A program made the position numbers and the translations under genes. Of a stretch of DNA of 64,000 nucleotides, positions 1 through 64,000 are shown in pieces. The DNA comes from an uncultured archaeon (lineage in GTDB: Archaea > Asgardarchaeota > Thorarchaeia > Thorarchaeales > Thorarchaeaceae): contig CAZYLT010000001.1 in assembly GCA_964648855.1 (NCBI GenBank), positions 342,299 to 406,298 of the forward strand, written 5' to 3'. How positions within the stretch are numbered: position 1 is the stretch's first letter; every line of letters starts with the position of its first letter. The notes under the pieces are model-generated. The model was not told the DNA's origin, ran no database searches, and saw nothing but the letters and a program-made list of their open reading frames with translations.

Positions 1-300
1 CTTGTTTTCAAAATCGAACCCCCCCTTTCGATCGGTTTCACATACCATGTCTAGATGACCTTGAAGAATCACCGATGGTGCGTTCTCCATGTCTGAATCA
101 GCTTGCTTCTTGATGAGGATGTTCCCTGCTTCATCCTCAGTCACATCAAGTTCTATTCCAAGTTCTTCTTCTTTTTTCGCAATCCACTCTTTTAGACGTC
201 GTCGAATTTTCTCCTCCTTTTTGGAGGGGCGCGGTGTTTTCGTAAAGACCTCCTCGAAAATATGCCAGACGTTCTTTGGCTTCAGCTTCTCAAGCACCAT
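1..300 (-). CDS. pepD: Aminoacyl-histidine (Xaa-His) dipeptidase, M20 peptidase family. Partial: N-terminal ~100 aa only, gene continues beyond the window start.
   Basis: My translation of the minus strand from the ATG at 300 is MVLEKLKPKNVWHIFEEVFTKTPRPSKKEEKIRRRLKEWIAKKEEELGIELDVTEDEAGNILIKKQADSDMENAPSVILQGHLDMV. This matches the PepD N-terminal pattern (LxPxxVWxxFxxIxxIPRPS ... GNIxIRK ... LQAHLDMV) as I remember it. It is not in the ORF track because it runs off the edge. Confidence 0.6.
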   Translation of the reverse strand, partial: MVLEKLKPKNVWHIFEEVFTKTPRPSKKEEKIRRRLKEWIAKKEEELGIELDVTEDEAGNILIKKQADSDMENAPSVILQGHLDMVCETDRKGGFDFENK

Positions 301-412
301 GTTGTTCAATCTCCAGTGTTTTAGAAAAAAGAGAGCCGTCTAATAGTCTTTACCGAAGAAACGCTAACCTTTTGACTGGGTTCTCAAATCCATTTTGGGT
401 GAGAGGAAAGCA

Positions 413-1288
413 ATGGTATTTGATCCAGCATTGACAAACGCGCTTCGTGAGGCGCTCCCGTGGGCAGGTCCATTCTTCTTGGCAATCACTGAGCTTGGCT
501 CTGAAACCTTTTACGTAGCCCTCATTCTCGTGGGCTACTGGGCATTTCGAAAAACAGACTCTATCAAAGTAGCATACGTCCTTCTCGCGTCAGTAGTTTC
601 AAACTACTGGCTAAAACTCGCAATAGCAAACCCAAGGCCAGATCCATCGAACTGGTTGGGTGACTACGAGGCGAGTAACTATAGCACACCAAGCGGTCAT
701 TCTCAGAACTCAGCTACGCTGTTTGGATGGATGGCTGCAAAGGCGAAAACATGGTGGATGACAATTTTATCAGGAATCCTGATATTTCTCATCGGAATCT
801 CACGAGTGTATATTGGAGTTCACTACTTAGGTGATGTCCTGCTTGGGTGGGGCGTGGGAATCTTCACAGTCATTGTGCTTTATTTTGCTGAAGAGCCATT
901 ATCTAGATACTTTGAGAGAATGAATAGCACGCTCCTTTATGGGCTCCTATTCCTCTTCGGGCTCCTGGCTACACTTGTGTCATCGTTTCTACTGCCACTG
1001 CCACTAGGAGACAATTTCGGATCTCTGGGTGGACTAATCATGGGTTTAGCAATTGGTCTTCCTTTGGAGCAGCGCTATGTTGGATTTGACACTGCTGCAC
1101 CACAGGGCCAGAACTGGCGTGTGATACTTAGGATTCTCTTTGGTCTGATTATAGTTATTGGAGTGATGATTGGACTGGCGCCAATCTTGGCGACTGAGAA
1201 TATTTTCCTTAGAGCAGTGAGATATACACTTGTTGTCATTATTGGCTCATTTGCCTGGCCTCTGATATTCAAGAAGATTGGCATCTGA
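413..1288 (+). CDS. PAP2-superfamily phosphatase (phosphatidic acid phosphatase / undecaprenyl-diphosphatase-like), polytopic membrane protein
   Basis: The three PAP2 motifs are present: KLAIANPRP (KxxxxxxRP), TPSGHS (PSGH) and SRVYIGVHYLGDV (SRxxxxxHxxxD). There are multiple hydrophobic helices. The track start at 395 is a TTG; the first in-frame ATG is at 413. Confidence 0.75.
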   Translation: MVFDPALTNALREALPWAGPFFLAITELGSETFYVALILVGYWAFRKTDSIKVAYVLLASVVSNYWLKLAIANPRPDPSNWLGDYEASNYSTPSGHSQNSATLFGWMAAKAKTWWMTILSGILIFLIGISRVYIGVHYLGDVLLGWGVGIFTVIVLYFAEEPLSRYFERMNSTLLYGLLFLFGLLATLVSSFLLPLPLGDNFGSLGGLIMGLAIGLPLEQRYVGFDTAAPQGQNWRVILRILFGLIIVIGVMIGLAPILATENIFLRAVRYTLVVIIGSFAWPLIFKKIGI

Positions 1289-1339
1289 GCTGCAAATCAA
1301 TTAGGCTCGACAGATTCAATAGCAGGAACACAATTCAAT

Positions 1340-2077
1340 ATGAGAAGTGTGAGCACAATGGAAAGTAAATTCAGTAGTCCGTTAAGCAGTCCTCTGTATC
1401 CCCCTCCACCCTACCATTACGAGAATGCAAGATTGTTTCTTTCATTATTCTATCCATCAGAGGATTCAGTTCAAACCCTTCTGCCAAAGCCCCTAATGCC
1501 CTCACAACTTCCGCTCATGGCCTTGCTTGTTGCGGAACAGCCGTGCAAAGAAACAGGTACCTTCATGGAGGCAGGCATACTCGTACAATGCATGTTTGAC
1601 AATCGCGAGTCGGGTGAAGAAGAGGTGGGCGTCTACTTCGCTCAGAACTTCGTTGATTCGGATATCGCTCTGGCTGCAGGGAGAGAGATTTGGGGCTATC
1701 CGAGAAAGCTGGCGAATATCTCTTTAGATTTGAAAGGAGATATGCTGAATGCAAAAGTCGTGCGAAACGGCAATATCTTACTCGAAACAATGTGCGAGCT
1801 CACCGATGAAGGAGAATGGATTGATAGCGGCCCCAATATCAATGCCAAAATATTACCAGAAGTGGGTGGTTCCAGCCACTCCATATTATCTCTGACCGCC
1901 ACATATCTCACATATGATATAAAGAATGGGCGCTCTGGTGATGTGCAAATAGACATTCAAGGTACACCTGATAACGGACTTGATGTCATTGAGATTGAGA
2001 GTTCCATGATCGGACTCTATTTTGATTGCGACATAACTGTCCCAGCAGGAAAAGAAATCGCCAAGTTAGAGCTATAG
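1340..2077 (+). CDS. Conserved hypothetical, possibly acetoacetate decarboxylase-like (ADC family) fold
   Basis: 245 aa, soluble, no cofactor motif seen. The length and N-terminal YPPPPYHYENARLFL segment resemble the YPxxPW region of ADC-family proteins. This is recalled from memory only. Confidence 0.35.
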   Translation: MRSVSTMESKFSSPLSSPLYPPPPYHYENARLFLSLFYPSEDSVQTLLPKPLMPSQLPLMALLVAEQPCKETGTFMEAGILVQCMFDNRESGEEEVGVYFAQNFVDSDIALAAGREIWGYPRKLANISLDLKGDMLNAKVVRNGNILLETMCELTDEGEWIDSGPNINAKILPEVGGSSHSILSLTATYLTYDIKNGRSGDVQIDIQGTPDNGLDVIEIESSMIGLYFDCDITVPAGKEIAKLEL

Positions 2078-3790
2078 ATACTCGCTCGCGTCCATTTTAG
2101 CCAATTTCAGACCAGCAAGCCTAGTGTTACGCCTAAAGAGAAGGTAGCATATCAGTGCAAAACCGGGTAGAGCAAGGTATGTGTAAAGCACATTCATGGT
2201 CAGCCCAATCGAAATCATCCCGAAAATCCCAATATAGCCCAGTAGCAGAGGGAAAATCAGAGCTCGCACCAGACTCCATATTGATATCGGCATTTGGGTT
2301 GAAGAGCCGCGCTGTCTCTCGATTTGACGCTCTGCCTTGAATTCCCCTCCATCTGCTGCTGCATAAGCGGCACTCGCACCTGATGCCATTGTCAAGAATA
2401 GCAGACCAATTGTGATGGCAGGAAGATACAGTAGCAAAATAGGAGTCAGGAAGTAGATGAAGACCGAGGTTATGACTCCGGCACCAATGGTAAATGGAAG
2501 AGCACTATACACTTTTCCCTTGAGATAATCCTGCAGATTTACACTCGCAAGCTGAAGGTTCATAATGTTATCGCCCTCATAGACTGTTTCCAATCCAGCA
2601 AAGTAATAACCATATGCGAGAGCAATTGGAATCACTGCGGATATCATTAGGTAAGGAGTGAATGCAAATATCATTTCTCCGCCTGCAAATGCTGGTAGAA
2701 TTATCCAGATTACATATCTAATGGGACCTAGGAGATACTGAGTCAATACTCTCGCTTCTCGTCTTATGGTCGAGATATTGTACCATACTGATGCACTGAT
2801 CGTTTGATTGAACTTGATGCCCGGTATTGGCTGTGGATCCCAGGTGGAGTGGTCTACGGGTGCAGCTTTCTTGGGTGTGCGTTTCTCTGCTGATGCAAGC
2901 CAGCCACTGTAATGTGCTTTTTCGCTAGCGATAGCGGTTAGATAAAGAAGGCCAACCGAGAGAAATCCATAGAAAATCGCCATAGCCAAATCCTGAATCG
3001 GGATAGGGAGTCCTACAAGAGTACGTAGTGTTATTGAGCTTGCAGCGTAGCCGGGTGTGAGGTCTGATGAGAATCCTAAGGATTGGAGAATATCAAATAC
3101 ACCCGTGAAGAGTCCAAATCCAAAACCGCCATCGGAAAGATAGAATGATGCATACCAAAGTGTACCACCGATTATCCCAGCAGCAGTGAGTATAGCATAG
3201 CCAACCTGTTTCAGTCTTCTTCGCCCCGCCACTAGCCTAGAAACCCCGAGGCCAAGTAGTCCACCAAAAGATACCCCAATAGCTATCAGCAAATACATTG
3301 ACAGAAGAAATACAGGAATAGATATGAAAGCAAAGAGAGCTGGAGACAGTATACTAAACCCAGCAAAAATCGACCCTCCAATCACCAACCAGAAAATGCT
3401 GTTGTAGAATACCGTAATGATGACCTTCTCCAAGAACAGAGTTCGGAGAGAGATGGGCATAACCATCAGATACTCCATTCGAGAGCTATTCGCAACTGTT
3501 GAAGCCATGACAGCAGTAGAGCCCAGAAAAGAGAATAACATGAGTGTGTTGAAAATTGTTGCTCCAAGCCCAGGATTTTCAGTAGCAACAGAACGTGCCA
3601 AGGGCCACAATGGTCTCCCGGGAAAAACAATGAAGAGTGTGATGATTACTGCGATAGCAATAGCTATCACCAATCTCGAAGATCTCTTCCAAAGAGGCTC
3701 AAGTTCAGTGCGTTTTCCGCCAGGATTCATAAAACGAAATGTTCTGGACAAATCTTGCCTGAGGAGGAAAATCAAATCAGATATGTTCAA
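2072..3790 (-). CDS. ABC-2 type transporter permease (multi-spanning membrane protein)
   Basis: 572 aa with more than 10 predicted hydrophobic helices. Its start overlaps the stop of the upstream ABC ATPase by 4 nt. The track start is TTG; the first ATG is at 3730. Confidence 0.6.
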   Translation of the reverse strand: MNISDLIFLLRQDLSRTFRFMNPGGKRTELEPLWKRSSRLVIAIAIAVIITLFIVFPGRPLWPLARSVATENPGLGATIFNTLMLFSFLGSTAVMASTVANSSRMEYLMVMPISLRTLFLEKVIITVFYNSIFWLVIGGSIFAGFSILSPALFAFISIPVFLLSMYLLIAIGVSFGGLLGLGVSRLVAGRRRLKQVGYAILTAAGIIGGTLWYASFYLSDGGFGFGLFTGVFDILQSLGFSSDLTPGYAASSITLRTLVGLPIPIQDLAMAIFYGFLSVGLLYLTAIASEKAHYSGWLASAEKRTPKKAAPVDHSTWDPQPIPGIKFNQTISASVWYNISTIRREARVLTQYLLGPIRYVIWIILPAFAGGEMIFAFTPYLMISAVIPIALAYGYYFAGLETVYEGDNIMNLQLASVNLQDYLKGKVYSALPFTIGAGVITSVFIYFLTPILLLYLPAITIGLLFLTMASGASAAYAAADGGEFKAERQIERQRGSSTQMPISIWSLVRALIFPLLLGYIGIFGMISIGLTMNVLYTYLALPGFALICYLLFRRNTRLAGLKLAKMDASEYL

Positions 3791-4560
3791 TTCCTCTCAC
3801 CAGAATCTTCAAGGTAACTCGCAATTAATTGCATATCGGGTCCACCAGTAAGCTCCAGGAAAATTTCTTCAAGAGAAGACTGACCTTCAGCCTTTTCGCG
3901 CAGCTCATCCAGAGTACCTTCGGCAATCATCTTGCCATCTTTAATTATTCCAACTCTATCGCACATTTGTTCTGCAATCTCTAGCACATGAGTAGACATG
4001 AGAATTGATGCCCCTCGCTTTCGCAGACCGTTGAGAATTTCTTTGACAGTTGCCGCACCCCGAGGATCTATACCTGCTTGTACTTCATCTAGAATCAAAA
4101 CCTGAGGTCTATGAACGAGAGCAGCAACCAAGCTTACCTTCCGTGTCATACCCTGTGAATATGTTTCAATGAGGTCATCGCTGGCATCCATGATATCAAG
4201 CAGTTCGAGGAGTTCCTCAATGTCTTCCGTTCTTTCTTCTCCTCGCTTGACCCTCCAAATATCTGCCACATAATTCACATATTCCCAACCAGTTAAGCGC
4301 TCAGGGAGTACGGGGTTTTCTGGAACATATCCTGTAACCCTCTTTGCCTTTACAATTTCATCCCTTATGCCATGACCGTTTATTTTGGCTGTTCCCTCTG
4401 TCGGCTTAAGCAGGCCTAGAAGCATTCGCATCGTCGTTGATTTGCCAGACCCATTTGGCCCGAGTAGGCCGTAAATTTCTCCAGAATTTACTGTGAACGA
4501 GAGATGGTCTACCGCGACAAAGTCCCCAAACTTCTTTGTAAGCTCAACAGCCTCAATCAT
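3787..4560 (-). CDS. ABC transporter ATP-binding protein
   Basis: Walker A GPNGSGKST, ABC signature YSQGMTRKVSL (LSGGQ-like), Walker B VLILDE, H-loop STHVLE. ATG start at 4560. Confidence 0.85.
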   Translation of the reverse strand: MIEAVELTKKFGDFVAVDHLSFTVNSGEIYGLLGPNGSGKSTTMRMLLGLLKPTEGTAKINGHGIRDEIVKAKRVTGYVPENPVLPERLTGWEYVNYVADIWRVKRGEERTEDIEELLELLDIMDASDDLIETYSQGMTRKVSLVAALVHRPQVLILDEVQAGIDPRGAATVKEILNGLRKRGASILMSTHVLEIAEQMCDRVGIIKDGKMIAEGTLDELREKAEGQSSLEEIFLELTGGPDMQLIASYLEDSGERN

Positions 4561-4638
4561 TGAATCTCACCGCCGAATCTGGGCTAATCACATAAATGGT
4601 TTGAGTTTCAGGTTAATTGTTTATTGGGCGTTTCAAAA

Positions 4639-4646
4639 GTATAAAA
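4639..4646 (+). promoter_or_regulatory. Archaeal TATA box (GTATAAAA) with upstream A-rich BRE-like segment. A GAGGAG Shine-Dalgarno sits at 4677-4682, 8 nt before ATG 4691.
   Basis: The TATA box lies about 48 nt upstream of the radical-SAM gene ATG, and the purine-rich SD is correctly spaced. Both seen directly in sequence. Confidence 0.35.
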
Positions 4647-4690
4647 AGAGAGTCTAAATCCTCAGAGAGCACGTCAGAGGAGTATTGGCA

Positions 4691-5818
4691 ATGGCAAGTG
4701 AGGCGTCTGAAGAGAAAAGAAAGAACCAAAGCAAAGAATCGCCCGAGTATGTTAGGACGAGTCTTGCTGCCGCAATGACCATGAACAAGCTCCCAGGAAA
4801 ATTCTATCGTGATGCAAAACTCTACTGCATCAATCTCCTTTTGACTTATGATGAAGGATGCCATGCAAGATGTGCGTATTGTGGTCTCTCAAACTCTCGA
4901 GAAGTGGATACGGATTGGGTGGACAACAGCTTCATCAGGGTTGACTGGCCAATTTATCCTCTCAACGAAGTGAAAGAGGCACTATCAGATGGAACTTGCC
5001 CGCATGTAGAGAGAGTCTGTGTCTCGATGATAACACTAGGTTGTGCTCGAGAGGACTGTTTTAAGGTCGTTTCAGAGTTAAGAGAGGTAATCCCGCAGAT
5101 TTCGGTCTTAATCACACCGACCATTTTGAATGAGAATTGGCTGATTAGAGCCAAGGAGGCTGGAGCAGACAAGGTGGGTATCGCAGTAGATGCTGCCACT
5201 CCAGAACTATTTGAGAAGCTGCGGGGAAACGGAGTCAACGGCCCCCACAAGTGGAAGAAATATTGGCAAACCGTTGAGGAAGCAGTTGAAGTATTTGGTA
5301 AAGAGAATGTTGGAATTCATTTGATAGTTGGAGTTGGAGAGACCGAAAAGGAGATGGTTGATGCAATACAACGTGCCCAAGACCTTGGCGCTGACACCCA
5401 TCTCTTTTCTTTTTTCCCAGAAGAGGGTTCAGATATGCAAGACGATCCACAGCCACCTCTGGGTACGTACCGTCGGATTCAGGCTGCACGATATCTGATA
5501 AATAACGAATTAACCTCTGCAAAGAGAATGCAATTCAATAATCAAGGTCAGATTACAGATTTTGGCATCAGCAAGACCGAGTACAATCAAATGATGTCTG
5601 AGGGAAAGGCATTCATGACCTCGGGTTGCAACGGAACAACCATGGATAATGCATGCAATCGACCCTTTGGAAATTGCACCCCCTATCAGGCCTATATTGG
5701 ACACTGGAGGAACTTCCCGCTATCCCCTGATAAGGACGATTTGAAAAAGATTGCAGAACAGATACGAGACTACTCATTGAGCTATGAGATGGACGATGAC
5801 TATTTTGAAGATGAATGA
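4691..5818 (+). CDS. Radical SAM protein, biotin-synthase-related; candidate archaeal two-component lipoyl synthase subunit (LipS1/LipS2 type)
   Basis: CHARCAYCGL CxxxCxxC radical-SAM cluster motif. There is a second Cys-rich region (CNGTTMDNACNRPFGNC). It sits directly upstream of, and overlapping, a second radical SAM gene and two LplA genes. Track start 4685 is TTG; ATG at 4691. Confidence 0.6.
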   Translation: MASEASEEKRKNQSKESPEYVRTSLAAAMTMNKLPGKFYRDAKLYCINLLLTYDEGCHARCAYCGLSNSREVDTDWVDNSFIRVDWPIYPLNEVKEALSDGTCPHVERVCVSMITLGCAREDCFKVVSELREVIPQISVLITPTILNENWLIRAKEAGADKVGIAVDAATPELFEKLRGNGVNGPHKWKKYWQTVEEAVEVFGKENVGIHLIVGVGETEKEMVDAIQRAQDLGADTHLFSFFPEEGSDMQDDPQPPLGTYRRIQAARYLINNELTSAKRMQFNNQGQITDFGISKTEYNQMMSEGKAFMTSGCNGTTMDNACNRPFGNCTPYQAYIGHWRNFPLSPDKDDLKKIAEQIRDYSLSYEMDDDYFEDE

Positions 5819-6806
5819 GAGTCTTCTTGAACAGTGCTTCGAAGCAGAGGAGTATGATCTTAAGCCACTCTTTGAGATGGCTTTTGAATTGTCAAGAAAG
5901 AAGTTCTCAGAGGACATTATCTTCTATTCTCCAGGAATGATTCATTATCAGACCGAATTTCATGAGGCAACTGACCCATTTAGGTTTCCAAGCATCTCAA
6001 TAACTGGTAATTCTTGTGCCATTGGCTGCGAGCATTGTAGAGGAAGGCTTCTAGAAAGCATGATACATGCCACTACTCCAGAGGATCTCTGGAGAATCTG
6101 TGAAGAAATTGTCAGAAAGGGAGGCTCAGGGTGTCTGATAAGCGGTGGTTCAACTTCGCGAGGCAACACACCCTTGGAGCAGTTCATACCAATAATAGAG
6201 AGAGTAAAATCCGACTTAGACCTCAATGTCGTTGTCCACACAGGAATAGTATATCCCGAGATTGCTGAGGAACTTGGTCGAGCGGGAATAGATGGAGCCA
6301 TGCTTGATATTATTGGCTCACACCAAACCTTGGAAGAGATTTACCACCTCGATATGCCAGTGAGCATATTTGAGGACTCCATGCGACTTCTTAATGAGTA
6401 TAATGTTCCAATGATGCCACATATTATTGCTGGGCTATACCATGGGAAGCTCAATGGTGAGGACCAGGCAATCCGAATGATTGGAAAATATAATCCGGAT
6501 TCAATAGTGATTGTTGCCTTTATGCCGCTCGATGACACCCCAATGGAAAAAACGAATCCAGCGACACCCATGGATATAGCGAGGGTGGTACTTGGAGCGC
6601 GGTTGTACATTCAGGACCGCCCAGTCGTTCTTGGGTGTGCACGACCTCTTGGTCTACATCGTAGAAGCCTAGACCGACTTGCTATCGATGCGGGAGTGAA
6701 TGCCATAGCCTACCCTACTGAAGAAGGATACTCCTATGCAAAGAAGAGAAACCTATCAATCGGTTTATCGGACCAATGTTGTTCCTTGATAACTAAAAAA
6801 CTGTGA
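5784..6806 (+). CDS. Radical SAM protein, second candidate lipoyl synthase subunit (LipS1/LipS2 type)
   Basis: CAIGCEHC CxxxCxxC motif. It overlaps the upstream radical SAM gene by 35 nt at ATG 5784, or by 8 nt if the ATG at 5811 is used. That ATG is embedded in gATGAATGA, a classic translational-coupling overlap. 340 aa. Confidence 0.6.
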   Translation: MRWTMTILKMNESLLEQCFEAEEYDLKPLFEMAFELSRKKFSEDIIFYSPGMIHYQTEFHEATDPFRFPSISITGNSCAIGCEHCRGRLLESMIHATTPEDLWRICEEIVRKGGSGCLISGGSTSRGNTPLEQFIPIIERVKSDLDLNVVVHTGIVYPEIAEELGRAGIDGAMLDIIGSHQTLEEIYHLDMPVSIFEDSMRLLNEYNVPMMPHIIAGLYHGKLNGEDQAIRMIGKYNPDSIVIVAFMPLDDTPMEKTNPATPMDIARVVLGARLYIQDRPVVLGCARPLGLHRRSLDRLAIDAGVNAIAYPTEEGYSYAKKRNLSIGLSDQCCSLITKKL

Positions 6807-6810
6807 TAGC

Positions 6811-8439
6811 ATGAACAGAAATGACTTCGACAAATGGCGTCTCATTGACACAGGCATTTTGACAGGTGCCCAAAATATGGCCCTTGACGACGTCATCCTC
6901 GAGTGCCATGCGTACGAGAATACTCCGAATACCATAAGATTCCTTCAGTTCAATCCATCCACTGCATTGGTAGGATATCACCAATCGATTGAACAAGAAA
7001 TCAGAATCGATTTTTGTAAACACCATGGCATAGATATAAACCGACGACTTACGGGAGGAGGAGCCATCTTGTTTACGCCGACATGTCTTGGTTGGGAAGT
7101 CTTCGCAGATAAGTCGGTGTCAAGGATTAGAGATTTGAGAACTGACCTCGATAAACTTGCCCAATTAATCTGCGAAGGAACAGTAAGAGGACTTCAAGAA
7201 TTGGGAATAGAAGCAGAGTTCAGACCCAAGAATGATATCGAGGTCAATGGACGAAAAATCTCTGGGACTGGGGGGACTGAACGAGAGGATTCGTTCATGT
7301 ACCAGGGAACATTACTCGTAGATTTTGATGTCGAGCTGATGCTAAGAGCGCTTAGAATTCCTGTAGAGAAACTGCAGGATAAGGAAATTGAAAGCGTGAA
7401 AGAGAGAGTGACATGTCTGAAGTGGGAGTTAGGCCGGGTTCCACCGTTAGCGGATATTAAGCGAGCGATAGCTGATGGATTTCAGGAGGTTCTTGACATT
7501 CAACTGCAGGACAGGGGATTGTATCCAATTGAGTCGGAAATGTATAATCAAAAACTCCCCGAATTCGAATCTGAAGATTGGATAAACATGGTGAGAAAGC
7601 CTCTTGACTGGGCGGGAACCGTAAGCACGATGCGAAAGACCCCAGGAGGATTGATCAGGGCGTCTCTTTCAATAGATATCCCAGGCAACTATATTGTGAG
7701 TTCCTTCATTACAGGAGATTTCCAGGTATTTCCCCAGAGAGCTATCATGGACTTGGAGTCAACGTTAAAGAATTCAGACGCAAGCTATGCATCCATCAGA
7801 AACAACATACTGGACTTTTTCGAGTCTTCAAGAACCAGAATTTTCGGAATACCTCCTGAAATCGTAGCAGATACGATAATTGAAGCAGTGAAGAAAAAGT
7901 CCTTCGTCAACTACGGCTTTACATTGGATGACTCAAATCAATTGATGACCGTGAACTTCTTGCCTGATGAGTTGGAACAACAGCATTTTGATTTCGTGTT
8001 GTTGCCGTATTGTGCTAAACTCCTAGGCTGCGAGTATCGGTTTGTCGAAGGATGTTCAATGTGTGGCGGATGTTCTACCAACGATGTCTATAAACAGATT
8101 ACCGAGCTGAATGTCCCCGTTAGAACAATCCAGAACTTCGAAGATCTTGTGGAGACAGTTCACGAGTTTAAAGAAAAGGGGGCGCGTGGCTACGTTGGTT
8201 CTTGCTGTGATGCCTTCTACAGTAAGCATTACCAGGATTTCGTTGACATGGGCGTACCTGCTCTTCTAGTTGACGTAGATGATTCGACATGTTATGACTT
8301 AGGAGAGGAAGAAAAGGCATACGAAGGAACTTTCGAGGGACAGACGGTGCTGAAAACTGACCTAATATTGAAGGTTATCAATACGCTAACAAATATGGGA
8401 ATACTCCACAGTGGGGTGGTTCAACATCGCTCAGTATGA
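6811..8439 (+). CDS. lplA: Lipoate-protein ligase A family enzyme with a ~170-aa C-terminal Cys-rich extension
   Basis: BPL/LPL catalytic-domain motifs RRLTGGGAILF (RRxxGGGAV) and the lysine in GRKISGTGG. 542 aa against ~340 for canonical LplA. The extension contains CxxxxC, CxxCxxC and CC clusters (CAKLLGCEYRFVEGCSMCGGC ... GSCCDAF). Confidence 0.7.
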   Translation: MNRNDFDKWRLIDTGILTGAQNMALDDVILECHAYENTPNTIRFLQFNPSTALVGYHQSIEQEIRIDFCKHHGIDINRRLTGGGAILFTPTCLGWEVFADKSVSRIRDLRTDLDKLAQLICEGTVRGLQELGIEAEFRPKNDIEVNGRKISGTGGTEREDSFMYQGTLLVDFDVELMLRALRIPVEKLQDKEIESVKERVTCLKWELGRVPPLADIKRAIADGFQEVLDIQLQDRGLYPIESEMYNQKLPEFESEDWINMVRKPLDWAGTVSTMRKTPGGLIRASLSIDIPGNYIVSSFITGDFQVFPQRAIMDLESTLKNSDASYASIRNNILDFFESSRTRIFGIPPEIVADTIIEAVKKKSFVNYGFTLDDSNQLMTVNFLPDELEQQHFDFVLLPYCAKLLGCEYRFVEGCSMCGGCSTNDVYKQITELNVPVRTIQNFEDLVETVHEFKEKGARGYVGSCCDAFYSKHYQDFVDMGVPALLVDVDDSTCYDLGEEEKAYEGTFEGQTVLKTDLILKVINTLTNMGILHSGVVQHRSV

Positions 8440-9478
8440 TGTCGTCGTAGTTGGAGGAGGCCCCTCCGGCGCAGTTACTTCGCTTCTTCTGGCAAAAGAT
8501 GGCATGAAGGTCCTCCTACTTGAAAAGGGACATGAAAAAAGGCACAAAGCCTGTGGAGGAGTATTGCCTTCTGTTGCCCCTGATACCATTGAAGACATAA
8601 TAGACTCGGAAATTCCTGAGGAGGTTTTCGAAAATCCGAGAGAATTGGGTCTCTACTACGTTCCTCCAAGCGGGCCTAATAGTGGAGGTAGAGTTCGAAA
8701 CTACACCATTCATAATATAAATCGAACCCGTTTCGATTTTTGGTTACGCGAGTTAGCTGAAGAGGCAGAAGTGGAAATCCGATACAACACAAAAGCCACT
8801 TCAGTTTCAATAAATGAGAAGTCAACTAGGGTATCAATTCAGGGGCAGAAGGCAACTATCGAAACGCCTATTCTGGTTGGTGCAGATGGAGTAAGGTCGA
8901 CTGTTCGTAAATCCCTTTTTTCCGACACCAATGTTCCAATCATGGTCGTGGGCCAAGAGAAATGGATTGCGAAAGGAGATTTTGAAGACTGCTTTTACGG
9001 ATTCTTTCATGACAAATATTCAGTAGCTTATGCATACCTGATACCCAAACAAGATAGTATCCTCATTGGTCTTGGTGTGGAACCAAACAGAAAGCCAAGT
9101 TATGCGGAATCGCTAGATAGCTTTCGTTCAATGCTAATTGATGAGTTCTCGTTTGCCCCTGAAAAGATTGTTCGAAGGGAAAGTTGGGCAATTCCATTTG
9201 GATATTTCATGCCAGGTAAAGAGAATGCGATACTGGTCGGTGATGCTGCAGGGCTCTGTAATCCATTGTCTGGAGAGGGGATTAGATTGGCAATTGAGTC
9301 AGCGGAGTCAGCAGCCAATATCATTGCACATGCAGATCAATCTAAAATCATAGAAGATTATCAGCATGAGGTGAAAGGACTAGCTGATATGATTAATGAC
9401 CTCAATGATTTTGTAAGAGGGCTTGATAACGAAAAACGCGAACAATTTGTCTCAGAGGAACTATCAAGAGGATTCTGA
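8411..9478 (+). CDS. FAD-dependent oxidoreductase of the geranylgeranyl reductase (GGR) family
   Basis: N-terminal Rossmann DVVVVGGGPSGA, the GGR-type conserved Cys motif KACGGVLP, and a C-terminal GD motif LVGDAAGLCNPLSGEGI. GTG start overlaps the upstream LplA by 29 nt. Confidence 0.7.
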   Translation: MGWFNIAQYDVVVVGGGPSGAVTSLLLAKDGMKVLLLEKGHEKRHKACGGVLPSVAPDTIEDIIDSEIPEEVFENPRELGLYYVPPSGPNSGGRVRNYTIHNINRTRFDFWLRELAEEAEVEIRYNTKATSVSINEKSTRVSIQGQKATIETPILVGADGVRSTVRKSLFSDTNVPIMVVGQEKWIAKGDFEDCFYGFFHDKYSVAYAYLIPKQDSILIGLGVEPNRKPSYAESLDSFRSMLIDEFSFAPEKIVRRESWAIPFGYFMPGKENAILVGDAAGLCNPLSGEGIRLAIESAESAANIIAHADQSKIIEDYQHEVKGLADMINDLNDFVRGLDNEKREQFVSEELSRGF

Positions 9479-9526
9479 TAGCAAGAGATATAGTTGCCAA
9501 TCGCACACATTCTTTTTGTGTCCACT

Positions 9527-10618
9527 ATGAAAGAGCGATGGCGATTACTTGATTTGGGCGCTATTGAACCGCTTGAAACACAAATTATCTATGATATGGT
9601 TGCTCAAGGGATTACAGAGGGAGAATCACAGAATACAATCATCATTTGCTGGCCCGCTGAGCCCTTAGTTAGTGTAGGCTATTTCCAAGAGATTGAGAAG
9701 GATATAGACCTTGCATTTTGCCGGAAAAACGATATTGTGGTGACACGCCGTGTAATCGGGGGTGGAGGAGTCTACCTAGATGATGGACAGCTATTCTACC
9801 AATTAATTGGGCGAGTTGATAGTCCAACTACGCCAAAGCCCATTGATGCCTATTATCGGAAATTTCTCAAAGCACCAGTTCAAGCATATAGGAATCTTGG
9901 CATTGAAGCTGAATTTCGACCAGTTAATGATATTCAGGTCAATGAAAAGAAAATATCAGGAAATGGAGCAGGAGATGTTGGTGATGCTCGCATTCTCACC
10001 GGCAACATAATTTTAGATTTTGACTTCGAAATGATGGTGAAGGTTCTTCGAGTACCAAGTGAGAAATTTCGGGATAAAGTATACAAGAGCCTCAAAGACC
10101 GGCTGTCAACAATTCTACTTGAAACTGGATCAATGCCACAAAAAGACGAGATTAAAACCGACCTAATCAGGCTTTACGAGGAAACCCTTGACATTGAACT
10201 TGAGAAGGGCAAGTTATCTTCATGGGAAAAGAGCAGGATGTCAGAGCTCCGCTCCAAATACAAGTCAAATGAGTGGCTTCACTGGAGGAGTGGAGGCAGA
10301 CTTGATGCTCGAACTGTTAGAATATCCGCAACAGCCTCTGTTGGTACAGCGAGCCATAAGGCCGAAGGCGGGTTGATTCGGGTGACTGCAGAGGAGATAG
10401 AAAATGAGATCAATGAAATTGTCATTAGTGGAGATTTCTTCATGCTTCCGTCCACAGCAATCGGAGAACTTGAGAACAACCTGAAGGGCTCTACTCTTTC
10501 TAGAGACGCGATACTGGAAAGAATTAAGGAAAGCTATACTCAGCTGGATATTGATTCGCCAGGAGTCAAGCCAGAAGATATTGCTGATGCGATTGAGTTG
10601 GCCTTCGAACAAAAGTAA
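9527..10618 (+). CDS. lplA: Lipoate-protein ligase A (second LplA-family paralog, catalytic plus C-terminal accessory domain)
   Basis: RRVIGGGGVYL and NEKKISGNGAG lysine motif. ~364 aa from the ATG at 9527; the track start at 9494 is TTG. Confidence 0.75.
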   Translation: MKERWRLLDLGAIEPLETQIIYDMVAQGITEGESQNTIIICWPAEPLVSVGYFQEIEKDIDLAFCRKNDIVVTRRVIGGGGVYLDDGQLFYQLIGRVDSPTTPKPIDAYYRKFLKAPVQAYRNLGIEAEFRPVNDIQVNEKKISGNGAGDVGDARILTGNIILDFDFEMMVKVLRVPSEKFRDKVYKSLKDRLSTILLETGSMPQKDEIKTDLIRLYEETLDIELEKGKLSSWEKSRMSELRSKYKSNEWLHWRSGGRLDARTVRISATASVGTASHKAEGGLIRVTAEEIENEINEIVISGDFFMLPSTAIGELENNLKGSTLSRDAILERIKESYTQLDIDSPGVKPEDIADAIELAFEQK

Positions 10619-10675
10619 AGCGAAGGACCAATGAGGAATTTAACAAATCGCGTAAAGCCTTGAGGTGAACCAATC

Positions 10676-11761
10676 ATGCCGTCGGATGTTAGCTTTTCTG
10701 CGATTGCGCCCGGAAGAGTCTGCATCTTTGGAGAACACAGTGACTACTTGGGACTAGATGTGATTCCCGCAGCAATTAGCATGCATATCGAGATTTCTTG
10801 TTCACCACGCGATGATCGTCTAATGGATATCAGATATTCGGATTTGGGAACAAAGGATACGTTCGAGATTGATACAAAAATCGATTATGCCCATGAGAGG
10901 GACTATGTTAGAAGTGCATTTAATGTACTTAGAAGGCAGGGACTTACTCTCTCTTCAGGATGGTCAATGTATGTTAGAGGAAACATACCAATTGCAGGAG
11001 GACTATCCAGCTCGTCAGCATTAGCTGTCGCATCAGTCCTGGCATATTCTAGAATGGCTGGAGAATCCCTGAATCCCAAAGCATTAGCCGAGCTTGCATT
11101 CCAGGCTGAGGTCAAGGAATTTGGAGAAAGCGGAGGTATGATGGATCATTATGCATCTGCGTACGGTGGAATCATACACTTGACTACAAAACCTAAGATA
11201 GAGGTGACCAGAATCCCTACATCCATTAGTGGGTTCGTCATTGGTGACTCGGGGGAGGAGAAGAAAGATACCGTGGGAGATCTGGAAGAAATCCGCAATT
11301 TGGCTGAGAAGGGATACAACAAACTAGCACAGTACGTAGACAATTTCGACCAAACCAAAACAGCCCTTGAGAAGGTTCAACCATTCCTGAAACGGCTTTC
11401 CTCAAGAGAGCAGACAGTGGTGGAAACGACCATCAAAAATAGGGACTTAACACAGCGTGCATATGATACTCTAAAGTCTAGTAACTACGAACCTGAAGAG
11501 TTAGGCTCAATGATTGATCAACATCATATCTATTTGCGTGATGGTCTGAAGCGATCGACCAAGAAAATAGAAAAGATGATACGAGCTGCAAAGAAAGCAG
11601 GAGCTTTGGGCTGCAAAATCAACGGAAGCGGTGGAGGAGGAACGATGCTAGCATATTGTCCAGGAAAGGTGGATGTTGTTTCATCAGCTATAGAGAGAGC
11701 AGGGGGGACACCATATGTGGTCAGTATTGGACAGGGCGCCCACCTGAGCGTCCAAGATTGA
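10676..11761 (+). CDS. GHMP-family sugar/small-molecule kinase (galactokinase-like signature)
   Basis: N-terminal APGRVCIFGEHSDYLG (galactokinase-type GRxNxxGEHxDY), GHMP ATP-binding loop PIAGGLSSSSALAVA, and a C-terminal GSGGGG. Confidence 0.7.
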   Translation: MPSDVSFSAIAPGRVCIFGEHSDYLGLDVIPAAISMHIEISCSPRDDRLMDIRYSDLGTKDTFEIDTKIDYAHERDYVRSAFNVLRRQGLTLSSGWSMYVRGNIPIAGGLSSSSALAVASVLAYSRMAGESLNPKALAELAFQAEVKEFGESGGMMDHYASAYGGIIHLTTKPKIEVTRIPTSISGFVIGDSGEEKKDTVGDLEEIRNLAEKGYNKLAQYVDNFDQTKTALEKVQPFLKRLSSREQTVVETTIKNRDLTQRAYDTLKSSNYEPEELGSMIDQHHIYLRDGLKRSTKKIEKMIRAAKKAGALGCKINGSGGGGTMLAYCPGKVDVVSSAIERAGGTPYVVSIGQGAHLSVQD

Positions 11762-11766
11762 AGAGG

Positions 11767-13329
11767 TTAGTCGCTCGATGCAAGATCTTCCATTCTGCGT
11801 TCAACTATGCCAAGTATTTCGTCTTTGAGATTCTCGCTCTCTTCAATGAGCTCCTCAACTTCCTTTCGAATGTTCTTGACGAATTTCTCGTCCTTAATAT
11901 TGTCAAGATTTATTCTGACATTGAGAGATGCTGCCTTGATTGCGGCTGAGAGTGCATATGCAGCGCCGCCAGCATCAGTTATGGCATTGATATTGCCCTT
12001 CTCTGCAGCAACTTTTGCATGAGTGAGTGCCTCATATGATTGCTTCATGGTTTCTAATGGAATCTCAGCAGCATGAATTGTTGCTTCCTCTACGGCTTCT
12101 TCTTTCGTTTGTTTTTCCTCTTCATTTCCTTCAGGAAGCTTATAAGTTTCCATCACTTTTTCAAAGGCTTCAGAGTCCTTCTCAACCATGTCCAGCAGAA
12201 CACCCCTGTTTGTTTCACAGGCATGTCGATGATCAAGCATCTCCTTTTTGATTGCAGCAAATTTTCTTCCAGTCAATGAGAGACCTGTGACCATGCATAC
12301 AAGAGCCGCGCCATAAGAGCCCATAACTGCAGCAACACTTCCTCCACCAGGAGTTGCTCTGGCTCGTCGCACCTGATTCCCGAATTCGATTAAGGACATT
12401 TCAGTGAACGACTTCTCAGTGGGCTCTTCAGCACCACCAAGATAATACAAATCGAGAATCATTGATTCATCGAGATTCTCTGGTTGCAGATAGTACTTGA
12501 GAGCGTCAATCAAAGCGAAGAGAGGTACCATTCCAATAATCTCGGTTTCAACGACAGTGGCACCAAAACGTTTCGCTTCGTTCCTCACAACTTCAAGAAC
12601 CTGATGTATCTTGGTTCTCTTGGGATGGGTGAGATTGCATGAAACCTGAACCATTCCCTTATCCGGCAAGTCCAGGCCAATACCTTGCACATACACAAAG
12701 CCACCAGTGGTTGCTCTAACTGCATTCGCACAGACCTTTGCTACCTCAACATTAGTTGTATTAAGGTTGAAATTGATTGCAATCAGGAAGAATCGTGCTC
12801 CGGTAGCAGTGGCACCAGCTGTTGGATTGATTTTGTTAGGGCCATAATCAGGAGTCCTACTCTCATCCTCTCCGATGGTTTCACGAAGCCCTTCAAATTC
12901 TCCTTGACGAATATTAGGCAATTCTTCTCGTTCAGGACGCGTTGCGGATTTCTCATAGAGGTATACGGGTACATCATGCTTCTCAGAATATTCCTTGGCG
13001 AATTCTTTTGACAGCTCTATACACTCGCCAATGGTTACTCCGTGTAGCGGAATGAAAGGAACAACATCAACTGCGCCCATTCGAGGGTGAGCTCCCTCGT
13101 GTTTGCTCATGTCAATTCGTTCTACTGCAACATCCGCTGCCTTCAGAGCTGCCTGTTTAACCTTCTGTGGTTCTCCTATGAATGTGAATACCGACCTGTT
13201 GTGATCAGGGTCATATTCAACATTAAGAAGACGAACACCATCAACGCTCTTGATGGCATCAGCCAATTCATCAATTACCTCTTTTCGACGACCCTCGCTG
13301 AAATTGGGTACACATTCGACAACCTTCAT
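11767..13329 (-). CDS. ftcD: Bifunctional glutamate formimidoyltransferase / formimidoyl-THF cyclodeaminase
   Basis: N-terminus MKVVECVPNFSEGR is the hallmark start of the formiminotransferase domain. The C-terminal ~200 aa are helical, consistent with a cyclodeaminase domain. ~520 aa. Track start 13341 is TTG; ATG at 13329. Confidence 0.75.
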   Translation of the reverse strand: MKVVECVPNFSEGRRKEVIDELADAIKSVDGVRLLNVEYDPDHNRSVFTFIGEPQKVKQAALKAADVAVERIDMSKHEGAHPRMGAVDVVPFIPLHGVTIGECIELSKEFAKEYSEKHDVPVYLYEKSATRPEREELPNIRQGEFEGLRETIGEDESRTPDYGPNKINPTAGATATGARFFLIAINFNLNTTNVEVAKVCANAVRATTGGFVYVQGIGLDLPDKGMVQVSCNLTHPKRTKIHQVLEVVRNEAKRFGATVVETEIIGMVPLFALIDALKYYLQPENLDESMILDLYYLGGAEEPTEKSFTEMSLIEFGNQVRRARATPGGGSVAAVMGSYGAALVCMVTGLSLTGRKFAAIKKEMLDHRHACETNRGVLLDMVEKDSEAFEKVMETYKLPEGNEEEKQTKEEAVEEATIHAAEIPLETMKQSYEALTHAKVAAEKGNINAITDAGGAAYALSAAIKAASLNVRINLDNIKDEKFVKNIRKEVEELIEESENLKDEILGIVERRMEDLASSD

Positions 13330-13468
13330 GCGTGTCACCAAGCCCGTCGGATAAGTTCAAGCAAAAAAGCATTTGGGAATCGGGGGTTTAGTCGAAAAAT
13401 GATGTCAGATAGGCAAAAAAGAGACGCGAATTGCACATCTGGTCATTTCTTGTTCCAAGCAGCTAGGG

Positions 13469-14404
13469 TTAGCTTGTATATCCACCATAATCTATGGCGT
13501 CGACAATGAAGACATTGGTCTGGTTCTGCAGATACGTATAGGCTGCAAGTACATTTCTGAGTAACATGGCAATAGTCATTGGCCCCACACCACCAGGTAC
13601 CGGAGTAATGTAAGATGCTTTCTCCTTAACAGTTTCAAAATCGACATCACCCTTTGGCGTAGCCACATCTATGACAATTGCACCCTCTTTAACCATCTCT
13701 TCAGTGATAAAATACGGGTCGTCATTGGATTCCCGAAGTCCAACCGCAGTGACAAGAATATCTGCTTGCTTAGTCATACTTGAGATGTCCTTGGTCTTCG
13801 AATGGCAAACGGAAACCGTAATGTCTCTGTCAAGCAACATGAAAATTAGTGGTTTGCCGACTATAGTAGATCGGTTAATGATGACCGCGTCTTTTCCTTT
13901 CAAATCAACCGGTAGTAAATCCAGCATCGTGACAATACCTTGAGGAGTCGCAGCACTCAAGAATTCATTCCCATGGAATAACCGATATATGTTCCTCGGG
14001 GAAAATCCATCAACATCTTTACCAGGCGATATTGCATCAATAACCTCCTCTTCATCGATATGACTTGGCAGAGGCAACTGTACGAGTATACCATGAACAT
14101 CACGGTCTTGATTGAGTTCCTGTATCAGGTCGATAAGCTCCTCTTCGGTCGTGTTCCCCGGTAAATCATGGGTTTCGGAAAGAATACCGGCCTTTTCACA
14201 GGCTCGCTGTTTCATACGCACATACATTTTGGACCCTGGGTCCTCACCAACAATAATGGCGACTAGCTTTGGCGGTGTTCCGTGTACCTCAGTCAGATGC
14301 TGAACTTCTTCCTTGATGTGCTGTCGTATCTTTTTTGCCAGAGTCTTGCCGTCAATGACTTTTCCTTCTACGAATTCCTCAAGTGCAATGTCGTATTCGC
14401 TCAT
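13469..14404 (-). CDS. folD: Bifunctional 5,10-methylene-THF dehydrogenase / 5,10-methenyl-THF cyclohydrolase
   Basis: VIDGKTLAKKIRQHIKEEVQ ... PKLVAIIVGEDPGSKMYVRMKQRACEKAGI ... HGILVQLPLP ... GGVGPMT are all FolD hallmarks. 311 aa. Confidence 0.85.
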   Translation of the reverse strand: MSEYDIALEEFVEGKVIDGKTLAKKIRQHIKEEVQHLTEVHGTPPKLVAIIVGEDPGSKMYVRMKQRACEKAGILSETHDLPGNTTEEELIDLIQELNQDRDVHGILVQLPLPSHIDEEEVIDAISPGKDVDGFSPRNIYRLFHGNEFLSAATPQGIVTMLDLLPVDLKGKDAVIINRSTIVGKPLIFMLLDRDITVSVCHSKTKDISSMTKQADILVTAVGLRESNDDPYFITEEMVKEGAIVIDVATPKGDVDFETVKEKASYITPVPGGVGPMTIAMLLRNVLAAYTYLQNQTNVFIVDAIDYGGYTS

Positions 14405-14415
14405 GTTGAATCCTC

Positions 14416-16011
14416 CTAAAATACGCCTGATATGTTGCCATCCTCATCTATGTCCATCTCTTCTGCCGCGGGATCAGATGGGAGTCCAGGCATCAACATG
14501 ACATCTCCAGTGTACACAATAACAAAACCAGCACCAGCGCTGACATCAGCTCCACGTACGGTTAAGACGAAATCTTCCGGTCGCCCCTTCTTGCGAGGAT
14601 CATCACTGAGGCTGAATTGTGTCTTCGCCATGCATATTGGGAGCTCACCATGCCCACGTTTCTTCAACGACCATAGTTCTCCATTGGCATTATCTATGTA
14701 CCTGACACCCTTTGCTCCATAGATACTCTTGGCAACCTTCTCAATTTTCACTTTGAGGTCTTCATCGACATCATAGGTGTAATTCACTTCGTTTCGAGTT
14801 CCTGTAATATCAAGTACTGCCTTCGCCATATCCTTTCCACCCTCGCTACCCTTGGCAAATACCTCTGAAACCTCCATCCTCCATCCCTTTTTCTCGCAGA
14901 ATTCCCGTACTTCTGCAATCTCCCCATCAGTATCATCAGGGAATCGGTTCACAGCAATTGCAAATGAAGGACCAAAGTTTTGGATGTTCTCTGCATGTTT
15001 CGCCAGATTTGGTAAGCCCTTCTTGAGGTCATCATCACCCTGCTCTTTCAGGGCTCTTATGCTGGTGATGATCACAACTCCGTCGACATTAAGGTTGCCA
15101 GCACGAGTGACGATGTTCATAAATTTCTCAGCACCGAGATCTGCTCCAAATCCTGCCTCGACTACCACATAGTCAAATAGACGCAGTGCAATGTCAATCG
15201 ACATTATTGAGTTCGTTCCATGGGCTATGTTTGCAAAGGGGCCGATGTGAATGAGGGCTGGTGTTCCCTCAGATGTCTGTACCAGATTCGGCTTTAGGGC
15301 ATCCTTCAACAAGACAGCCATTGCACCGTTCGCATTGATATCTTTGGCATATACTTCATTGAGGTCGTAATCTCGAGAGAGCAAAATATTGCCAAGCCGC
15401 TCCTTTAGGTCGGTATAGCTATTTGCCAAAGCCATTATTGCCATGATTTCGGAGGCAGCTGTAATTACATAGCTATCCTCTCTTGGAAACCCATTGTCCT
15501 TTCCGCCAAGGCCGACAACGACTTTTCTTAACGCCCGGTCATTCATGTCTATCGTTCTTGTCCAGTAGACTCTTCGTGGATCAATGCCTGCTTCATTCCC
15601 TTTGTTCACATGATTATCCAGCATTGCAGACAGAAGGTTGTGTGCTGCGGATATAGCTGGAAAATCCCCGGTGAATAGGAGGTTAATCTTCTCAAAAGGA
15701 TGAACTTCTGATTTACCACCGCCAGCGGCACCGCCCTTGATTCCAAAAACGGGACCCAGTGATGGTTCACGAAGTGTCACCACTGCGCTCTTCCCGAGAG
15801 CATTGAGCGACATAGACAAGCCTATAGAGTTTGTAGTCTTACCCTCTCCCGCGGAGGTCGGAGTGGTGGCAGTTACAAGAATCAGTTTTCCTTTCCGTTC
15901 TCCAAGCTCCTTCCGAATATTGAGATTGATTTTGGCCATGTGTTTTCCATAGGGTTCGAGATACTTTTCAGGAATTCCTGCCTCTTCTGCGACTTCAGTA
16001 ATGGGTTTCAT
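14416..16011 (-). CDS. fhs: Formate--tetrahydrofolate ligase (formyl-THF synthetase)
   Basis: PTSAGEGKTT P-loop variant typical of Fhs, plus GIKGGAAGGG. ~530 aa. The likely start is the ATG at 16011 (MKPITEVAEEAGI); the track start at 16113 is TTG. Confidence 0.85.
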   Translation of the reverse strand: MKPITEVAEEAGIPEKYLEPYGKHMAKINLNIRKELGERKGKLILVTATTPTSAGEGKTTNSIGLSMSLNALGKSAVVTLREPSLGPVFGIKGGAAGGGKSEVHPFEKINLLFTGDFPAISAAHNLLSAMLDNHVNKGNEAGIDPRRVYWTRTIDMNDRALRKVVVGLGGKDNGFPREDSYVITAASEIMAIMALANSYTDLKERLGNILLSRDYDLNEVYAKDINANGAMAVLLKDALKPNLVQTSEGTPALIHIGPFANIAHGTNSIMSIDIALRLFDYVVVEAGFGADLGAEKFMNIVTRAGNLNVDGVVIITSIRALKEQGDDDLKKGLPNLAKHAENIQNFGPSFAIAVNRFPDDTDGEIAEVREFCEKKGWRMEVSEVFAKGSEGGKDMAKAVLDITGTRNEVNYTYDVDEDLKVKIEKVAKSIYGAKGVRYIDNANGELWSLKKRGHGELPICMAKTQFSLSDDPRKKGRPEDFVLTVRGADVSAGAGFVIVYTGDVMLMPGLPSDPAAEEMDIDEDGNISGVF

Positions 16012-16295
16012 TTTTCCTACACCAGTGAAAGTAAACTTTTGATTAGTTGTTCCAATCAGTGCAAGTATTGACTGATAAAATGCACCGTATGGCTGTAGAG
16101 GCGGTTTGGTCAATCATGGTTGTGTCAGAAATGCACTCTTTTACAAAAGGTCTTGGCAATTATTACTGAAAAAAAGATGAGGCAGGGTGTTTATCCGCCT
16201 ATTGGGCTGAGAAATATGAATAGGCTTCCTCTCGAGGCACTGCCAGATGCATTGCCAGATGAAATTGATGTCGAAAAATATGTGATTTGCACGTA

Positions 16296-16421
16296 TTATG
16301 TAGGATTACCCCCGTTTATGTCTGCGATGAAAATCTCGTCGGAGTCGTCAAAACAAGCAAGCGTACGAACTGCTACGCTGCCAACTATTCCACAACCACC
16401 AACGACTACATCACGTGACAT
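16296..16421 (-). pseudogene. Possible remnant of an FAD/NAD-binding oxidoreductase (N-terminal Rossmann segment only)
   Basis: Minus-strand ORF encodes MSRDVVVGGCGIVGSVAVRTLACFDDSDEIFIADINGG followed by a stop. This is a GxGxxG beta-alpha-beta start with nothing after it. It lies in a ~500-bp region with no other convincing gene. Confidence 0.2.
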
Positions 16422-16621
16422 GTTTAGTGTGAGCTTTAATCGCTCCATAGAGATATGGCGAGCATAATCCAATTTGATGAAAAATCTGAAAGATTCTGGG
16501 ATGAAAATTTCGCATAGAATCAAACGCTACTTGAAGAAAGATTGATTGGACGATTGCTCACGACTTTGCCTGCCGGGTCTGCATCAGCAAATGGCTACTT
16601 GGAGAGAAAGCAGTGCATTGA

Positions 16622-17380
16622 TTAGCTTTCTTCAATCCTTATGGGCTGACCAACGGACAGTCGAAGCTCCTGAACAGCACTTGCATTCTTTGCGGCAATC
16701 TCGAGGGTATCGTAGCTGCCAGTGACCAAGAAGAGACCTTCGTCAGGGCCCTCGGAATACGTCGGATACCAATTCAGATCCCACTTCAAGTCAGAGGTTT
16801 CAATCCTGTATTCCTTGGCATTTGCATGGGGAATATTGGTGATGATGTTTCCAAATCTATCAATCCTCACTATCATGCCATCGCGGTCATGCAGAGGAAA
16901 CTCCAATTTCACACTTAATTCTGATTTGAATCCTCCAAGTACCTGACCTGCCTGACCACGACCCATATACCCTGCGGCTCTAGCAAATACATCTCGACCA
17001 TGAAACGTTCTTGACGCATTATCTTCAATTACTAGTGTGGAAACACTCTTTATTCCGTCCTGTTTTACCGCTGGATACATCAGACCATTATCAGGCCCAA
17101 TGAAAGAGTAATTCTTCGTTCTCACATAGATAGGGTCGCGTCCTGTTCCAACTCCCGGGTCAATTACACAGACAAAGATAGTATTCCGCGGAAACTGTGC
17201 GAAAGCCTGTAACAAGACCCAAGCACCCTCACAAATTGACTGCGGTCGAATCGAGTGTGTTAGGTCAACAATTCTAGAACTAGGACTCAAAGAGATGATG
17301 ACACCCTTCATTATCCCAACATATTCAGATTCTCCGAAGTCAGTCAAAAGCACAACAAGTGGAGGGTTCCTCATAGCCAT
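16622..17380 (-). CDS. S-adenosyl-L-methionine hydroxide adenosyltransferase family protein (DUF62 / SAM hydrolase, fluorinase-like fold)
   Basis: N-terminal LVVLLTDFGESEYVG and the DPGVGT region are characteristic of the DUF62 SAM-cleaving family. ~252 aa from the ATG at 17380; the track start is GTG. Confidence 0.7.
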   Translation of the reverse strand: MAMRNPPLVVLLTDFGESEYVGIMKGVIISLSPSSRIVDLTHSIRPQSICEGAWVLLQAFAQFPRNTIFVCVIDPGVGTGRDPIYVRTKNYSFIGPDNGLMYPAVKQDGIKSVSTLVIEDNASRTFHGRDVFARAAGYMGRGQAGQVLGGFKSELSVKLEFPLHDRDGMIVRIDRFGNIITNIPHANAKEYRIETSDLKWDLNWYPTYSEGPDEGLFLVTGSYDTLEIAAKNASAVQELRLSVGQPIRIEES

Positions 17381-17396
17381 GGCGCTCACCCGCTTT

Positions 17397-18554
17397 CTAT
17401 TCGATTTTTACTAATCTTATTTCATTGTAATCTGTCAAGACACGAATATAGCCTCTCAACATTTCATCCACACTACTATCTCCGGTGTCAACCTTAAGTG
17501 TCCCACCCTCAATGCCCTTGAGCTTTGAAGGCGTGCTCATTACAATGATGTCATCTCGTTCGACTTTCTCAATTATTTTGGGACTGATTTGCTGATTACC
17601 CCTACCAAATAACATCCCTTGATGTCCTATGGGTGACACAATGATTTTGGTCTTGCTGAAGTCTTCCACCAAGTCTAGTATCTGGTCTTCATTGAGATCG
17701 TTATGAACCTCTCCGTCTTTGTACAGGTCGACCCCTAACGTTGTCTTTTCTATATCAAGTAGGTCTGCCACACTCTTTACGGTGGTTCCCGGACCGAGTA
17801 CATAGGTCCCATACTCATCCATGTTTTCAACAATGTATCGTGCAATTGCCTCCTGAGCTTCTCTCTCATCCACTGTTTCGGGGCTGGCTTGCTTGGCACC
17901 TTGAAAGCGTGCAGGAACTGATGGCCCTTTCATATAGCCGTAGAGCCGAATTTCCAGTTTATCATTCCGGAAGGCTTCTTCATCAATATCCATTATTTCG
18001 AATTCTGTTTCGCCCGTCTGCCCCTCCTCAATCAGACGAATGACCTCTGCAGCGTCGCGAGGATTCAGAACAAAAATAGCGCTATACATCTTGACGCCAG
18101 CTGGAATACCAATAACCAAGAGGTCCTCAAGACCATACTCTTTGATTGCATCTAAGATATCTCTGGCAGTACCGTCGCCACCAACAAAAGCAATTATCTC
18201 AACGCCTGCATCAGCCAATGCCTTCACGCATCGCTTAGTATCTTCAGCAGTGGTTTCATCGGAGATGTCCACGTCTATTGTTTCGAAGGGAATATTCTCA
18301 TTCTTGCATTCATTGCCCCCCATATCACCAGGACAGGCAGTCAAGGTGGGGTCATGTTTATTGTCATCGAAAAGGGGAGAAAGAGCATTGAGAAAGTCCT
18401 GTGCTCGGTTTGGAGACACCGGCTCTGCGCCCAATTCTCTTGCCGTATCTACGACTCCGTCTGTTCCCTTAAGACCAACACGACCGCCCATCCCAGCAAT
18501 AGGATTCACTATGAAACCAATGTGCAACAATGTCAATTCATCCCTATGTAACAT
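17397..18554 (-). CDS. ATP-NAD kinase-like / polyphosphate-or-ATP kinase family protein (COG3199-like)
   Basis: IVNPIAGMGG and the FVGGDGTARD GGDGT motif of the NAD-kinase/diacylglycerol-kinase fold. 385 aa with a C-terminal extension. It ends 8 nt from the SAM hydrolase gene, so they are probably an operon. Confidence 0.55.
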   Translation of the reverse strand: MLHRDELTLLHIGFIVNPIAGMGGRVGLKGTDGVVDTARELGAEPVSPNRAQDFLNALSPLFDDNKHDPTLTACPGDMGGNECKNENIPFETIDVDISDETTAEDTKRCVKALADAGVEIIAFVGGDGTARDILDAIKEYGLEDLLVIGIPAGVKMYSAIFVLNPRDAAEVIRLIEEGQTGETEFEIMDIDEEAFRNDKLEIRLYGYMKGPSVPARFQGAKQASPETVDEREAQEAIARYIVENMDEYGTYVLGPGTTVKSVADLLDIEKTTLGVDLYKDGEVHNDLNEDQILDLVEDFSKTKIIVSPIGHQGMLFGRGNQQISPKIIEKVERDDIIVMSTPSKLKGIEGGTLKVDTGDSSVDEMLRGYIRVLTDYNEIRLVKIE

Positions 18555-18864
18555 ATATCTGTATAATCTACACTATAGGGCTTTTGATAGATTCATTTCT
18601 AAGGCGTCTACTTCTGGTTGGGAAAAGATACGAGTACATAGAATCCTTCAAGTCTGTTTATCGAACAGACGCATGCCAACGTATTTTACATTTTCATGAC
18701 ATAAAAAGTGCCAGGTGCGTTTCATCTTGGATATCAAAGGACTTGGCATTATTCTCGTGTTAGTTCTAGCAATTAGCTCTCCCGGGCCTATTGTCTATCC
18801 TAGATACCAATTCCCATAATTCTCATCATAATCTTGCTAAGGAGAAAGCATGCTTAACCTAGAA

Positions 18865-19989
18865 TTAGTAGTTAAAATCTATCATGAATTCAGATGAGAT
18901 TCTCCATGACTTTGATTTCTCGTCAAATGTTTCAGGCCATATTCCATAGACCTCAGTGTTCTCATAGTCAACCATAGAAACCATAAGGTCGGAGCTATTG
19001 CCATGAACGTACTCTAATACACGCGACATGTGAGAAGGTGGCAATCTCAGGTACCAGAACAAGAATTCATCCGCAATTTTCAGTGTTGACCTGAAGGGAA
19101 TAGGATTGGAAAGCATCTTCGCCTGTAGCTCCAAAGCAAATCTCTGTTCCACATTAGCGGTAAGAATCACATTGCTATAGAGATCAAATGCCTCTGGGTC
19201 TATGAAGACATGATATCCTTGTATGAAGTGATCCTGCAATAACTTTAGTCGACGAGAGAATTCCTGTGATGAGAATTCTATACCTCTTTTGGATAATTTG
19301 TCAATTATCGCCTTCTGCTTTCTTCGAGCTCCATGAACCAGGTCGCTGAGAATATACATATCGTTCTTGGAAAGCAAGTCCAGCCTTGGAACGCTTTGCC
19401 TAGGTTTCTTCACAGACGGAATCTCGATTGTGGATTCAATCCAAGAAGACCAATCAAAACCCCATGTGAAAGAATTGTTGTCCCAATGTTCTAATCGGGC
19501 TATACTAAAGATTGGCGCCGTGTTGGTAGTTGGCAGTATCCAAAAACTATCTAGGTGATTCTCATCGACCTTTGACTCAAGCAGAGTCCTTAGCTGATTC
19601 TGAGAGCCAAGCGGAATACGGAATTGTGCGAATAGTCCCGGAAAACCTCCATAGGATCGTGCACGATATTTCGTGTAGGGATGTGCATCACAGAGCTGCT
19701 CCAAATTCCTAATGGAATCGTAATTATCCGTCTTGAGGAATACCTCAACTGTATAGAGTGCTAAAGCTGCTTCATCAAATTCTGGCACAACTCTGAAGAA
19801 CTTCTTTGGAGAGTCATTTGATTTACCATCCAGCCACTTCAGGTATTTGGACACGGTCGAGCGAGAGAAATCTACTCGGTGAGACAAGTCCTTGGTTGTC
19901 TCTAATGGTCCTTCCTGTAGTGCCAGCAGCAGGCTCAAATGCTTACCTGTCAGTCTGAATGTCTCCAATAAATTACCCTCTGAAATCAA
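18865..19989 (-). CDS. Hypothetical protein with an N-terminal winged-helix DNA-binding domain and a possible second wH around residue 215
   Basis: LTGKHLSLLLALQEGPLETTKDLSHRVDFSRSTVSKYLKWL is HTH-like. The second helix-rich segment is MYILSDLVHGARRKQKAIIDKLSKRGIEFSSQEFSRRLKLL. No enzymatic motif. TTG start. Confidence 0.5.
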   Translation of the reverse strand: MISEGNLLETFRLTGKHLSLLLALQEGPLETTKDLSHRVDFSRSTVSKYLKWLDGKSNDSPKKFFRVVPEFDEAALALYTVEVFLKTDNYDSIRNLEQLCDAHPYTKYRARSYGGFPGLFAQFRIPLGSQNQLRTLLESKVDENHLDSFWILPTTNTAPIFSIARLEHWDNNSFTWGFDWSSWIESTIEIPSVKKPRQSVPRLDLLSKNDMYILSDLVHGARRKQKAIIDKLSKRGIEFSSQEFSRRLKLLQDHFIQGYHVFIDPEAFDLYSNVILTANVEQRFALELQAKMLSNPIPFRSTLKIADEFLFWYLRLPPSHMSRVLEYVHGNSSDLMVSMVDYENTEVYGIWPETFDEKSKSWRISSEFMIDFNY

Positions 19990-20012
19990 GATTCTCAGTT
20001 TGTGATTTCACA

Positions 20013-20483
20013 TTATAGCACAGTGACCGTGATATGCGGGTCGCCTGCTCCAGAACCGGTTGGTGGGTCGAAGTCATAGCTGTCTGTTGTATACCCATAG
20101 ACCGATCCGCCAAAAGCTAACGCATCAATCAAGACATTATACCAACCAGACTCCCACGCAGAATCAAACCAAGTCAGACGAATTCTGATTGAATCGAATT
20201 TGCCCACGAGTGTAACCATAGCCAATAACTCAGCGCCAGATGGCAGAGTAAGTGTGAAATAGAAGTCGGTCTTCTGTGGGCTCTTGTAGCCTTCAGTGAC
20301 TTCACAGAGATATTCTATTATTATGTCATCTTCTTGACCGTCGGCGTCAACATCGGCGTAGTATGCATTCTCTATAGTGACTTGGAATCTGGAACTGACA
20401 GCTGAAACCCCTTGAACCATTGATAGAAAAATCAATGGTAGCAATGCTAGTGCTAAGAGTCTTGCTTTGTTTCCATATTTCAT
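20013..20483 (-). CDS. Small secreted or exported protein of unknown function
   Basis: N-terminal signal peptide MKYGNKARLLALALLPLIFLSMVQGVSAVSS followed by a beta-rich ~125-aa domain. Directly downstream of the subtilase gene. Confidence 0.5.
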   Translation of the reverse strand: MKYGNKARLLALALLPLIFLSMVQGVSAVSSRFQVTIENAYYADVDADGQEDDIIIEYLCEVTEGYKSPQKTDFYFTLTLPSGAELLAMVTLVGKFDSIRIRLTWFDSAWESGWYNVLIDALAFGGSVYGYTTDSYDFDPPTGSGAGDPHITVTVL

Positions 20484-20559
20484 AGTTTGGGAAAATGTAA
20501 AGCGTCTTATATATGTCTTCGGAAATTAAAAAAAGAAGGGGGATGAGGGAGTTCCCTCA

Positions 20560-22563
20560 TCAAATTGTAAATGTTTCTGATGTTTCGACGTTGGCCGTGG
20601 CGTCGTAGGTATAACTACTATGAGCTACATTCGTGACGGTCACTGTATATGTGCCCTGGGGAGATCTCCCTAGGTCAAAAATGGCCACACCATTTGTTCC
20701 GGTGGTTGCAGTATAGGTACTGATGCTTCCGTCAGGATATTCCAAGTCTATGGTAACTTCCGCACCACTCACTGCATTTCCATTTGAGTCAACAACTGTA
20801 ATTTCAATTGTCAACCAAGCATGTGGACCTCGATAGGTCGCAGAGTACGAAATATCTGCAACATGCATGCTTCCGTCACTGCTTCCGCCATCATTACTTA
20901 CCGTAACTCCTACGCTATCTGAAGCAGTCTGACTGGCTGTGTCAGTGACTCGAGCGTTAATGGTATGGTCACCATCTGCTACACCTGTTGTGTCCCAGTC
21001 ATAGTAGTAATAACCATCCGAATCGACATTGTTAGTTATGTCAATCCAGTTCCCACCATCGATGTTCACTTCAACCGTGGAAACACCATTGTCGTCGCTG
21101 GCTGATACCTTGATCCTGTACGTACCACTCACTGTCTCTCCTTCTGTTGGAGCGTGAATTGATGCAGTTGGTGGGTTGTCAGTGGGTTCAGTTCCGCCAC
21201 CAGTAACATAGTCCAAGGCGTCCTTTGCTTGTGCTATGCCCCAGCCGTATGTGTTGTCTTCTCCTTCCTCACCCATATCCATGGCTGTTGTCTTAAGTAC
21301 CTCTTTGACATTGAAGGAAGTTAGACCAGAGTCGGCTTGTCGAAGTAGTGCGCCAATTCCGGCGGCCATGGGCGTAGCCATAGAGGTTCCGCTGTAAGTA
21401 ACATATCCGCTTCCACTATTGGCCTCGGCTGCAGTTATGGATGAACCGGCAGCACAAATTTCGGGTTTTATTCTTCCATCACCAGTCGGACCCTCATTGC
21501 TGAAGCTTGAGTGGGTTCCGTCATCATTGACAGATCCTACTGTAATTGCGTAGCGTGATGCCGATGGACATCCTATGGTGTTATACCCATACAGACGTTC
21601 AGGGTGACCGTGATTGCCTGCAGCAACAAAGAGAGCAATGTCGTTCTCCATTATGGAGTCTGCCATCAAACAAATCTCACCTGTACCATCGGATGAACTA
21701 GATGGGTTGGTTGATAGACTCATTGAGGCGATATTGATGTTGTAGGTTGTCCGGTAATCAATAATCCACTGCATGCCAGCAAGAACACCTTCAAGGGTTC
21801 CACCGCCGCCAGAGTCAAGGACCTTAACTCCGACTAGCTGAGCAGCATATGCAACTCCGCGATATCTGGAATCACCCTCTCCAGTCCCAGCAGCGATGCT
21901 TGAACAATGGGTTCCATGTCCATTATCATCGTATGCTACAACAGGAGTTGATAAGTCATCTTGACCGTTCACTACATCCTTGAAGGCGACGACTTTGTAG
22001 GTGTTGTATGGATCATCGTCATCCAGGTCAACATGGGTATTGTCGATTCCCGTGTCTAGGACAGCGATAACCATTCCTTCTCCGCGATAATCGTAGGATT
22101 GATATGCTTCAGGAACCTGCACAATGGGCAGTCCGCTATCAAGTGTTGCCTGTACCTCAATATTTGCATCAGATATTCTGATGACATCTTGTGAAGCACT
22201 GAGGTATTTCATGTTTCGTCGTGGGATATCTATCGATAGAGCCCCGATTGCGTCGTACCTGTATCTGACTTTTGCATCCAGCATGGGGAGCATATCTTCC
22301 AAGCTTGGAGAGGCAGTCACAATTACAGATACGCGTTCGTTTTGTTTCAGCTCTGCTAATTTTGGCTCAAATTCATCAACAATCTTGTTACCGTTCTGGT
22401 CCCAGCTATGGGTTACAATAGTGGTGCCCTTAGGTTGGGCTATAACTAGACCGGCAATCGCCACTGTCAAGAATAAGAACGCAAAGGAGCAAGCTAGATA
22501 CTTGTATCCGCGTTTTTTCAAATCTCTCACATCCAGAGGCCTTTCAAAATAGGCCTCAGGCAT
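20560..22563 (-). CDS. Secreted subtilisin-like serine protease (peptidase S8) with C-terminal Ig-like/beta-sandwich domains
   Basis: Catalytic triad motifs VIAVLDTGID (Asp), HGTHCSSIAAG (His) and GTSMATPMAAG (Ser). N-terminal signal/TM segment. The C-terminal ~230 aa are Thr/Ser/Gly-rich repeated beta strands. Track start GTG at 22584; ATG at 22563. Confidence 0.85.
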   Translation of the reverse strand: MPEAYFERPLDVRDLKKRGYKYLACSFAFLFLTVAIAGLVIAQPKGTTIVTHSWDQNGNKIVDEFEPKLAELKQNERVSVIVTASPSLEDMLPMLDAKVRYRYDAIGALSIDIPRRNMKYLSASQDVIRISDANIEVQATLDSGLPIVQVPEAYQSYDYRGEGMVIAVLDTGIDNTHVDLDDDDPYNTYKVVAFKDVVNGQDDLSTPVVAYDDNGHGTHCSSIAAGTGEGDSRYRGVAYAAQLVGVKVLDSGGGGTLEGVLAGMQWIIDYRTTYNINIASMSLSTNPSSSSDGTGEICLMADSIMENDIALFVAAGNHGHPERLYGYNTIGCPSASRYAITVGSVNDDGTHSSFSNEGPTGDGRIKPEICAAGSSITAAEANSGSGYVTYSGTSMATPMAAGIGALLRQADSGLTSFNVKEVLKTTAMDMGEEGEDNTYGWGIAQAKDALDYVTGGGTEPTDNPPTASIHAPTEGETVSGTYRIKVSASDDNGVSTVEVNIDGGNWIDITNNVDSDGYYYYDWDTTGVADGDHTINARVTDTASQTASDSVGVTVSNDGGSSDGSMHVADISYSATYRGPHAWLTIEITVVDSNGNAVSGAEVTIDLEYPDGSISTYTATTGTNGVAIFDLGRSPQGTYTVTVTNVAHSSYTYDATANVETSETFTI

Positions 22564-22708
22564 AGTGTTTGGGAAAATGTACACTAGCTTATAAGTATAT
22601 CTAGAAATTTCCCGCTTTGACTGTCATGGACGAAAATGCTAGACGGAATAACACATCACCTTCGTACTGGTCGAACATAACATCAAAATCACAGAAACTC
22701 ACATCTAC

Positions 22709-23299
22709 TCAGGTAGGCAGATGCAGAGCACCCACATCAGACGCGGATTGAATCCAAAAACAGACTCGAACAAGTACTTCCTCAAGAAAGCGAGGCCGGT
22801 CACTTGGCTTGGCATCCTTCGGCCACCGATTACGTCTGTACTCGTCGAACTTCTGGAATGTTCGCCCGTATTTGGTGGTCATCGGTATCTCGACGTAGCG
22901 ATCACATACTGTCGTGAGGGCACGGATAAGAGGCGCATATTCAAACTTGATCCGTAATAACCACTTCGTGATGGCACGGAAGAATGCGCGGTCATCGGTG
23001 CCTTCCCACGGAATATCCATCATCCCTTCGCGATCTTCACCACGAACCCTCTGGCTGTTGAAGTCGCAGTCGCTGCTGTGAGTGCAACGAGCTCTCACAA
23101 ACACCTTTTTGTCGGTAAACCACAGAACTACTCTATGGTCCCCCTTTTTCTGAAGAAGCTCTTTATGGTCGCCGGCAGGAAAGATCAACTCTATCGTTCC
23201 CGGGTCTTTGAATTTGAAATCCTTCTTGAAGTATAATTGCATGGCCCAGGTGATAGGAGGGATAGTATTTACTGGATAGAGCTCGCTTCGGTCAGTCAT
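22709..23299 (-). CDS. Hypothetical protein (196 aa), co-oriented and immediately downstream of the Rab-like GTPase
   Basis: ATG start, no recognisable motifs. Cys/His-containing segment RARCTHSSDCDFNSQ. 110-bp spacer to the GTPase gene. Confidence 0.5.
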   Translation of the reverse strand: MTDRSELYPVNTIPPITWAMQLYFKKDFKFKDPGTIELIFPAGDHKELLQKKGDHRVVLWFTDKKVFVRARCTHSSDCDFNSQRVRGEDREGMMDIPWEGTDDRAFFRAITKWLLRIKFEYAPLIRALTTVCDRYVEIPMTTKYGRTFQKFDEYRRNRWPKDAKPSDRPRFLEEVLVRVCFWIQSASDVGALHLPT

Positions 23300-23408
23300 G
23301 TCTACTCAGCTGGCTGTTTCTTAATGGATAATAGGATAGAATCCAGTGGTCTTGCTAATCTAAGTCTTGTCCTCCATGAATTGGACCATGAGATAGAACA
23401 CAGCGAAA

Positions 23409-23951
23409 TTATTCGCTTGAGCGTCTAGTACTAACGAGTGTCTTTCCAAGATTCTCGAAGATGTCAACGATACCCTCGCCCGTCTTTGCAGATGACTCCA
23501 CGTAGGGCATGCCGTGTGCATCAGCGAATTCCCTGCCCTCCTTTGGCTCAACCACACGGTCAGGCAAGTCCGTCTTGTTTGCAACTAGCACCAAGGGAAT
23601 CTTTTTCTTAATCGCCTTTTCCAATTCATTGAGCCACTCATCAAGCAGAAGGAATGTTCGGCGTCGGGTGACATCGAATACGAGCACGCCGCCGCTTGAA
23701 CCTCTATAGTACATTGGTCTCAAAATCTGAAAGCGGCTCTGCCCCGCCACGTCCCAGATTTGCAGCTTCACAGTCAGGTTTTCACGGCTCTCACGTATAT
23801 CGATATTCTTGACAGCGAACTGAGAGCCTATCGTTGTCTTGTAATCGGTACGGAAGAAGCCATGAGAGAAGCGAGTGACGATTGCAGTTTTTCCTACTGC
23901 ACCCTCTCCGAGAATGACCACTTTAAACAGGTAATCGTACGTACTGCTCAT
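23409..23951 (-). CDS. Small GTPase of the Ras superfamily (Rab/Arf-like, eukaryote-type)
   Basis: G1 GEGAVGKT, G2 YKTTIGSQF (switch I Thr), G3 WDVAGQSRF (DxxGQ), G4 VANKTDL (NKxD) and G5 ESSAKTGEG (SAK). ~180 aa from the ATG at 23951. Confidence 0.85.
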   Translation of the reverse strand: MSSTYDYLFKVVILGEGAVGKTAIVTRFSHGFFRTDYKTTIGSQFAVKNIDIRESRENLTVKLQIWDVAGQSRFQILRPMYYRGSSGGVLVFDVTRRRTFLLLDEWLNELEKAIKKKIPLVLVANKTDLPDRVVEPKEGREFADAHGMPYVESSAKTGEGIVDIFENLGKTLVSTRRSSE

Positions 23952-23996
23952 CAGATTCAATTCCGACTCTTGTTTTGAGTGAAACGGTTGGGCTCA

Positions 23997-24012
23997 ACCT
24001 AACGCGTTAGGT
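23997..24012. promoter_or_regulatory. Perfect 16-bp palindrome ACCTAACGCGTTAGGT upstream of the GTPase gene
   Basis: Seen directly in sequence. It lies in the 113-bp spacer between the hydrolase stop and the GTPase start, about 45 nt upstream of ATG 23951. Confidence 0.25.
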
Positions 24013-24073
24013 GCGCAGGCATCTAATAAGGTTTCGTTAGACCTAGAACTCTGCTATTGTATTAGCGATCCCA

Positions 24074-24916
24074 CTACTTCTTTTTCTCAAGAATTACCTC
24101 TGTGTCTTTCAGTCGTTGGCGGTCGAGGTCACCCTGAGCCCACTTCATAAATTTCTTGAGTAACCGATTGAAATTTTCTGGCTGCTGAACCATGGGGGAA
24201 TGGTCGGCATTTCTTATGACTGCGATATCAGCTCGGGGAAGGGATTTCTCGAGCTCCCAAGCAACATTTGGGGGGATAATGTCATCATCATCTCCAACAA
24301 TGACCAAGGCAGGCATTTTGATTTCATCAAGTCTGTCAGAGATATTGAAGTCATCACAAACGTCCAAATCGCGGAAAATGCTCTTGGCGTTGAATTTTGT
24401 CACCGTCTCTTGAAACTTGTTGAGAGAAAAAGTCTTGAAGTCTACATCGAGCGCTTCGGTTTCATAGGGTGGACTGTGGTCTTCAAATGCTTCAATGATG
24501 AGGCCTTTCACCAGTTTTCGAAGATTTAGGTCGGAAGAGGTGCCCACTAACACAATGGCATACGGAAGAGACACATCATGGCGTAGACAATATGCCATGA
24601 CAATACCTCCACCCATTGAGTGTCCAATAAGGGCGAAGTCATCTATCTCAAGGTGGTCTATCAGGGCGGCGACCTGGTCGGTGAATCCGTTTTCTATGGA
24701 GGGAGGCTTTGCAAACCTGTCACTCAGCCCATGACCGGACATGTCCAAGGCAATCACACGGTAGTCTTCCTTGAGTTTCAGTAACTGCAAGCTCCAAATC
24801 AGATGAGAAGAGCCAGCTCCATGTATGAAGATCAAGACGGGAGTATCCTTCTGTTCATGCCGATCATCAAAATCGACATAATGGAGTCTGCAACCTCGGA
24901 ACTCAAAATATGGCAT
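24074..24916 (-). CDS. Alpha/beta-fold hydrolase (esterase/lipase/peroxidase-like)
   Basis: Nucleophile elbow GHSMGGG, HGAGSS oxyanion region, and C-terminal Asp/His (NADHSPM). 280 aa. Confidence 0.75.
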   Translation of the reverse strand: MPYFEFRGCRLHYVDFDDRHEQKDTPVLIFIHGAGSSHLIWSLQLLKLKEDYRVIALDMSGHGLSDRFAKPPSIENGFTDQVAALIDHLEIDDFALIGHSMGGGIVMAYCLRHDVSLPYAIVLVGTSSDLNLRKLVKGLIIEAFEDHSPPYETEALDVDFKTFSLNKFQETVTKFNAKSIFRDLDVCDDFNISDRLDEIKMPALVIVGDDDDIIPPNVAWELEKSLPRADIAVIRNADHSPMVQQPENFNRLLKKFMKWAQGDLDRQRLKDTEVILEKKK

Positions 24917-25042
24917 GTGATGACCTCGTGTCTTTTCCCATAGAATACGAGCACTGCATATATTCGTTCTCTGGATAGTTGGCTGGGCTCATCGTCAGTT
25001 ACCTTTTTCTTTCAGTGGCGAGATGAAGGGCATGTGAAAAGA

Positions 25043-26422
25043 ATGGCAGAAAAATTGTTTGGAACAACGGGTATACGGAAAATATACGGCTCCGAATTCA
25101 CCCTAGATATGGCAATGAAGTTGGGGAGAGCACTAGGCACATATCTCCAAACAGGAAGAATACTCATTGCAAGGGACACCCGAACAACAGGGAAAATGGT
25201 TGTCGATGCATTCGTATCAGGGGTACTCTCAACGGGCATCGATGTGACCCGGCTGGGTATAGTTCCAACACCGACATTGGCATACCTGACCAGAAAAAGG
25301 GTATTTGATGCGGGCGTGATGGTAACCGCGTCCCATAACCCCCCAGAATATACAGGCATAAAATTTTGGCATAAGGATAGCATGGGATACACTTCAGAGA
25401 TGGAGAGAGAAATCGAGAGGCTCTACCAATCACAAGAATTTCAGGTAGCACCGTGGAACGAGCTGGGTCAAGAAGCTGTCTTGGAGGATGCAGTAGAGGA
25501 ACATATCTCTGACATCATCGACCACTGTGATAGTGAAGCCATCAGTCGCCAAGAGTTCAAGGTCATTGTCGATCCCGGAAATGGAGCAGCATGTGTCTTG
25601 ACTCCGTATCTTATGCGGAAACTAGGTTGTAAGGTTATCACAATCAATGGGCAGCCAGATGGGCATTTTCCTGGAAGAAGGTCTGAACCAGAAGAGGAAA
25701 CTCTACAAGACCTCATTCATATGGTGAAAAAGCAGGGAGCGGATCTGGGAATCGCTCATGATGGAGATTCCGATCGAGGAGTATTTGTGACTGAAACAGG
25801 AGAAGTCGTAAGAGGAGACAGAACCATTGCCCTACTTGCAAAGACACTCTTGAAGAATGCCAAAACGGGCGTAGTTGTAACCACAGTGGATAGTTCAAAG
25901 GTTCTCGACGAAACGGTTCAGAGGGCTGGCGGGGATATTGTTCGGACACCAGTTGGCGACATCCAGGTTGCAGTCAAGCTAAAGGAGCTTGAAGGTATTA
26001 TGGGAGGAGAAGCCTGTGGAGTGTTCATATTTCCTTCATTTCACATTGCACCAGAGCCTTTCCTGGCTGCTTGCAAGATACTGGAGATGATGGCTCACGT
26101 CGGAAAAAGCTTTGGCGAGCTGGTTTCTGAGATTCCGGTATACCCGTTATTGAAAACAAAGCTTGAGGTGGCGAATAATAGGAAGGAACCGGTCATGAAG
26201 GAACTCTCAAAGATGTTACCAAAAAAGATAGATGGAATTCAAGATGTGATTACGGTAGATGGCATCGGATTAGTCCTAGATGATGGGTGGATTCTTGTAA
26301 GACCATCAGGAACGGAACCGGTCATAAGGATAACTTGCGAAGCATCAACTGACGACCGAGCTCACGAAGTACTGGACTCATGTAAGCGAGTTGTAAAGAA
26401 GACAATCTCTTCCCAGAAATAA
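25043..26422 (+). CDS. Phosphohexomutase family enzyme (archaeal phosphoglucosamine / phosphomannomutase / phosphoglucomutase)
   Basis: GTTGIRK N-terminus, active-site TASHNP, and the DGDSDR metal-binding loop. ~459 aa from the ATG at 25043; the track start is GTG. Confidence 0.8.
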   Translation: MAEKLFGTTGIRKIYGSEFTLDMAMKLGRALGTYLQTGRILIARDTRTTGKMVVDAFVSGVLSTGIDVTRLGIVPTPTLAYLTRKRVFDAGVMVTASHNPPEYTGIKFWHKDSMGYTSEMEREIERLYQSQEFQVAPWNELGQEAVLEDAVEEHISDIIDHCDSEAISRQEFKVIVDPGNGAACVLTPYLMRKLGCKVITINGQPDGHFPGRRSEPEEETLQDLIHMVKKQGADLGIAHDGDSDRGVFVTETGEVVRGDRTIALLAKTLLKNAKTGVVVTTVDSSKVLDETVQRAGGDIVRTPVGDIQVAVKLKELEGIMGGEACGVFIFPSFHIAPEPFLAACKILEMMAHVGKSFGELVSEIPVYPLLKTKLEVANNRKEPVMKELSKMLPKKIDGIQDVITVDGIGLVLDDGWILVRPSGTEPVIRITCEASTDDRAHEVLDSCKRVVKKTISSQK

Positions 26423-26505
26423 TAAGGGCAGAATAGCTTGGTCCTGTGCAAACAAGCTTTATAGCCCAAACGAAATAAACGGTACAAAGAACGGAGCCAA
26501 ATCCA

Positions 26506-26937
26506 ATGGCTGAAGACGATGACGATTTCATCATGGAGGAATTTGAATGGGCCCTAAAGGACCCAACAGAAGAAAAGCTACGTCAACTCGGTGAAGTAGT
26601 CAGCATCATAACAGGAAAAATTGTTGATGCCATAGGTCAACTTGAAAACCGTATTAGTTCGTTAGAAGAAAATGTCAGTAACATGAGTTCTCGCATATCA
26701 TCTCTAAGCTCGAGAGCGAGCAGTGCTAGTGCAGAACCCGCTGCGGAAGCAGTAGAATCCACACCCAGTCCACCAACATCGCCAAGCGTTGGTGGTGCCC
26801 CAGAACCAGCATCAGCCAGTGCAGGAGGCGGAGGGCCACCTGGAGGCGGAGGTGGTGGAATGACAATGATGGGGGAGCTCAAAGCATTGTTGGCGGCGAG
26901 AAGAAAGAAAGTAGAAGGCGGAGAAAAACAGGCTTAG
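26506..26937 (+). CDS. Small acidic coiled-coil protein with a Ser/Pro/Gly-rich linker and a C-terminal basic amphipathic helix (function unknown)
   Basis: 143 aa. The N-terminal ~75 aa form a heptad-like helix. Then SSRISSLSSRASSASAEPAAEAVESTPSPPTSPSVGGAPEPASASAGGGGPPGGGGGG, then MTMMGELKALLAARRKKVEGGEKQA. TATA-like TTTATAG lies ~45 nt upstream. Confidence 0.5.
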   Translation: MAEDDDDFIMEEFEWALKDPTEEKLRQLGEVVSIITGKIVDAIGQLENRISSLEENVSNMSSRISSLSSRASSASAEPAAEAVESTPSPPTSPSVGGAPEPASASAGGGGPPGGGGGGMTMMGELKALLAARRKKVEGGEKQA

Positions 26938-27596
26938 GTCAATAATTTACGACTGTTCTTTTTGTAGAAAGGGCCTGCGTGGCGGGGCATAGAAACAGTG
27001 AACGCCTCTGCGCGCGAACAAGCGCCTTGGACGCCTCTCAGTTTTGTTCGAGCATCATAGAAAGTCAAGTAGAAGCCTTCAGCTTTTGAAATCTGAGATT
27101 CGTGTTTCTTCAGTGCCAATAAGCTCTCATCGTAGGACGTGGTGATATCCACTATAAAGTGAGGATGTGAATGGAGAGTGTTGATTTCCATCTGTAGCAT
27201 GCGATCCACTCTATGAGGTTCTTCGAACATTGTCTTGTGCGATGCCCATTCGATAGATTCCATAACAAGCTCCGCACAGATTCTGTGGTTACGATTGTAG
27301 TCCTCGCTAGAGTGCGTGATTATGATATCGGGACGGGACTGGAGGATAACCTCAATTACTGAGTCGGAAAGACTTCTATCGATTTCAAAGTCCCCTCGAT
27401 TGGAAGGGTATATCTTTCTGACACCCAATATGTCACAAGCATTTGCAAGCTCCTCATTTCGTTTGTCATTTCCGGTTAAGCAAAGGACATCTACTGGAAT
27501 GTCCGCCTTGGTATGATTTCTGATTGTCCCTCCAGCACCAAGACATTCGTCATCGGGATGTGCGGTAATCACAAGAATAGAATCCAAATCTGCCAT
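26934..27596 (-). CDS. bshB: PIG-L / LmbE-family N-acetylglucosaminyl deacetylase (BshB/MshB-like)
   Basis: LVITAHPDDECLGAGG is the AHPDDE zinc-binding motif. ~220 aa from ATG ~27596. The track TTG at 27626 would overlap the divergent neighbour. Confidence 0.75.
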   Translation of the reverse strand: MADLDSILVITAHPDDECLGAGGTIRNHTKADIPVDVLCLTGNDKRNEELANACDILGVRKIYPSNRGDFEIDRSLSDSVIEVILQSRPDIIITHSSEDYNRNHRICAELVMESIEWASHKTMFEEPHRVDRMLQMEINTLHSHPHFIVDITTSYDESLLALKKHESQISKAEGFYLTFYDARTKLRGVQGACSRAEAFTVSMPRHAGPFYKKNSRKLLT

Positions 27597-27710
27597 ACAG
27601 GTTACTCGGAGATGGTCACTAATCAAGTTTTACCAATGCTTCAGGGGTATATTCCCGCACCAAGCACCTTAAAGGTAGGTAGTCTTGATACGATACAAGA
27701 GTTGACAAGG

Positions 27711-28874
27711 GTGAAAATTGGAGTCAATCTATATCCTTCAGTCGGTGGTTCAGGATATCTTGCCACTCGACTAGGCCAGCATCTAGTTGAGAGAGGACAC
27801 ATAATCCATTTCATAACATATCAAAGACCTTTCTCATTAGTGTGGGAAGATACGCGAGGAGCATTTGTGGACCTAGTTGACACTATCGACTATCCATTAT
27901 TCAAGGACATCTGCCCGCCCTATTCAATGGCGCTAGCTTCGAAGATTGTCCAAGTTTCTCAAAACTCCCAACTGGATTTGATTCATTCACACTATGCCAT
28001 CCCACATGCACTATCTGCATACATGGCAAGAGAAATTGTGGGGATACCTTATGTCATTACGATGCATGGCTCAGATGTACACTCGTTAGGTCTGGACCCA
28101 GCATATCAACCAGTAGTAAAACACACAGTTCAACAAGCAAGTGCGGTCACCACGGTAGCGGCCTTTCTCCGAGATAGTGCTTACGAAAAGTTAGGTATTG
28201 ATAGAGAAATTCATGTTATTCCAAATTTCATTGATGTTGAGAAGTACAAACGGAAAGAGGGTATACGACTTGTAGTTGAAAGCGGTTGTGTATCGGTGAG
28301 AACAGAGGAGGATGCCGAGGCCATCAACCCAGATCAGAGAGTCCTACTCCATGTTTCAAACTTCAGGAAAGTCAAGCGAGTCGTTGAACTGATAGAAATA
28401 ATGAAAATGGTAGTGGATGAGAAGCCAGATACCCGGCTTGTTCTCGTAGGAGATGGACCAAAGAGAGTAGAGGTTGAGCGTAAGATAGAGGAGCTAGATC
28501 TTTGCCAAAAGGTACACCTTCTAGGAATCAGAAGCAATGTACATGAAATCATGTGTTCATCTGATATGCTCTTGATGAATTCCTTGCAGGAAGGGATGCC
28601 ACTTGTTATCCTAGAGGCCATGGCATCGCAATTACCTGTTGTTACGACACCAGCTGGTGGAATACCGGAATTAGTAAGACCCGGAAAGGATGGGTGGGTA
28701 ACTGAAGGTTATGAAAAGGAAGAATTTGCTCATGCGATTCTAACCCTTCTTGATGATGACGCAAAACTGAAGAAATTTGGACATACTGGATGGAAGAGAG
28801 TCAAGGAGAAATTCTCAGCAGACATAATTGTACCAAAATATGAACAGGTCTTCCAAGAAGCAGTTCAAAAATAG
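27711..28874 (+). CDS. bshA: GT4-family retaining glycosyltransferase resembling BshA/MshA (N-acetyl-alpha-D-glucosaminyl L-malate synthase-like). A PIG-A-like GlcNAc transferase is the alternative reading.
   Basis: N-terminus VKIGVNLYPSVGGSGYLATRLGQHLVERGHIIHFITYQRPFSL closely resembles the BshA start (KIGITCYPSVGGSG...HFIT) as I recall it. C-terminal EX7E motif EGMPLVILEAMASQLPVVTTPAGGIPE. The GTG at 27711 gives a BshA-like N-terminus; in-frame ATGs further upstream (27636, 27513) would overlap the divergent deacetylase gene. Confidence 0.75.
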   Translation: MKIGVNLYPSVGGSGYLATRLGQHLVERGHIIHFITYQRPFSLVWEDTRGAFVDLVDTIDYPLFKDICPPYSMALASKIVQVSQNSQLDLIHSHYAIPHALSAYMAREIVGIPYVITMHGSDVHSLGLDPAYQPVVKHTVQQASAVTTVAAFLRDSAYEKLGIDREIHVIPNFIDVEKYKRKEGIRLVVESGCVSVRTEEDAEAINPDQRVLLHVSNFRKVKRVVELIEIMKMVVDEKPDTRLVLVGDGPKRVEVERKIEELDLCQKVHLLGIRSNVHEIMCSSDMLLMNSLQEGMPLVILEAMASQLPVVTTPAGGIPELVRPGKDGWVTEGYEKEEFAHAILTLLDDDAKLKKFGHTGWKRVKEKFSADIIVPKYEQVFQEAVQK

Positions 28875-28885
28875 GAGAGTATTGA

Positions 28886-30604
28886 GTGACCAAGAGAAGC
28901 ATTACACAGGCATACTTGGACTATATTTGGAAGTCCAAACACGAGGAGTTGGCATCTGAACTCTACAACGACCCACCTATTTTGATGAACGACTTGAGAA
29001 AGCGCGCAGTCAATTTGAGAAAGACGTATGCTGAGCAAGACTGGCATACAGATGATAGGACTGAGAGATTGCAGAGGGCGTTGACAAGGATTAACCGTGA
29101 GCTAGGTTGTCTAAGTCCGAAAGTCAAGAAAAGCATTGAGAAACTACATGAGGGCGCTGTTGAGGCAGCTCATCAAAGCGTTGTATTAGGCGGCCCTTGC
29201 TATATTCTGAACAAGGCCATCACAGCAGAAAGATTGGCGGTCCTGAACTCGACCGAGCAGACATCTCTTGTCCCATTTTATTGTATTGCTGATTATGATA
29301 TAGTTCAGAGTGAGTTGACCCATACGAGAACGCCCTTGATGGGACCAAGTGGAAATATAGTGAGCATACCGGTTCCTGATGAATACGAGTTCTCACCTGT
29401 GAGTGTTGTGCCTTTACCCGAATATCATTGGTATGAGGAAGCGGAGGAGAGTATTAGAACGGGGTATAGCCCATTGTTCAAAGTACTTGAAGGAAATACA
29501 CGAAAGCTCTTTGACGAAAGGCTTGAATATGCACTTTCCATAACCAGACAAGCATTTCTTAACTCCGAAACTCTGGGGGAATGGGCACAAAGGATTATTG
29601 CAAGGATTGTGAACATTGAAGGAAACCTAGGACTACCTCTAGTTCCAGCTTCTGACGATGAGATACGAAAACTATGGGCGCTTGGCATGGAATTTCTTCT
29701 CTCCAAAGAGATACGAGAGAATTTCGTTCAGATGTACGGTCAAGCCACGAAAAGAATTCAGAATAACGGGTTTGAGCCAGGTGCAGGAGGAAGGGATAGC
29801 GCGTATGTCCCATTCTTCTATGAATGCCAAACAGAATCATGTAATCGGGCTAGAACAGAGCTGTTCTATGAATTGGATGGGTCGAAAGCATTACTCAGAG
29901 GAGAATGTCCTCTTTGCAACGAAAAAATCCAATTAGAAGTCGATGCGGAAACTCCAGATCTATCAGACCAAGCTACGTTTCTATCACCCAGAGTTGATTC
30001 TCGACAATTTGCAGTCGATTCCTCGATCCCTATCATAGCTCATGCGGGAGGGCCGGGAGAGACTGCGTATTATGCGCAAGTCATACCGATTGCAAGAAAA
30101 TTGAAGATACCATTTCCTATGTTTGTGAAATACCCTCGTGTCTTTTTCAATACCCCATGGAGCGAAGATATGGCTAACCAGCTAAAGACAAGCGAGATTC
30201 CCGTGCTTCACAGAGGTGAGATGTTTCGGGCCATGGGACAAGTTACTCGAAATAGAAACAAAGAGAACTATGACGAGATGAATGGGGCAATCCAGGATCT
30301 TGCAGGAATCATTTGGACGACACATGATGAGCTGTTAGAATCTTTGCATAAACTTGAGAAGGAGATTGAGGAAACCGAGGAGCATGTAGAGGAAGACAGA
30401 CTAGAGCTGAAATTCAAAATTGAAACCTATCTGTCTTGGGCATATGGTCGGTATGCAAAGGGAAAGAATGCACAGGAGTCATCTTGGTCATGGATTGAAT
30501 GGGTACTAAATGCGGGACTTGGTGATTTATTTGGACCGTACGAGCGGGCCTATATGCAACAAATGAAGAATGGAGCAACGCTTTTTGTAAATTTCATGGT
30601 ATGA
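28886..30604 (+). CDS. Large conserved protein, candidate BshC-like enzyme (third gene of a bacillithiol-type pathway), with an internal Cys4 zinc-ribbon
   Basis: 572 aa with a GTG start 12 nt after the bshA-like stop. Segments SVVLGGPCYIL, VPFYCIADYD and IIAHAGGPGETAYYAQV resemble conserved blocks of BshC (YllA) as I recall them (VVGGQQAGLLTGP / IPIFWVAGEDHD / IAGPGE). The memory-based match is uncertain. Zinc-ribbon is CQTESC ... CPLC. The C-terminal ~130 aa are coiled-coil-like. Confidence 0.45.
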   Translation: MTKRSITQAYLDYIWKSKHEELASELYNDPPILMNDLRKRAVNLRKTYAEQDWHTDDRTERLQRALTRINRELGCLSPKVKKSIEKLHEGAVEAAHQSVVLGGPCYILNKAITAERLAVLNSTEQTSLVPFYCIADYDIVQSELTHTRTPLMGPSGNIVSIPVPDEYEFSPVSVVPLPEYHWYEEAEESIRTGYSPLFKVLEGNTRKLFDERLEYALSITRQAFLNSETLGEWAQRIIARIVNIEGNLGLPLVPASDDEIRKLWALGMEFLLSKEIRENFVQMYGQATKRIQNNGFEPGAGGRDSAYVPFFYECQTESCNRARTELFYELDGSKALLRGECPLCNEKIQLEVDAETPDLSDQATFLSPRVDSRQFAVDSSIPIIAHAGGPGETAYYAQVIPIARKLKIPFPMFVKYPRVFFNTPWSEDMANQLKTSEIPVLHRGEMFRAMGQVTRNRNKENYDEMNGAIQDLAGIIWTTHDELLESLHKLEKEIEETEEHVEEDRLELKFKIETYLSWAYGRYAKGKNAQESSWSWIEWVLNAGLGDLFGPYERAYMQQMKNGATLFVNFMV

Positions 30605-30616
30605 AAACAAGAACGG

Positions 30617-30653
30617 GGCACCAGAGCCGAGTTTCTGGTGCCTTTGCGTTTTT
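30617..30653. terminator. Bidirectional intrinsic-terminator-like hairpin with flanking T-tracts between convergent genes
   Basis: Stem GGCACCAGA, loop gccgagtt, stem TCTGGTGCC, followed by TTTGCGTTTTT. The minus strand also reads into a T-rich run. It lies between the stop at 30604 (+) and the stop at 30652 (-). Confidence 0.4.
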
Positions 30654-31926
30654 ACTCTAGCTGTTCTGATAGAAGATTGCCAAGCTTCTCAATACCTTCG
30701 GATATCACATCTGGTTCAGCATAGGAGTATCCTAACCTCATCGTGTTAGGCTGTGGTGAGGTTGGCTTTAACTCGTTCCCATTTTCCGTCAGGTCGTATC
30801 CGGTAATGGGGTAGAATGGGCCACCAGGAACATAGATAATATCATTTGGGAGCGCTACATCCATCATGAATTTCTTGCTATCAAAATCGGGTTTCTCGCT
30901 TTCCCACCAGATGAAGAAGCCACCTGTGGGATCAGTTCTCTTGCCAGTGGGGAATGATGAGTCTATTGCTTTTGCCATTGCTTTGTATCGCTTTTCGTAC
31001 TCGGGAATTGCGACCTTCATGGCCTCGTCAATGTAGTTCATGTAGTACTCGTTCAAGATTCGCTGAACTAAGGTGGACGTACATAGGTCAAGGTAGCCTT
31101 TATCCTTCAGAACTTGTTCTCGAACATTGGTTGGCATCACAGAATATCCGACTCTAAGAACGGCAGCCTCTTTGCTTGTAGTTGCAAGGTATGCTACTCT
31201 CGTGTTCTCTTTATCAAGTGTCTTAATCGCCTTTGGATTCTCTTTGAATTGAATTTCGGCGTAAGCGGAGTCTTCTATCAAGAGAATATCGTGGCTCTCG
31301 CAGATGTCAAATAGAGCCCTCCGACGTTTCATCGGGATTGTAGTACCCTTTGGATTATCTGAATCGGGAACAACATAGAGGATATCAGGAACTTTACCAA
31401 ACTTGATTTTTGAAACATGAACCGCTTTCTCAACATATTCAGGAATCATACCATCAAGGTCTGTCGGTACAGTTATGATACGCCCGCCAAGCTTGACAGC
31501 AGGCACTAGGAATCCAAGGTAAGCCGGGGACGGAGTGATTATTACATCACCAGGGTCAATGAGAGTATCGAGGAGCGCATAAAGCGCCTGTTGTGAGCCA
31601 TTTGTAATGGATATTTGTTCCCATTCTCCATCATCACAATCAATAGGTATTCCACGAACCTCACATAGTCTCTGAGCAAGCGTGTTTATAAACCAAGGCT
31701 GACCACCTGTTGGCCCGTAGTTAAAATCCTCTAGTGCCATCTTTGGATTTTCTTTGTACCTTTCGCTCAAATCGGCCATAATATCAGCGAAGATATCTGT
31801 GGGAATTATGCCGGGTTTGCCGCCAGCATAATAATAATCCACATGATACTCCAAGAGAGCTCGGATTTGAGATTCTTCGATAAACGAAGTCCAACTCGAA
31901 AAACTATATCCATCTTTATCTGCCAT
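30652..31926 (-). CDS. PLP-dependent aminotransferase, class I/II (fold type I)
   Basis: 424 aa. TSKEAA contains the probable PLP-lysine in the SxK context, and the overall length and layout match AAT-like aminotransferases. ATG start. Confidence 0.75.
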   Translation of the reverse strand: MADKDGYSFSSWTSFIEESQIRALLEYHVDYYYAGGKPGIIPTDIFADIMADLSERYKENPKMALEDFNYGPTGGQPWFINTLAQRLCEVRGIPIDCDDGEWEQISITNGSQQALYALLDTLIDPGDVIITPSPAYLGFLVPAVKLGGRIITVPTDLDGMIPEYVEKAVHVSKIKFGKVPDILYVVPDSDNPKGTTIPMKRRRALFDICESHDILLIEDSAYAEIQFKENPKAIKTLDKENTRVAYLATTSKEAAVLRVGYSVMPTNVREQVLKDKGYLDLCTSTLVQRILNEYYMNYIDEAMKVAIPEYEKRYKAMAKAIDSSFPTGKRTDPTGGFFIWWESEKPDFDSKKFMMDVALPNDIIYVPGGPFYPITGYDLTENGNELKPTSPQPNTMRLGYSYAEPDVISEGIEKLGNLLSEQLE

Positions 31927-32084
31927 TAGAACTCATTCCATCAACTACGATATGGTCATGTACACTTTTGTACAGCAGTTCGAGAATATGTGCCAATTCC
32001 CTTTATCTGTTTCTGATTATGAGATGGAAAAAGCGGTCTCTTCCGACCCAGTATGTACACTTCCGTACATCTTGTTGGTGCAAT

Positions 32085-32873
32085 CTACTGCATGGTTTGT
32101 TCGGCTATGGTTCTCGCAGCCTCAGTAGGATTATCAGCATTAATTATGGAACGTGCAACAATAACATATTCTGCTCCAGCTTGTATTGCATCACTAGCGG
32201 ACCCTCCCTGAGCTCCAACTCCAGGCGAGAGTATTGGTACCGTATCACCAAGAATGTTCTTGACTTCGGTGATCCGTTCCGGATAGGTTGCCCCCACAAT
32301 CACTCCGTCCGCCTCCCACTTCTTTGCACGCCGTGCAAATTCGATGTAGAGTGGCTCCCACTTCTTTCCCTTTTCATCCAGCGCGACCTTTAGGCCATAT
32401 CCCTCTTCTGACCCAGGATGAGACATATAGCACAGACTGATGATTCCCTTAGACCGTTCAGTGGCAACTTTGAAAACTGAATCAAGACCTCCGTCCCAAC
32501 CCACAAAGGGATTAACAATGACAGCATCGAAGCCGGCATCCAAATAATACTTGGCGATTACTTCGTTTGAGTGACCGATATCGTTGATTTTGCAGTCCAT
32601 GATAGCTGTCAGGCCTAAGTCATGGATTGACTCAATCATACCAGGGATTTCGTCATAAAGACCCAAAGGCAATACGAGATGTCGGTTGAATTTGTATGCG
32701 ATTACATGATCAGAAGTCTGGCGGATGATACTGCGAGCCTTCTCTGCTAGCCTTTTTCTCTCGTCAATGCGGGCTTCACTTCTATAGAGTGTTGTATTTG
32801 CTACAAGATCCAATCCGAGGATGAGTCTGCTTTTCCTGACAAATTTGGCGGCTGCAAGTTTTCTCTTATACAC
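32085..32873 (-). CDS. pyrF: Orotidine 5'-phosphate decarboxylase
   Basis: LILGLDL N-terminal strand, DxKxxDIG motif (IMDCKINDIGHSN), 262 aa TIM-barrel length. GTG start. Confidence 0.65.
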   Translation of the reverse strand: MYKRKLAAAKFVRKSRLILGLDLVANTTLYRSEARIDERKRLAEKARSIIRQTSDHVIAYKFNRHLVLPLGLYDEIPGMIESIHDLGLTAIMDCKINDIGHSNEVIAKYYLDAGFDAVIVNPFVGWDGGLDSVFKVATERSKGIISLCYMSHPGSEEGYGLKVALDEKGKKWEPLYIEFARRAKKWEADGVIVGATYPERITEVKNILGDTVPILSPGVGAQGGSASDAIQAGAEYVIVARSIINADNPTEAARTIAEQTMQ

Positions 32874-32973
32874 GGCGAAAAACTCCTAAATACCTTACAT
32901 CTCCTTGGTCGAGGACACTTATATTAAATGCGGAATCCAGAACAATAGCGTGATTGAGTTGAGTCCGGACTGG

Positions 32974-34002
32974 ATGGAAACACGATTGGTTGTTGTCGCC
33001 ACTGCGATTCTGGGGTCAATCTATTTCTTCCTACTCATGTTCATCTTACCATTCACGTTGAGTCCGTTTACCGACCCGTTGCACAACGAACTATTTCACC
33101 ATGTAGTGACTCCACTCGTTTTCTCTGCACCCTGGCTCGGGATAATCTACAACTCTAGATACAGATTTGCCAACACTATTCACCATATGCATGACTCAAC
33201 TAGTTCCGTACCCTTAAGATGGAGAGTATTCTATGGCACAAATGCGGCATTTGTTCTTGCCTTTTTCGTACTGCCAATTGTAACTCCACCGCTTGCAATT
33301 CTTGGGGGGTTGTATGTTGCCGGAGTGGTATTCTATCGCGTCGGGGTTGGAAAACTTGGCGGAGGTAGATTGGCATCAGCCTTGGCGGTTCTGATTGCTA
33401 TTGCCTTATGTATTCTTCCTACAATTATACTACTCCAGTTCATACCAGAGTATGTGTTGGTTTGGCAGGAAATACTAGCAGCATGGAGCTCTTTTTGGGT
33501 GAAAGTCGTATACGGGATCGCCCAATGTCTAGTGAATGCTCTAAGCTTCGGGGCACCGGTCTACTTCCTCTATTTCGCAGCCCAAGAATACGACAAGGGA
33601 GTCTACGGGGAGATATATACGGCAACGCCTACAAAATGGATTTGGATTGTAGAGTCCATCATTTTCTTGATTTTCATCGCCCTATATTTGCCACCGGTTC
33701 CAACTCCATTGGGAGCAATACCATTCCTAGACCGGTCGGACCTCTTTAATCAGTACATAAACTGGATATCTCTCGGAGTAGTTGTTATTCTCACTCTGGT
33801 GAAAAAATTGCTTGGAGTTGAGAATGACACCACATTGGGAGGCCCCTCTAACATTATCATCGTTGGATTGTTTCTGGTAGTGGAGCTCTTCTTCAAAACG
33901 GATTTACTCATTGTCACTCTGATAATCTGGCTGGCATTCATGTTATACGCTACCGTTTTCTTAGCGAACTTCCTCAGAGCATCACCACGGGAGATGTACT
34001 AG
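32974..34002 (+). CDS. Polytopic integral membrane protein of unknown function
   Basis: ~10 predicted TM helices, no motifs. Track TTG at 32905; first ATG at 32974. Confidence 0.5.
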   Translation: METRLVVVATAILGSIYFFLLMFILPFTLSPFTDPLHNELFHHVVTPLVFSAPWLGIIYNSRYRFANTIHHMHDSTSSVPLRWRVFYGTNAAFVLAFFVLPIVTPPLAILGGLYVAGVVFYRVGVGKLGGGRLASALAVLIAIALCILPTIILLQFIPEYVLVWQEILAAWSSFWVKVVYGIAQCLVNALSFGAPVYFLYFAAQEYDKGVYGEIYTATPTKWIWIVESIIFLIFIALYLPPVPTPLGAIPFLDRSDLFNQYINWISLGVVVILTLVKKLLGVENDTTLGGPSNIIIVGLFLVVELFFKTDLLIVTLIIWLAFMLYATVFLANFLRASPREMY

Positions 34003-34051
34003 CATTGATTATGATTCCGTCGCTCTCTAGCCAAATGTGGTGATTCATTTA

Positions 34052-34333
34052 TCATTCGTCTTCAGAAGCAAAATGCATTTCTTCTTCGCTTGAATGGGTT
34101 TCTTCCAAGTGAGCGGCCCTTCTCTTCGTACGTTTTGTAGTGCACCGAACAGCACGCATTGCTAGTGTAATGATAAGCACAAAACTCAGTATGATGACAA
34201 AGACATCCACCGTGTCGTTCACATCTATTAGTGCAATCCATATCACAATCAACGCGGCTGGAACTGCCACAACGACCATTCCGAGGATCGTTATGACGCA
34301 AGAAGACGGCGACTCATCAATGAACCCAGTCAT
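34052..34333 (-). CDS. Possible small membrane protein (93 aa, two TM helices, basic/acidic C-tail)
   Basis: The C-terminal part of the 307-aa minus ORF is MTGFIDESPSSCVITILGMVVVAVPAALIVIWIALIDVNDTVDVFVIILSFVLIITLAMRAV...EEEMHFASEDE. The remainder of that ORF is low-complexity and overlaps the NUDIX gene on the other strand. Confidence 0.25.
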   Translation of the reverse strand: MTGFIDESPSSCVITILGMVVVAVPAALIVIWIALIDVNDTVDVFVIILSFVLIITLAMRAVRCTTKRTKRRAAHLEETHSSEEEMHFASEDE

Positions 34334-34427
34334 ATGTATGGTGTGGAATGTGGGCAAGAACAGTTCTCTGTCAACATCCGAATATGTTATGACGGAGAAC
34401 ATTGCTTGCCATGAAGAGGATTCCTCA

Positions 34428-34898
34428 ATGAAACAAAAGAGAACTGGGAAAAGAAGAAACTGGCATAACCCAAACCCAACGGTTGATATTGCGATTACAG
34501 ATGGCCGTCGAGTTGTACTCATCCAGCGTGCGAATGAACCGTTTAAGGGACAGTGGGTATTTCCGGGAGGGTTCGTTGAGTATAATGAGCGAGTAGAAGA
34601 TGCGGCTATCAGGGAAGCAAAAGAAGAAACCTCGCTGGATGTAAAGCTGGTTGACATTCTCGGGGTATATAGTGACCCCCATAGAGACCCCCGAGCACAC
34701 AATATATCGGTTGTTTTTGTTGCGAGATGGCTAGAGGGCGAAGTAATGGGTGGAGATGATGCGGCCGCAGCAGAATGGAGAGATCTGAAAGACCTGATGC
34801 CAGATGATTTAGCATTTGACCATGGCCTTGTTTTGCAGGACCTAAAGTCCTGGTTGAAAGATTCATCAATGACTTTCTGGTCAGCTAAAGAAAGATGA
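34428..34898 (+). CDS. NUDIX hydrolase
   Basis: Nudix box GGFVEYNERVEDAAIREAKEETSL (Gx5Ex7REUxEExGU). 156 aa from the ATG at 34428. The upstream part of track ORF 34140..34898 starts at GTG and is low complexity, so it is probably not translated. Confidence 0.75.
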   Translation: MKQKRTGKRRNWHNPNPTVDIAITDGRRVVLIQRANEPFKGQWVFPGGFVEYNERVEDAAIREAKEETSLDVKLVDILGVYSDPHRDPRAHNISVVFVARWLEGEVMGGDDAAAAEWRDLKDLMPDDLAFDHGLVLQDLKSWLKDSSMTFWSAKER

Positions 34899-34919
34899 AG
34901 CTTGATGAGTATCTCGTAA

Positions 34920-35324
34920 TTAAATATCCAATATCTCGAGTTTCTCTTCCAGTCTGATAATAGGCAAATGTACAATCATTGGTTCAGATTCAAAGGCATC
35001 AACAAACTTCAGAGATTCTTTTGGACGCGCCTTGTATGCCAAAAAATTGCCTTCTGGTGGTTCGTCGGCCTCATAGTAAATCCACAGAGGCATACCATAG
35101 TATTCGTAGTAACCGTGGTTGGAAATCATTGTACCATAAACGTGCTTCCCCTTGTGTTCGAAGTACAGCATACTTGCAGGACGGTCTCGTTGAGACCATG
35201 ATACAAGCATTCTAGCCAAATCGGTCATGGAAGATAGTTTTAGGTTCACAGGAGGGCGAATATCTTCTTTGCTCATTTTGACACCAGTTTCAATGCAAAA
35301 TTCAGTCCTTATAAGGCCATTCAT
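34920..35324 (-). CDS. Hypothetical protein (134 aa) immediately downstream of the HerA-like ATPase
   Basis: No motifs recognised (KGKHVYGTMISNHGYYEYYGMPLWIYY). 9-nt spacer to the upstream ATPase gene, so probably an operon. Confidence 0.45.
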   Translation of the reverse strand: MNGLIRTEFCIETGVKMSKEDIRPPVNLKLSSMTDLARMLVSWSQRDRPASMLYFEHKGKHVYGTMISNHGYYEYYGMPLWIYYEADEPPEGNFLAYKARPKESLKFVDAFESEPMIVHLPIIRLEEKLEILDI

Positions 35325-35333
35325 GCAGGGCAG

Positions 35334-37502
35334 CTAGGATAAGGATCGAAGTCGGTTTGCGAGATTCATGATTGCCTTCTTCTCAGGACTGACCAATGCA
35401 ATAGCTACACATGCATATGATGGAGTTGTTGCTGCAGATATTGAAGCACGAGCGTTCATTGACCCCATGAGGATATAGGAAAACGAATCGTCTTGGGGAG
35501 CCCTAATGATATCGAATCCCGCAGTTTTGAGTATAGACACTACACGCTCTAGCAAGGTCTTCGCATCAAGGTGTTTACTAACAATAGCAATGGAGTCTCT
35601 TTCACGAATATCTGAACTGAATAGAAAGTCGTGCGAAGGGGGTGCATACAGAACCTTTCTCATCATGGCCTTCCTGAGAACTGAGGGAGAGAGATTTTTG
35701 AACGTACGAATTGACAATTTCAGCGAGCTCAAATCATAGCCAGGCAGTTCCTTTGTCAGATCGAATGGGCTATCCTCTAGTAGTGCCTTAGATTCTTCTT
35801 CATGGACATGAGAAGGCTGTACATGAGGTGGCTCTTCATCTGTTATAGTGTACTCTTGTAGTCGCTCCTCAAAGAGCCTCTCCACATAATTCTTCATCCA
35901 ATCATCAAGAACTGCCCAATCCTCTTTGCTCAATTTCAGAGGCGGCCGAGGAATATCAGGCAACTCAGGTGCTTCAGCAGATTCTTCTTCAACAGCCATT
36001 TCATCATCTACTTGGTCAGGGGCCAATGCCGCAGCTTGAAAGATTCCAGAGAGACGATCTGCGCCACCATGTTGTGACATTCTAGGACGCACCTGCATGA
36101 TGAAGGCACGTTTATTCTCTGTGCTTTGATCAAATACCAAAGCAACACCTCTCGGTAGGCTGCTGATGAATAACTTGTCCTTGAACTGATTTGGCATAAA
36201 TGCGGGAGCTCTCTGATGCAATGCTCGAATGTCATTGTCGTGGGATAGCGAATGAGAGAGCACGATATCAGCCTGAGAAATTGCTTCATCAGCTACGGCA
36301 GAGGGTTGTTGTGTACAGAGTATCAGACTACATCCGAATCGTCGACCAAGCTTGGCATATCCAACAATAGCATCCTTCGCAGGTGTATTTCCCGTCCGTG
36401 GAACAAGGGTGTGAGCCTCGTCGATAATGAGCCAAGTGGGAGGCAGTTCTTCTCTGGCACTAGTACCTTCCTCAGTCCAAGCCATGCGATAGGTGAGAAC
36501 CTGTCGAGAGAGCATGTTGGTAAGAATTGCAAGCACTGCTTCTGCATTAGCCCCGAGGGGAGCCACATCGATGATTGATATTTGCCCTCCAATAGCGAGG
36601 TCCTGAGCACTTGTCCCTCCAGTGTGAAATACACCGAGTCGATCCGCTCTACGGAGCCTTTGGATAAGTGCGGTCTTAGATGATGTTTGGTATAGCTCAT
36701 CAATTGCCGGATTGTTTTCTATGCAGTTGATCATGTCAGCTATACTGAAATCACGTTTCCGTTTCACTTGCTCGCCCGAGTCAAGAGTGTAACCTTTTCT
36801 CATACTCTCCAAGACGTCCCCAATTAGATTAGTCATTGAGGTACTGAGCTGTCCCCCTCGTTCTAATACGTAGCCCCATTCACTCGCCGTAAGTTCCCTA
36901 GGACTTATTGCAAGAGGCAGTAGTCGAGCTTTCTTTTTCACTTCATCAGGCAAAGACAAGTATGTCTTTCTAGGAATGTATACGGACACAGGGAAACTTC
37001 TTGCCTCTAGCCCCCACTTTTTCAGCAGCTGTTTTTGGTCAGCATTTTCTTCAACCATCTGTCGAAAGACATCGACCGTATCAACGATGACCCCCGCAAC
37101 TTGTATCTCATTCCGTTCCATTGAGAGAGCCAATGCCTCTGCAAAAGTACCAAGGGTATAGCTCTTGCCAGAACCTCTTTTGCCAGCAACAAAGACCACG
37201 TGCGGGCTCATGAGGTCCATGAGCACAGGCACACCAAATAGAGAGGATGAATCATCATCTGCTACCTCTGAAACCGCCCCAATCAACCCCAAGCCCGAAG
37301 AGCCAAACTTTTCATGAAACTTCGCAGAACGTCCAAGAATGACTCCATTATCAAGGTCGAGATGGAGGTCTAAGTCATGACCGACCCTTGGTGTGAAATC
37401 TACATCCGACGGTGAAAGAACTCGCTCTAATTCGAGCGGCTTTTTGTAATCTTCGCCGGCTTCAGCGTTGTCAGGCATATCGCTCGGATGTTCGCTATCC
37501 AT
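35334..37502 (-). CDS. HerA/FtsK-superfamily P-loop ATPase (DUF87/AAA_10-like) with N- and C-terminal extensions
   Basis: Walker A VFVAGKRGSGKSYTLG, Walker B WLIIDEAH, and CTQQPS (sensor/arginine-finger region typical of HerA/VirB4-like ATPases). ~722 aa from the ATG at 37502. The track ATG at 37574 would overlap divergent trmI. Confidence 0.65.
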   Translation of the reverse strand: MDSEHPSDMPDNAEAGEDYKKPLELERVLSPSDVDFTPRVGHDLDLHLDLDNGVILGRSAKFHEKFGSSGLGLIGAVSEVADDDSSSLFGVPVLMDLMSPHVVFVAGKRGSGKSYTLGTFAEALALSMERNEIQVAGVIVDTVDVFRQMVEENADQKQLLKKWGLEARSFPVSVYIPRKTYLSLPDEVKKKARLLPLAISPRELTASEWGYVLERGGQLSTSMTNLIGDVLESMRKGYTLDSGEQVKRKRDFSIADMINCIENNPAIDELYQTSSKTALIQRLRRADRLGVFHTGGTSAQDLAIGGQISIIDVAPLGANAEAVLAILTNMLSRQVLTYRMAWTEEGTSAREELPPTWLIIDEAHTLVPRTGNTPAKDAIVGYAKLGRRFGCSLILCTQQPSAVADEAISQADIVLSHSLSHDNDIRALHQRAPAFMPNQFKDKLFISSLPRGVALVFDQSTENKRAFIMQVRPRMSQHGGADRLSGIFQAAALAPDQVDDEMAVEEESAEAPELPDIPRPPLKLSKEDWAVLDDWMKNYVERLFEERLQEYTITDEEPPHVQPSHVHEEESKALLEDSPFDLTKELPGYDLSSLKLSIRTFKNLSPSVLRKAMMRKVLYAPPSHDFLFSSDIRERDSIAIVSKHLDAKTLLERVVSILKTAGFDIIRAPQDDSFSYILMGSMNARASISAATTPSYACVAIALVSPEKKAIMNLANRLRSLS

Positions 37503-37625
37503 TGTACTCCCTCTATGGCTCGTTTTTTCGTAGCCGAATAAAGGTTTGTAGTGGCAGGCTATAATCTGAATCATATCATCGTACCGTTAGCAAGACTCAA
37601 AACATCCTTTCCCGAATCATCACGT

Positions 37626-38405
37626 ATGCCAACCACAATTGAAGACGGCGACAATGTGTTCATTTTCTTGGATGTAAAAAGAAACTGGATACGAAAGGTG
37701 AAAGCAGGCAGTAAATTTCATTCGAATAAGGGCATAATCGAATACGATGATCTCATCGGGCGTCCATATGGCATCAAGGTGGAGAGTCATTCTGGAACAA
37801 TGTTTCAGATTCACAAACCAAGCCAGAATGATATTCAGATTTCCATGGGGAGAGCAACTCAAATCATCTATCCAAAGGATGCAGCAACGATTGTGAACGA
37901 GGCAGGTATTTGCGCCGGCTCTCGGGTTGTTGAAGCAGGAACAGGATCAGGCTCTCTGACCTGGGTACTCTCAAGAATTGTAGGATCAGAGGGGCAAGTG
38001 TACACGTACGAAGTCAGGGAGGATATGTACAACCAGGCACAGAAGAACCTGAAGCGGTTTGCTGACATGGACTGCATCACGATGTACAACAAAGATGTTC
38101 TAGACGGAATTGAGGAACAAGACGTCGATGCTGTCGTGTTTGATTTAGCGACGCCTTGGTTGGCAGTGAAAGAGGCTCATGCCGCCCTCAAACCCAGTCG
38201 ATTTGTTGTGAGCTACAGCCCAACCATTGAACAAGTCATGAAAACCTGCAAGGAATTAGGAGCAGAGGGAAAGTGGGGAATGGTCAAAACACTAGAGATT
38301 CTTGAGCGCGAAATAATGGTTAGAGAGGGAAAGACACGACCTCCTACTTGGATGGTTGGACATACTGGGTATATCTCCTTTGCACGAAAGCTAGTTGCGT
38401 GTTAG
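37626..38405 (+). CDS. trmI: tRNA (adenine-N1)-methyltransferase, TrmI/Gcd14 family (m1A57/58)
   Basis: SAM-binding VVEAGTGSGSLT, catalytic-region FDLATPW, ~260 aa. Track GTG 37551; ATG at 37626. Confidence 0.8.
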   Translation: MPTTIEDGDNVFIFLDVKRNWIRKVKAGSKFHSNKGIIEYDDLIGRPYGIKVESHSGTMFQIHKPSQNDIQISMGRATQIIYPKDAATIVNEAGICAGSRVVEAGTGSGSLTWVLSRIVGSEGQVYTYEVREDMYNQAQKNLKRFADMDCITMYNKDVLDGIEEQDVDAVVFDLATPWLAVKEAHAALKPSRFVVSYSPTIEQVMKTCKELGAEGKWGMVKTLEILEREIMVREGKTRPPTWMVGHTGYISFARKLVAC

Positions 38406-38852
38406 GATTGTAGCATTATGCAGATCTCATTAATATCCCCAATGAGTGACACTATCAGAGAGTTCGATTTAGACCCCCATTTCTTCGTCTAGATTGACCT
38501 TTTCTGACCGATTGAGTGAACTCAACGTGTCTGAACCTCCTCTTTCATGAGGTTTGTCGCAACACGCTAAACTATCACAGAGGGGTTCGAAAAACGGAGA
38601 AGTTGGTAGAGTTCCACCTGAAGAGGAGACTCGGAGAGATGCATCACAAGGAAAACATTTTGGAAATAATAGGGAACATACTCATCCTGAAACTCGATGA
38701 GTTTTGGCAATACCCCCGCTAATGATGACCCCTTGATTGTCGTGATACCGAAGAGTATCCTAGTAGTACGACGACATGTAGATAAGCAAACCATTAAGAG
38801 GTTATTTCCTGTTGCAACAAGATTATTAGTCAGGCGGCAATGAAGCGGAGGA

Positions 38853-40643
38853 ATGGTTCCGATGATTTCAATATCACCTGAACTGGCAATCGTTTTCATG
38901 ATCCTAGCCGTGACAATCGGAATGTTCATCAAAGGTGACTGGCGGTATGACATCACCGCTCTATTTGCCTTGTTGGCTGTTGCAATCACGGGAATAGTTC
39001 CACTCAATGAGATTTTCTTGGGTTTCGGTCACCCTGCAGTGATAACGGTTGCAGCTGTGTTAGTTATGAGCCGCGGCCTCATTAACTCAGGATTTGTCGA
39101 TTTGATTGCGAAATGGACGTCCCGCGTTGGCGATGGCACAATAGTGCAAATTCTGACACTGTCCGGGCTGGTGATTGTGCTTTCGGCATTCATGAACAAT
39201 GTGGGTGCCCTAGCACTTTTGATGCCCGTAGCGATTCGTATGGCTAAACGAACCGGCAAGTCCCCTTCGCTTCTTCTCATGCCCCTTGCCTTTGGATCCA
39301 TGCTTGGAGGTCTGATAACATTGATTGGCACTCCTCCAAACATTATAATATCAACCTTCAGGGCTCGGAACGGCTCTGCACCATTTCTTATGTTTGACTT
39401 CGCGCCAGTCGGATTGGGAGTGGCAATAGCTGGAGCTCTGTTCCTCTCTCTGGTGGGTTGGCGGTTGGTTCCTTATCGTGAGGGAAAGGCAGATGATTCT
39501 GTTTTCAAAGTTGAAGATTACATCGCTGAAGTCTTTGTACCTGAGGGCTCCAAGATGGATGGAAAACGAATATACCACGTTGAATCCTCAGCGGAGGCTG
39601 ATGTGTCAGTAATAGCTCTTGTCCGAAAGGGTGAACGAATTAGCGCCCCTTCTAGATTGAGGGGATTGAAAGCGGATGATAGCCTGATTGTCAGAGGTGA
39701 GCCTGCGGACCTGAAGCTTCTAATTGATGCCACTGGGCTTCAAGCGGTTGAACCCAAAAAGGACGACGAGAGTCTTCTGGAGTCAGACGAACTAGATGTT
39801 GTGGAAGCCGTTGTAACAACAAATTCGTCTCTAGACGGTAGAACTGCACGAGGACTTCACTTACGCAGTCGCTTCGGGGTAATCCTCCTTGCTGTTTCAC
39901 GTCAGGGTCGGCGTCTGAGAGCTCGAATCGGCGACATCCGATTGCGTACGGGCGACGTATTGCTACTGCAGGGACCCAAAGAGGAATTGCCCGAAACGCT
40001 AACTGAGATCGGTTGCCTGCCGCTAGCTGAGCGCGACATAAGACTTGGAAAAAAGTCTAAGGTTATTCCGGCGGTTGTGATTTTTGGAATCGGACTCGCA
40101 CTCTCCGCCTTGGGTGTTTTGCCGGTCCAAGTTTCTTTTGTGCTTGCTGCTGTAGCCATGGTTGCTGTTGGGCTCGTGTCGCCGGATGAGGCCTACAAGA
40201 GTATCGATTGGTCTGTAATCGTTCTGCTGGGAGCCATGATCGGTGTTGGAAAAGCACTAGAATTTAGCGGTGGTGCTGAGCTGATAGCAAGTGCATTAGT
40301 TGGAATGGGAAGCACGTTCCCGCCCATTGCGTTTCTTGCAATGATATTGGTCGTTACGATGCTTCTATCGGCAGCAATCGACAACATATCCGCAGCAGTT
40401 CTCATAGCTCCCATAGCGATGAACATGGCAGTCGCACTGGGCACGTCATTGGATCCGTTCCTGATGGCCGTTGCTGTTGGCGCGTCAACTCCCTTTCTTA
40501 CCCCTATAGGCCACCAGTCCAGTACCTTGGTAATGGGACCTGGAGGGTATAGGTTTGCAGACTATGCACGTGCCGGTCTACCATTACAGATCCTTGTAAT
40601 CCTCTTGGCAATCCCCTTGATTGCATTCTTTTGGCATTTCTAG
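38853..40643 (+). CDS. Anion/cation permease of the ArsB/NhaD/DASS (SLC13-like) superfamily with two central TrkA-C regulatory domains
   Basis: The N- and C-terminal halves are each ~6 TM helices with re-entrant GS-rich loops (GSMLGG, GTPPN). Between them are two ~70-aa soluble repeats (FKVEDYIAEVFVPEGSKMDGKRI... and ESDELDVVEAVVTTNSSLDGRTAR...) typical of TrkA_C. Confidence 0.75.
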   Translation: MVPMISISPELAIVFMILAVTIGMFIKGDWRYDITALFALLAVAITGIVPLNEIFLGFGHPAVITVAAVLVMSRGLINSGFVDLIAKWTSRVGDGTIVQILTLSGLVIVLSAFMNNVGALALLMPVAIRMAKRTGKSPSLLLMPLAFGSMLGGLITLIGTPPNIIISTFRARNGSAPFLMFDFAPVGLGVAIAGALFLSLVGWRLVPYREGKADDSVFKVEDYIAEVFVPEGSKMDGKRIYHVESSAEADVSVIALVRKGERISAPSRLRGLKADDSLIVRGEPADLKLLIDATGLQAVEPKKDDESLLESDELDVVEAVVTTNSSLDGRTARGLHLRSRFGVILLAVSRQGRRLRARIGDIRLRTGDVLLLQGPKEELPETLTEIGCLPLAERDIRLGKKSKVIPAVVIFGIGLALSALGVLPVQVSFVLAAVAMVAVGLVSPDEAYKSIDWSVIVLLGAMIGVGKALEFSGGAELIASALVGMGSTFPPIAFLAMILVVTMLLSAAIDNISAAVLIAPIAMNMAVALGTSLDPFLMAVAVGASTPFLTPIGHQSSTLVMGPGGYRFADYARAGLPLQILVILLAIPLIAFFWHF

Positions 40644-41126
40644 GTCGATACACTTTTCCCCCTCATCACTACTAGCAGCAAGATTATCGAATCTGGAATT
40701 TTTATTGCCCAAATGAGTTCTGACGTGAAAGGAATTCACAAGAGGTTCAGAAGAGCTAACAGCTAGAACCAAAACGAGTATGATTCCAAGTCCTTTGAAA
40801 TCTGAGATAGGGTGCACCCATGACATTTGATGGTGTAATAATCTGAAATGATCTTGGCACTACCCATTTGGAAAATTGCAGCATGAGCATTCGGTGCACA
40901 GTTTTTTGATATGAGATACGGTAAGCCAGTGCTTCTGAAGGGAATCGAGGATACAATATTCAGCATTGAAGACATATATGCGGCAAGCAATCTAATAGAG
41001 AGAGCCCGCTTGCTATTTAGACTGCCCCCATGACGCAATGGAAATCTCTTCTGATAAGGAAGTACGATAAGCTATTTCTTGGAACAGCCTTGCAAACGTT
41101 TATAACAGTCCGCGAGTCCCCAATGC

Positions 41127-41160
41127 TGTCGATTGTTGTCTATTATTGTCGATTGTTGTC
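41127..41160. repeat. Tandem direct repeat: TGTCGATTGTTGTC, then TATTAT spacer, then TGTCGATTGTTGTC (20-bp period); candidate operator
   Basis: Seen directly. Preceded by TATA-like TTTATAAC at ~41099-41106. It overlaps the 5' end of the small ORF (TTG 41146 / ATG 41173). Confidence 0.5.
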
Positions 41161-41172
41161 GGTGAACTCGGG

Positions 41173-41547
41173 ATGACGTATAGCCATAAGCGCAAGAAAT
41201 GCGCCAAAGAAACTAAGGAAATTCTTGAAAATGTAATCAGAGGCCATAAGGCAAAGTACGCCTTTATCAATGAGGGACAAACTGTAGTTGTTTCAAATCC
41301 CATAGAGAGGGTAGCGAAAGACGCAGGGAAAATCAACGTACTAGAAACAAAACCTGAACATGGTTTGGAGAAAGAAGTGGAGATTGAGGACAAATCAAAA
41401 TCAGAACCCTCTGAAACGGAAGGCATGGAAAACTATCAGCCTAATCGAGAAGTTGGAGACCCCAGATCGGAGATTAAGAAGGTCGTACAACGGGATCGGA
41501 AAAGACGAAACTATGTCAACCTTAGGGATGAATACGAGAGTAAGTAG
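41173..41547 (+). CDS. Small Lys/Glu-rich hypothetical protein
   Basis: 124 aa from the ATG at 41173 (track TTG at 41146). Charged and low-complexity in the C-terminal half, no motifs. Confidence 0.35.
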   Translation: MTYSHKRKKCAKETKEILENVIRGHKAKYAFINEGQTVVVSNPIERVAKDAGKINVLETKPEHGLEKEVEIEDKSKSEPSETEGMENYQPNREVGDPRSEIKKVVQRDRKRRNYVNLRDEYESK

Positions 41548-41556
41548 GTGAGATTG

Positions 41557-41937
41557 ATGGCAAAACCATCAGAAGTGGACGTTCTAAAAGACGAGATAAG
41601 AGAACTGAAAGAAACCGTCAGCACTCTGACCAAGACAGTCAATGAATTGTCTTCAAAGATACGAGTTCCAGAAAAGAGAGATGCAAAGTCAGTTGCACCT
41701 GGGCACTATAGGATTTTCAACGAGGGCGAAAGCGTCATTATGGAAGATGCCAGTTGGAATCGACTGTTGACTCTATTGGAGAATGCACAGAAGGGACTAA
41801 CCACTTCTGAATTGGCCAGGAAGTGGGGTAAGTCCAGGTCTAGGACAAGTGAAGTACTGAACCAGCTTGCTGATGATGGACATCTAGTAAAGTACCGCGA
41901 CGGAAGACGAATGAAATTTAGATCGCTAGATGAATGA
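41557..41937 (+). CDS. Winged-helix transcriptional regulator with N-terminal coiled-coil
   Basis: The N-terminal heptad helix is EVDVLKDEIRELKETVSTLTKTVNELSSKI. The C-terminal wHTH is LTTSELARKWGKSRSRTSEVLNQLADDGHLVKYRDGRRMKFRS. ATG at 41557; the track start is GTG at 41548. Confidence 0.5.
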   Translation: MAKPSEVDVLKDEIRELKETVSTLTKTVNELSSKIRVPEKRDAKSVAPGHYRIFNEGESVIMEDASWNRLLTLLENAQKGLTTSELARKWGKSRSRTSEVLNQLADDGHLVKYRDGRRMKFRSLDE

Positions 41938-42065
41938 TTACTGCTTTTACTGGTGTGATTATCTCACTCTTCTCTATCTTGATGTGTTTTGAGTATAGTC
42001 AGGACTATTCTTAAGTAGAATACAGACAAATGTAGCTTCAGTTAATAGGAACTGAGGTTGTCCCA

Positions 42066-44384
42066 TTGAGCAATACGATTTCAAAAGGGAAGTCAAATAC
42101 GGATTCAAAGGAAATCGAGGTCTATACCAAGCACCTCTTTGAATTGAATAAGACATCCCAAGAAGCCGTCTTTGATTTTGCACTCCACGATATTGATGAC
42201 AAAGAAGGACTCGAAAAGAAACGGATTGCAATGCATGATGCATTTACTGAACTCTACAATGCCACTGCATCCCTCGGTGAAATAATAATGGGTCAGGACT
42301 TTGACATTGCGTACTTGAGAAATAGACTGCTGCAAGCCGAAGGGGAAGCTCGAGAACAGCTTGAAGAGGCCATGAAACAGCTTCAGGAACAAGTCCAAGA
42401 GAGTCTTTCCGAGATTTGGATGGCTAAAGTCATGGCTTGGTTGCATCAAGCCGCTGCTGCAAGTGGACCATTCGTAGAGAAAGAACATGCCGACAAGGTA
42501 GAGAACGCATCTGCAGTTCTTGCTTCGGTCTATACTATGCTCGAAAGACCATTTGTCGCAGTTCCTTCAAAGGTTGATGGAACCCAGAAACTGAGAAGGG
42601 TGGCGCTAGGATACAAGGCCTATAGCCTCCTGGAAGAGTCTGCAAAGAAGAACGAAGATGAGTTGGCAAGTGTCCTGGGAAAGAATAAGGCAGCAGAGGC
42701 AGAATTCTATGACGAGTTTCTCAATGAACTAATACAAGAAGAGAGCACATTCCGGCAGGCATTCAATCCATTTGATGAAATCATATGGAGAGATATCCTC
42801 AGCTCATTCATTTTCGAGCAGGCAACGGACCTCTACAATGAAGCATTGGCAGATTTGAAAAAGGCAAGAAAAGACAACGAATCCATCATCTCAAGGATAA
42901 CATCTTGGAAACATAATACAGCGGGACTTAGCGAAGTCTATCTCGCCATGACCTATGACGACATTGCTGATACTCAGCTGAGAGATGGTAACTTGGAGGA
43001 TGCTGCAAAGCTCTATCAATCATCATCTGATGCTTTTGCACGAGCTGAGAGTGTTTTCAACGAAGTCATAGCTCTGAGAAGAAATGCAGAACAATCCGGA
43101 AAGGACAAAGAACACAGGAAAGCCCAATCCCTCTTTTGTAAAGCCGAAACCTCTCTCAAAGTATTATCTGACCTTCTTGAAGTTGAGAACGTGGATGGAG
43201 CACAAGAAGTGCTGGGAGATATCGATAAGAATCTGAAAAAGGCAGAGAAGCTGGCTGGAACCAGAGAACTCATCTCAGCGATTAAGGAAGACCTCAGAAT
43301 TGTCTCGTATGTTGGGGGTCTCATGAAGAAGGAGGAGAGAAGGGCAAGAAGTATTGCTGAACAGATAGACTTCGCAAAGGACCTTAGAAAGACTGGGCTA
43401 ATACAAGACGTCAATAAATCCCTTGATGATGCAAGTAACCAGCTGGGGAAAGAACCATCTGATGCTCTCGACTCAATTCGTGAAGCACTGAACAGTCTCG
43501 GTATTCTCCTAAATCTTGACTCAGAAGATGAAGAGGTTACATTACTCAGAAATCGAACTCTGGCGTTACTCAACAATGCGAAATATGTAATCCAGTTCCA
43601 ATTGAGCTCACAACTCCAACATGGTGTGAAATTCATTATGTCTCGGATTTTGGAGAACCTTCATGCAGCTGATGCAGCAAAGTACTACAAGATACTAGGA
43701 AATGACGAGACCGCCAAAGAACTAACTGATTTGGGTAAGCTCGCTGTTGCAACAGCTTATGCCTCGGAGGCGCAAGTATTTGCACGGCAATCCGAGCAAT
43801 GGGCATTTCGGTCACAGATTGAGAGAGGAAATATGATTCAGAATATCGATGACGCTCTACTGGAATTGGATGATAGCAATGTAATTGAGAAGGGAGTCGA
43901 TGTTCATAATGAGGCAATTCTAAGAATAAGGCATGCCATTGCTTCATTCGATGCAGCCTCAGAAGCACTAGACAGCGTACAAGGAAAAGTAATCCGCAAG
44001 AAGAATAGCGTGGATGCCCAAGTGAAGCAATTGAAAGCAGTTGTGATGAAGTTTCAAGGCGATCTATCTCGACTACAAGGTGCTAGGAGCGATTTCATTG
44101 CTGAGTTTATGTCCAGGCAGGGTGAGAATACCAAGGCGCAAAGACATTATGATGATGCTAAGGACATGCTCAGAGAAGCGGTTGGCAATTATACCGTAGC
44201 AGCACAAGTGTTTCAAGAAGTAGGAGATGCACAGTCGGCGCAGAGTGTTGATAGACGGGCAAAAACAGCAGATTTGCTAGCACGAGGTATGTGGGACAAT
44301 AGACAACGTCTGAGTCGCGACCAAGACCCCCAGTACAAGAGCGATCAAGAGCTTGCAGCGCTCTACCTTGGTGGAACTGGCTAA
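42066..44384 (+). CDS. Large (772 aa) all-alpha coiled-coil / TPR-like repeat protein of unknown function
   Basis: Continuous helical heptad-like sequence, rich in E/K/A/L/Q, with no TM helix and no enzymatic motif. TTG start with a GAGGT SD 13 nt upstream. Confidence 0.55.
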   Translation: MSNTISKGKSNTDSKEIEVYTKHLFELNKTSQEAVFDFALHDIDDKEGLEKKRIAMHDAFTELYNATASLGEIIMGQDFDIAYLRNRLLQAEGEAREQLEEAMKQLQEQVQESLSEIWMAKVMAWLHQAAAASGPFVEKEHADKVENASAVLASVYTMLERPFVAVPSKVDGTQKLRRVALGYKAYSLLEESAKKNEDELASVLGKNKAAEAEFYDEFLNELIQEESTFRQAFNPFDEIIWRDILSSFIFEQATDLYNEALADLKKARKDNESIISRITSWKHNTAGLSEVYLAMTYDDIADTQLRDGNLEDAAKLYQSSSDAFARAESVFNEVIALRRNAEQSGKDKEHRKAQSLFCKAETSLKVLSDLLEVENVDGAQEVLGDIDKNLKKAEKLAGTRELISAIKEDLRIVSYVGGLMKKEERRARSIAEQIDFAKDLRKTGLIQDVNKSLDDASNQLGKEPSDALDSIREALNSLGILLNLDSEDEEVTLLRNRTLALLNNAKYVIQFQLSSQLQHGVKFIMSRILENLHAADAAKYYKILGNDETAKELTDLGKLAVATAYASEAQVFARQSEQWAFRSQIERGNMIQNIDDALLELDDSNVIEKGVDVHNEAILRIRHAIASFDAASEALDSVQGKVIRKKNSVDAQVKQLKAVVMKFQGDLSRLQGARSDFIAEFMSRQGENTKAQRHYDDAKDMLREAVGNYTVAAQVFQEVGDAQSAQSVDRRAKTADLLARGMWDNRQRLSRDQDPQYKSDQELAALYLGGTG

Positions 44385-44467
44385 CCAACAAATTAGATGT
44401 CAGGTCAATTCGTTGGATTCGATGGTAGACTCACATCCAGTTTGGGGGAAGCATATAGACAAAATCA

Positions 44468-44782
44468 CTAACTTTTCCTGGTAGGCCCTTTGACAAATAC
44501 ATAATTGTTTCTGCAAGAATGTTGAGAGAGAAGAATTGCAAGGATTTCTGGTGTGGGAGCCCTCTGACCAGATATTTCGATCACAGTACCATAGTACGTT
44601 TGCTTGAGTGTCTTCATGGAATCATCATATGAATTGGATTGCATGATAGATTCATAGTCTTTGACGATTAGGACACGGGATAGACTGCCCCAGATTCGGG
44701 TATTGATGTTCCCATACTCTGCCGCACCGTCGTAGATGTTCAATCGGTTCCAGCCTCTGACTATGATGACCTGCGGCTGCAT
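44468..44782 (-). CDS. Hypothetical small protein (104 aa)
   Basis: ORF only. It sits in a ~490-bp gap between two plus-strand genes and has no motifs. Confidence 0.25.
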   Translation of the reverse strand: MQPQVIIVRGWNRLNIYDGAAEYGNINTRIWGSLSRVLIVKDYESIMQSNSYDDSMKTLKQTYYGTVIEISGQRAPTPEILAILLSQHSCRNNYVFVKGPTRKS

Positions 44783-44872
44783 TAGTTGTCAGTTGATATA
44801 CTCTTCATGACTTGACGGTCTAATAGATAGAGGATAAGAGAATTATCAACATTCAAATAGTAGGGGATAACA

Positions 44873-45475
44873 TTGTTTTCTAGGTTTGGTGAGATGAACG
44901 AGAAAGAAATCCAGTCCAATGAAGAACGTTTGTTTGATATCGGAGCACTGTTTCGGAGTTCGGCAATAATCACTCTTGTCGTCCAGATAGTGTCTGTCAT
45001 TGTCATGCTAGGTTCGATTTCCGCATTTTATCTAGACGAGTTCATTCCCGGGCTGAGCGAAGATATCCGAGTTCTTCTGCTTTTGGTTGGCAGTATCATC
45101 ACACTGATGATTTTCCTTATTGCTTTCAGTTTCTTCTGGCGCTTTTCTAGAAGAATCAGTAACGCTGTGATTGGGCCGGGAGTAGAAGTAGTTGATGTTG
45201 ATAAGCCACGAGTCAAAAGTGTAGTGTACACATATGGTCTAATGGTTGGTTTGGTCGGAATTACAGGCATATACCTGTGGTACCTAATCCATAAGTACTA
45301 CTTGGCACCCTGGGCCGCATCTTATGACTCTATATCGCTATTGGTATTTAGTCTGGCTTTGGGAGCATTCTTCATTGCACTTCTCATTCAGATTATTATA
45401 GCAATAGTAGGTCGCACTGCCTCAAGAATAATCTTCGAGGTCCTCGATTCGGATGACTCTGAGTTCCTAGAGTAG
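44873..45475 (+). CDS. Membrane protein of unknown function (4-5 TM helices)
   Basis: Hydrophobic segments (IITLVVQIVSVIVMLGSI, VLLLLVGSIITLMIFLIAFSFFW, etc.). No motifs. Confidence 0.4.
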   Translation: MFSRFGEMNEKEIQSNEERLFDIGALFRSSAIITLVVQIVSVIVMLGSISAFYLDEFIPGLSEDIRVLLLLVGSIITLMIFLIAFSFFWRFSRRISNAVIGPGVEVVDVDKPRVKSVVYTYGLMVGLVGITGIYLWYLIHKYYLAPWAASYDSISLLVFSLALGAFFIALLIQIIIAIVGRTASRIIFEVLDSDDSEFLE

Positions 45476-45878
45476 TAGCTCTAGGACTCGTCATCTTCTT
45501 AGGAAGGAGATTGTATGTCTTCAAAGATTACTTCTTCAGATGGCATTCTATGTTAGCCTGCTTCAAGCATTTTCTTCTCTTTTACTCATAGAGCCTTGTG
45601 TGTTGTGTAGATGCCTATAACAAGAACAAATTCTACCAATGCTCCAATTTGACCTGCAATAACTTGACCCGCAAAGAGAAGGGCTATCAATAGACGGGGC
45701 AGCTATAATCTCACTGCTATCAGTCGTCCTACTACAGCAAGGTTTCTTCCGCTCGCTTCTTCATCGCTCACAGTGTATTTCATATTATCAAGAACAATAA
45801 CGGTTTTGTCCAGTTACGAAAATGCATCTTAGTGAATATTTTTCTGTTACTAAAACACATGTACCGTGTGGTTACTTG

Positions 45879-47165
45879 ATGAAAGTCAGTCTTGCATATG
45901 GAAGAGAAAAGGTAGAACTTGAGATTCCTAAGAAGAATCTTGCAGATGTTATTGAACCAAGGAATCCCGAAACCATAGCTGATGTGGAGGAGGAACTGAA
46001 TCGTGTTCTTGACAATCCACATGGCCCGATGCTTGAGGATCTCAGTCGTGGGAAGAGTGTCTGCGTCCTCGTAGAAGACCATACACGTGATGAGCCACAT
46101 TGGGAACTTCTGAATACGACCGTTCCACGCCTAAAGGATGCAAGTATGGTCCAATTCATTATCACTACTGGATCGCACGAGGTCAAGCATACAGGAAATC
46201 TCGAAATAGTGGAGATGATTCATCGAGCAGCACGCTCAGCCAAGTTAGAAAACTATGATGTGGTCATCAACGATTGCCAAAGTGAAGATGTGACAGACCT
46301 AGGAACGACATCAAGAGGAACTCCCGTCATAATAAATGATGCAGCAGTAGGTCACGGACTCTTCGTGCCTCTTGCAGACATGAAGGCACACTATTTCGCT
46401 GGTTACTCTAATGCTCTGAAGGACTTCTTACCAGGTATCTGCGCGTTTGACAGCATAGAAGCGAATCACTCCATGGCACTTGATGTCAATTCCACTTTTG
46501 GCCGTCATCCCTATCACCCCAATGAAGATAGAAGAAATAACCCACTGGCTGATGATATGAGAGAAGCGTTTGAGATGATTACGAAGGATGCACGGGTCTT
46601 TACGTTGTCAGTCATTTCAGCAGGTGAGGAGATAGCATGGGCCGATGCCGGTGAAGTAAAACCGGTGATTGCTAGCGGAATTGAGGTGTTGGACGAAACT
46701 ACAAGTTTCACCATCAAGCCAACCCCTAGGATAGTCGTATCTCCAGGCGGTTATCCGCAGGACAAGAGCTTGTATCATGCACAGAGGGGATTAGAGCTTA
46801 CCAAGAATGCTGTATCCGATGGAGGAGAGATTCTGTTCCTAGCAGAGTGTAGAGATGGTATTGGTCCCGGCTCTGCAATTGAGAATTTCTACAACAAACT
46901 GACGATGCCACTTGATCGAGTGATAGATAGCATAAGTGACGAGTACAAACTCTATCAGCATAAGGCGTACAAATTTGCCCAATTGCTCAAACGCGTAAGC
47001 TCCATAGACATGTACACAGACTTGGAAAAGGATGATGTGGAAGCTGCTCATCTCAATAAGGTTTTCAATCCACAGGAAACTATTGATAGGTGGCTTGAAG
47101 AAGATCCTGATGTGAAGGTCACAGTTTTGGATAAAGCTAACAAAATAGCAGTCTACGCGTCTTAG
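45879..47165 (+). CDS. LarA-like (DUF2088) lactate racemase family protein
   Basis: N-terminus MKVSLAYGREKVELEIPKKNL matches the LarA_N pattern (MxIxLPYGKExIExxIPExNL), and the length is ~430 aa. The family assignment rests on recalled N-terminal domain similarity; LarA-family conserved His residues were not positionally verified. Track ATG 45822; alternative ATG 45879. Confidence 0.5.
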   Translation: MKVSLAYGREKVELEIPKKNLADVIEPRNPETIADVEEELNRVLDNPHGPMLEDLSRGKSVCVLVEDHTRDEPHWELLNTTVPRLKDASMVQFIITTGSHEVKHTGNLEIVEMIHRAARSAKLENYDVVINDCQSEDVTDLGTTSRGTPVIINDAAVGHGLFVPLADMKAHYFAGYSNALKDFLPGICAFDSIEANHSMALDVNSTFGRHPYHPNEDRRNNPLADDMREAFEMITKDARVFTLSVISAGEEIAWADAGEVKPVIASGIEVLDETTSFTIKPTPRIVVSPGGYPQDKSLYHAQRGLELTKNAVSDGGEILFLAECRDGIGPGSAIENFYNKLTMPLDRVIDSISDEYKLYQHKAYKFAQLLKRVSSIDMYTDLEKDDVEAAHLNKVFNPQETIDRWLEEDPDVKVTVLDKANKIAVYAS

Positions 47166-48682
47166 ATGTTGTCCAGTCTTATTTCAGATATCGCACGGTA
47201 TAGTCGCCTATATTTTTCATAGGCTCTATCATAGACCGCCCTATTTTCGGTGGTTGGCTTCAGTTGGTCTTTTGGTCGAACCATCTCTCGCGCCGCATCT
47301 GGAATCGATTTGAAGATGCCAACACCATAGCAAGCAAGAATTGCGGCGCCTAAGGCGGTTGCCTCCTCCAATTCAGTCCTGATTACGGGAACACCAAGCA
47401 CATCAGCCTGTATTTGCATCCATGTTTCACTGCGTGCTGCACCACCAGTCACTCTGACTTCATCGGATGGTATTCCAAGGGACCTCATCACCTTTAGATT
47501 GGCACGAATCTCATAGCAAACGCCTTCCAAAACGGAGCGAATCATGTGGCTGCGAGTATGCCCTAGAGCGAGTCCAGCAAAGACACCACGGGCATGTGGA
47601 TTCCAGTAGGGCGCGCCCGCTCCAACAAGGTGAGGTATGTGGATTACTCCCTCTGAGCCCGGGGCTATTTGCTCAGCTTCAGCGGTCATAATGTCATATG
47701 GGTCCATGTTCCTCTTTTCTGCAATATTGCACTCTTCTGTAGCAATATTATCCCGCACCCAACGAAGAGCTGAACCAGTCGTGAACATGCTTGCCTCCAC
47801 GACATATGACCCTGGAACCACGTGGCGACTACAGAGAACCCTTCTCTCGTTGTCCAACCGAATCCTATCAGAATGGGCAAGAATGAAGGTTCCTGTCCCT
47901 GTTGTAGCCTTTATCATTCCCTCTTCAACAACTCCAACACCCAAAGCAGCACACTGCTGATCGCCGCCTCCTGCGATAATGGGCGTCCCTGCCTCGATAC
48001 CCATTGAGCCAGCAGCGTCAGTGGTAAGCTCCCCCGCTTTTGTACCAGGAGACATTGGTATGGGCAGCTTTTTGCTGGGTATCTCCAGCTCATCTAACAT
48101 TAGATCAGACCATTGAGATGTATCTATATTAAAGAGAAGTGTACGACTTGCATTCGAGTAATCAGTGACAAAGTTTCCTGTCAACTTGTGAATGAGGTAA
48201 TCATGAACAAGGAGAAATTTATGCGTCTTGTGGAAAACCTCTGGTTCGTTGTCTTTGATCCACAGGATTTTCGGTGCAGAAAAATAGGGATCTACTGTCA
48301 ACCCAGTTGTTTCATAGATTTTCTCAGCGGGAATCGTTGCGCGGATTGCATCACATTGTACAGTGGTTCTTCGATCCTGCCAAACTATAGCGTTTCTGAG
48401 AGGAACACCACTTTCATCAACGGGAACGATTGTTTCTCTCTGATTCGTGATACTGATTCCAACGATGTCCTCACCTGAGAGTTTGCTTTCCTTGAGTGCG
48501 AGCTGGGTTGTACCTGTTGCTGTTGACCACCAAGCATTGGCGTCTTGCTCCACCCATGAGGGACGTGGATACATGCTCGTGAATTCATCATAAGCGCTCG
48601 CCTTCACTTCACCATTTGTATCAAAAATGATGGAACGTACGCCGGATGTACCAGCATCAATGGCTAGGACATATTCGACCAT
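47162..48682 (-). CDS. FGGY-family carbohydrate kinase (glycerol kinase / xylulokinase-like)
   Basis: N-terminal LAIDAGTSGVRS, PRPSWVEQDANAWW, and the conserved C-terminal GGGAR-type segment (VRVTGGAARS). Its stop overlaps the convergent LarA-like stop by 4 nt. Confidence 0.8.
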   Translation of the reverse strand: MVEYVLAIDAGTSGVRSIIFDTNGEVKASAYDEFTSMYPRPSWVEQDANAWWSTATGTTQLALKESKLSGEDIVGISITNQRETIVPVDESGVPLRNAIVWQDRRTTVQCDAIRATIPAEKIYETTGLTVDPYFSAPKILWIKDNEPEVFHKTHKFLLVHDYLIHKLTGNFVTDYSNASRTLLFNIDTSQWSDLMLDELEIPSKKLPIPMSPGTKAGELTTDAAGSMGIEAGTPIIAGGGDQQCAALGVGVVEEGMIKATTGTGTFILAHSDRIRLDNERRVLCSRHVVPGSYVVEASMFTTGSALRWVRDNIATEECNIAEKRNMDPYDIMTAEAEQIAPGSEGVIHIPHLVGAGAPYWNPHARGVFAGLALGHTRSHMIRSVLEGVCYEIRANLKVMRSLGIPSDEVRVTGGAARSETWMQIQADVLGVPVIRTELEEATALGAAILACYGVGIFKSIPDAAREMVRPKDQLKPTTENRAVYDRAYEKYRRLYRAISEIRLDNI

Positions 48683-49025
48683 CTAAACCACTGACTTGTC
48701 TAAGCGTTCACCCTTGATAAGAAGTATTCGAATTCTCTCAAGAAATGAGACACTCATTTGATGGATTAAGGTTACTTGTTATGTTTCAATGAATGAGAGC
48801 TCGTATGATTTGACTGTGAATAGTTGATTCTTTTGTGCTTTATCAGTGATGGTCTTCTCTGAAAGCAATCTGATGGTCGGTACAGCTTAGTAGACTGGTT
48901 AATGGGTCAGTGGACTGCTCTCCTGAACCAGCATTTGAACACCATATTGTTTCATTCAAGGTTGAGGAGGACCACCGATGAATGATGCAGTGTATGGCAG
49001 GTCATGTGGCAATATCAAGCCTGGA

Positions 49026-51920
49026 TTACATAGTTCTTTTTTTCATTTGTTCCTGCACAAATTTTCTAATCTCATCTGCAAAGAAAATCGAACTGGATAC
49101 TGAGATGATTACCATCCAATCCCACATAGATAGCGCGGTGGTCCCTAGTACCGCCTGGAAGAAGGGTAGAATAGTGGTTAAAACCAGCAACAATACAGAA
49201 GTCATTATTGCAATATAGAGGTATTTGTTAGTCAGAAGCCCAAGGCTAAAGAACGATTTGGTCCGTGACCTGCAGTTAAGGGAGTTAAATACTTGGAACA
49301 TAGCTAGGGTCGTGAACCCGAGGGTCTGTGCTCTGATAAGCCCTCCAGTGGCGTAACCTTCAGCAAAGACCCATAATGTTCCAATAACCATGAAGACGCT
49401 TGCGTAGAGGATGTTTAGGAGAATCTCTCCATTCACTATATTGGTAGTAGGATCCCTCGGAGGTTCTTTCATGACATCGTCTTCTTTGGGTTCCATAGCT
49501 AGAGTAACATCAAGAATTCCGTCTGTAACTAGGTTTACCCAGAGTATCTGTATGGGAGCAAGAATCAAGGGGGTAGCAGGCAGGAGAATCAGGGCCACTA
49601 GTATTATCAAATCCTCTCCAATATTCGTGCTGAGAAGATATTTCACAACTTTCTGTATGTTTTTGAATACCACACGCCCTTCTTCGACTGCACTGACTAT
49701 GCTGGCAAAGTTGTCGTCAGTTAGCACCATATCAGCAGTTTCTCTCGTGACATCTGTTCCAGTGATGCCCATGGCGATGCCGATTTCGGCTGCCTTTAGA
49801 GCAGGTGCATCATTTACTCCGTCTCCGGTCATAGCCACAATGTGGCCCCTTCGCTCAAGGGACTCAACGATTCTATACTTGCTTCCAGGAGATACCCGAG
49901 CGAAGACGGATGTTTCATCAACCACAGCATCCAACTCTTCCTCGCTCATCTTGTCTAATTCCGATCCGGTAATAACCTTAGACCCATGCTCCAGAATTCC
50001 AACTTCCCTCGCAATTGCTTCTGCAGTCAAATGATGGTCTCCAGTCGCCATAATAACCTTGATTCCTGCGTCTTTGCATTGTTTGACTGCGTCTTTCGCC
50101 ATCGGCCTCGGCGGATCAATCATTCCTACAAGACCAACGAAAATTAGCTCGGGATTTCCATATTGTATACGCTCCTTGAAATCCTCTACAGATTCTCGCT
50201 CTGTCGTCTGATGTGCAAATGCTAGAACCCTTAGTGCCTCACTTGCCATCTGTGTATTTTCCTCTCGGATTCGCCTCCGTTTCTCTGGTGTTAACTCTTG
50301 GACCTTCCCGTCCTCAAAGAAGTGCGAACACATCCGGAGTACATCTTCAGGTCCCCCTTTCACGAATGCTCGAATGCTTTCACCAGAAGACTCATGGAAA
50401 GTCGCCATGTACCGATACTTGGAGGTAAACGGAATCTCGTCTACCCGAGGATAGTCGTTTTCCAGTTCGTGTTTCTCAAGTCCAGCCTTTCTCGCGGCAA
50501 TCAACAGAGCGCCCTCGGTTGGTTCGCCCTGTATAGTGAACCGATTTCTCTCATTGCTCTCTTCTTGACTCAGGCGGGCATCGTTGCATAGAGTTGCGAT
50601 TTTCAATAGAAGTGTGAGAGCTCGATTTTCTCCGTGGTCTATCGGTTCATTCCCAACTTCAAAATGCCCTTCGCGAGTATAGCCAACACCAGTTACGCCG
50701 ACTATTCTGTTATCGGACAGAATCTTTCTCACCGTCATTTGATTGGTTGTCAGAGTTCCGGTCTTGTCAGCACAAATTGCTGAAGCTGAGCCCAAAGTGT
50801 CAACTGCCCGGAGCTTTCTAATGATTGCATTGCGTTTGGCCATTCTCCGAACTCCAATGGTTAGTGCAACTGTTGTAACTGCGGGCAGACCTTCGGGTAT
50901 AGAGGAAACTGCAGATGCCAATGAGTAGGCGAGTATATCATTGAAGTTGAGTAGGCGCAAGATACCGATTAGCAAAGTCAGTCCTGCAACGAGAATTACC
51001 AAGACCCCTAGGTACCTGCTAAGAGAATTAATCCGCTTCTGAATCGGAGTTTCAGACTCATCAGTTTCTCTCACAAGCTCCGCTATTCGTCCCATCTCAG
51101 TTTCCATGCCAGTGCTAACCACGATGCCTTTTGCTCTGCCGTGTGTCACTAGGGTGCCAGAGAAGACCATGTTTTTCCGATCTGCAATAGAGAGGTCCTC
51201 CTCAATCACACCAACTCCTTTCTCCACTGGGGTAGACTCACCAGTTAGCAAAGACTCATCTGTTTCAAGATTCATAGAATCATACAGGCGAATATCTGCA
51301 GGAACCTTGTCTCCCTTGTTCAGGAGGACTAAATCACCAGGGACTAGTTCTTTTGAATTGATACTAATTTGGATACATTTGCCGTCGTCACGGCACTCTC
51401 TAATCACCTCAGCTTTCGGGGCAGCCATCGATTTTAATGACTGGATGGCAGTTTCAGCTTTGTATTCTTGAGAGAAACCGATGACGCTGTTGACGCCTAT
51501 GATAATGGTGATGACAAGTGCATCAATGGATTTGCCGGCGGCTAACGAAACTAATGCAGCTACAACTAGCACTCCAATGAGAGGATTTCTGAGCTGGTTG
51601 ATTAGTAACGCCGCCTTGCTAATCTCTTCCTCCTCTTGTATCTTGTTGGTGCCGTATTCTGCTAGTCGCCTTTCAGCCTCCTCATTGGTCAGCCCTTTTT
51701 TGCTAGTTTCGAGTCTTTCGAATACCTCTTGAATCTCTAACGCGTGCCAAGGAATCTTCGGATCCAGGATAACATCACCCGTCTTCTTTGTACAGTGATG
51801 AATGCCGCCATGACAAAATAACACTTCTTCTATGCCTAATGTGACGCAGACAAGCTGGGTGTGTTGGAATGCTATATCGCCGCTCTCAGAATCATAATGA
51901 CAAAGTACTAGAAACGACAT
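49026..51920 (-). CDS. P-type ATPase, type IIA/IIB cation (Ca2+/Mg2+-like) transporter
   Basis: Phosphorylation site CADKTGTLT, TGES (TGESTPV), hinge MTGDGVNDAPALK, MATGDH. ~10 TM helices, ~964 aa. The N-terminal ~35 aa preceding the canonical WHALEIQEV start carries CHYDSE...CHGGIHHC. Confidence 0.9.
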   Translation of the reverse strand: MSFLVLCHYDSESGDIAFQHTQLVCVTLGIEEVLFCHGGIHHCTKKTGDVILDPKIPWHALEIQEVFERLETSKKGLTNEEAERRLAEYGTNKIQEEEEISKAALLINQLRNPLIGVLVVAALVSLAAGKSIDALVITIIIGVNSVIGFSQEYKAETAIQSLKSMAAPKAEVIRECRDDGKCIQISINSKELVPGDLVLLNKGDKVPADIRLYDSMNLETDESLLTGESTPVEKGVGVIEEDLSIADRKNMVFSGTLVTHGRAKGIVVSTGMETEMGRIAELVRETDESETPIQKRINSLSRYLGVLVILVAGLTLLIGILRLLNFNDILAYSLASAVSSIPEGLPAVTTVALTIGVRRMAKRNAIIRKLRAVDTLGSASAICADKTGTLTTNQMTVRKILSDNRIVGVTGVGYTREGHFEVGNEPIDHGENRALTLLLKIATLCNDARLSQEESNERNRFTIQGEPTEGALLIAARKAGLEKHELENDYPRVDEIPFTSKYRYMATFHESSGESIRAFVKGGPEDVLRMCSHFFEDGKVQELTPEKRRRIREENTQMASEALRVLAFAHQTTERESVEDFKERIQYGNPELIFVGLVGMIDPPRPMAKDAVKQCKDAGIKVIMATGDHHLTAEAIAREVGILEHGSKVITGSELDKMSEEELDAVVDETSVFARVSPGSKYRIVESLERRGHIVAMTGDGVNDAPALKAAEIGIAMGITGTDVTRETADMVLTDDNFASIVSAVEEGRVVFKNIQKVVKYLLSTNIGEDLIILVALILLPATPLILAPIQILWVNLVTDGILDVTLAMEPKEDDVMKEPPRDPTTNIVNGEILLNILYASVFMVIGTLWVFAEGYATGGLIRAQTLGFTTLAMFQVFNSLNCRSRTKSFFSLGLLTNKYLYIAIMTSVLLLVLTTILPFFQAVLGTTALSMWDWMVIISVSSSIFFADEIRKFVQEQMKKRTM

Positions 51921-52482
51921 CAAAATAAAGAGTAGAAAAGATGAATCTAACCAGATTTCTACAAGCTACACCTCAATCAGTTCGGAAGAGTCCTCGAAAG
52001 ACAAAGCGAAGCCCCATCCTCCTCTCTATTGAATACGGTCCTTCAGTCAATACCAACAAAACCACGACCGCCACTTGTTCCTTTTTGCCCTTTGATAGCG
52101 GATTATGAGAATCTCTGTCTTGGCCAAAACCAGACCCAATCATATCATGAAAAATTATACCATTGGACTATCAGCATAGTCTGTAGAGATATCACTCCAC
52201 CCTTCAGCATATTCAAGGATCTCCCCAATGACTGCCCAGTCCATCTCAGAATTCTCTTGCACTCCAACAAACAATGTGGCTAGCGAAACCATGCCATAAG
52301 AGAATGTCAACGTATTAACAAAAAAGACCTCTTCAGCTTGAGTCGTTCGGAGTGCCATCGTATGCATGCACCAACAGCTTTCTCGCTTGAGGAGCTATAC
52401 CCATTTTTTTGGGTCATAAGGTTGAAACATTTCAAAAGAACTCGGCCGGCAACTGATAGGACATAGGAAACTTGGTGACTGT

Positions 52483-52770
52483 CTATTTGTAGCTCTCCTC
52501 GGTAGCAATTACCTCTCTAATATCGCGCCGTGCGCCGATGAGACTCATCTTGAGTTTGCGATTGTTCTTAATCTCCAGTTCTCTCTGCATCGCCTCTGAC
52601 CGTGTTTCAAACTGCTCAAGATGCACCAAATACTTTGGCTTGTGCATCCGAAGATAGGCTGCTCCATGAGAATCACTATGGACGTGTTCTTTAAGCCTAC
52701 GAGACAAGTCGTTGGTCTGACCAGTGTAGTAAGTACCATCTTCCGTTTCTACTATGTACAGGAAGTACAT
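52483..52770 (-). CDS. GIY-YIG domain nuclease (small stand-alone URI-domain protein)
   Basis: MYFLYIVETEDGTYYTGQTNDLSRRLKEH matches GIY-(x10)-YIG plus the conserved Arg and Glu. 95 aa from the ATG at 52770; the track start is GTG. Confidence 0.7.
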   Translation of the reverse strand: MYFLYIVETEDGTYYTGQTNDLSRRLKEHVHSDSHGAAYLRMHKPKYLVHLEQFETRSEAMQRELEIKNNRKLKMSLIGARRDIREVIATEESYK

Positions 52771-53012
52771 GCTGGCAACCACGAATGATTATGGTTGAAA
52801 CAGGAATATAGAACTTTGGCATTCGTTCGACAGATGAGGGCTTGATAGCTGCTCCTAATCATGATAGATGACATGAAAACAAAAGCCGACTACCGTGAAA
52901 CTATGTATTCCAGTAACGCTGAAAGATGTCACTAATTATCTAAGCGAAAGCACCTCCACTGAGAAACAGTTAAGGGCACTACTCAGAAGGATTACTGCAG
53001 GAGTCACTGGAT

Positions 53013-53966
53013 TTGATGAAGGCCATAGTAACTGGCTGCGCAGGATTCATCGGTAGCCATCTTGCTGAGGAGTTATTGAGACGAGGGTATTCAGTTCTTG
53101 GGATAGATAACTTCAGAACAGGAACTAGGCAAAATATGGCATCATTTCAGGAAGATAGTCATTTCCACTTCTTAGAAGGGGATATAACCAACCTCGATAT
53201 TAGGGAGCAAATCAGTGGAGATTATGATTTTCTTTTTCATCTGGCTGCTGTTTCATCGGTAAGACTGTCATGCGAAGAACCTCTAAGTGTCCATGCAATA
53301 AACACCACAGGCACACTCATGATGCTTGAGCTTGCCAGATCGTGTGGAATGCCTCGCGTTGTGTTCAGTTCCAGTGCTGCAGTCTATGGAAAACCCAGTA
53401 CCTTGCCAGTAAGAGAAGAGGAGTCAACACATCCACTTAGCCCCTATGCGGCCTCCAAGTTATCAGCCGAGAACTACCTTGCAGCATACCAGGAAGCATA
53501 TCAGCTTGAAATGACAATCCTTCGATACTTCAATGTTTTTGGACCTAGACAAGCGTATTCAGAATACAGTGGCGTAATCTCAATATTTCTGAATCAAGCA
53601 ATAAAGGGTAAGCCATTGACGGTAGAGGGAGATGGAAAACAGACGCGCAGCTTCATCTATGTTGATGATGTCGTAGATGCAACGATGAGAGCAGCTGAAA
53701 AGAAAGAGGCTTTGGGAGAGGTTTTCAATATATCTGGCACCGAGAGAATCAGTATTCGAGAACTCGCCAGAACAATCGATGATATGGTCGCCAATATGAA
53801 TCTCGGAATTGTGCATGAACGCGCACGGCCGGGTGACATTAAGGATAGCATCGGATCCATAGGAAAAGCCCAGAATCTTCTCGGATTCAGGCCAACGAAG
53901 ACATTGAAAGACGGCTTATCCGACACCTTATCGTGGTACCGCGAGCAAGCGGAACAATATGACTAG
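53013..53966 (+). CDS. NAD-dependent nucleotide-sugar epimerase/dehydratase (extended SDR, UDP-GlcNAc/UDP-Glc 4-epimerase-like)
   Basis: GCAGFIGSH Rossmann motif, catalytic YAASK (YxxxK), 317 aa. Confidence 0.85.
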   Translation: MMKAIVTGCAGFIGSHLAEELLRRGYSVLGIDNFRTGTRQNMASFQEDSHFHFLEGDITNLDIREQISGDYDFLFHLAAVSSVRLSCEEPLSVHAINTTGTLMMLELARSCGMPRVVFSSSAAVYGKPSTLPVREEESTHPLSPYAASKLSAENYLAAYQEAYQLEMTILRYFNVFGPRQAYSEYSGVISIFLNQAIKGKPLTVEGDGKQTRSFIYVDDVVDATMRAAEKKEALGEVFNISGTERISIRELARTIDDMVANMNLGIVHERARPGDIKDSIGSIGKAQNLLGFRPTKTLKDGLSDTLSWYREQAEQYD

Positions 53967-56900
53967 GTGACCGTCAACATGAGACTCAGCTGGTCCTCGA
54001 TGCCTTCCTCACTTCGAAGAGTAATGACCACCAAGTATTGAGCCAATACAATGCCATCAGGTAGATATGCTGTCACGGATGGATTTGTTCCATAATAGTC
54101 GCCGGGGCCCACTGTTCCAATATTGAGTGAAAATGTACTGTTCGAAGGGGAAATGGTAGGTTCAACTTCTGTACCGTGCCAAAATACAGAGAAGTTGCCA
54201 GCTGCAACCGTGATATCAACAGTCAAGTTATGTTCAATATTGTCATTGTTCCGCAGTATCATAGACAGTCTCGAAAGTTCTCCCGATTCAATAGTAATGG
54301 GATTAAAGGCAGCATTCTCTATCCCAACCTCTCCCTCCTCAATGGCAGTACGGTTCAAAAGCCCAAACATCTTGTAGTATGCTTCAATAACATTGTCACC
54401 TAGGGTAACTCTTTCTCCTGTACGTGCATCAACTAGTCCAACACCACCAAGCTTCTGAATTACTCTATCTATCGATGTTTCAACGACTAGAAACACTGGA
54501 ATTACAAAGAATAGGTCACCACCAAGATGGTAGATAAGCCGATTTCCAATACGATATTCGCCCCAGAGCTGCAATTGAGTGCGTACTTCGTCACTGGTTT
54601 CAAATGCCTGAACAGCAGCGTTTGGCCCAAGTAACGTAGAAAATCCTTGGCTTGAAGCACTGTAGAATTGCAACTTGCCGAAATCCCTGTTCCCACAGCC
54701 CACCATATATATCCCCGCAAGATTTCGTCCTGCAGAGTTTAAGAACTCAGAATTATGGGTTGCAACAAATCTATCAACTCCACCTATACGTATCACGATG
54801 TAACGAGTGTCCGAATCTTCCGGTGATTCATGGAAATCATTCCCGCCCTTCCAGAGGAATCCATCGGTCACATGATAGATGTATGCCACCTCAAGCTGAC
54901 GTTCATACAAGTCCTCAGGCCACTTCATCTGCCTTTGAAGCCACTCGGGTGGAGCCCGCCAGTCATAATGATCATAGAATGTCTTGTCGATGAAAAAGGA
55001 CGAGTCTCCCGATGGCTGGCTATAGAACTGCATATCCCCATTTTCGATATCAACGAGTGCGACTCCGATGAAGCGCAGATACTTCTCGTGGGCATATCCG
55101 GTGGCAAGCCTATAATCAGCATATATCGATACGGCATAACTCAAAGACCCGTTCGGGGCCACTACGATGTAGGGGTCGTTGTCCACCCGGAGCCCCTGTA
55201 ACAAGATGTTTTGAACACGGGATAAGACATTTCTTTCAATAAGAATATCCATCTCCTGTCCGAGGAATGACCAAGCTTCCGGACCCTGAGTTAACATATA
55301 ATAAAAGGACTCAAAACCACGTAGCATATAATCTGCCTCCCCCTGAAATGAGGTGCTGCCAATCTCTTGAACAGATGGAACATTGGGAAACACGTGCCCT
55401 CTGAACCCAATGCCCTCACCGTAATACATCGTTACAGGCCGTGTCCTGTTAAATAGAGCTACTAAGGAATCTCCTTCTATGATATCGCCGCTATACGCAT
55501 CTAATACCACCATCCCTTCAGTGTGCGTGTAGATGAGCCTATGATTAATGAAACTGGTTGATATTGTGGCATAGTCAAATGTCAGGGGAGCGACCCAATA
55601 CTCATGCCCGTTCAAATAAACAATATCCGAATCAGCAATTTGCATCCAGTTTGTTCCAATCTGATTCTTCATGCGAAGACTACTTGCTTCTTCATCCCAC
55701 TGCCGCACGGATGTGAGGGCGTCCACCTCGCTCTCGGGGGTTGCATTTGATATCAGATCATCGATTTTGAGTTGCTCAATATCAGTTACACCTGCAGCCC
55801 AATTGGTTATGGCAATCTCTTTTCTGGTTTCGTAGTTGAACTTCCATTCAATGTATTTGTCGCCCTGCATCTGAATGCCATAGTACAGTCCTTGGATAAC
55901 AGGTAATACAACTACCATGACGATGAGAATACCAGCTAACAAACCGAATTTTCGAGGAGAAGTGCCAAGCGGTAAGAGCCTTTCCAGTTTCAATCGCCGC
56001 AATTCATTGCCTATATTAGAGCGATCCTCCATAAGCATCGAGACCCTTCGTCGGTACTCTTCCATGGAAAGAGACCCCGATTCATATTCGGAGCGAACGG
56101 AAATCAGCTCTCCTTGTAGTCTTGCTAGGTTCTCCTCCAATTGCTGAATCTTGCTTCGCAGTCGTTGATATGCATCTCCTGCATGTAGCCGCATTATTAG
56201 GAATGCAAAGGCTCCGATGAGGGCAGCAGCTAGTCCTATAATGAGAGCTAGATAGCTCATCCAAGTTCCGGCATTAGCTGTCCACATGGGAACACTAAGA
56301 ATTTCCAGTACAATGATGAGAGAAACAATGAACAACGCCTTCGAAATTATGGCGTACGAGTCACGTCGCGGAGCCAGGTAATCTACTGCTATTGAGAGAC
56401 CAATCCGACCAGCAGTGAACACAATGAATGTAGCTATCAATCCAAGATAGAGCTGATATGCCTCCAAAGCCGGCATCAACTGAATGATTGCGTCTGACGG
56501 TGTGCCGGGGTAGAATGGAAGGGAGAATAAGGTGGAAATGTCCTGCTGTGACAATGCTATTGACCCATCTCCAGTGAGCATCATGAGAAATGCAACATTC
56601 TGTCCCGTAACAGAAAATCCTCCACTTGAGATGTAGAATAGAAACAGGCATCCAAATTGTATCAATCTCCAGACGATTGCATGTGATAGCTTGAGTCTTT
56701 TGACTACTGGTCCTGTCTGAGAGAGCGCTGAAACAAATGAAATGAATGTTGATCGCTGAGGTAGCGTGATTACGCTTAGGACTGCAAGAAGAATGGAGGC
56801 ATAGAATACGTTATTCTCTAGAGTCCAGGTAGCCCAGTAATCTACACCTGCCTTCGACGAGTACGTAGATTGGTATATTGATTGTCCCAACAGCCAGCCG

Positions 56901-56974
56901 TAGAGTGTAACGATAGTGGCAGCGAGAACAGCAATGGTAATCAGTGTAGCAAATATCAGCCGGGCATGTTTCAT
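53963..56974 (-). CDS. Large (~1000 aa) polytopic membrane protein with a big extracytoplasmic domain (UPF0182-like architecture?)
   Basis: The N-terminal ~330 aa contain 8-9 TM helices. A long coiled segment follows (LRSKIQQLEENLARLQGELISVRSEYESG), then one more TM and a ~600-aa soluble domain. The family name is a guess from the architecture. Track TTG 56989; ATG 56974. Confidence 0.55.
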   Translation of the reverse strand: MKHARLIFATLITIAVLAATIVTLYGWLLGQSIYQSTYSSKAGVDYWATWTLENNVFYASILLAVLSVITLPQRSTFISFVSALSQTGPVVKRLKLSHAIVWRLIQFGCLFLFYISSGGFSVTGQNVAFLMMLTGDGSIALSQQDISTLFSLPFYPGTPSDAIIQLMPALEAYQLYLGLIATFIVFTAGRIGLSIAVDYLAPRRDSYAIISKALFIVSLIIVLEILSVPMWTANAGTWMSYLALIIGLAAALIGAFAFLIMRLHAGDAYQRLRSKIQQLEENLARLQGELISVRSEYESGSLSMEEYRRRVSMLMEDRSNIGNELRRLKLERLLPLGTSPRKFGLLAGILIVMVVVLPVIQGLYYGIQMQGDKYIEWKFNYETRKEIAITNWAAGVTDIEQLKIDDLISNATPESEVDALTSVRQWDEEASSLRMKNQIGTNWMQIADSDIVYLNGHEYWVAPLTFDYATISTSFINHRLIYTHTEGMVVLDAYSGDIIEGDSLVALFNRTRPVTMYYGEGIGFRGHVFPNVPSVQEIGSTSFQGEADYMLRGFESFYYMLTQGPEAWSFLGQEMDILIERNVLSRVQNILLQGLRVDNDPYIVVAPNGSLSYAVSIYADYRLATGYAHEKYLRFIGVALVDIENGDMQFYSQPSGDSSFFIDKTFYDHYDWRAPPEWLQRQMKWPEDLYERQLEVAYIYHVTDGFLWKGGNDFHESPEDSDTRYIVIRIGGVDRFVATHNSEFLNSAGRNLAGIYMVGCGNRDFGKLQFYSASSQGFSTLLGPNAAVQAFETSDEVRTQLQLWGEYRIGNRLIYHLGGDLFFVIPVFLVVETSIDRVIQKLGGVGLVDARTGERVTLGDNVIEAYYKMFGLLNRTAIEEGEVGIENAAFNPITIESGELSRLSMILRNNDNIEHNLTVDITVAAGNFSVFWHGTEVEPTISPSNSTFSLNIGTVGPGDYYGTNPSVTAYLPDGIVLAQYLVVITLRSEEGIEDQLSLMLTVT

Positions 56975-57086
56975 TCTTAATCCTCGCAATCGTGTAGCTT
57001 AAGGAGAAATAGAGCGAGAACATATGAGCGTTGTCTATAGGACACTATCACTTAGAACATACGAATGCAGAATCATCGAGAAAAGG

Positions 57087-57590
57087 CTAAGTCAAGATTC
57101 TCTGATGTTCAGAACGAAGAGAAAAGGACTTGGAATCTTTCGCTCGCTGTACCGCGAGAATACCGTCAAGATGGTCAATTTCATGCTGTAAGAGTTCAGA
57201 CATATCGTCTGAATATTCAATCTGCACTTGGTTCCAGTTCATATCCCTATACTGCACAACAATATTTCGATAGCGCTCGACCTTCACCAACAAATCTGGG
57301 AATGACATACAATCATCCCACAATTCAAATGTTTCCTTGCCATGTTGTACAATCTGGGGATTAAGGAGAACTATGGGCGCATCTATGTTGACATATACAA
57401 GCCGCTTGAATTCATTAATCTGGGGGGCAGCAATCGCCCTGCCCACGCCATATTCAGCTCGGAATGCCATCAACGTGTCATGTAGATCGTCAACCACATT
57501 CTGTAGGTGTTCAATCTCATCTTGAGAAACAGGAGAAGAGGCGTCGTATAGCTTAGGGTTACCCAAGAGAAGTATCCGTCGTCTTGTCAT
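57087..57590 (-). CDS. def: Peptide deformylase-like metallohydrolase
   Basis: Motif I GVGRAIAAPQI (GxGxAAxQ), motif II Cys in DDCMSFP (EGCLS-like), motif III HEIDHLDG (HExxH). 167 aa. Confidence 0.7.
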   Translation of the reverse strand: MTRRRILLLGNPKLYDASSPVSQDEIEHLQNVVDDLHDTLMAFRAEYGVGRAIAAPQINEFKRLVYVNIDAPIVLLNPQIVQHGKETFELWDDCMSFPDLLVKVERYRNIVVQYRDMNWNQVQIEYSDDMSELLQHEIDHLDGILAVQRAKDSKSFSLRSEHQRILT

Positions 57591-57666
57591 TTTGAAACCT
57601 AATTACTCGGATGTGCCGCTCCAGTCTATTAATTTGCCTGTCGCCTCTCAATAACGAGGTCGGTTT

Positions 57667-58416
57667 CTACTGGATAGTCATTCCGCCATCTATGATAATC
57701 AATTGCCCTGTGATGTAGGAGGATTCCTCTGATGCCAGAAAGGCGACCAGGTTCGCTATGTCTTCTGGTTTTCCGAGTCTTTTTAACGGAATAGAAGCGA
57801 TTGTCGCTTGTCGTGTTTCTTCATCCATAATCTCTTTGACTGTAGGAGTTTCGATTGCACCTGGAGCAATCGCATTTACTCTTATACCGTCCTCTGCAAG
57901 CTCAACCGCGGCGCTTCGAGTGAATCCGCTCATGCCTGCTTTAGATGCGCTATAGTGAGCTAGTTGATTGTATCCTACCGTTGTGCCAGCAATGGATGAT
58001 ATATTGATAATGCTTCCACCATGTTCGCGCATGTTCTGCAAGACGCCACTTACACAATTGAACATACCCTTCAGATTGATATCTATCACCTTGTCCCAGT
58101 CGGCTTCGGTCATTTCTTTGAGTGCCTTGTAAGGATATATCCCAGCATTATTGACTAATATGTCAACACGTCCCCAGCGTTCTATGACATTGCTCACCAT
58201 CTTCTCGACGTGATCTTTGTCAGACACGTCAACAACAACATACATTGTTTCCTCTTCTTTCCCAATATCTGTGGCTACACGCACGACATCCTCATTTATG
58301 TCACTGAGGGCAACTTTCACACCTCTCATTGCGAGCTCTTCTGCAATTCTGCGCCCGATTCCCTGTGCAGCACCGGTCACAATAGCAACTTTATCCTTCA
58401 ATGAATTATTAACCAT
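57667..58416 (-). CDS. Short-chain dehydrogenase/reductase (FabG-like 3-oxoacyl reductase family)
   Basis: VAIVTGAAQGIGRRIA (TGxxxGIG), NNAG, and the S-YxxxK catalytic triad (SSIAG ... YSASKAG). 249 aa. Confidence 0.85.
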   Translation of the reverse strand: MVNNSLKDKVAIVTGAAQGIGRRIAEELAMRGVKVALSDINEDVVRVATDIGKEEETMYVVVDVSDKDHVEKMVSNVIERWGRVDILVNNAGIYPYKALKEMTEADWDKVIDINLKGMFNCVSGVLQNMREHGGSIINISSIAGTTVGYNQLAHYSASKAGMSGFTRSAAVELAEDGIRVNAIAPGAIETPTVKEIMDEETRQATIASIPLKRLGKPEDIANLVAFLASEESSYITGQLIIIDGGMTIQ

Positions 58417-58562
58417 AGTTATCTACATATATGCATGGGCGTTTCTCCTCATAAGTGCTACGACAAGTGAATTGTCGAAGCAAAATAGGTGGCAGTATGC
58501 AATCAAACATTTTCATATGCAAATCGATAGTAATATCAGGACAAATCTGAAGGAAACGGGAT

Positions 58563-59384
58563 ATGGGTACTCCACTCTGGCTTGTCGAGATAATAAAGAA
58601 GACATTTCCTAACCGAAGCCTGATTGCAAAACTTACACATCTACCAGTCCTTGGCACCATTGCAGAGAAGCTGCTCTTTGAAGGAGATGATATCATGTAT
58701 CTCCCCAAGGACGACGTGATCACCATCAATGTTAACCAAAGTGTGGATATGCCTGTAGAAACAGCCCTTCCCTCAAAAGTCATACATGATTTCATCGACA
58801 AGGCAAACTTCCATTGGGTCATGAGCAAATGTATCTGTCGAGATGCATCTCAATGTGAAGACTATCCTATTGATTTGGGCTGCCTGTTTCTCGGTGAGGC
58901 GGCAAAAGGAATCAACCCTGCATTGGGTCGACAAGTGAGCAAAGAGGATGCTCATGAGCATGTCAGAAAATGTAGAGAGGCGGGTCTGGTCCATCTCATC
59001 GGGCGAAATAAATTGGACTCGGTATGGCTGAGCGTGAAGCCAGGAGAGAAGCTTCTGACCATATGCAATTGCTGTCCTTGCTGTTGTTTATGGAAGATGT
59101 TGCCTGACGTGGAAAGCAGGATTGGTAGACAGATTACAAAGATGCCCGGTATTTCTATTCACGTAACAGAGGACTGCATTGGTTGTGGAAGATGTACTGA
59201 GGACGTCTGCTTTGTTGACGCCATAACTCTAAGAAACGGAAAGGCGGTCATAAGTGACCAATGCAGAGCATGTGGAAGATGTGTTGCAGTTTGTCCCCAG
59301 AACGCAATCAGAATTGATGTGGACGACAATCTCTATATCGAGAAGTCGCTTGAAAGACTAGCAAAAGTCGTGGACGTGGAATAG
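58563..59384 (+). CDS. Iron-sulfur protein: two C-terminal 4Fe-4S ferredoxin-type motifs plus an unusual CNCCPCCC cysteine cluster
   Basis: CIGCGRCTEDVC...CRACGRCVAVCP are two Cx2Cx2Cx3C ferredoxin motifs. Upstream is CNCCPCCCLWKML, with additional Cys at CICRDASQCEDYPIDLGC. 273 aa. Confidence 0.6.
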   Translation: MGTPLWLVEIIKKTFPNRSLIAKLTHLPVLGTIAEKLLFEGDDIMYLPKDDVITINVNQSVDMPVETALPSKVIHDFIDKANFHWVMSKCICRDASQCEDYPIDLGCLFLGEAAKGINPALGRQVSKEDAHEHVRKCREAGLVHLIGRNKLDSVWLSVKPGEKLLTICNCCPCCCLWKMLPDVESRIGRQITKMPGISIHVTEDCIGCGRCTEDVCFVDAITLRNGKAVISDQCRACGRCVAVCPQNAIRIDVDDNLYIEKSLERLAKVVDVE

Positions 59385-59512
59385 ATACGATTAGACTCGT
59401 TCGGAATTGATTTCTTCGTACAAAAATCCCAATAGAGCAAGCTTTTTGAAGCCAGCTTAGCCGCATCATGATTATTCACTATATGCTGAATAAGGCATAA
59501 TGAGGTTACACC

Positions 59513-60856
59513 ATGACCACAAAGATTGTAGTAATTGGAATGGGATATGTAGGGATTCCCGCCGCCGCACTCTTGGCAGATGTCGAGGGTTTTTCGGTCA
59601 CAGGTCTTCAGAGACGTTCTAAACGTTCAGGATGGAAAATTGACGTTCTCAATAGTGGGAAATCTCCTTTCGAAGGTGACGAGCCTGGTCTTGATGACCT
59701 TATTTCCAGGGTTGTAAAGAAGGGAACTTTCAAGGTTACTGATGATATTGATATTCTGAAAGACGCCGACATCATTCTGATTGATGTACAGACCCCAACA
59801 GATGCACAGAATATGCCGCGGTATGAGTCTCTACGAGAGGTCAGCAAGAACATCGGACAACGGTTAAAGAAAGGTGCATTTGTGATCGTGGAATCCACTG
59901 TTGCCCCCGGAACAACAGAGAATGTAGTCCAAGAAATCATCGAGAGAGAGTCCGGGTATAAGGGCGGCGAGGACTTCGATCTTGCATTTTCATATGAAAG
60001 AGTGATGCCCGGAAAACTCTTGGAGTATATCACTGACATGCCTCGAGTAGTGGGTGGAATCACTCCAAAGAGTACTCAAAGGGCTCTGGACCTCTATTCA
60101 AAGATTGTGAATGAAAAAATCTATACCACAGATACGCTGAGTGCAGAGCTTTCCAAAACCATTGAAAATGCGTATCGTGATGTTAACATTGCCTTTGCGA
60201 ACGAAATGGCACTTGTATGCGAGAGTCTTGGTGTTAACATCTATGAAATCATTGAATTAATCAATGCGCGTGATGATAGGCATATGCATATCCCAGGCGC
60301 GGGAGTGGGCGGTCATTGTTTGCCGAAAGATCCGTGGCTGCTAAGATACGGTCTCTACGAATATGGCACCTGGAAGGTGGAACCAGAATTCATTGCTCTC
60401 GCACGGAGAATAAACAATCACATGCCCATTCATATGTCAGACTTGGTTGAAAATGCCCTCAGAGCAAAAGGAGTATCCATCCACGGGGCGAAGGTAACGA
60501 TTCTTGGAGTGGCATACTTGGAAGATTCTGATGATACAAGAAATACACCCGCAGCCACCTTAGCGGCTTCATTGCAGGCGAAAGGCGCAGATGTTATTCT
60601 ACATGACCCATATGTCCGAGAATGGGAATTCGGTCCACAAGAAATCACAAGAGACATCGAAGAGGCTGCAAAGGGGTCTGACTGTCTTGCCCTTGTTACA
60701 AAACATAAGATGTACTACGACCTAGACCTTGAGAAGCTAAAAGGAATCATGCGAAATCCGACTATTGCAGATGGTCGGAATGTCTTCGATAAGGGGGAAG
60801 TAGAGGCAAAAGGATTCGAGTATCGCTGTGTGGGGAAGGCCGGAATCAGGAGGTGA
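59513..60856 (+). CDS. Nucleotide-sugar dehydrogenase (UDP-glucose / UDP-N-acetyl-hexosamine 6-dehydrogenase family)
   Basis: N-terminal Rossmann VIGMGYVGIP, central catalytic Cys region GGHCLPKDP, and a C-terminal UDP-binding domain. 447 aa. ATG with GAGGT SD. Confidence 0.85.
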   Translation: MTTKIVVIGMGYVGIPAAALLADVEGFSVTGLQRRSKRSGWKIDVLNSGKSPFEGDEPGLDDLISRVVKKGTFKVTDDIDILKDADIILIDVQTPTDAQNMPRYESLREVSKNIGQRLKKGAFVIVESTVAPGTTENVVQEIIERESGYKGGEDFDLAFSYERVMPGKLLEYITDMPRVVGGITPKSTQRALDLYSKIVNEKIYTTDTLSAELSKTIENAYRDVNIAFANEMALVCESLGVNIYEIIELINARDDRHMHIPGAGVGGHCLPKDPWLLRYGLYEYGTWKVEPEFIALARRINNHMPIHMSDLVENALRAKGVSIHGAKVTILGVAYLEDSDDTRNTPAATLAASLQAKGADVILHDPYVREWEFGPQEITRDIEEAAKGSDCLALVTKHKMYYDLDLEKLKGIMRNPTIADGRNVFDKGEVEAKGFEYRCVGKAGIRR

Positions 60857-60907
60857 GGCCATAGGGTTTCAAGCGTTGCTTGACGCTCGTTTAATCTCTC
60901 TTGAAGG

Positions 60908-62149
60908 CTAGGCTCCAAACTTCTCAATATGTCCCGAGTAACCAAGAAGCATTGGAAGAAGCTCTTTCCCACGCAATCCGAGAAGTGCCCCCTTCATTGC
61001 CTCGCTTTCTCCAAATCGGGTCGTTGCGTCTTTTCTCACAGGAGAACCCCATAGTACAAGAGGGACAGGGTCACAAGTGTGTTCGCCAACGGTAACTGGA
61101 GAAGAATGGTCCCCGGTCACAGCAATGACAATCTCTTCGCCCACACCATCGATTATCAGCCCCACCATCTCATCGGCTCGTTTGATTGCCTCTCTCTTCT
61201 GTTCTGGATCGAAATCATGACTTGCGTTATCGGTGGCCTTGATGTGAATGAAGAGAAAATCATAGTCTCTCTTGATGCAATCTATTGCTTTGCTGGCGAC
61301 ATTACCAAAGTCAGTATCGATTGTTCCATCCTGTCCCTCAACGTCAATTTCATCCATCCCCACATATTTCGCAGTTCCAATATAGAGGGCTCCACCTGCT
61401 AGAACAGCAGACTTGATGTTGTACTTCTCTTCGAGGGACGGAATGGTTCCATGCTGTCCTGCGCCACGAAGCAATAGAATATTGACAGGATATAATCCGC
61501 GTTCCTTCCGACTTTCATTCAGATCCATGTCTTTGAATAGACGATGCGATTCAGCTACCAGATTGTTGACTATTCTTGCTGTTTTCTCTGCCTCCGGGAT
61601 ATTCGCTTCGCATTTCAAAATCTTTTCTCCAGTTTCATGCGGATCGACTTCGGTTATTTCTCCGGAGAGCCCTTCGCCCTCTAGAACCACTGCACCCCTA
61701 TGTTGAGTGGTAGGAACAAAATGGACAGTGATGTCTTCAATCTTCAGACCGTCAATGGCATTCCTGAGTGCCTTATGTTCGTCTTCAGTAAAGTCCCGTC
61801 CCGCCCGACGATCAACTACAACAAAATCATCATCCACTGTTCCGAAATTGGACCTGAAAGCGACACTCCCAGGTTTTGATGGGAGACCTGCACCCAGCGC
61901 CTCAAGAGGACCTCTCCCCGGGTAGTGGTCCAAGGGGTCATAACCAAAGAGAGCGAGATGAGCAGTATCGCTTCCGGGCGTAATTCCGGGTGAGATGACA
62001 TCCATAAGCCCAGTCTGTCCCTCTGCAGCCAAACGGTCTAGGTGCGGAGTTTCAGCAGCTTCCAAAGGCGTACGACCATCCAGTTTCGGTACTGCTCGAT
62101 CACCAAGCCCATCAAGGACGACAAGAACTGCTTTCTTTTTCGCAGCCAT
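60908..62149 (-). CDS. apgM: 2,3-bisphosphoglycerate-independent phosphoglycerate mutase, archaeal type
   Basis: N-terminus KAVLVVLDGLGDR plus metal-site segments (TGDHSSP, HFVP) typical of archaeal iPGM. 413 aa. Its ATG directly abuts the enolase stop. Confidence 0.85.
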   Translation of the reverse strand: MAAKKKAVLVVLDGLGDRAVPKLDGRTPLEAAETPHLDRLAAEGQTGLMDVISPGITPGSDTAHLALFGYDPLDHYPGRGPLEALGAGLPSKPGSVAFRSNFGTVDDDFVVVDRRAGRDFTEDEHKALRNAIDGLKIEDITVHFVPTTQHRGAVVLEGEGLSGEITEVDPHETGEKILKCEANIPEAEKTARIVNNLVAESHRLFKDMDLNESRKERGLYPVNILLLRGAGQHGTIPSLEEKYNIKSAVLAGGALYIGTAKYVGMDEIDVEGQDGTIDTDFGNVASKAIDCIKRDYDFLFIHIKATDNASHDFDPEQKREAIKRADEMVGLIIDGVGEEIVIAVTGDHSSPVTVGEHTCDPVPLVLWGSPVRKDATTRFGESEAMKGALLGLRGKELLPMLLGYSGHIEKFGA

Positions 62150-63451
62150 CTATTGATAGTCCCTCCAACTAGTTCGGAAGTCTGGTCCAGGGTAATCGCA
62201 TTCGCCATCAAGAATACTGTAGATTTCCAGCAGTCTGTTGTATTTCTCTACGCGGTCACTCCTTGCGGGAGCACCGGTCTTAATCTGACCACTAGAAAGC
62301 GCCACAGCAAGGTCTGCAATGAATGTGTCACCAGTTTCTCCGCTTCTATGACTGACAACAACAGGCCAGTCAGCGGAATAAGCAACGTCAGCCGCCTCAA
62401 TTGCCTCAGTTACTGTTCCAATTTGATTCAATTTTAGGAGAAGTGCATTGCCTGCACGCATGTCAATAGCCTTCTTGAGACGTTTCGGATTGGAAACTGT
62501 GAGATCATCCGTCACGATTTGATTAGTACTTTTCTTGGCATGCTCAGCAAAATCATCAAACTCCTCCTCATCGAATGGATCCTCGATAGTGCGGAGAGGG
62601 AATGTCTTCTCAAGTTCAAGATAGTAGTCTAATAACTCTCCAGAGTCTAACTCCTTTCCATCAACGTGGTATTTTCCGTCCTTTAGAAATCCACTTGCCG
62701 CTGCATCAATGCCAAGAACAATCTCTGACCCAGGCTGGTAGCCAGCTTCTTCCGCCGCGAGCACGATTTCCTCAAAGGCCTGGTACGTATTATCAAGGCC
62801 GTAACCGCAAAATCCACCCTCATCTCCAATGTGTTTTGCCATTCTACCATATTTTTCAACCATCTGTTTGCCGAGAACGTGATAGACCTCACTGATACAT
62901 CGAATGCCCTCGCGAATATTGGATGCGCCTATTGGGAGAACCATAAATTCCTGGATAGCAAGCTTGTTGCCGGCGTGGGCGCCACCATTAATGACATTGG
63001 ACATCGGGACAGGTTGAAGATACTTCTCAGGCCGTTCAATTACCCTTGTCTTCAGGTATTTGAATAAGGGCATTTCCAGGCTAGAGGCTGCTGCGACAGC
63101 GGTTGCCATTGAAACCGAAAGTATGGCATTAGCACCCAACTCACTCTTTCCTTTGCTTGGATCCAACTCTAACATCTTGTAGTCGATATCTGTTTGGTTC
63201 AAAGGGTCAACTGAGCCCAACGCTTTAGCAATAATTTCATTCACATTGGATACTGCCTTTGTCACACCTTTGCCCATGTATCGTTTGCCGCCATCTCGAA
63301 GCTCTACAGCCTCGTGGACTCCAGTGGATGCACCGCTGGGAACCCTCGCAACTCCCGAGCTTCCATCAGATAGTTTCACTTTCGTCATCACCGTGGGATT
63401 GCCGCGGGAGTCCAGAATCTCCATTGCCTTTATTGACTGAATCTTAACCAT
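62150..63451 (-). CDS. eno: Enolase (phosphopyruvate hydratase)
   Basis: IKAMEILDSRGNPTV ... SGASTGVHEA ... and the DDLTVSNPKRL ... SHRSGETED-like segment (SHRSGETGD). ATG at ~63451. Confidence 0.9.
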   Translation of the reverse strand: MVKIQSIKAMEILDSRGNPTVMTKVKLSDGSSGVARVPSGASTGVHEAVELRDGGKRYMGKGVTKAVSNVNEIIAKALGSVDPLNQTDIDYKMLELDPSKGKSELGANAILSVSMATAVAAASSLEMPLFKYLKTRVIERPEKYLQPVPMSNVINGGAHAGNKLAIQEFMVLPIGASNIREGIRCISEVYHVLGKQMVEKYGRMAKHIGDEGGFCGYGLDNTYQAFEEIVLAAEEAGYQPGSEIVLGIDAAASGFLKDGKYHVDGKELDSGELLDYYLELEKTFPLRTIEDPFDEEEFDDFAEHAKKSTNQIVTDDLTVSNPKRLKKAIDMRAGNALLLKLNQIGTVTEAIEAADVAYSADWPVVVSHRSGETGDTFIADLAVALSSGQIKTGAPARSDRVEKYNRLLEIYSILDGECDYPGPDFRTSWRDYQ

Positions 63452-63639
63452 TAATCTCATCCTCTCTCATTATCTTCATACATATCTATACAGAAGTAAT
63501 GGGTTCTAAGATTTATGTTAATCCATATGAAACATATTTCAGGCAGATACGATGCCATTATAGCTACAGCATATGCATCACCTCTATGATAGAAGGATAG
63601 CGGTTTTCAATAGGATGATTATGTGCCGAGGTTCCACAA

Positions 63640-64000
63640 ATGACTAAGAAACAAACAAGGTCTAAGATTGTTTGCACAATAGGGCCCGCTTCCCGCGAAG
63701 AAAAAATTCTCATCGGGATGATTGATGCGGGGATGGATGTGGCTAGAATCAATCTCTCACATGAGGACCACTCCACTGCCCGAGAAACACTGGACCGAAT
63801 CCGGTCTATTGACGAAACTGTAGCGATTCTTTTTGATCTGCAGGGGCCTAAGATCAGATTGGGAGATATGGATGGGCAATACGAGCTGGAAGAGGGACAA
63901 GAATTCATTCTCACCACCAATGATATTGTAGGTGACCAATCAAAGGCGTGCGTATCCTATGAAAATATTACTGATGATGTAAAGCCGGGAAATGTCATTG
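63640..64000 (+). CDS. pyk: Pyruvate kinase (partial, N-terminal 120 aa; continues beyond the window end)
   Basis: My translation from the ATG at 63640 is MTKKQTRSKIVCTIGPASREEKILIGMIDAGMDVARINLSHEDHSTARETLDRIRSIDETVAILFDLQGPKIRLG. These are canonical pyruvate kinase N-terminal motifs. Confidence 0.8.
   Translation, partial: MTKKQTRSKIVCTIGPASREEKILIGMIDAGMDVARINLSHEDHSTARETLDRIRSIDETVAILFDLQGPKIRLGDMDGQYELEEGQEFILTTNDIVGDQSKACVSYENITDDVKPGNVI

Follow-up and report, generated by a model that had tools for sequence, protein, structure and literature searches.

A Thorarchaeia archaeon encodes, in the 64,000-nucleotide stretch of DNA analysed here (the window), a Rab-like small GTPase that is followed directly by the gene for a 196-residue protein, p196. 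The GTPase is a genuine small GTPase of the Rab type, and of a kind already known. What is new is its neighbour: an orphan confined to Thorarchaeota, with a predicted novel fold, beside a Rab. p196 might be a dedicated physical partner of the adjacent Rab, acting as an effector/adaptor or as a GAP-type regulator, and to this reading as a whole we assign a probability of roughly 0.4.

Rab-, Arf- and Rag-like GTPases are numerous in Asgard archaea, and we know of hardly any to which a partner or a cellular role has been assigned. Asgard small GTPase genes are generally unlinked to known regulator genes, and their cognate GAPs and GEFs are hard to predict from genome layout (PMC10933270), so that a neighbour conserved throughout a class is an unusual lead. 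The Rab-p196 pair offers a useful and testable lead to a partner of an archaeal Rab. If the two proteins interact, p196 would be a Rab-binding fold of a new kind, and the pair would open a way to the role of Rab before eukaryotes. If they do not, p196 is still a clade-defining protein with a predicted novel fold and an invariant His2Cys2/Arg2 signature, worth solving.

Results

The pair and its neighbours

The pair lies in a block of genes with the following members in the window:

16631-17359, minus strand: SAM hydroxide adenosyltransferase (SAM-HAT, DUF62), last gene of the conserved block by synteny; Pfam SAM_HAT_N (3.7e-48) and SAM_HAT_C
17400-18527, minus strand: NAD-kinase/DAG-kinase-like protein (NADK-like), 376 aa; Pfam NAD_kinase N- and C-terminal domains and DAGK_cat
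22709-23299, minus strand: p196, a 196-aa open reading frame co-oriented with the GTPase gene, 109 nt downstream of its stop codon
23409-23951, minus strand: Rab-like small GTPase, 180 aa from ATG; Pfam Ras
24074-24916, minus strand: alpha/beta hydrolase, the usual upstream neighbour of the GTPase; Pfam Abhydrolase_1 (1.9e-25)
25034-26422, plus strand: phosphoglucomutase/phosphomannomutase (PGM), upstream end of the conserved block, divergent from the hydrolase; PGM_PMM domains I-IV

The GTPase is of the Rab type

The first-pass annotation of this DNA, made from the letters alone, described a eukaryote-like Rab/Ras GTPase with all five canonical G-boxes, DxxGQ among them. Both statements hold, and the protein can be assigned to the Rab type. 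It matches Pfam Ras with 165 bits against a cut-off of 21.6 (1e-48) and TIGR00231 small_GTP with 95.8 bits. The boxes of the Ras superfamily follow one another in order: G1, GEGAVGKT (residues 15-22); G2, YKTTIG (37-42); G3, DVAGQ (67-71); G4, NKTD (125-128); and G5, SAK (154-156). The motifs IGSQF, KLQIW, RFQIL, YYRG and LVFDVT were also located, and we take them to be the Rab-specific RabF motifs of the switch regions and their surroundings, the definitions of which reportedly go back to Pereira-Leal and Seabra in 2000. All top matches in the PDB are Rabs, the best being 7EZB, 'Thorarchaeota Rab' (1.6e-53), with Rab18, Rab1 and Ypt1 next (about 1e-40). NCBI labels the orthologues 'Rab family GTPase'. 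A TTG at 23960 is a possible alternative start codon, to which the orthologues lend no support.

The GTPase does not contain a single cysteine and ends in ...TLVSTRRSSE, without a prenylation motif. It therefore has no site for geranylgeranylation and, lacking a prenylatable C-terminal tail, is best called 'Rab-like' rather than a canonical membrane-anchored Rab. No other Rab paralogue in the class Thorarchaeia is as strongly conserved: orthologues across the class are 75-93% identical (61 loci), and among the best 120 matches listed all are at least 80% identical. [quoted passage not shown] A few loci carry Hermod-, Hod-, Sif- or 'Promethearchaeota' labels; these apparently reflect labelling differences or mis-binning, because the sequences and their flanks closely match Thorarchaeota loci. 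No TBC, DENN, Vps9, longin-type or GDI partner is evident near the GTPase gene.

p196 is an orphan with a predicted novel fold

Pfam, NCBIfam, PHROGs and PADLOC are all empty for p196, in keeping with the earlier remark that no domain can be recognised in the neighbour. Searched with a profile, 1.84 billion proteins yielded no relatives outside its own family, which is found in Thorarchaeota only, mostly with one copy per genome. A viral or defence origin was considered and rejected, there being neither PHROG nor PADLOC matches nor relatives in 2.9 million viral contigs. The family comprises 101 clusters of constant length with 26 invariant positions, a pattern that marks p196 as a real gene under purifying selection. 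Residues that never vary include H45, H55, C72, C78, R84 and R90. The protein is soluble and basic, with a pI of 9.2 (8.2-9.75 in the family). One 266-residue 'fusion' that carries the last 49 residues of p196 (P0109) is an apparent assembly or frameshift chimera and not a natural domain fusion.

AlphaFold yields a confident alpha+beta model of p196 (pLDDT 93.5) that matches no structure in the PDB or BFVD, so the predicted fold is novel with respect to known structures in these two collections. Sequence and structure searches detected no enzyme or nucleic-acid-binding fold. The protein does not resemble Roadblock/LC7 or longin folds, and shows no sequence or structural similarity to TBC, DENN, Vps9, Sec2, TRAPP, Mss4 or GDI, the structural comparison being with solved structures.

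The Rab-p196 junction is the least broken of a collinear region

Would the two genes stay together in other genomes? The first-pass annotation, which proposed the downstream protein as a candidate effector or regulator, named conservation of the pair as a check, and the pair passes it: of 59 species-level genomes, 57 have p196 directly downstream of the orthologous Rab, never more than 132 nt away. Typical gaps measure 51-122 nt, and two look-ups seeded with Rab again found p196 adjacent. In two genomes (L034 and L048) a regulator gene on the opposite strand is inserted between Rab and p196. With 2 breaks in 59, this junction is the least broken of the region, compared with 11 in 63 for p196 and the NADK-like gene and about 18 in 50 for hydrolase and Rab. 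The hydrolase, where present, adjoins Rab in about 32 of 50 loci, a junction that is often broken; the divergent junction of PGM and hydrolase (47/50) is nearly as stable as that of Rab and p196. The median identity of PGM across loci is 63%.

Of 63 loci, 52 have the NADK-like gene directly downstream of p196, at most 250 nt away; about 10 of these show a gap of 25 nt or less, or an overlap of the genes, a closer spacing than that of any Rab-p196 pair. In the lineage of the window, 4.1 kb have been inserted between p196 and the NADK-like gene, and p196 still stands beside Rab. The order PGM, hydrolase, Rab, p196, NADK-like, SAM-HAT is collinear across the class over about 12 kb, and distant Thorarchaeota share a block that reads BshC-like, GT4, PIG-L, PGM, hydrolase, Rab, p196, NADK-like, SAM-HAT. 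Because the whole block is collinear, the adjacency of Rab and p196 suggests a functional link without proving it; and because p196 is almost as tightly tied to the NADK-like gene, adjacency alone does not single out the GTPase as its partner.

Co-evolution was assessed by a mirror-tree test on 42 genomes, with partial correlation of distances. For Rab and p196 the partial Mantel r is 0.14 (permutation p 0.06), in a setting where Rab is too conserved to give the test power; the control pair, Rab and the NADK-like protein, gives 0.15, so that Rab and p196 score no higher. The value is 0.28 for p196 and the NADK-like protein and 0.44 for p196 and PGM. Since the latter exceeds the former, these correlations mostly reflect shared rate.

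Promoter-like motifs precede each gene

Four short elements flank or adjoin the two genes in the window:

23326-23333, minus strand: TATA-like element TATTATCC, 26 nt upstream of the p196 ATG; putative p196 promoter
23402-23417, minus strand: short hairpin AGCGAATAATTTCGCT from a scan for terminator-like elements, overlapping the GTPase stop codon; possible terminator-like element
23997-24012, no strand: perfect 16-nt palindrome ACCTAACGCGTTAGGT, with 45 nt between it and the GTPase ATG
24023-24037, minus strand: BRE/TATA-type block ACGAAACCTTATTAG, predicted promoter of the GTPase gene, conserved upstream of orthologues

The block ACGAAACCTTATTAG probably serves as the GTPase promoter, judging from standard archaeal promoter architecture, and occurs once in the window. 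Of 59 loci, 44 carry CTTATTAG ahead of the Rab orthologue, at a distance of 59-130 nt from the start codon, where shuffling predicts 0.1; 38 of the 59 have the 14-nt form GAAA[CG]CTTATTAG. Most orthologues also have a Shine-Dalgarno-like GGAGG or GGTGA some 8 nt ahead of the Rab ATG. For p196, the element TATTATCC is a degenerate local form of a family-wide motif, ATATCA(G): ATATCA occurs in 37 of the 59 intergenic regions between Rab and p196, where shuffling predicts 2.0, and, one outlier apart, always 26-29 nt before the p196 ATG. The NADK-like gene likewise has a conserved BRE/TATA-like motif and a Shine-Dalgarno sequence of its own in most loci. TTTT runs follow the Rab stop codon within 35 nt in 22 of 59 loci, as against 9.1 +/- 2.6 in shuffles; in the window itself a T4 run at this place is absent. 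No Rfam structured RNA matches anywhere in the window, and folding revealed no hairpin downstream of the TATA block that is conserved across orthologues.

The pair had been annotated as co-transcribed. The TATA-like motif of p196, the T-runs after the Rab stop codon and the opposite-strand insertions in two genomes speak against this, and obligatory co-transcription as an operon is not supported by these sequence features. Some transcription may nevertheless read through from Rab into p196.

The palindrome is a chance feature

The palindrome is perfect and does lie some 45 nt upstream of the GTPase start, as first described; the control by a dimeric transcription factor that had been read from it fails on chance frequency and lack of conservation. 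One perfect 16-nt palindrome is observed in the window where 1.03 are expected under a first-order Markov model of the same length. No second copy, of the kind that a regulon would supply, exists in the window with up to 3 mismatches. Among 58 orthologous promoters, only that of the closest relative (L003) has a copy, with one mismatch; the other 57 lack the palindrome. Its left half alone (TAACGC) fits a semi-conserved T[AT][AT]CGC found in the same register in other species. A hairpin in the Rab 5'UTR is an unlikely role, as the predicted start falls inside the palindrome and semi-conservation is limited to the left half. By its frequency and distribution, the palindrome is a chance-level feature without a conserved role.

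Could it nonetheless be the operator of a dimeric transcription factor acting on a Rab-p196 operon? Its perfect symmetry would fit, as would its location: it starts 11 nt downstream of the TATA block and so overlaps the transcription start predicted at about 24001-24006, a position that would be typical for an archaeal repressor. The lack of conservation largely refutes such an operator, whose frequency is that of chance, which has no second copy, and whose supposed second target, p196, has a promoter-like motif of its own. We regard it as very improbable.

Discussion

Is p196 the partner of the GTPase, of another protein in the block, or of neither? That it is a physical partner of Rab is suggested by the stability of their junction, the highest in the region, and by its persistence beside Rab despite the 4.1-kb insertion on its other side; the class-wide invariance of the Rab switch regions also favours it. 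Against it stand the collinearity over about 12 kb, by which adjacency may be no more than inherited gene order, the closer coupling of p196 to the NADK-like gene in about 10 genomes, the opposite-strand gene between Rab and p196 in two genomes, a Rab-p196 co-evolution signal no higher than that of Rab with the NADK-like protein, and a p196 fold unlike those of known GAPs, GEFs or effectors. Several of these points would suit a p196 that has no functional link to the GTPase and merely shares a collinear gene order with it, with a function of its own that draws on the invariant His/His/Cys/Cys and Arg residues; it could be a metal-dependent enzyme, for example, or a basic protein, perhaps one that binds nucleic acids. 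The block from BshC-like to SAM-HAT in distant Thorarchaeota, the promoter-like motif before each gene, the absence of a specific co-evolution signal with Rab, and the basic character and invariant histidines and cysteines of the family are what such independence predicts. It accounts poorly for a junction broken in only 2 of 59 genomes when neighbouring ones are broken in 11 of 63 and about 18 of 50; insertions are evidently free in this region and rarely tolerated between Rab and p196. Nor did the searches detect an enzyme or nucleic-acid-binding fold. We hold this independent role to be a somewhat unlikely explanation.

Less probable still is that p196 serves the NAD-kinase/DAG-kinase-like protein, possibly together with SAM-HAT, for instance as a regulatory or substrate-presenting subunit, with Rab a mere neighbour. 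In 52 of 63 loci p196 has the NADK-like gene as its immediate downstream neighbour, in about 10 of them with the operon-like coupling of a gap of at most 25 nt or a stop/start overlap, and the partial correlation of 0.28 exceeds the 0.14 of Rab and p196. But the still higher value for p196 and PGM points mostly to shared rate, the NADK-like family is widespread while p196 is confined to Thorarchaeota, and the NADK-like gene has its own BRE/TATA-like motif and Shine-Dalgarno sequence in most loci. The junction is also broken in 11 lineages, that of the window included.

The arrangement that we envisage is the following. The GTPase is probably transcribed from its own highly conserved BRE/TATA promoter into an mRNA with a 5'UTR of about 50 nt and a Shine-Dalgarno-like element, and p196 probably from a separate promoter into an mRNA that is essentially leaderless, its start being predicted 0-6 nt before the ATG; the genes would thus be co-located and not obligatorily co-transcribed. 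As the partner of Rab, p196 would recognise the invariant switch I/II surface of Rab in a nucleotide-dependent manner. Its His45, His55, Cys72 and Cys78 may together make up a structural site in the beta-sheet lobe, one that possibly binds zinc, and the loop with Arg84 and Arg90 is a candidate contact or 'finger' element. The identity of the GTPase, the restriction, conservation and predicted fold novelty of p196, the stability of the junction and the motifs are observed; the promoters, the metal site and, above all, the physical interaction are inferred.

How do the two proteins compare with known systems? The closest relative of known structure, Thor-Rab (PDB 7EZB/7EZD/7EZE; KXH73347.1, from Thorarchaeota SMTZ1-45), belongs to the same family and organism class as the GTPase of the window, to which it is about 57% identical along 169 residues (7EZB); the two have the same G-boxes and Rab-type switch motifs. 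It is a paralogue and not the orthologue: the 7EZB gene lies on contig LRSL01000056, whereas the SMTZ1-45 orthologue, 81% identical and with p196 downstream, lies on LRSL01000054 (L028). Thor-Rab likewise lacks a C-terminal prenylation extension (Tran et al. 2024, PMC10933270), and no conserved partner gene is reported for it there. Eukaryotic Rabs (Rab1/Ypt1, Rab18, Rab11) match the GTPase at about 1e-40 to 1e-35 with some 45% identity and have in common with it the DxxGQ G3 box and the RabF-type motifs KLQIW, YYRG and LV[FY]D[VI]T; unlike them, the archaeal protein has no cysteine at all.

Small Rab binders such as Mss4/Dss4, and zinc-finger Rab effectors such as rabphilin and EEA1, have Rab-binding modules that are stabilised by zinc. 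The invariant His2Cys2 set of p196, a putative metal site, recalls these proteins, though no similarity to them in sequence or structure was detected. Tentatively, and with the odds against it, p196 may be the founder of a class of Rab regulators or effectors without structural precedent, one that dates from the ancestor of Thorarchaeia, binds the core Rab-like GTPase of the class Thorarchaeia and possibly couples it to the adjacent NAD-kinase- or lipid-kinase-like enzyme. If so, p196 would give an archaeal Rab-like GTPase its first assigned cognate partner, and Asgard GTPase circuits would be built from parts unrelated to the eukaryotic repertoire of GAPs, GEFs and effectors. The layout itself has parallels. 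In the MglA-MglB pairs, a prokaryotic Ras-like GTPase and its adjacent Roadblock-fold GAP, the gene for a small soluble protein adjoins that of the GTPase as p196 adjoins Rab, and the Rag-like GTPase/Roadblock/longin combinations of Asgard archaea show the same lineage-conserved arrangement of a GTPase and a small protein. Both provide a working analogy for how p196 might act.

Gene arrangement around the GTPase

Four minus-strand genes follow one another in the window, encoding an alpha/beta hydrolase, a small GTPase (Rab), a 196-aa ORF (p196) and a secreted S8 subtilase, with a divergent phosphoglucomutase (PGM) gene upstream. The first-pass annotation had located and described the GTPase, the ORF and a nearby palindrome accurately. 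Public gene calls and orthologs agree on the ATG at 23951 as GTPase start; the ORF finder's alternative, a TTG at 23960 that would lengthen the protein, is not required.

Features of the window
16631..17359, SAM hydroxide adenosyltransferase (SAM-HAT) gene
17400..18527, NAD-kinase/DAG-kinase-like (NADK-like) gene
18865..22584, 4.1-kb insertion between p196 and the NADK-like gene
18865..19989, 374-aa ORF in the insertion
20013..20483, 156-aa protein with N-terminal signal-like segment, in the insertion
20560..22584, minus, secreted S8 subtilase with Big_7/Big_1 domains, in the insertion
22709..23299, minus, p196
23326..23333, TATTATCC, degenerate version of the ATATCA(G) motif
23409..23951, minus, small GTPase, 180 aa
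23997..24012, perfect 16-nt palindrome ACCTAACGCGTTAGGT
24023..24037, minus, 15-nt block of BRE + TATA form, ACGAAACCTTATTAG, upstream of Rab
24074..24916, minus, alpha/beta hydrolase
25034..26422, divergent, PGM
26506..26937, plus, 143-aa protein
26934..27626, minus, PIG-L deacetylase
about 27513..28874, plus, GT4 glycosyltransferase
28886..30604, plus, Rossmann-like BshC protein

The PIG-L/GT4/BshC trio (26934..30604) constitutes a bacillithiol-type low-molecular-weight thiol biosynthesis set (BshB, BshA, BshC); in L072, a distant Thorarchaeota genome, it likewise precedes the Rab block (L numbers denote genome loci). The 143-aa protein encoded between the PGM and PIG-L genes combines an acidic, coiled-coil-like N-terminal half with a Ser/Ala/Pro/Gly-rich, low-complexity C-terminal half. 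It has no Pfam match, and L001, L002 and L072 each have a counterpart of 132-143 aa at the corresponding place.

The GTPase and its neighbor

The GTPase matches Pfam Ras (1e-48) and, as had been claimed, carries all five canonical G-boxes: GEGAVGKT (15-22), YKTTIG (37-42, with the switch I Thr), DVAGQ (67-71, G3), NKTD (125-128) and SAK (154-156). Rab-type motifs KLQIW, YYRG and LVFDVT are also present. Orthologs are annotated as 'Rab family GTPase', and the best 120 database matches are each 80-100% identical. Median identity to the window protein reaches 83% across 61 species-level loci, versus 63-65% for neighboring housekeeping enzymes; switch I, interswitch and switch II show almost no variation. 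The GTPase is thus of a known kind, yet an unusually constrained member.

Does p196 resemble anything known? Its family comprises 101 clusters of about 193-197 aa, essentially all from Thorarchaeota, and none has a Pfam domain or a name beyond 'hypothetical protein'. Pfam was negative at E<=1 for all 49 aligned members, and neither NCBIfam, PHROGs, PADLOC nor IMG/VR viral contigs gave a match, in agreement with the initial description of a protein lacking a recognizable domain. A profile HMM run against 1.84 billion representative proteins retrieved the family and its fragments and nothing else, and PDB sequences yielded no match at E<=10. Among the 49 aligned members, mean column identity is 62%, with 26 invariant positions; across the 67 genome loci, H45, H55, C72, C78, R84, R90, W98, R155, W159, R178 and W182 (aligned positions) do not vary. 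The His2Cys2 pattern points to a putative metal site. Soluble and basic (pI 9.2; family 8.2-9.75), the protein lacks a hydrophobic segment. p196 is a real, constrained, clade-restricted orphan, whose predicted fold has no counterpart among solved structures. One protein match, P0109, has the final 49 residues of p196 behind 217 N-terminal residues of unrelated sequence; it probably reflects an assembly artifact or a frameshift that made a chimera. In the MAG FT5_021, two differing copies of p196 sit on two contigs (L016 and L059), pointing to a mixed bin rather than a true duplication.

Conservation of the pair and of the surrounding block

Searching one genome per species (GTDB) for p196 gave 67 loci, almost all with Thorarchaeota labels, and synteny in them was assessed by tblastn of window proteins. 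Of the 59 with sufficient upstream sequence, 57 have a co-oriented Rab ortholog directly upstream of p196, at a gap of 18-132 nt. Two Rab-seeded look-ups, one labelled Sifarchaeia, likewise showed, directly after Rab, a gene of 193-197 aa with no Pfam domain. p196 is therefore present beside orthologous Rab genes, and its absence there, which would have spoken against the first-pass proposal, was not seen. The two exceptions, L034 and L048, have a 1.27-kb insertion with an opposite-strand 256-aa winged-helix regulator (L048 8753..9523, minus). The regulator has an ArsR-like N-terminus, and a 101-aa ORF on the Rab strand follows its gene.

The pair belongs to a wider block. Downstream of p196, a 376-aa NADK/DAGK-like gene is found in 58 loci and SAM-HAT comes next in 42; hydrolase, PGM and the BshC-like/GT4/PIG-L cluster recur upstream. 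In the window, the lineage-specific 4.1-kb insertion, shared with L001-L003, sets the NADK-like and SAM-HAT genes apart from p196. Elsewhere (L037, L055, L069) p196 is followed by the S8 gene at a distance of 0.8-2.2 kb.

Predicted promoters and the palindrome

We infer promoters throughout, from the conservation of motifs and from the usual layout of archaeal promoters. Upstream of Rab, 44 of the 59 loci carry CTTATTAG (0.1 expected), 59-130 nt away from the start codon; in most orthologs GGAGG or GGTGA precedes the ATG by about 8 nt. The conserved block and its spacing imply a dedicated Rab promoter with a 5'UTR of roughly 50 nt. ACGAAACCTTATTAG occurs once in the 64-kb window and is nearly identical at orthologous positions in most Thorarchaeota species (L003-L069), though the proteins are only 55-65% identical; this conservation exceeds a generic BRE/TATA need.

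Are Rab and p196 co-transcribed, as the first-pass annotation held? In 37/59 loci (2.0 expected) the spacer between them carries ATATCA(G), often after CGAAT or CTAAT, and the distance from this motif to the p196 ATG is nearly constant (26-29 nt). This is the TATA box position expected for a leaderless or near-leaderless mRNA. TTTT follows the Rab stop within 35 nt in 22/59 loci, versus 9.1 +/- 2.6 in shuffles. Together with the opposite-strand gene in two genomes, these features argue against the claim and make a promoter of its own most probable for p196. Read-through from Rab may occur, but is not the conserved arrangement.

The palindrome is perfect and ends 45 nt before the GTPase ATG, as reported, and recurs with one mismatch in L003, the nearest relative. 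Its reading as the operator of a dimeric factor is essentially refuted. The other 57 orthologous promoters lack it, the window holds no further copy with <=3 mismatches, and 1.03 perfect 16-nt palindromes are expected per 64-kb sequence of this composition, where one is present. It begins 11 nt past the TATA block and so would span the predicted transcription start (about 24001-24006). Of its two halves, the left one alone, TAACGC, fits a semi-conserved T[AT][AT]CGC that lies in the same register in other species, about 14-15 nt downstream of ACGAAACCTTATTAG, and is probably initiator-like. No conserved hairpin takes the palindrome's place among orthologs, and Rfam gave no match. We regard the palindrome as a chance extension of this conserved promoter-proximal element.

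In one subclade (L048 about 10583..10830; L033, L034, L036, L050, L067), a conserved element of ~245 nt, GAGGGAATCCC...GAGGGACTCCCCCC...CACGAATTCCC...GCATTTAAACTATA, follows p196 and precedes the NADK-like gene. No Rfam family matches it at E<=1; it may encode a small RNA or be a conserved non-coding element of some other kind.

Discussion

What does p196 do beside Rab? In the best-supported reading, to which we give a probability of roughly 40%, it is a lineage-specific physical partner of Rab, an effector/adaptor or GAP-like regulator, adjoining Rab with a predicted promoter of its own. Its candidate functional parts would be the His2Cys2 set and the loop with the invariant R84/R90. Synteny supports a functional link without proving one: Rab-p196 is the most stable junction of an insertion-prone region, but not uniquely stable, with PGM-hydrolase adjacent in 47/50 loci, p196-NADK-like in 52/63 and hydrolase-Rab in about 32/50. 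Adjacency may instead be inherited gene order, with p196 serving an unrelated role, which we consider somewhat less likely. In a mirror-tree analysis of 42 genomes, controlled for PGM and NADK-like, the partial correlation of Rab with p196 was 0.14 (permutation p 0.06), the same as the 0.15 of Rab with NADK-like, with power limited because Rab is too conserved.

Action of p196 with the downstream NADK/lipid-kinase-like enzyme appears improbable. In L018, L020, L023, L025, L026, L038, L052, L063, L064 and L070, the NADK-like gene starts within 25 nt of the p196 stop or overlaps it; this is tighter than any p196-Rab coupling and suggests translational coupling in one subclade. The kinase itself shows weak YegS-type lipid kinase matches (E about 1e-3). 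As a candidate partner of Rab, p196 is a good experimental lead, for which the comparative evidence is suggestive, not decisive.

Rab-like GTPases of Asgard archaea are well known, and one of them, a paralog from Thorarchaeota, has already been crystallized. That structure, 7EZB, is the closest solved one to the window GTPase (E 1.6e-53, ~57% identity), followed by eukaryotic Rab18, Rab1 and Ypt1 (~1e-40). It derives from SMTZ1-45 contig LRSL01000056 (PMC10933270), whereas the SMTZ1-45 ortholog of the window GTPase lies on LRSL01000054 (L028); 7EZB is therefore a paralog. The window GTPase contains no cysteine, hence no prenylation site, as also reported for Thor-Rab (PMC10933270). We found no description of the Rab-p196 pair in the literature; new here is a clade-wide neighbor of Rab with a predicted fold without precedent. 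In Asgard archaea, genes for small GTPases are as a rule not found beside recognizable regulator genes, so that their partners are hard to predict (Tran et al., PMC10933270), and given this rarity Rab-p196 offers a concrete, easily testable candidate pair.

What the first reader, a model, noticed from the sequence alone, without database searches (positions are those of the whole stretch)
26506..26937. 143-aa protein with coiled-coil, Ser/Pro/poly-Gly linker and a C-terminal basic amphipathic motif resembling actin-binding (VASP/WH2-like) or MIT-interacting (MIM) peptides
The architecture has an acidic N-terminal helix, a low-complexity S/P/A/G-rich segment (PPGGGGGG), and a terminal MTMMGELKALLAARRKKVEGG. 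This recalls eukaryotic Ena/VASP EVH2 regions, where a Gly-rich stretch is followed by [14 protein letters not shown]-like G/F-actin-binding helices. That is recalled from memory, so the similarity is suggestive only. It also resembles thymosin/WH2 LKK(V/T) motifs. ExLxxLLAxRRK also fits the ESCRT-III MIM1 consensus (D/E)xxLxxRLxxL(K/R). In an Asgard archaeon with actin, profilin, gelsolin and ESCRT homologs elsewhere, a free-standing actin- or Vps4-binding peptide protein would be notable.
Basis: inference. Interest (0 to 1): 0.55.

Follow-up and report, generated by a model that had tools for sequence, protein, structure and literature searches.

The report
Asgard coiled-coil protein with VASP-like tail
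This small gene belongs to an undescribed protein family found across Asgard archaea (a coiled-coil stalk, a floppy and often proline-rich tether, and a near-invariant C-terminal helix resembling the filament-binding motif of animal Ena/VASP proteins), making it a testable candidate for a missing archaeal actin-assembly or bundling factor.

Summary
The ORF at 26506-26937 (+) is real and reads exactly as described. It is not an orphan. It has more than 300 close relatives in Thorarchaeota, and a profile search plus a genome scan found the same architecture across Asgard archaea, including both cultured species (Lokiarchaeum ossiferum B35 and Promethearchaeum syntrophicum MK-D1). The parts are a short acidic/aromatic helix, a long heptad coiled coil, a disordered linker and a C-terminal helix, MMGELKxLLAARRxK, whose core is identical in all 33 aligned Thor orthologs. 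In Loki-type relatives the linker carries GPPPPP/GGPPGGPP repeats, the classic profilin-binding signature. In the Thor clade it is Ala/Ser/Pro/Gly-rich with no proline runs. Profile-profile comparison puts the C-terminal module exactly on the F-actin-binding (FAB) motif of verified Ena/VASP proteins (Prob 92%, P about 5e-7; 300 shuffled decoys never came close). Plain HMMER scores are not significant, and the strong signal comes mostly from the Thor clade. The WH2 LKK(T/V) and ESCRT-III MIM1 readings both fail (0 of 219 members). The protein is not a member of Ena/VASP, WH2 or ESCRT-III. My best reading, at about 40%, is an oligomeric tethered-peptide actin binder. No paper found describes the family.

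The parts
26458..26463 (+). TTTATA, candidate archaeal TATA box 43-48 nt upstream of the ATG
   Evidence: Read from the sequence. The ortholog locus L003 has TTTATA at the same offset, -47. L001 lacks it. Inference only.
26493..26496 (+). GGAG, candidate Shine-Dalgarno-like site ending 9 nt before the ATG
   Evidence: Read from the sequence. Inference only.
26506..26937 (+). Complete coding sequence, 143 aa plus a TAG stop; Thor-clade member of an uncharacterised Asgard-wide family
   Evidence: ORF; 306 relatives; alignment A1; distant relatives with the same architecture.
26515..26556 (+). N-terminal acidic/aromatic helix (residues 4-17, DDDFIMEEFEWAL); F13, W15, A16 and L17 are invariant in Thor orthologs
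   Evidence: AF2 helix 4-17. Invariant columns in A1. The Loki-type counterpart is MAEEFxxF(L/M).
26563..26727 (+). Long helix (residues 20-74) forming a heptad coiled coil; presumed oligomerisation stalk. Its start (DPTEEKLRQLGEVVSIIT) is highly conserved.
   Evidence: AF2 helix 20-74 with pLDDT above 90. Hydrophobic period 3.5-3.6, reached by 2 of 5000 shuffles. Only weak coiled-coil Pfam noise. The non-family hits of the profile search are long coiled-coil proteins.
26728..26859 (+). Disordered Ala/Ser/Pro/Gly-rich linker (residues 75-118) ending in GGGGPPGGGGGG; variable in length and sequence between orthologs
   Evidence: pLDDT below 50 for 78-118. Variable columns in A1. GC 0.64 against 0.45 for the window. 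Replaced by GPPPPP/GGPPGGPP repeats in Loki-type relatives.
26860..26922 (+). C-terminal docking module MTMMGELKALLAARRKKVEGG (residues 119-139; helix 121-138); the FAB-like motif
   Evidence: Invariant M122, E124, L125, K126, L128, L129, A130, A131, R132, R133. Core pattern in 118 of 120 hits. AF2 helix 121-138. hhalign to the Ena/VASP FAB with decoy controls.

Best explanation
The gene encodes a small cytoplasmic 'tethered-peptide' protein of a previously undescribed, Asgard-wide family. What is shown: an N-terminal helix plus a roughly 50-residue heptad coiled coil, a disordered linker, and a near-invariant C-terminal helix of about 18 residues with a hydrophobic first half (MMxELKxLL) and a basic end (AARRxK). 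What is inferred: the coiled coil makes the protein a dimer or higher oligomer. The flexible linker then presents several copies of the C-terminal helix to a highly conserved partner. The most likely partner is the Asgard actin, bound at the filament side or at the barbed-face hydrophobic groove. The Thor protein would then work like the EVH2 part of Ena/VASP: a multivalent F-actin binder that tethers or bundles filaments and possibly tracks their ends. In Loki-type relatives the GPPPPP repeats just upstream of the helix would add recruitment of profilin-actin, giving a minimal proline-tract plus actin-binding-helix elongation module like those of Ena/VASP and WASP-family proteins. The Thor version in this window lacks proline runs, so for this gene I favour filament binding or bundling over profilin-fed elongation. 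The resemblance to the Ena/VASP FAB motif is more likely convergent than inherited.
For: Architecture and conservation. The same layout recurs in distant relatives from Loki-, Hel- and Sigynarchaeota and both cultured Asgard strains.

Proline tracts: 68 of 78 Loki-type members have PPPP and 41 of 78 have GPPPPP, placed directly before the C-terminal helix. These tracts are about 65% GC in loci of median 28% GC. PPPP occurs in essentially no other ORF among about 1200 in the held loci, so the composition is selected.

FAB similarity: hhalign of Thor A1 against verified Ena/VASP A6 gives Prob 92.6, P 4.7e-7 over 26 columns including the preceding Gly run. The whole-family alignment A2 gives Prob 91.7, P 7.8e-7. 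The motif-only alignment A5 scores 33.7, against 12 for reversed decoys and at most 19.1 for 300 column shuffles. The Loki-type profile alone picks the same register.

GTPase fusions: two relatives fuse the whole module to a Rag/Arf-like small GTPase, as expected of a regulated effector.

Established knowledge: Ena/VASP combines a profilin-recruiting proline region, GAB and FAB actin-binding peptides and an oligomerisation domain, and monomeric VASP is inactive in solution (PMC3034019). An archaeal precedent exists in arcadin-2, whose conserved C-terminal helix sits on an unstructured linker and docks into crenactin's hydrophobic groove (PMC5173319). Only profilins and gelsolins are recognised as Asgard actin regulators (PMC7444086), so an assembly or bundling factor is a known gap. 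Thor and Heimdall profilins bind polyproline weakly (PMC8410842).
Against: No binding data exist and no complex could be modelled here.

By profile-to-sequence HMMER the Ena/VASP match is only 7-15 bits (E 0.01-6 per 20,000 proteins), and shuffled VASP sequences reach 12 bits. The candidate was also chosen post hoc.

The strong hhalign signal comes mostly from the Thor clade. Loki-type and divergent members alone give Prob 18.6, P 1.3e-3. The Dictyostelium FAB is reported to differ substantially from the mammalian one (PMC3034019). Both points argue against deep homology and weaken the inference.

There is no WH2 LKK(T/V) motif in any of 219 members, and no WH2 or other actin-binder chain in the PDB matches the motif profile at E<=10.

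The Thor protein itself has no proline runs (median longest run 1). Several Loki, Odin and Heimdall LC2 profilins were reported not to bind VASP polyproline (as cited in PMC8410842).

There is no genomic linkage to actin, profilin or gelsolin. The 64-kb window contains none, and neighbourhoods differ between clades and look like housekeeping genes.
Confidence: 0.4

Rival explanations
1. Same tethered-peptide architecture, but the C-terminal helix docks onto a conserved partner other than actin. Candidates include a small GTPase, roadblock or longin regulator, a tubulin/FtsZ-type filament, or a translation or chaperone component. The protein would act as an oligomeric adaptor or scaffold, and the proline-rich linker would be only an extended spacer.
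For: The architecture itself does not specify a partner. Two relatives are fused to a Rag/Arf-like GTPase. A Rab/Ras-like GTPase gene lies about 2.5 kb upstream in the window (23409-23960) and in Thor loci L001 and L003. The HMMER-level similarity to the FAB is not significant. There is no genomic linkage to cytoskeletal genes.
Against: It does not explain the specific profile-profile hit on the FAB motif, including the preceding Gly run. It also does not explain why GPPPPP-type repeats, whose only known reader in Asgard archaea is profilin, are selected immediately next to the helix in AT-rich genomes. The nearby GTPase is on the opposite strand, separated by two other genes, and the linkage is seen only within one clade.
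Confidence: 0.3
2. The basic, hydrophobic C-terminal helix binds acidic membranes (a membrane-targeting sequence like those of MinD or FtsA), so the protein is a peripheral membrane scaffold.
For: The tail has net charge +3 to +4 next to Met/Leu residues. The position at the very C-terminus, after a flexible linker, resembles bacterial membrane-targeting sequences (my own knowledge).
Against: The hydrophobic moment of the 18-mer is low (0.09-0.27). The basic residues sit at the end of the helix and not along one face. Near-invariance of individual residues (G123, E124, K126, A130, A131) is typical of a protein-protein docking motif and not of a lipid-binding helix, which tolerates substitution. 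A conserved acidic residue (E124) sits in the middle of the helix.
Confidence: 0.1
3. The C-terminal helix is an ESCRT-III-type MIM1 that recruits the Vps4 MIT domain, so the protein is an ESCRT adaptor.
For: It is a C-terminal helix with Leu residues and a basic end, and Asgard archaea encode Vps4 with a MIT domain (established knowledge). Nothing from the tools supports this reading.
Against: The MIM1 consensus (D/E)xxLxxRLxxL(K/R) matches 0 of 219 members, and a relaxed form also matches 0 of 219. The Arg at +3 and the Leu at +7 from the first Leu are replaced by Leu and Arg/Lys. There is no Snf7/ESCRT-III domain. No ESCRT or Vps4 gene is in the window. No ESCRT-III chain appears in the PDB motif search.
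Confidence: 0.04
4. The basic tail binds nucleic acid or the ribosome, and the resemblance to the FAB is chance similarity between short basic helices.
For: The tail has an RRKK cluster. One weak PDB motif hit is to ribosomal protein eL32 (E=2.9), which is noise level. JGI automatic names are inconsistent (eIF-1/SUI1, Lpp, membrane protein, MazG).
Against: The N-terminal half of the protein is strongly acidic. The conserved part of the motif is the hydrophobic/Gly/Glu half and not the basic residues, which vary (RRxK). The automatic names contradict each other and none is backed by Pfam or NCBIfam.
Confidence: 0.05

Closest known systems
Ena/VASP EVH2 region (F-actin-binding FAB motif plus oligomerisation domain; vertebrate VASP, EVL, Mena)
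   Same: A Gly run is followed by a helix of pattern h-M-x-E-h-x-x-h-h-A-+-+-+-K: Thor GGGGMTMMGELKALLAARRKK against VASP [19 protein letters not shown]. An oligomerising coiled coil is in the same polypeptide. Loki-type relatives have GPPPPP repeats upstream, as in Ena/VASP.
   Different: There is no EVH1 domain, no WH2-like GAB and no VASP_tetra domain. The coiled coil is N-terminal and a conventional heptad coil. The proteins are only 117-184 aa long. The Thor clade lacks proline runs. The similarity covers about 25 residues, is not significant by HMMER and is weak for non-Thor clades. It is probably analogous and not homologous.
WASP/WAVE-family proline-rich domain plus WH2 (the V region) and other WH2 proteins
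   Same: The order of parts is the same in Loki-type relatives: an N-terminal helical assembly domain, then a proline-rich tract, then a short C-terminal helix with a basic end. The hydrophobic residues at positions 0, 1 and 4 of the helix (IMxxL) are spaced as in WH2 LLxxI.
   Different: No LKK(T/V) motif in any of 219 members. No Pfam WH2 hit. No WH2-actin PDB chain is found by the motif profile. There are no C or A regions.
Arcadin-2 of Crenarchaeota (crenactin regulator; PDB 5LY3; PMC5173319)
   Same: An archaeal protein whose small conserved C-terminal helix is separated from the core by a non-conserved unstructured linker. That helix alone binds the actin homologue's hydrophobic groove. 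This is the same design principle.
   Different: Arcadin-2 is encoded next to crenactin in the arcade cluster, whereas this gene is not linked to actin. Sequence relatedness was not tested: the 17-residue peptide chain is below the 20-residue limit of the PDB sequence set. Arcadin-2 is a depolymeriser or sequesterer and its binding depends on a Trp.
ESCRT-III MIM1 peptides (CHMP1, CHMP2, Vps2, Did2)
   Same: A C-terminal amphipathic helix with Leu residues and a basic end.
   Different: The consensus is not met (0 of 219), there is no ESCRT-III core and there is no ESCRT context.

Membership tests
Ena/VASP | N-terminal EVH1 domain (PF00568) | tested here: not met
   Pfam scan of the 143-aa protein at E<=1 shows no EVH1 hit. 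The Loki B35 relative also has none.
Ena/VASP | Central proline-rich region with GPPPPP-type profilin-binding repeats | tested here: not met
   Window protein and Thor clade: median longest Pro run 1, PPPP in 1 of 121, GPPPPP in 0 of 121. The feature is met in Loki-type relatives (PPPP in 68 of 78, GPPPPP in 41 of 78).
Ena/VASP | G-actin-binding WH2-like GAB motif (...LRKV) | tested here: not met
   L[KR][KRH][VT] is absent from the last 45 residues of all 219 family members and present in 10 of 11 verified Ena/VASP sequences. hhalign reports only the FAB alignment.
Ena/VASP | F-actin-binding FAB motif (Gly run + LMEEMxxxLARRRK) | tested here: inconclusive
   hhalign gives Prob 92-93%, P 5e-7 to 8e-7, in the correct register, and the decoy controls pass. 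HMMER gives only 7-15 bits, and the Loki-type profile alone gives P 1.3e-3.
Ena/VASP | C-terminal tetramerisation domain (PF08776 VASP_tetra) | tested here: not met
   No Pfam hit. The coiled coil is N-terminal with ordinary heptad periodicity.
Ena/VASP | Binds F-actin and accelerates barbed-end elongation | not testable with these tools
   Requires biochemistry or complex modelling.
WH2 domain (PF02205) | Match to the WH2 profile | tested here: not met
   No PF02205 hit at E<=1 or in the B35 relative.
WH2 domain (PF02205) | LKK(T/V) motif after the amphipathic helix | tested here: not met
   0 of 219 members.
WH2 domain (PF02205) | Short N-terminal helix of about 3 turns with a hydrophobic face | tested here: met
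   AF2 helix 121-138. M121/M122, L125 and L128/L129 are conserved.
WH2 domain (PF02205) | Sequence similarity to WH2 peptides solved in complex with actin | tested here: not met
   The motif profile A5 against 177,635 PDB sequences at E<=10 returns only designed coiled coils and eL32.
ESCRT-III MIM1 | Consensus (D/E)xxLxxRLxxL(K/R) | tested here: not met
   0 of 219 strict and 0 of 219 relaxed.
ESCRT-III MIM1 | Located at the C-terminus of an ESCRT-III (Snf7-fold) protein | tested here: not met
   No Snf7 hit. The AF2 model is a single long helix, not a helical-hairpin core.
ESCRT-III MIM1 | Binds the Vps4 MIT domain | not testable with these tools
   Requires complex modelling or binding assays.
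Arcadin-2-like actin-groove binders | Conserved C-terminal helix separated from the core by a non-conserved unstructured linker | tested here: met
   The feature is as described for arcadin-2 in PMC5173319.
Arcadin-2-like actin-groove binders | Encoded next to the actin gene (arcade cluster) | tested here: not met
   No actin-family gene in the 64-kb window or among the conserved neighbours in 83 loci.
Arcadin-2-like actin-groove binders | Sequence homology to arcadin-2 | not tested
   No arcadin-2 sequence was available. The weak NCBIfam hit to arcadin-4 (E 0.038, 12 bits against a cutoff of 860) is coiled-coil noise.

The most novel reading that the evidence does not exclude
This family is the first dedicated actin filament assembly or bundling factor of Asgard archaea. 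It would be a minimal Ena/VASP-like machine (oligomerising coiled coil, profilin-recruiting GPPPPP tether, FAB/WH2-like actin-binding helix) that existed before eukaryotes. That would mean the 'profilin-actin delivered through a polyproline tether to a filament-bound peptide' logic of eukaryotic actin polymerases arose in archaea. In the strongest version, the EVH2 FAB peptide descends from it.
Probability: 0.2. Interest if true: 0.9.

Novelty: new variant of a known kind. Interest (0 to 1): 0.72.

Why it matters
Asgard archaea build an actin cytoskeleton that shapes their protrusions. The only actin regulators recognised in them are profilins and gelsolin/cofilin-type proteins (PMC7444086, PMC9834061). 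No formin, Ena/VASP or complete Arp2/3 complex is known, so how their filaments are nucleated, elongated, anchored or bundled is an open question. It is also unresolved why some Asgard profilins bind polyproline when no polyproline-bearing partner has been identified (PMC8410842).

This family offers a concrete candidate. It appears single-copy (each of the 80 loci listed came from a different assembly). It is present in both cultured strains. In most lineages it carries textbook profilin-binding repeats directly next to a near-invariant helix that resembles a known F-actin-binding peptide. The proteins are about 140 residues long and the key peptide about 20, so the hypothesis can be tested directly with synthetic peptides, recombinant Lokiactin and the existing cultures.

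If the partner turns out not to be actin, the family is still a conserved Asgard-specific scaffold with Rag/Arf-GTPase fusions and is worth characterising.

Tried and rejected
1. Pfam, NCBIfam: no family above cutoff, only coiled-coil noise such as COG6_N, Alanine_zipper, LPP, TraP, SlaB and arcadin-4.

2. PDB sequence search with the C-terminal motif profile: only designed coiled-coil peptides and eL32.

3. Foldseek of the AF2 model against the PDB: only phage fibre coiled coils at E>2.

4. Operon context. Thor loci keep the order abhydrolase, PGM/PMM, this gene, PIG-L, GT4, BshC-like. Loki-type loci keep Pelota, radical SAM, then either a 207-aa helical protein or an Elf1-like zinc ribbon upstream. 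Nothing is shared between the clades, and the 207-aa neighbour has no Thor homolog and no relation to this family. No functional inference was possible.

5. MIM1 reading: rejected on the consensus test.

6. Canonical WH2 reading: rejected.

7. Membrane amphipathic helix: disfavoured by the low hydrophobic moment.

8. Non-vertebrate Ena/VASP. I searched with the Ena/VASP profile to see how old the FAB motif is, but the 120 listed hits were all vertebrate. I therefore rely on the statement in PMC3034019 that the Dictyostelium FAB differs substantially.

9. The search for related loci with the broad alignment A3 failed for lack of a conserved stretch. The narrower alignment A4 worked.

10. Thor 1DGelX 'domain X' as a possible carrier of the motif: the paper describes only a predicted coiled coil and gives no sequence to test.

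11. Literature: four full-text searches and eight papers read (a ninth, PMC2063483, is not held); none describes this family.

12. MAG phylum labels (Hod, Odin, Hermod, one 'Nanopelagicaceae bacterium') were not trusted, because near-identical proteins carry different labels.
Full report
OBSERVATION. The ORF is real and exactly as described: ATG at 26506, TAG ending at 26937, 143 aa. It reads MAEDDDDFIMEEFEWALKDPTEEKLRQLGEVVSIITGKIVDAIGQLENRISSLEENVSNMSSRISSLSSRASSASAEPAAEAVESTPSPPTSPSVGGAPEPASASAGGGGPPGGGGGGMTMMGELKALLAARRKKVEGGEKQA. AlphaFold2 with a 33-sequence alignment predicts helices at 4-17, 20-74 (pLDDT above 90 in the centre) and 121-138 (pLDDT about 81). Residues 78-118 are disordered, with pLDDT below 50. 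Family-averaged hydrophobicity over residues 25-72 peaks at a period of 3.5-3.6 residues, and only 2 of 5000 shuffles reach the observed power, so the long helix is a heptad coiled coil. A TTTATA box at 26458-26463 recurs at the same offset in ortholog locus L003, and GGAG at 26493-26496 sits just before the ATG. Both suggest an independently expressed gene (inference).

A REAL, CONSERVED GENE. A search of 5.8 billion proteins found 306 relatives at E<=1, the best at 3e-36. They are 127-161 aa long, nearly all from Thorarchaeota MAGs, and all annotated as hypothetical. An alignment of 33 of them (A1) shows mosaic conservation. The N-terminal block is invariant (F13, W15, A16, L17, D19, P20 ... 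L28, G29 ... I35, T36). The C-terminal block is invariant (M122, E124, L125, K126, L128, L129, A130, A131, R132, R133). The linker between them varies freely in length and sequence. The core C-terminal pattern is present in 118 of the 120 top hits, and the two exceptions differ by one residue. Pfam and NCBIfam give only sub-threshold coiled-coil noise.

THE FAMILY IS ASGARD-WIDE, AND ITS RELATIVES ARE MORE TELLING THAN THE THOR PROTEIN. A profile search of 1.84 billion representatives recovered Thor orthologs and about 20 small proteins (117-184 aa) that match end to end at E of 1e-7 to 5e-4. The remaining hits are long coiled-coil proteins that match only the heptad region. The small proteins share the layout: an N-terminal acidic/aromatic helix, a conserved EEK(L/V)xxhxDIhEKhM segment running into a coiled coil, a linker, and a C-terminal ...P-x-S-L-R-G-A-I-M-G-E-L-K-x-L-F-A-K-R-K (alignments A2 and A5). 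Source names place them in Promethearchaeota (Loki-type), Helarchaeota and Sigynarchaeota.

A scan of one genome per GTDB species found 131 relatives. They include the two cultured Asgard archaea, Lokiarchaeum ossiferum B35 (L004) and Promethearchaeum syntrophicum MK-D1 (L009). Some MAG phylum labels in that list are unreliable, because near-identical proteins are labelled Hod- and Odinarchaeota and one contig is labelled as an actinobacterium.

In these Loki-type proteins the linker consists of GPPPPP, GGPPGGPP and PPPPPG repeats. PPPP occurs in 68 of 78, GPPPPP in 41 of 78, and the median longest Pro run is 5. The Thor clade has essentially none (median run 1; PPPP in 1 of 121). The tracts are about 65% GC in loci of median 28% GC. 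Among about 1200 ORFs in the roughly 1 Mb of held Asgard DNA, PPPP occurs almost only in this gene. That is strong evidence for selection on the proline/glycine composition. Two relatives (P0219, P0257) fuse the whole module to the C-terminus of a Rag/Arf-like small GTPase.

(a) Ena/VASP. I used my recalled human VASP sequence only as bait to retrieve named Ena/VASP proteins and read their sequences. The FAB region is [24 protein letters not shown] in VASP, [23 protein letters not shown] in EVL/Ena-type proteins, and GGGGGLMGEMSAILARRRKAANTGEK in P0311. The Thor protein reads GGGGGMTMMGELKALLAARRKKVEGGEK.

Profile-profile comparison aligns the Asgard family to exactly this motif and to nothing else in Ena/VASP:
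- Whole-family A2 against Ena/VASP A6: Prob 91.7%, P 7.8e-7.
- Motif-only A5 against A6: Prob 86.6%, P 4.4e-6, score 33.7.
- Thor-only A1 against A6: Prob 92.6%, P 4.7e-7, 26 columns including the Gly run.

Controls run locally with hhalign: reversed alignments score 12.1-12.3, and 300 column shuffles of the motif alignment have mean 10.4, sd 2.2 and maximum 19.1. The match is therefore far beyond what composition would give.

Three cautions apply. First, profile-to-sequence HMMER gives only 7-15 bits (E 0.01-6 for a 20,000-protein proteome), and shuffled VASP sequences reach 12 bits. With a post hoc candidate, the evidence is suggestive and not conclusive. Second, the Loki-type and divergent members alone pick the same register at only Prob 18.6%, P 1.3e-3, so the strong resemblance is largely a Thor-clade feature. 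Third, the Dictyostelium GAB and FAB 'differ substantially' from the mammalian ones (PMC3034019). Together these favour convergence on a similar peptide solution over inheritance.

(b) WH2/thymosin. The LKK(T/V) signature is absent from all 219 family members examined but present in 10 of 11 Ena/VASP sequences, as their GAB. There is no Pfam WH2 hit. The motif profile finds no WH2-actin chain in the PDB at E<=10. The helix does share the WH2-like spacing of hydrophobic residues (positions 0, 1, 4), and the FAB itself has been proposed to have WH2-like properties (PMC3034019). Membership in WH2 is nevertheless not met.

(c) ESCRT-III MIM1. The positions that should be Arg (+3) and Leu (+7) are Leu and Arg/Lys. 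There is no Snf7 core and no ESCRT context. This reading is rejected.

CONTEXT. In the window the gene lies between a PGM/PMM-family mutase (25034-26422, +) and a convergent PIG-L deacetylase (26934-27626, -), which is followed by a GT4 glycosyltransferase and a BshC-like protein. This order is kept in Thor loci whose orthologs are 44-56% identical. Loki-type loci have a different conserved neighbourhood: Pelota, radical SAM, then either an unannotated 207-aa helical protein or an Elf1-like zinc ribbon upstream. Nothing is shared between the clades. A Pfam survey of about 45 further ORFs in the window found no actin, profilin, gelsolin, ESCRT-III or Vps4 gene. Context therefore neither supports nor contradicts a cytoskeletal role. 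A Rab/Ras-like GTPase gene lies about 2.5 kb upstream on the other strand (23409-23960), also in L001 and L003.

MECHANISM. What is shown: a coiled-coil stalk, a disordered tether and a near-invariant terminal helix. This is the design of a multivalent 'fly-casting' docking protein. Residue-level invariance, including Gly, Glu and Ala positions, points to a protein partner that is itself highly conserved. The low hydrophobic moment (0.09-0.27) argues against a lipid-binding amphipathic helix.

What is inferred: the partner is Asgard actin. The reasons are as follows.
- The specific FAB similarity.
- The selected GPPPPP-type tracts placed immediately before the helix in most lineages. In eukaryotes this pairing (proline-rich tract plus a short actin-binding helix on an oligomeric or clustered scaffold) is the hallmark of Ena/VASP and WASP-family elongation modules (PMC3034019; reference to Bieling et al. 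2018 in PMC12050087). In Asgard archaea the only known polyproline reader is profilin (PMC8410842).
- The restriction of the family to the one prokaryotic group with eukaryote-like actin and profilin.
- The archaeal precedent of arcadin-2, whose conserved C-terminal helix on an unstructured linker plugs crenactin's hydrophobic groove (PMC5173319).
- The GTPase fusions, which fit a regulated effector.

For the Thor protein in this window, which lacks proline runs, I favour multivalent filament binding or bundling. For Loki-type members I favour profilin-assisted elongation or tethering. I put about 0.4 on an actin-binding role, about 0.3 on another protein partner, and small probabilities on membrane, MIT or nucleic-acid binding. 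Evidence against the actin role: several Loki, Odin and Heimdall LC2 profilins were reported not to bind VASP polyproline (cited in PMC8410842), there is no genomic linkage, and the HMMER statistics are weak.

COMPARISON AND NOVELTY. The protein is not a member of Ena/VASP (no EVH1, GAB or VASP_tetra domain), of WH2, or of ESCRT-III. It may work like the EVH2 FAB-plus-oligomerisation unit, like the WASP proline-rich-plus-WH2 unit, or like arcadin-2. Four full-text searches and eight papers on Asgard actin regulation, plus two 2026 reviews and structure-based surveys, mention no such family. The recognised Asgard actin regulators remain profilins and gelsolins (PMC7444086). I rate it a new variant of a known kind: an undescribed family that recombines known elements (coiled coil, polyproline tether, basic actin-binding-type helix) in a minimal format.

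VERDICT. Going beyond the stated coordinates showed that the gene belongs to an Asgard-wide family that is present in cultured strains and carries profilin-type proline repeats. That raises both the plausibility and the testability of an actin-related role. Interest 0.72.

Noticed in passing
window 26934-30604 (with 25034-26422): A bacillithiol-biosynthesis-like trio sits directly downstream: a PIG-L/BshB-type deacetylase (26934-27626, -), a GT4/BshA-type glycosyltransferase (27513-28874, +) and a BshC-like Rossmann protein (28886-30604, +). A PGM/PMM (GlmM-like) mutase lies upstream. The same order is kept in Thor loci L001 and L003. A low-molecular-weight-thiol pathway in Thorarchaeota would be unusual.
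   Followed up: partly
window 27513-27720: The GT4 ORF as listed (453 aa) overlaps the 5' end of the divergent PIG-L gene by 114 nt. Its orthologs are 380-384 aa, so the true start is probably about 70 codons downstream.
   Followed up: no
window 22709-23960; L001 4178-5346; L003 4343-5484: A Rab/Ras-like small GTPase (23409-23960, -; Ras Pfam E 1e-48) is followed by a conserved 196-aa protein with no Pfam family (22709-23299, -). The pair is conserved in Thor loci.
   Followed up: partly
proteins P0219 (413 aa) and P0257 (426 aa): Natural fusions: an unknown region of about 120 aa, then a Gtr1/RagA/Arf-like GTPase domain, then the complete coiled-coil/linker/C-terminal-motif module. Organism and genomic context were not determined.
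   Followed up: partly
L051 7243-7866 and the equivalent position in 64 of 82 Loki-type loci: A conserved all-helical protein of about 207 aa with no Pfam family lies immediately upstream on the same strand (median gap 129 nt). It has no homolog in the Thor loci or the window and is not related to the family. In B35 and MK-D1 the upstream gene is instead an Elf1-like zinc-ribbon protein with a long acidic tail.
   Followed up: partly
L042, L064, L076: Taxonomic labels of some MAG contigs look wrong. L042 is labelled 'Candidatus Nanopelagicaceae bacterium' but carries a typical Loki-type gene. L064 ('Hodarchaeota') and L076 ('Odinarchaeota') encode near-identical proteins.
   Followed up: no
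window 57087-57590 (-): A peptide deformylase homolog (Pep_deformylase, E 3e-37) in an archaeal genome. This is unexpected, since archaea do not generally formylate the initiator Met.
   Followed up: no
window 11767-16113 (-): A folate one-carbon cluster: formiminotransferase-cyclodeaminase, a FolD-type dehydrogenase/cyclohydrolase and formate-tetrahydrofolate ligase. The ligase is also present near the gene in L001.
   Followed up: no
window 20560-22584 (-) and 20013-20483 (-): A secreted-looking subtilase (Peptidase_S8) with C-terminal Ig-like domains, next to a 156-aa protein with an N-terminal signal-like hydrophobic segment and no family.
   Followed up: no
window 49026-51923 (-): A P-type cation ATPase with both Cation_ATPase_N and Cation_ATPase_C domains (type II, SERCA/PMCA-like architecture). 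It may be relevant to the proposed calcium control of Asgard gelsolins.
   Followed up: no
window 26637-26882 (-): An antisense 81-aa ORF encoding PPPPPPGGPPPP. It is a mirror artefact of the GGN-rich linker codons on the coding strand and not a gene.
   Followed up: yes
source names: Automatic JGI names for family members contradict each other (eIF-1/SUI1, murein lipoprotein Lpp, membrane protein, MazG-like pyrophosphatase). None is supported by Pfam or NCBIfam.
   Followed up: yes

Follow-up and report, generated by a model that had tools for sequence, protein, structure and literature searches.

A probable bacillithiol biosynthetic gene set in a Thorarchaeote, an Asgard archaeon

Does a three-gene locus in archaeal DNA encode the synthesis of bacillithiol (BSH)? 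In a stretch of 64,000 nucleotides (the window, from whose first letter all positions are counted), an initial annotation had described an LmbE/PIG-L deacetylase gene divergent from a GT4 glycosyltransferase gene with a large third gene close behind, and had preferred to read the three as a bacillithiol-type BshB/BshA/BshC set. Our reading of the open reading frames confirms this layout, with all three genes at the positions it had assigned. The bshB-like gene, encoding an LmbE/PIG-L zinc deacetylase, lies on the minus strand (26934-27596) and is separated by a divergent intergenic region of 114 bp (27597-27710) from bshA, the gene for a GT4 retaining glycosyltransferase on the plus strand (27711-28874). 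An archaeal-type bshC (28886-30604, plus strand, 572 aa, GTG start) follows after 11 nt (28875-28885), and not 12 nt as first counted. The host is an archaeon, and its nearest relatives are Candidatus Thorarchaeota MAGs; in the closest, TEKIR_14 (SDNP01000043.1), BshC is 86% identical and synteny is identical. Profile and fold matches of the third protein to BshC and the identity of the GT4 protein bear out the preferred reading, and we consider it likely that the cluster is the BSH biosynthetic gene set of this Thorarchaeote, its product most likely being bacillithiol or a close relative.

The GT4 protein carries the clearest family signature. Its plus-strand reading frame opens at 27513 (453 aa), and comparison with the 390-aa orthologue at locus L001 makes the GTG at 27711 (VKIGVNLYPSVGGSG...HFIT) the most likely start, giving 387 aa. 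It scores 377.9 bits on the BshA equivalog model TIGR03999 (cutoff 273.7) and 66.8 bits on the MshA model (cutoff 462.5). The top PDB matches are BshA structures (2jjm, 3mbo, 5d00, 6n1x and 6d9t, 218-253 bits), about four times higher than all other GT4 structures in the search, which reach at most 61 bits. Scans with Pfam and NCBIfam models returned no PIG-A domain match, and the best lipid-type glycosyltransferase matches were the GlcN_PG_synth model at 63 bits and structures of PimB at about 54 bits. The protein thus groups with BshA, as had been proposed, and not with MshA, PIG-A or lipid glycosyltransferases. We assign it on these scores as a BshA orthologue, predicted to act as a UDP-GlcNAc:L-malate GlcNAc transferase.

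The deacetylase is less sharply placed. Its minus-strand reading frame (26934-27626) encodes 230 aa from a TTG at 27626, with the ATG at 27596 the likely start, yielding 220 aa. The LmbE/PIG-L assignment and AHPDDE motif recorded earlier are borne out: the protein contains ITAHPDDECLG together with the downstream histidine and scores 77.4 bits on the Pfam PIG-L model. BshB1 is the best NCBIfam model (83.6 bits, cutoff 182.5), and the score lies below both BshB model cutoffs. The best PDB matches are the BshB structures 2ixd (52.7 bits) and 6p2t (45.6 bits), with diacetylchitobiose deacetylases (Dac) close behind at about 43 bits. The canonical HPDH motif reads NRNH, the first histidine being replaced by asparagine, in a DYNxNH form that is kept throughout Thorarchaeota. 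Judged by sequence, the deacetylase is BshB-like, though under the model cutoff.

The third protein was searched against BshC models and scored 70.4 bits on the BshC Pfam family PF10079 (gathering score 27) and 65.5 bits on the BshC equivalog TIGR03998, far under its cutoff of 265.8. Its AlphaFold model (pLDDT 94.9, pTM 0.93) shows a class-I-aaRS-like Rossmann domain followed by a C-terminal helical domain. The top Foldseek match in the PDB is BshC 4wbd over the full length (E 1.4e-19, TM 0.68/0.71), followed by the class I LysRS 1irx, and a profile of the archaeal BshC clade matches only 4wbd in the PDB (E 1.8e-21). The protein is about 17-21% identical to bacterial BshC, with Q97, G103, K110, D138, E143, R323, G389, E392 and Y395 invariant in archaeal and bacterial members alike. 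The GPGE segment noticed at the outset lies in the sequence GGPGETAYY. As modelled, the 572-aa protein is a divergent, full-length structural homologue of B. subtilis BshC.

Archaeal BshC proteins (Thor, Hod, Ran and Bathy) form a deep clade that stands well apart from bacterial BshC and has a zinc ribbon of four cysteines. In the Thorarchaeote this segment is encoded at 29825-29917 (plus strand; C314-x4-C319 ... C341-x2-C344). All four cysteines are invariant in 15 Thorarchaeota-type sequences; across 27 archaeal-type sequences, C314 and C341 never vary and conservation of C344 is at least 90%. Bacterial enzymes, including 4wbd, have gaps or no cysteine at these positions. In the AlphaFold model, strands 310-313, 323-331, 334-340 and 347-353 form two beta-hairpins that carry the cysteines, and Foldseek lists the NrdR zinc ribbon as a local match at rank 39. 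The four residues may bind zinc, and the ribbon is probably structural or a docking surface.

The arrangement is strongly conserved. About 70 species-level Thorarchaeota genomes have the genes in the same order, with 48-90% amino-acid identity, a recurrence that excludes chance, and synteny extends over the whole ±10 kb block in each Thorarchaeota locus that we examined. This type of BshC is also recurrently linked with BshA and BshB in several archaeal lineages. The GT4 protein beside archaeal-type BshC exceeds the BshA cutoff with 384 bits in Bathyarchaeia, 380 bits in Ranarchaeia and 371 bits in a Thorarchaeote of 52% identity, loci that represent three different gene arrangements. The Bathyarchaeia locus additionally encodes PIG-L, a thioredoxin-fold protein and two proteins of DinB_2, the family of bacillithiol and mycothiol S-transferases. 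Horizontal acquisition had been thought probable. A recent event is unsupported, since the cluster occurs throughout Thorarchaeota in conserved synteny, its G+C is like that of the flanking DNA and the BshC clade is deep and archaeal; an ancient transfer is possible.

Several candidate expression signals accompany the genes. In the divergent region, an CCTTAAAGG element (27667-27675) precedes the bshA start by about 40 nt. Of the 56 Thorarchaeota loci compared, 33 have the exact sequence at the corresponding place, and many of the remaining ones have one-mismatch versions; it is probably the BRE/TATA promoter. A Shine-Dalgarno-like GGAG (28874-28877, plus strand) overlaps the bshA stop codon, lies 8 nt before the GTG of bshC and, together with the short spacer, suggests that bshA and bshC probably share one transcript. 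Between bshC and the convergent downstream gene, a stem-loop with a U-rich tail (GGCACCAGA...TCTGGTGCC, 30617-30653) folds at -23.3 kcal/mol (z = -3.97), which none of 200 shuffles equals, and probably serves as a bidirectional terminator.

Adjoining genes include a Ras-family GTPase and an archaeal-type phosphoglucosamine mutase, GlmM (25034-26422, plus strand; TIGR03990 Arch_GlmM, 540.8 bits, cutoff 439). In the Thorarchaeota loci its position is always two genes upstream of bshB; as the whole block is syntenic there, this linkage is non-specific evidence, and GlmM is putatively associated with the cluster through supply of the UDP-GlcNAc precursor. The convergent gene (30652-31926, minus strand) encodes a class I/II aminotransferase (Pfam Aminotran_1_2) that in the PDB comes closest to P. 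horikoshii PH0207 and 1x0m and to the multiple-substrate aminotransferase of T. litoralis. Thorarchaeota loci having the complete gene show 69-92% identity, and on a Hodarchaeales contig otherwise without synteny an orthologue of 51% identity sits directly upstream of bshC. Its part in the pathway is uncertain.

In the proposed pathway, bshA-bshC would be transcribed from the conserved promoter within the divergent region shared with bshB, and GlmM next door would feed UDP-GlcNAc synthesis. BshA would transfer GlcNAc from UDP-GlcNAc to L-malate to form GlcNAc-malate. The LmbE-family enzyme would then use a zinc-activated water to strip the N-acetyl group, leaving GlcN-malate, and the archaeal-type BshC, a class-I-aminoacyl-tRNA-synthetase-like Rossmann enzyme, would add cysteine to the free amine. 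The product would be Cys-GlcN-malate, a low-molecular-weight redox thiol; we infer both this chemical identity and the malate acceptor. Even with the bacterial enzyme, the BshC reaction is yet to be reconstituted (PMC5790435), so the label 'cysteine ligase' derives from genetic work in Bacillus.

The Firmicutes pathway employs these three enzyme families in the same chemical order (BshA, BshB1/BshB2 and BshC of B. subtilis, B. anthracis as well as S. aureus), with BshA a clear orthologue and BshC alike in fold over its full length and in nine invariant core residues. The Thorarchaeote differs in being an Asgard archaeon, in its low BshC identity and zinc ribbon, in its NRNH motif and in placing bshB divergently from a tight bshA-bshC pair, whereas B. 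subtilis has bshA and bshB1 together with mgsA in one operon and bshC at another site, beside panE (PMC5790435). Genes for Brx, YpdA and Bst are absent nearby: among the scanned window ORFs of at least 90 aa, we found no bacilliredoxin, YpdA-type reductase, DinB/Bst transferase or FosB. A 2020 review found just two YpdA homologues in archaea (PMC7278568). Mycothiol synthesis in Actinobacteria (MshA, MshB, MshC, MshD) shares the logic of GT4 GlcNAc transfer, LmbE-family deacetylation and joining of cysteine to the GlcN amine. The cluster nonetheless scores far below the MshA cutoff and only 25 on the MshB model, and it has no MshD acetyltransferase. MshC is a CysRS paralogue, of a different family from BshC, and its structure 3c8z is a weak fold match to the Thorarchaeote protein (E 0.27).

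It is unlikely, though worth weighing, that the cluster makes a related but different Cys-aminosugar thiol, with another aglycone, a further modification or another amino acid added by BshC. The distance of BshC from its bacterial counterparts and its score under the equivalog cutoff would fit such a product, as would the altered HPDH motif. Two operons in sister archaeal lineages (L082, L086) encode a BshC-like protein that belongs to this archaeal-type clade (about 28% identity) next to a deacetylase scoring above the cutoff for BshB1 (196 bits, cutoff 182.5), but pair them with a GT2 rather than a BshA-type GT4 and with an Amidohydro_2 protein, neither of which the Thorarchaeote cluster has; the module is therefore chemically plastic in archaea. 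Derivatives also have a precedent in the N-methyl-BSH made by Chlorobi (PMC6282198). Yet BshA, which fixes both sugar and aglycone, is well above its equivalog cutoff and as BshA-like as bacterial enzymes, the core BshC residues are conserved, and the Thorarchaeote cluster itself lacks a methyltransferase or acetyltransferase.

That the genes are co-located housekeeping sugar enzymes without a thiol product, for example a chitobiose/GlcNAc deacetylase beside a glycan synthase, is quite improbable. Dac structures score near BshB, and general synteny makes adjacency within Thorarchaeota non-specific. Outside Thorarchaeota, however, BshC and cutoff-passing BshA are linked in other gene orders and neighbourhoods (L002, L071, L084), and thiol-transferase-family genes accompany the Bathyarchaeia locus. 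We know of no role of BshC other than BSH synthesis. The alternative in the initial annotation, in which a PIG-A-like and PIG-L pair makes the GPI-anchor-like glycolipid GlcN-(archaetidyl)inositol and the 572-aa protein is a third, novel component, has a next to negligible chance and was rejected. The two systems share a GT4-superfamily transferase and a PIG-L-family deacetylase, whose sequence alone separates substrates poorly, but the GT4 protein is BshA-like by a wide margin (378 and 253 bits against models and structures) and the third protein is a BshC homologue by sequence and fold.

An intact three-gene set in an archaeon had been called noteworthy; the set is real, and its novelty was overstated. 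NCBI already names Thorarchaeota homologues 'bacillithiol biosynthesis BshC [Candidatus Thorarchaeota archaeon]', and a review lists BshA/BshC InterPro match counts in Asgard archaea (Rawat and Maupin-Furlow, 2020; PMC7278568). The locus belongs to exactly that set of annotated BshA/BshC homologues in Asgard and Bathyarchaeota MAGs. In the literature that we could search, neither the gene cluster nor its BshB partner, the zinc ribbon or the split of an archaeal BshC clade from bacterial BshC was found described, and BSH has never been detected in any archaeon (PMC7278568). The three-gene set is thus a solid and strongly conserved find rather than a new one, such Asgard genes having been flagged by databases and by the 2020 review, and both agree with the bacillithiol annotation reached here.

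The window encodes a three-gene cluster for which bacillithiol (BSH) synthesis is the best-supported explanation and, in our judgment, a likely one. The three open reading frames (ORFs) recognized at 26934-30604 in the initial annotation are all present as described. The LmbE/PIG-L deacetylase ORF (bshB-like) occupies 26934-27626 on the reverse strand and most likely starts at an ATG at 27596, resulting in a protein of 220 aa versus 222 aa for the orthologue of a complete Thorarchaeota genome. The GT4 glycosyltransferase ORF (bshA) opens at 27513 on the forward strand with the conserved protein beginning at a GTG at 27711 (VKIGVNLYPSVGGSG), which yields 387 aa versus 390 aa for its orthologue. 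The gene for a 572-aa protein (bshC) follows on the same strand with a GTG start at 28886 preceded by a GGAG sequence and ends at 30604. The tight succession of bshA and bshC was described correctly, with the real gap after the GT4 stop codon being 11 nt instead of the reported 12 nt. A stem-loop with a U-rich tail (-23.3 kcal/mol, z = -3.97) is located between the end of bshC and a convergent aminotransferase gene. Around 35-40 nt 5' of the bshA start, at 27667-27675, lies the element CCTTAAAGG that is found exactly in 33 of 56 Thorarchaeota loci, and near-exact versions are present at the equivalent position in many of the remaining loci. This conserved element (ACCAnnnnCCTTAAAGG) probably represents a TATA/BRE promoter, while its partial palindrome could alternatively indicate a regulator binding site. 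A tRNA scan of the window found no tRNA genes.

The glycosyltransferase is BshA-like. It shows a two-domain GT-B architecture (Pfam Glyco_transf_4 and Glycos_transf_1) and passes the cutoff of the NCBIfam BshA equivalog (377.9 bits, cutoff 273.7), with the next-best family model at 145.9 bits and the MshA model at 66.8 bits (cutoff 462.5). Five BshA structures (2jjm, 3mbo, 5d00, 6n1x and 6d9t) align end to end at 218-253 bits while TarM, PimB, MshA and every other GT4 structure reach at most 61 bits. Scores for lipid-type GT4 models and structures lie at 54-63 bits compared with 253-378 bits for BshA, and no PIGA domain match is present among the Pfam hits. As the BshA model and structure scores far exceed those of MshA and all others and a PIG-A domain is absent, the main fork left by the initial annotation resolves to a BshA-like enzyme that is neither PIG-A-like nor MshA-like. 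Its predicted acceptor substrate is L-malate.

The 572-aa protein is predicted to adopt a full-length BshC fold comprising a Rossmann core, connective-peptide subdomains and a C-terminal helical domain. Its proposed BshC relationship holds at the level of the Pfam BshC N-terminal Rossmann-like domain (PF10079; 70.4 bits, gathering threshold 27, residues 23-414) but not at that of the NCBIfam BshC equivalog (TIGR03998), whose cutoff is far from being reached (65.5 vs 265.8 bits). Archaeal relatives score 30-66 bits on the same equivalog model. A phmmer search of the Protein Data Bank with the single sequence returned BshC as a marginal match (E = 0.003), and a profile of the archaeal sequence band returned Bacillus subtilis BshC (4wbd) as the sole match (E = 1.8e-21). 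The AlphaFold model built from a mixed alignment has a pLDDT of 94.9 and a pTM of 0.93, and its top Foldseek match is again 4wbd, covering the full length (E = 1.4e-19, TM 0.68/0.71, 602 alignment columns, 17% identity). Class I lysyl-tRNA synthetase is found in second place, consistent with the aminoacyl-tRNA synthetase-like nature of BshC. Nine residues are invariant in 24 archaeal and 10 bacterial BshC proteins (Q97, G103, K110, D138, E143, R323, G389, E392 and Y395), and the core BshC motifs (GQQ/HQ...GGP...K; D..E; GPGE..Y) are kept in the 572-aa protein.

Archaeal BshC proteins form a branch of their own that carries a putative zinc ribbon. When 1.84 billion cluster representatives were searched exhaustively, the matches fell into three tiers, consisting of a single Thorarchaeota cluster, full-length proteins with 24-37% identity (150-340 bits) whose named members come from Bathyarchaeota, Hodarchaeales, Ranarchaeia and Promethearchaeota, and, below a clear score gap, bacterial BshC at no more than 58 bits. 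No close bacterial relative of archaeal-type BshC appeared in the searches run. The only exact match to the 572-aa protein is found in an unannotated Logan assembly, and hundreds of relatives share 48-86% identity, nearly all organism-named ones being Candidatus Thorarchaeota with TEKIR_14 (SDNP01000043.1, 86%) as the closest named contig. Together with an archaeal-type GlmM and a Ras-family GTPase on the flanks of the cluster, these relatives identify the host as a Thorarchaeote, an Asgard archaeon. The archaeal clade possesses four cysteines (C314-x4-C319 ... C341-x2-C344) located on two beta-hairpins that are invariant among Thorarchaeota-type BshC and mostly retained throughout the clade, whereas bacterial BshC shows gaps or non-cysteine residues at these positions. 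The segment looks like a zinc ribbon and is common to the Thor-, Hod-, Ran- and Bathyarchaeia branch. Since all four ligands would be cysteines, we infer a structural or docking role instead of one in substrate binding.

The deacetylase is a member of the LmbE/PIG-L family and matches PF02585 (PIG-L) with 77.4 bits. The top-scoring models, BshB1 (83.6 bits, cutoff 182.5) and BshB2 (63.5 bits, cutoff 195.25), both stay below their cutoffs. The best structures are the BshB proteins 2ixd (52.7 bits) and 6p2t (45.6 bits), with archaeal diacetylchitobiose deacetylases (Dac) at about 43 bits. In MshB and BshB, AHPDD represents the metal-binding and catalytic motif, the downstream histidine binds metal as well and the first histidine of the HPDH block serves as a catalytic or transition-state-stabilizing residue. 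All Thorarchaeota orthologues retain the AHPDDE motif together with the second histidine of HPDH. The canonical HPDH itself is not kept, with NRNH found in the window and DYNxNH as the Thorarchaeota consensus, and the PIG-L neighbor of the Bathyarchaeia BshC retains HREH at this position. Due to the sub-cutoff scores, the close Dac scores and the altered HPDH block, BshB specificity is assigned mainly from genomic context, sequence alone being insufficient as proof.

The cluster is part of a conserved gene block in Thorarchaeota. We judged gene order wherever a contig was long enough and took identities from complete-gene matches; the underlying locus search used a Thorarchaeota-only alignment and returned almost exclusively Thorarchaeota. 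About 70 species-level genomes share the order hydrolase (-), GlmM (+), small protein (+), bshB (-), bshA (+) and bshC (+) followed by aminotransferase (-), OMP decarboxylase (-) and membrane protein (+), with bshB and bshA facing away from each other in all loci whose contigs reach far enough. Identities to the window proteins are 48-86% for BshC, 53-83% for BshB and 59-90% for BshA. The flanking GlmM is of the archaeal type (541 bits, cutoff 439). As the whole block is syntenic, its conservation indicates purifying selection and antiquity in the phylum and not specific linkage. Horizontal acquisition, considered probable in the initial annotation, finds no sign as a recent event because the G+C content of the cluster (0.44-0.46) equals that of its flanks, the cluster is universal and syntenic across Thorarchaeota and archaeal BshC forms a deep clade. 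An ancient transfer may have occurred.

Other conserved genes are found around the cluster. A 143-aa protein (26506-26937, +), whose N-terminal half is a coiled coil and whose C-terminal half is rich in Gly, Pro and Ala, has no family match, its stop codon overlaps that of bshB by 4 nt and it is found at the same position in every long-enough Thorarchaeota locus (33-90% identity). The cluster is also flanked by a Ras/Rab-like small GTPase (23409-23960, -; Ras 165 bits), an Asgard hallmark with 77-92% identity among Thorarchaeota loci, which lies beside a conserved 196-aa protein without family match (22709-23299, -). A HerA/DUF87-like ATPase of 746 aa with a long acidic C-terminal extension is located at 35334-37574 (-), and in the complete Thorarchaeota genome an ATPase of this family likewise lies on that side of bshC (18432-20606 of that locus).

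Specific linkage of BshC with BshA and BshB comes from lineages outside of Thorarchaeota. A Bathyarchaeia contig encodes PIG-L, Amidohydro_2, BshC, a thioredoxin-fold protein, a GT4 above the BshA cutoff (384 bits), a pair of DinB_2 proteins belonging to the bacillithiol/mycothiol S-transferase superfamily and a MerR regulator, with Amidohydro_2 positioned between PIG-L and BshC. In a Ranarchaeia contig, the convergent neighbor of BshC is a cutoff-passing BshA (380 bits). Two further archaeal contigs, L082 (4062-8417) and L086 (6249-10764), probably from other Asgard archaea, carry a four-gene operon of co-directional GT2, PIG-L, BshC-like and Amidohydro_2 genes in which PIG-L passes the BshB1 cutoff (196 bits) and the BshC-like protein shows about 28% identity. 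This variant operon may encode a different sugar thiol. Overall, four or more different gene arrangements combine archaeal-type BshC with BshA or BshB. Gene-linkage evidence of the same kind originally led to the identification of bacterial bshC (PMC5790435).

Recurrent neighbors of archaeal bshC comprise an aminotransferase in Thorarchaeota and Hodarchaeales and Amidohydro_2 in other lineages. The class I/II aminotransferase gene of the window (30652-31926, -) is convergent with bshC and adjoins it in all Thorarchaeota loci. A 51%-identical orthologue lies directly 5' of bshC in a Hodarchaeales contig (6600-7925 of L003) that otherwise lacks synteny, and the gene is absent beside bshC in the five other non-Thorarchaeota archaeal BshC contigs with listed neighbors. 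Its closest structures are Pyrococcus horikoshii PH0207 and multiple-substrate aminotransferases, resembling broad-specificity archaeal enzymes. The adjacency could reflect a functional partner or coincidence and is offered as a lead and not as a claim. A more far-reaching idea, which we regard as rather unlikely, is that the putative zinc ribbon of the old, separate archaeal BshC branch and its recurrent neighbor could mark the missing co-substrate or partner protein that has prevented BshC reconstitution.

In the proposed route to BSH, BshA would convert UDP-GlcNAc and L-malate to GlcNAc-malate, BshB would produce GlcN-malate and BshC would carry out the predicted cysteine addition yielding Cys-GlcN-malate, with the adjacent GlmM potentially feeding the UDP-GlcNAc supply. 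To our knowledge, the activated cysteine donor of the BshC reaction is not known, representing a long-standing gap. In vitro reconstitution of the reaction is lacking even for the bacterial enzyme (PMC5790435). The main rival is a BSH-like yet chemically distinct thiol, which would be favored by how far BshC and BshB have diverged and by the variant operons of sister lineages; we consider it improbable next to BSH itself, for which the glycosyltransferase scores speak. No BSH-using enzymes (Brx/DUF1094, YtxJ, YpdA, DinB/Bst or FosB) were detected among 51 chosen window ORFs of at least 90 aa, a selection without four short ORFs (91-307 aa). Archaea almost entirely lack YpdA-type reductases, and a sugar-cysteine thiol of the BSH or mycothiol type has never been measured in any archaeon (PMC7278568).

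Two further readings were rejected. A PIG-A/PIG-L pathway to a GlcN-inositol lipid is ruled out by the GT4 model and structure scores together with the missing PIGA domain. Mycothiol synthesis is ruled out by the MshA score of the glycosyltransferase (66.8 vs 462.5 bits) and by the weak fold matches of MshC structures to the 572-aa protein (E of at least 0.27); the window ORFs scanned also contained no CysRS-like ORF.

Several further genes lie at a greater distance from the cluster. A run at 4685-10618 (+) consisting of two radical-SAM genes, a fusion of an LplA/B catalytic domain with DUF116, an FAD-binding oxidoreductase and another lipoate-protein ligase that includes its C-terminal domain resembles an archaeal lipoylation cluster (LipS1/LipS2 type). 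A row of genes at 11767-16113 (-) for formiminotransferase-cyclodeaminase, FolD and formate-tetrahydrofolate ligase constitutes the tetrahydrofolate C1 branch that is typical of Thorarchaeota metabolism. A peptide deformylase homologue (57087-57590, -; 128 bits) is unusual for an archaeal genome because archaea normally do not formylate initiator methionine. A UPF0182-family membrane protein of 1008 aa is encoded at 53963-56989 (-), and another member (29-3046 of L084) lies about 1 kb 5' of the Ranarchaeia bshC-bshA pair, probably by coincidence.

Many relatives of the 572-aa protein already carry the NCBI name 'bacillithiol biosynthesis BshC [Candidatus Thorarchaeota archaeon]', and a review counted 39 archaeal InterPro hits for BshA and the same number for BshC, with Asgard archaea accounting for most of them (Rawat and Maupin-Furlow, 2020; PMC7278568). 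The locus consequently represents a further case of an already flagged kind, and the window adds detail and confidence to a genomic inference present in databases and review without introducing a new concept. The tight bshB<>bshA-bshC cluster, the archaeal clade of BshC proteins with a putative zinc ribbon and the change in the BshB motif appear to be undescribed in the searchable literature. With only nine invariant residues, a zinc ribbon and recurrent neighbors, the divergent archaeal BshC offers a small comparative handle on key residues and partners of the enzyme. Bacillithiol synthesis by Thorarchaeota would, if real, extend the BSH scaffold across both prokaryotic domains and give Asgard archaea a defined cytoplasmic redox buffer, with implications for the ways in which these relatives of eukaryotes, most of them anaerobic, handle oxidants and electrophiles.
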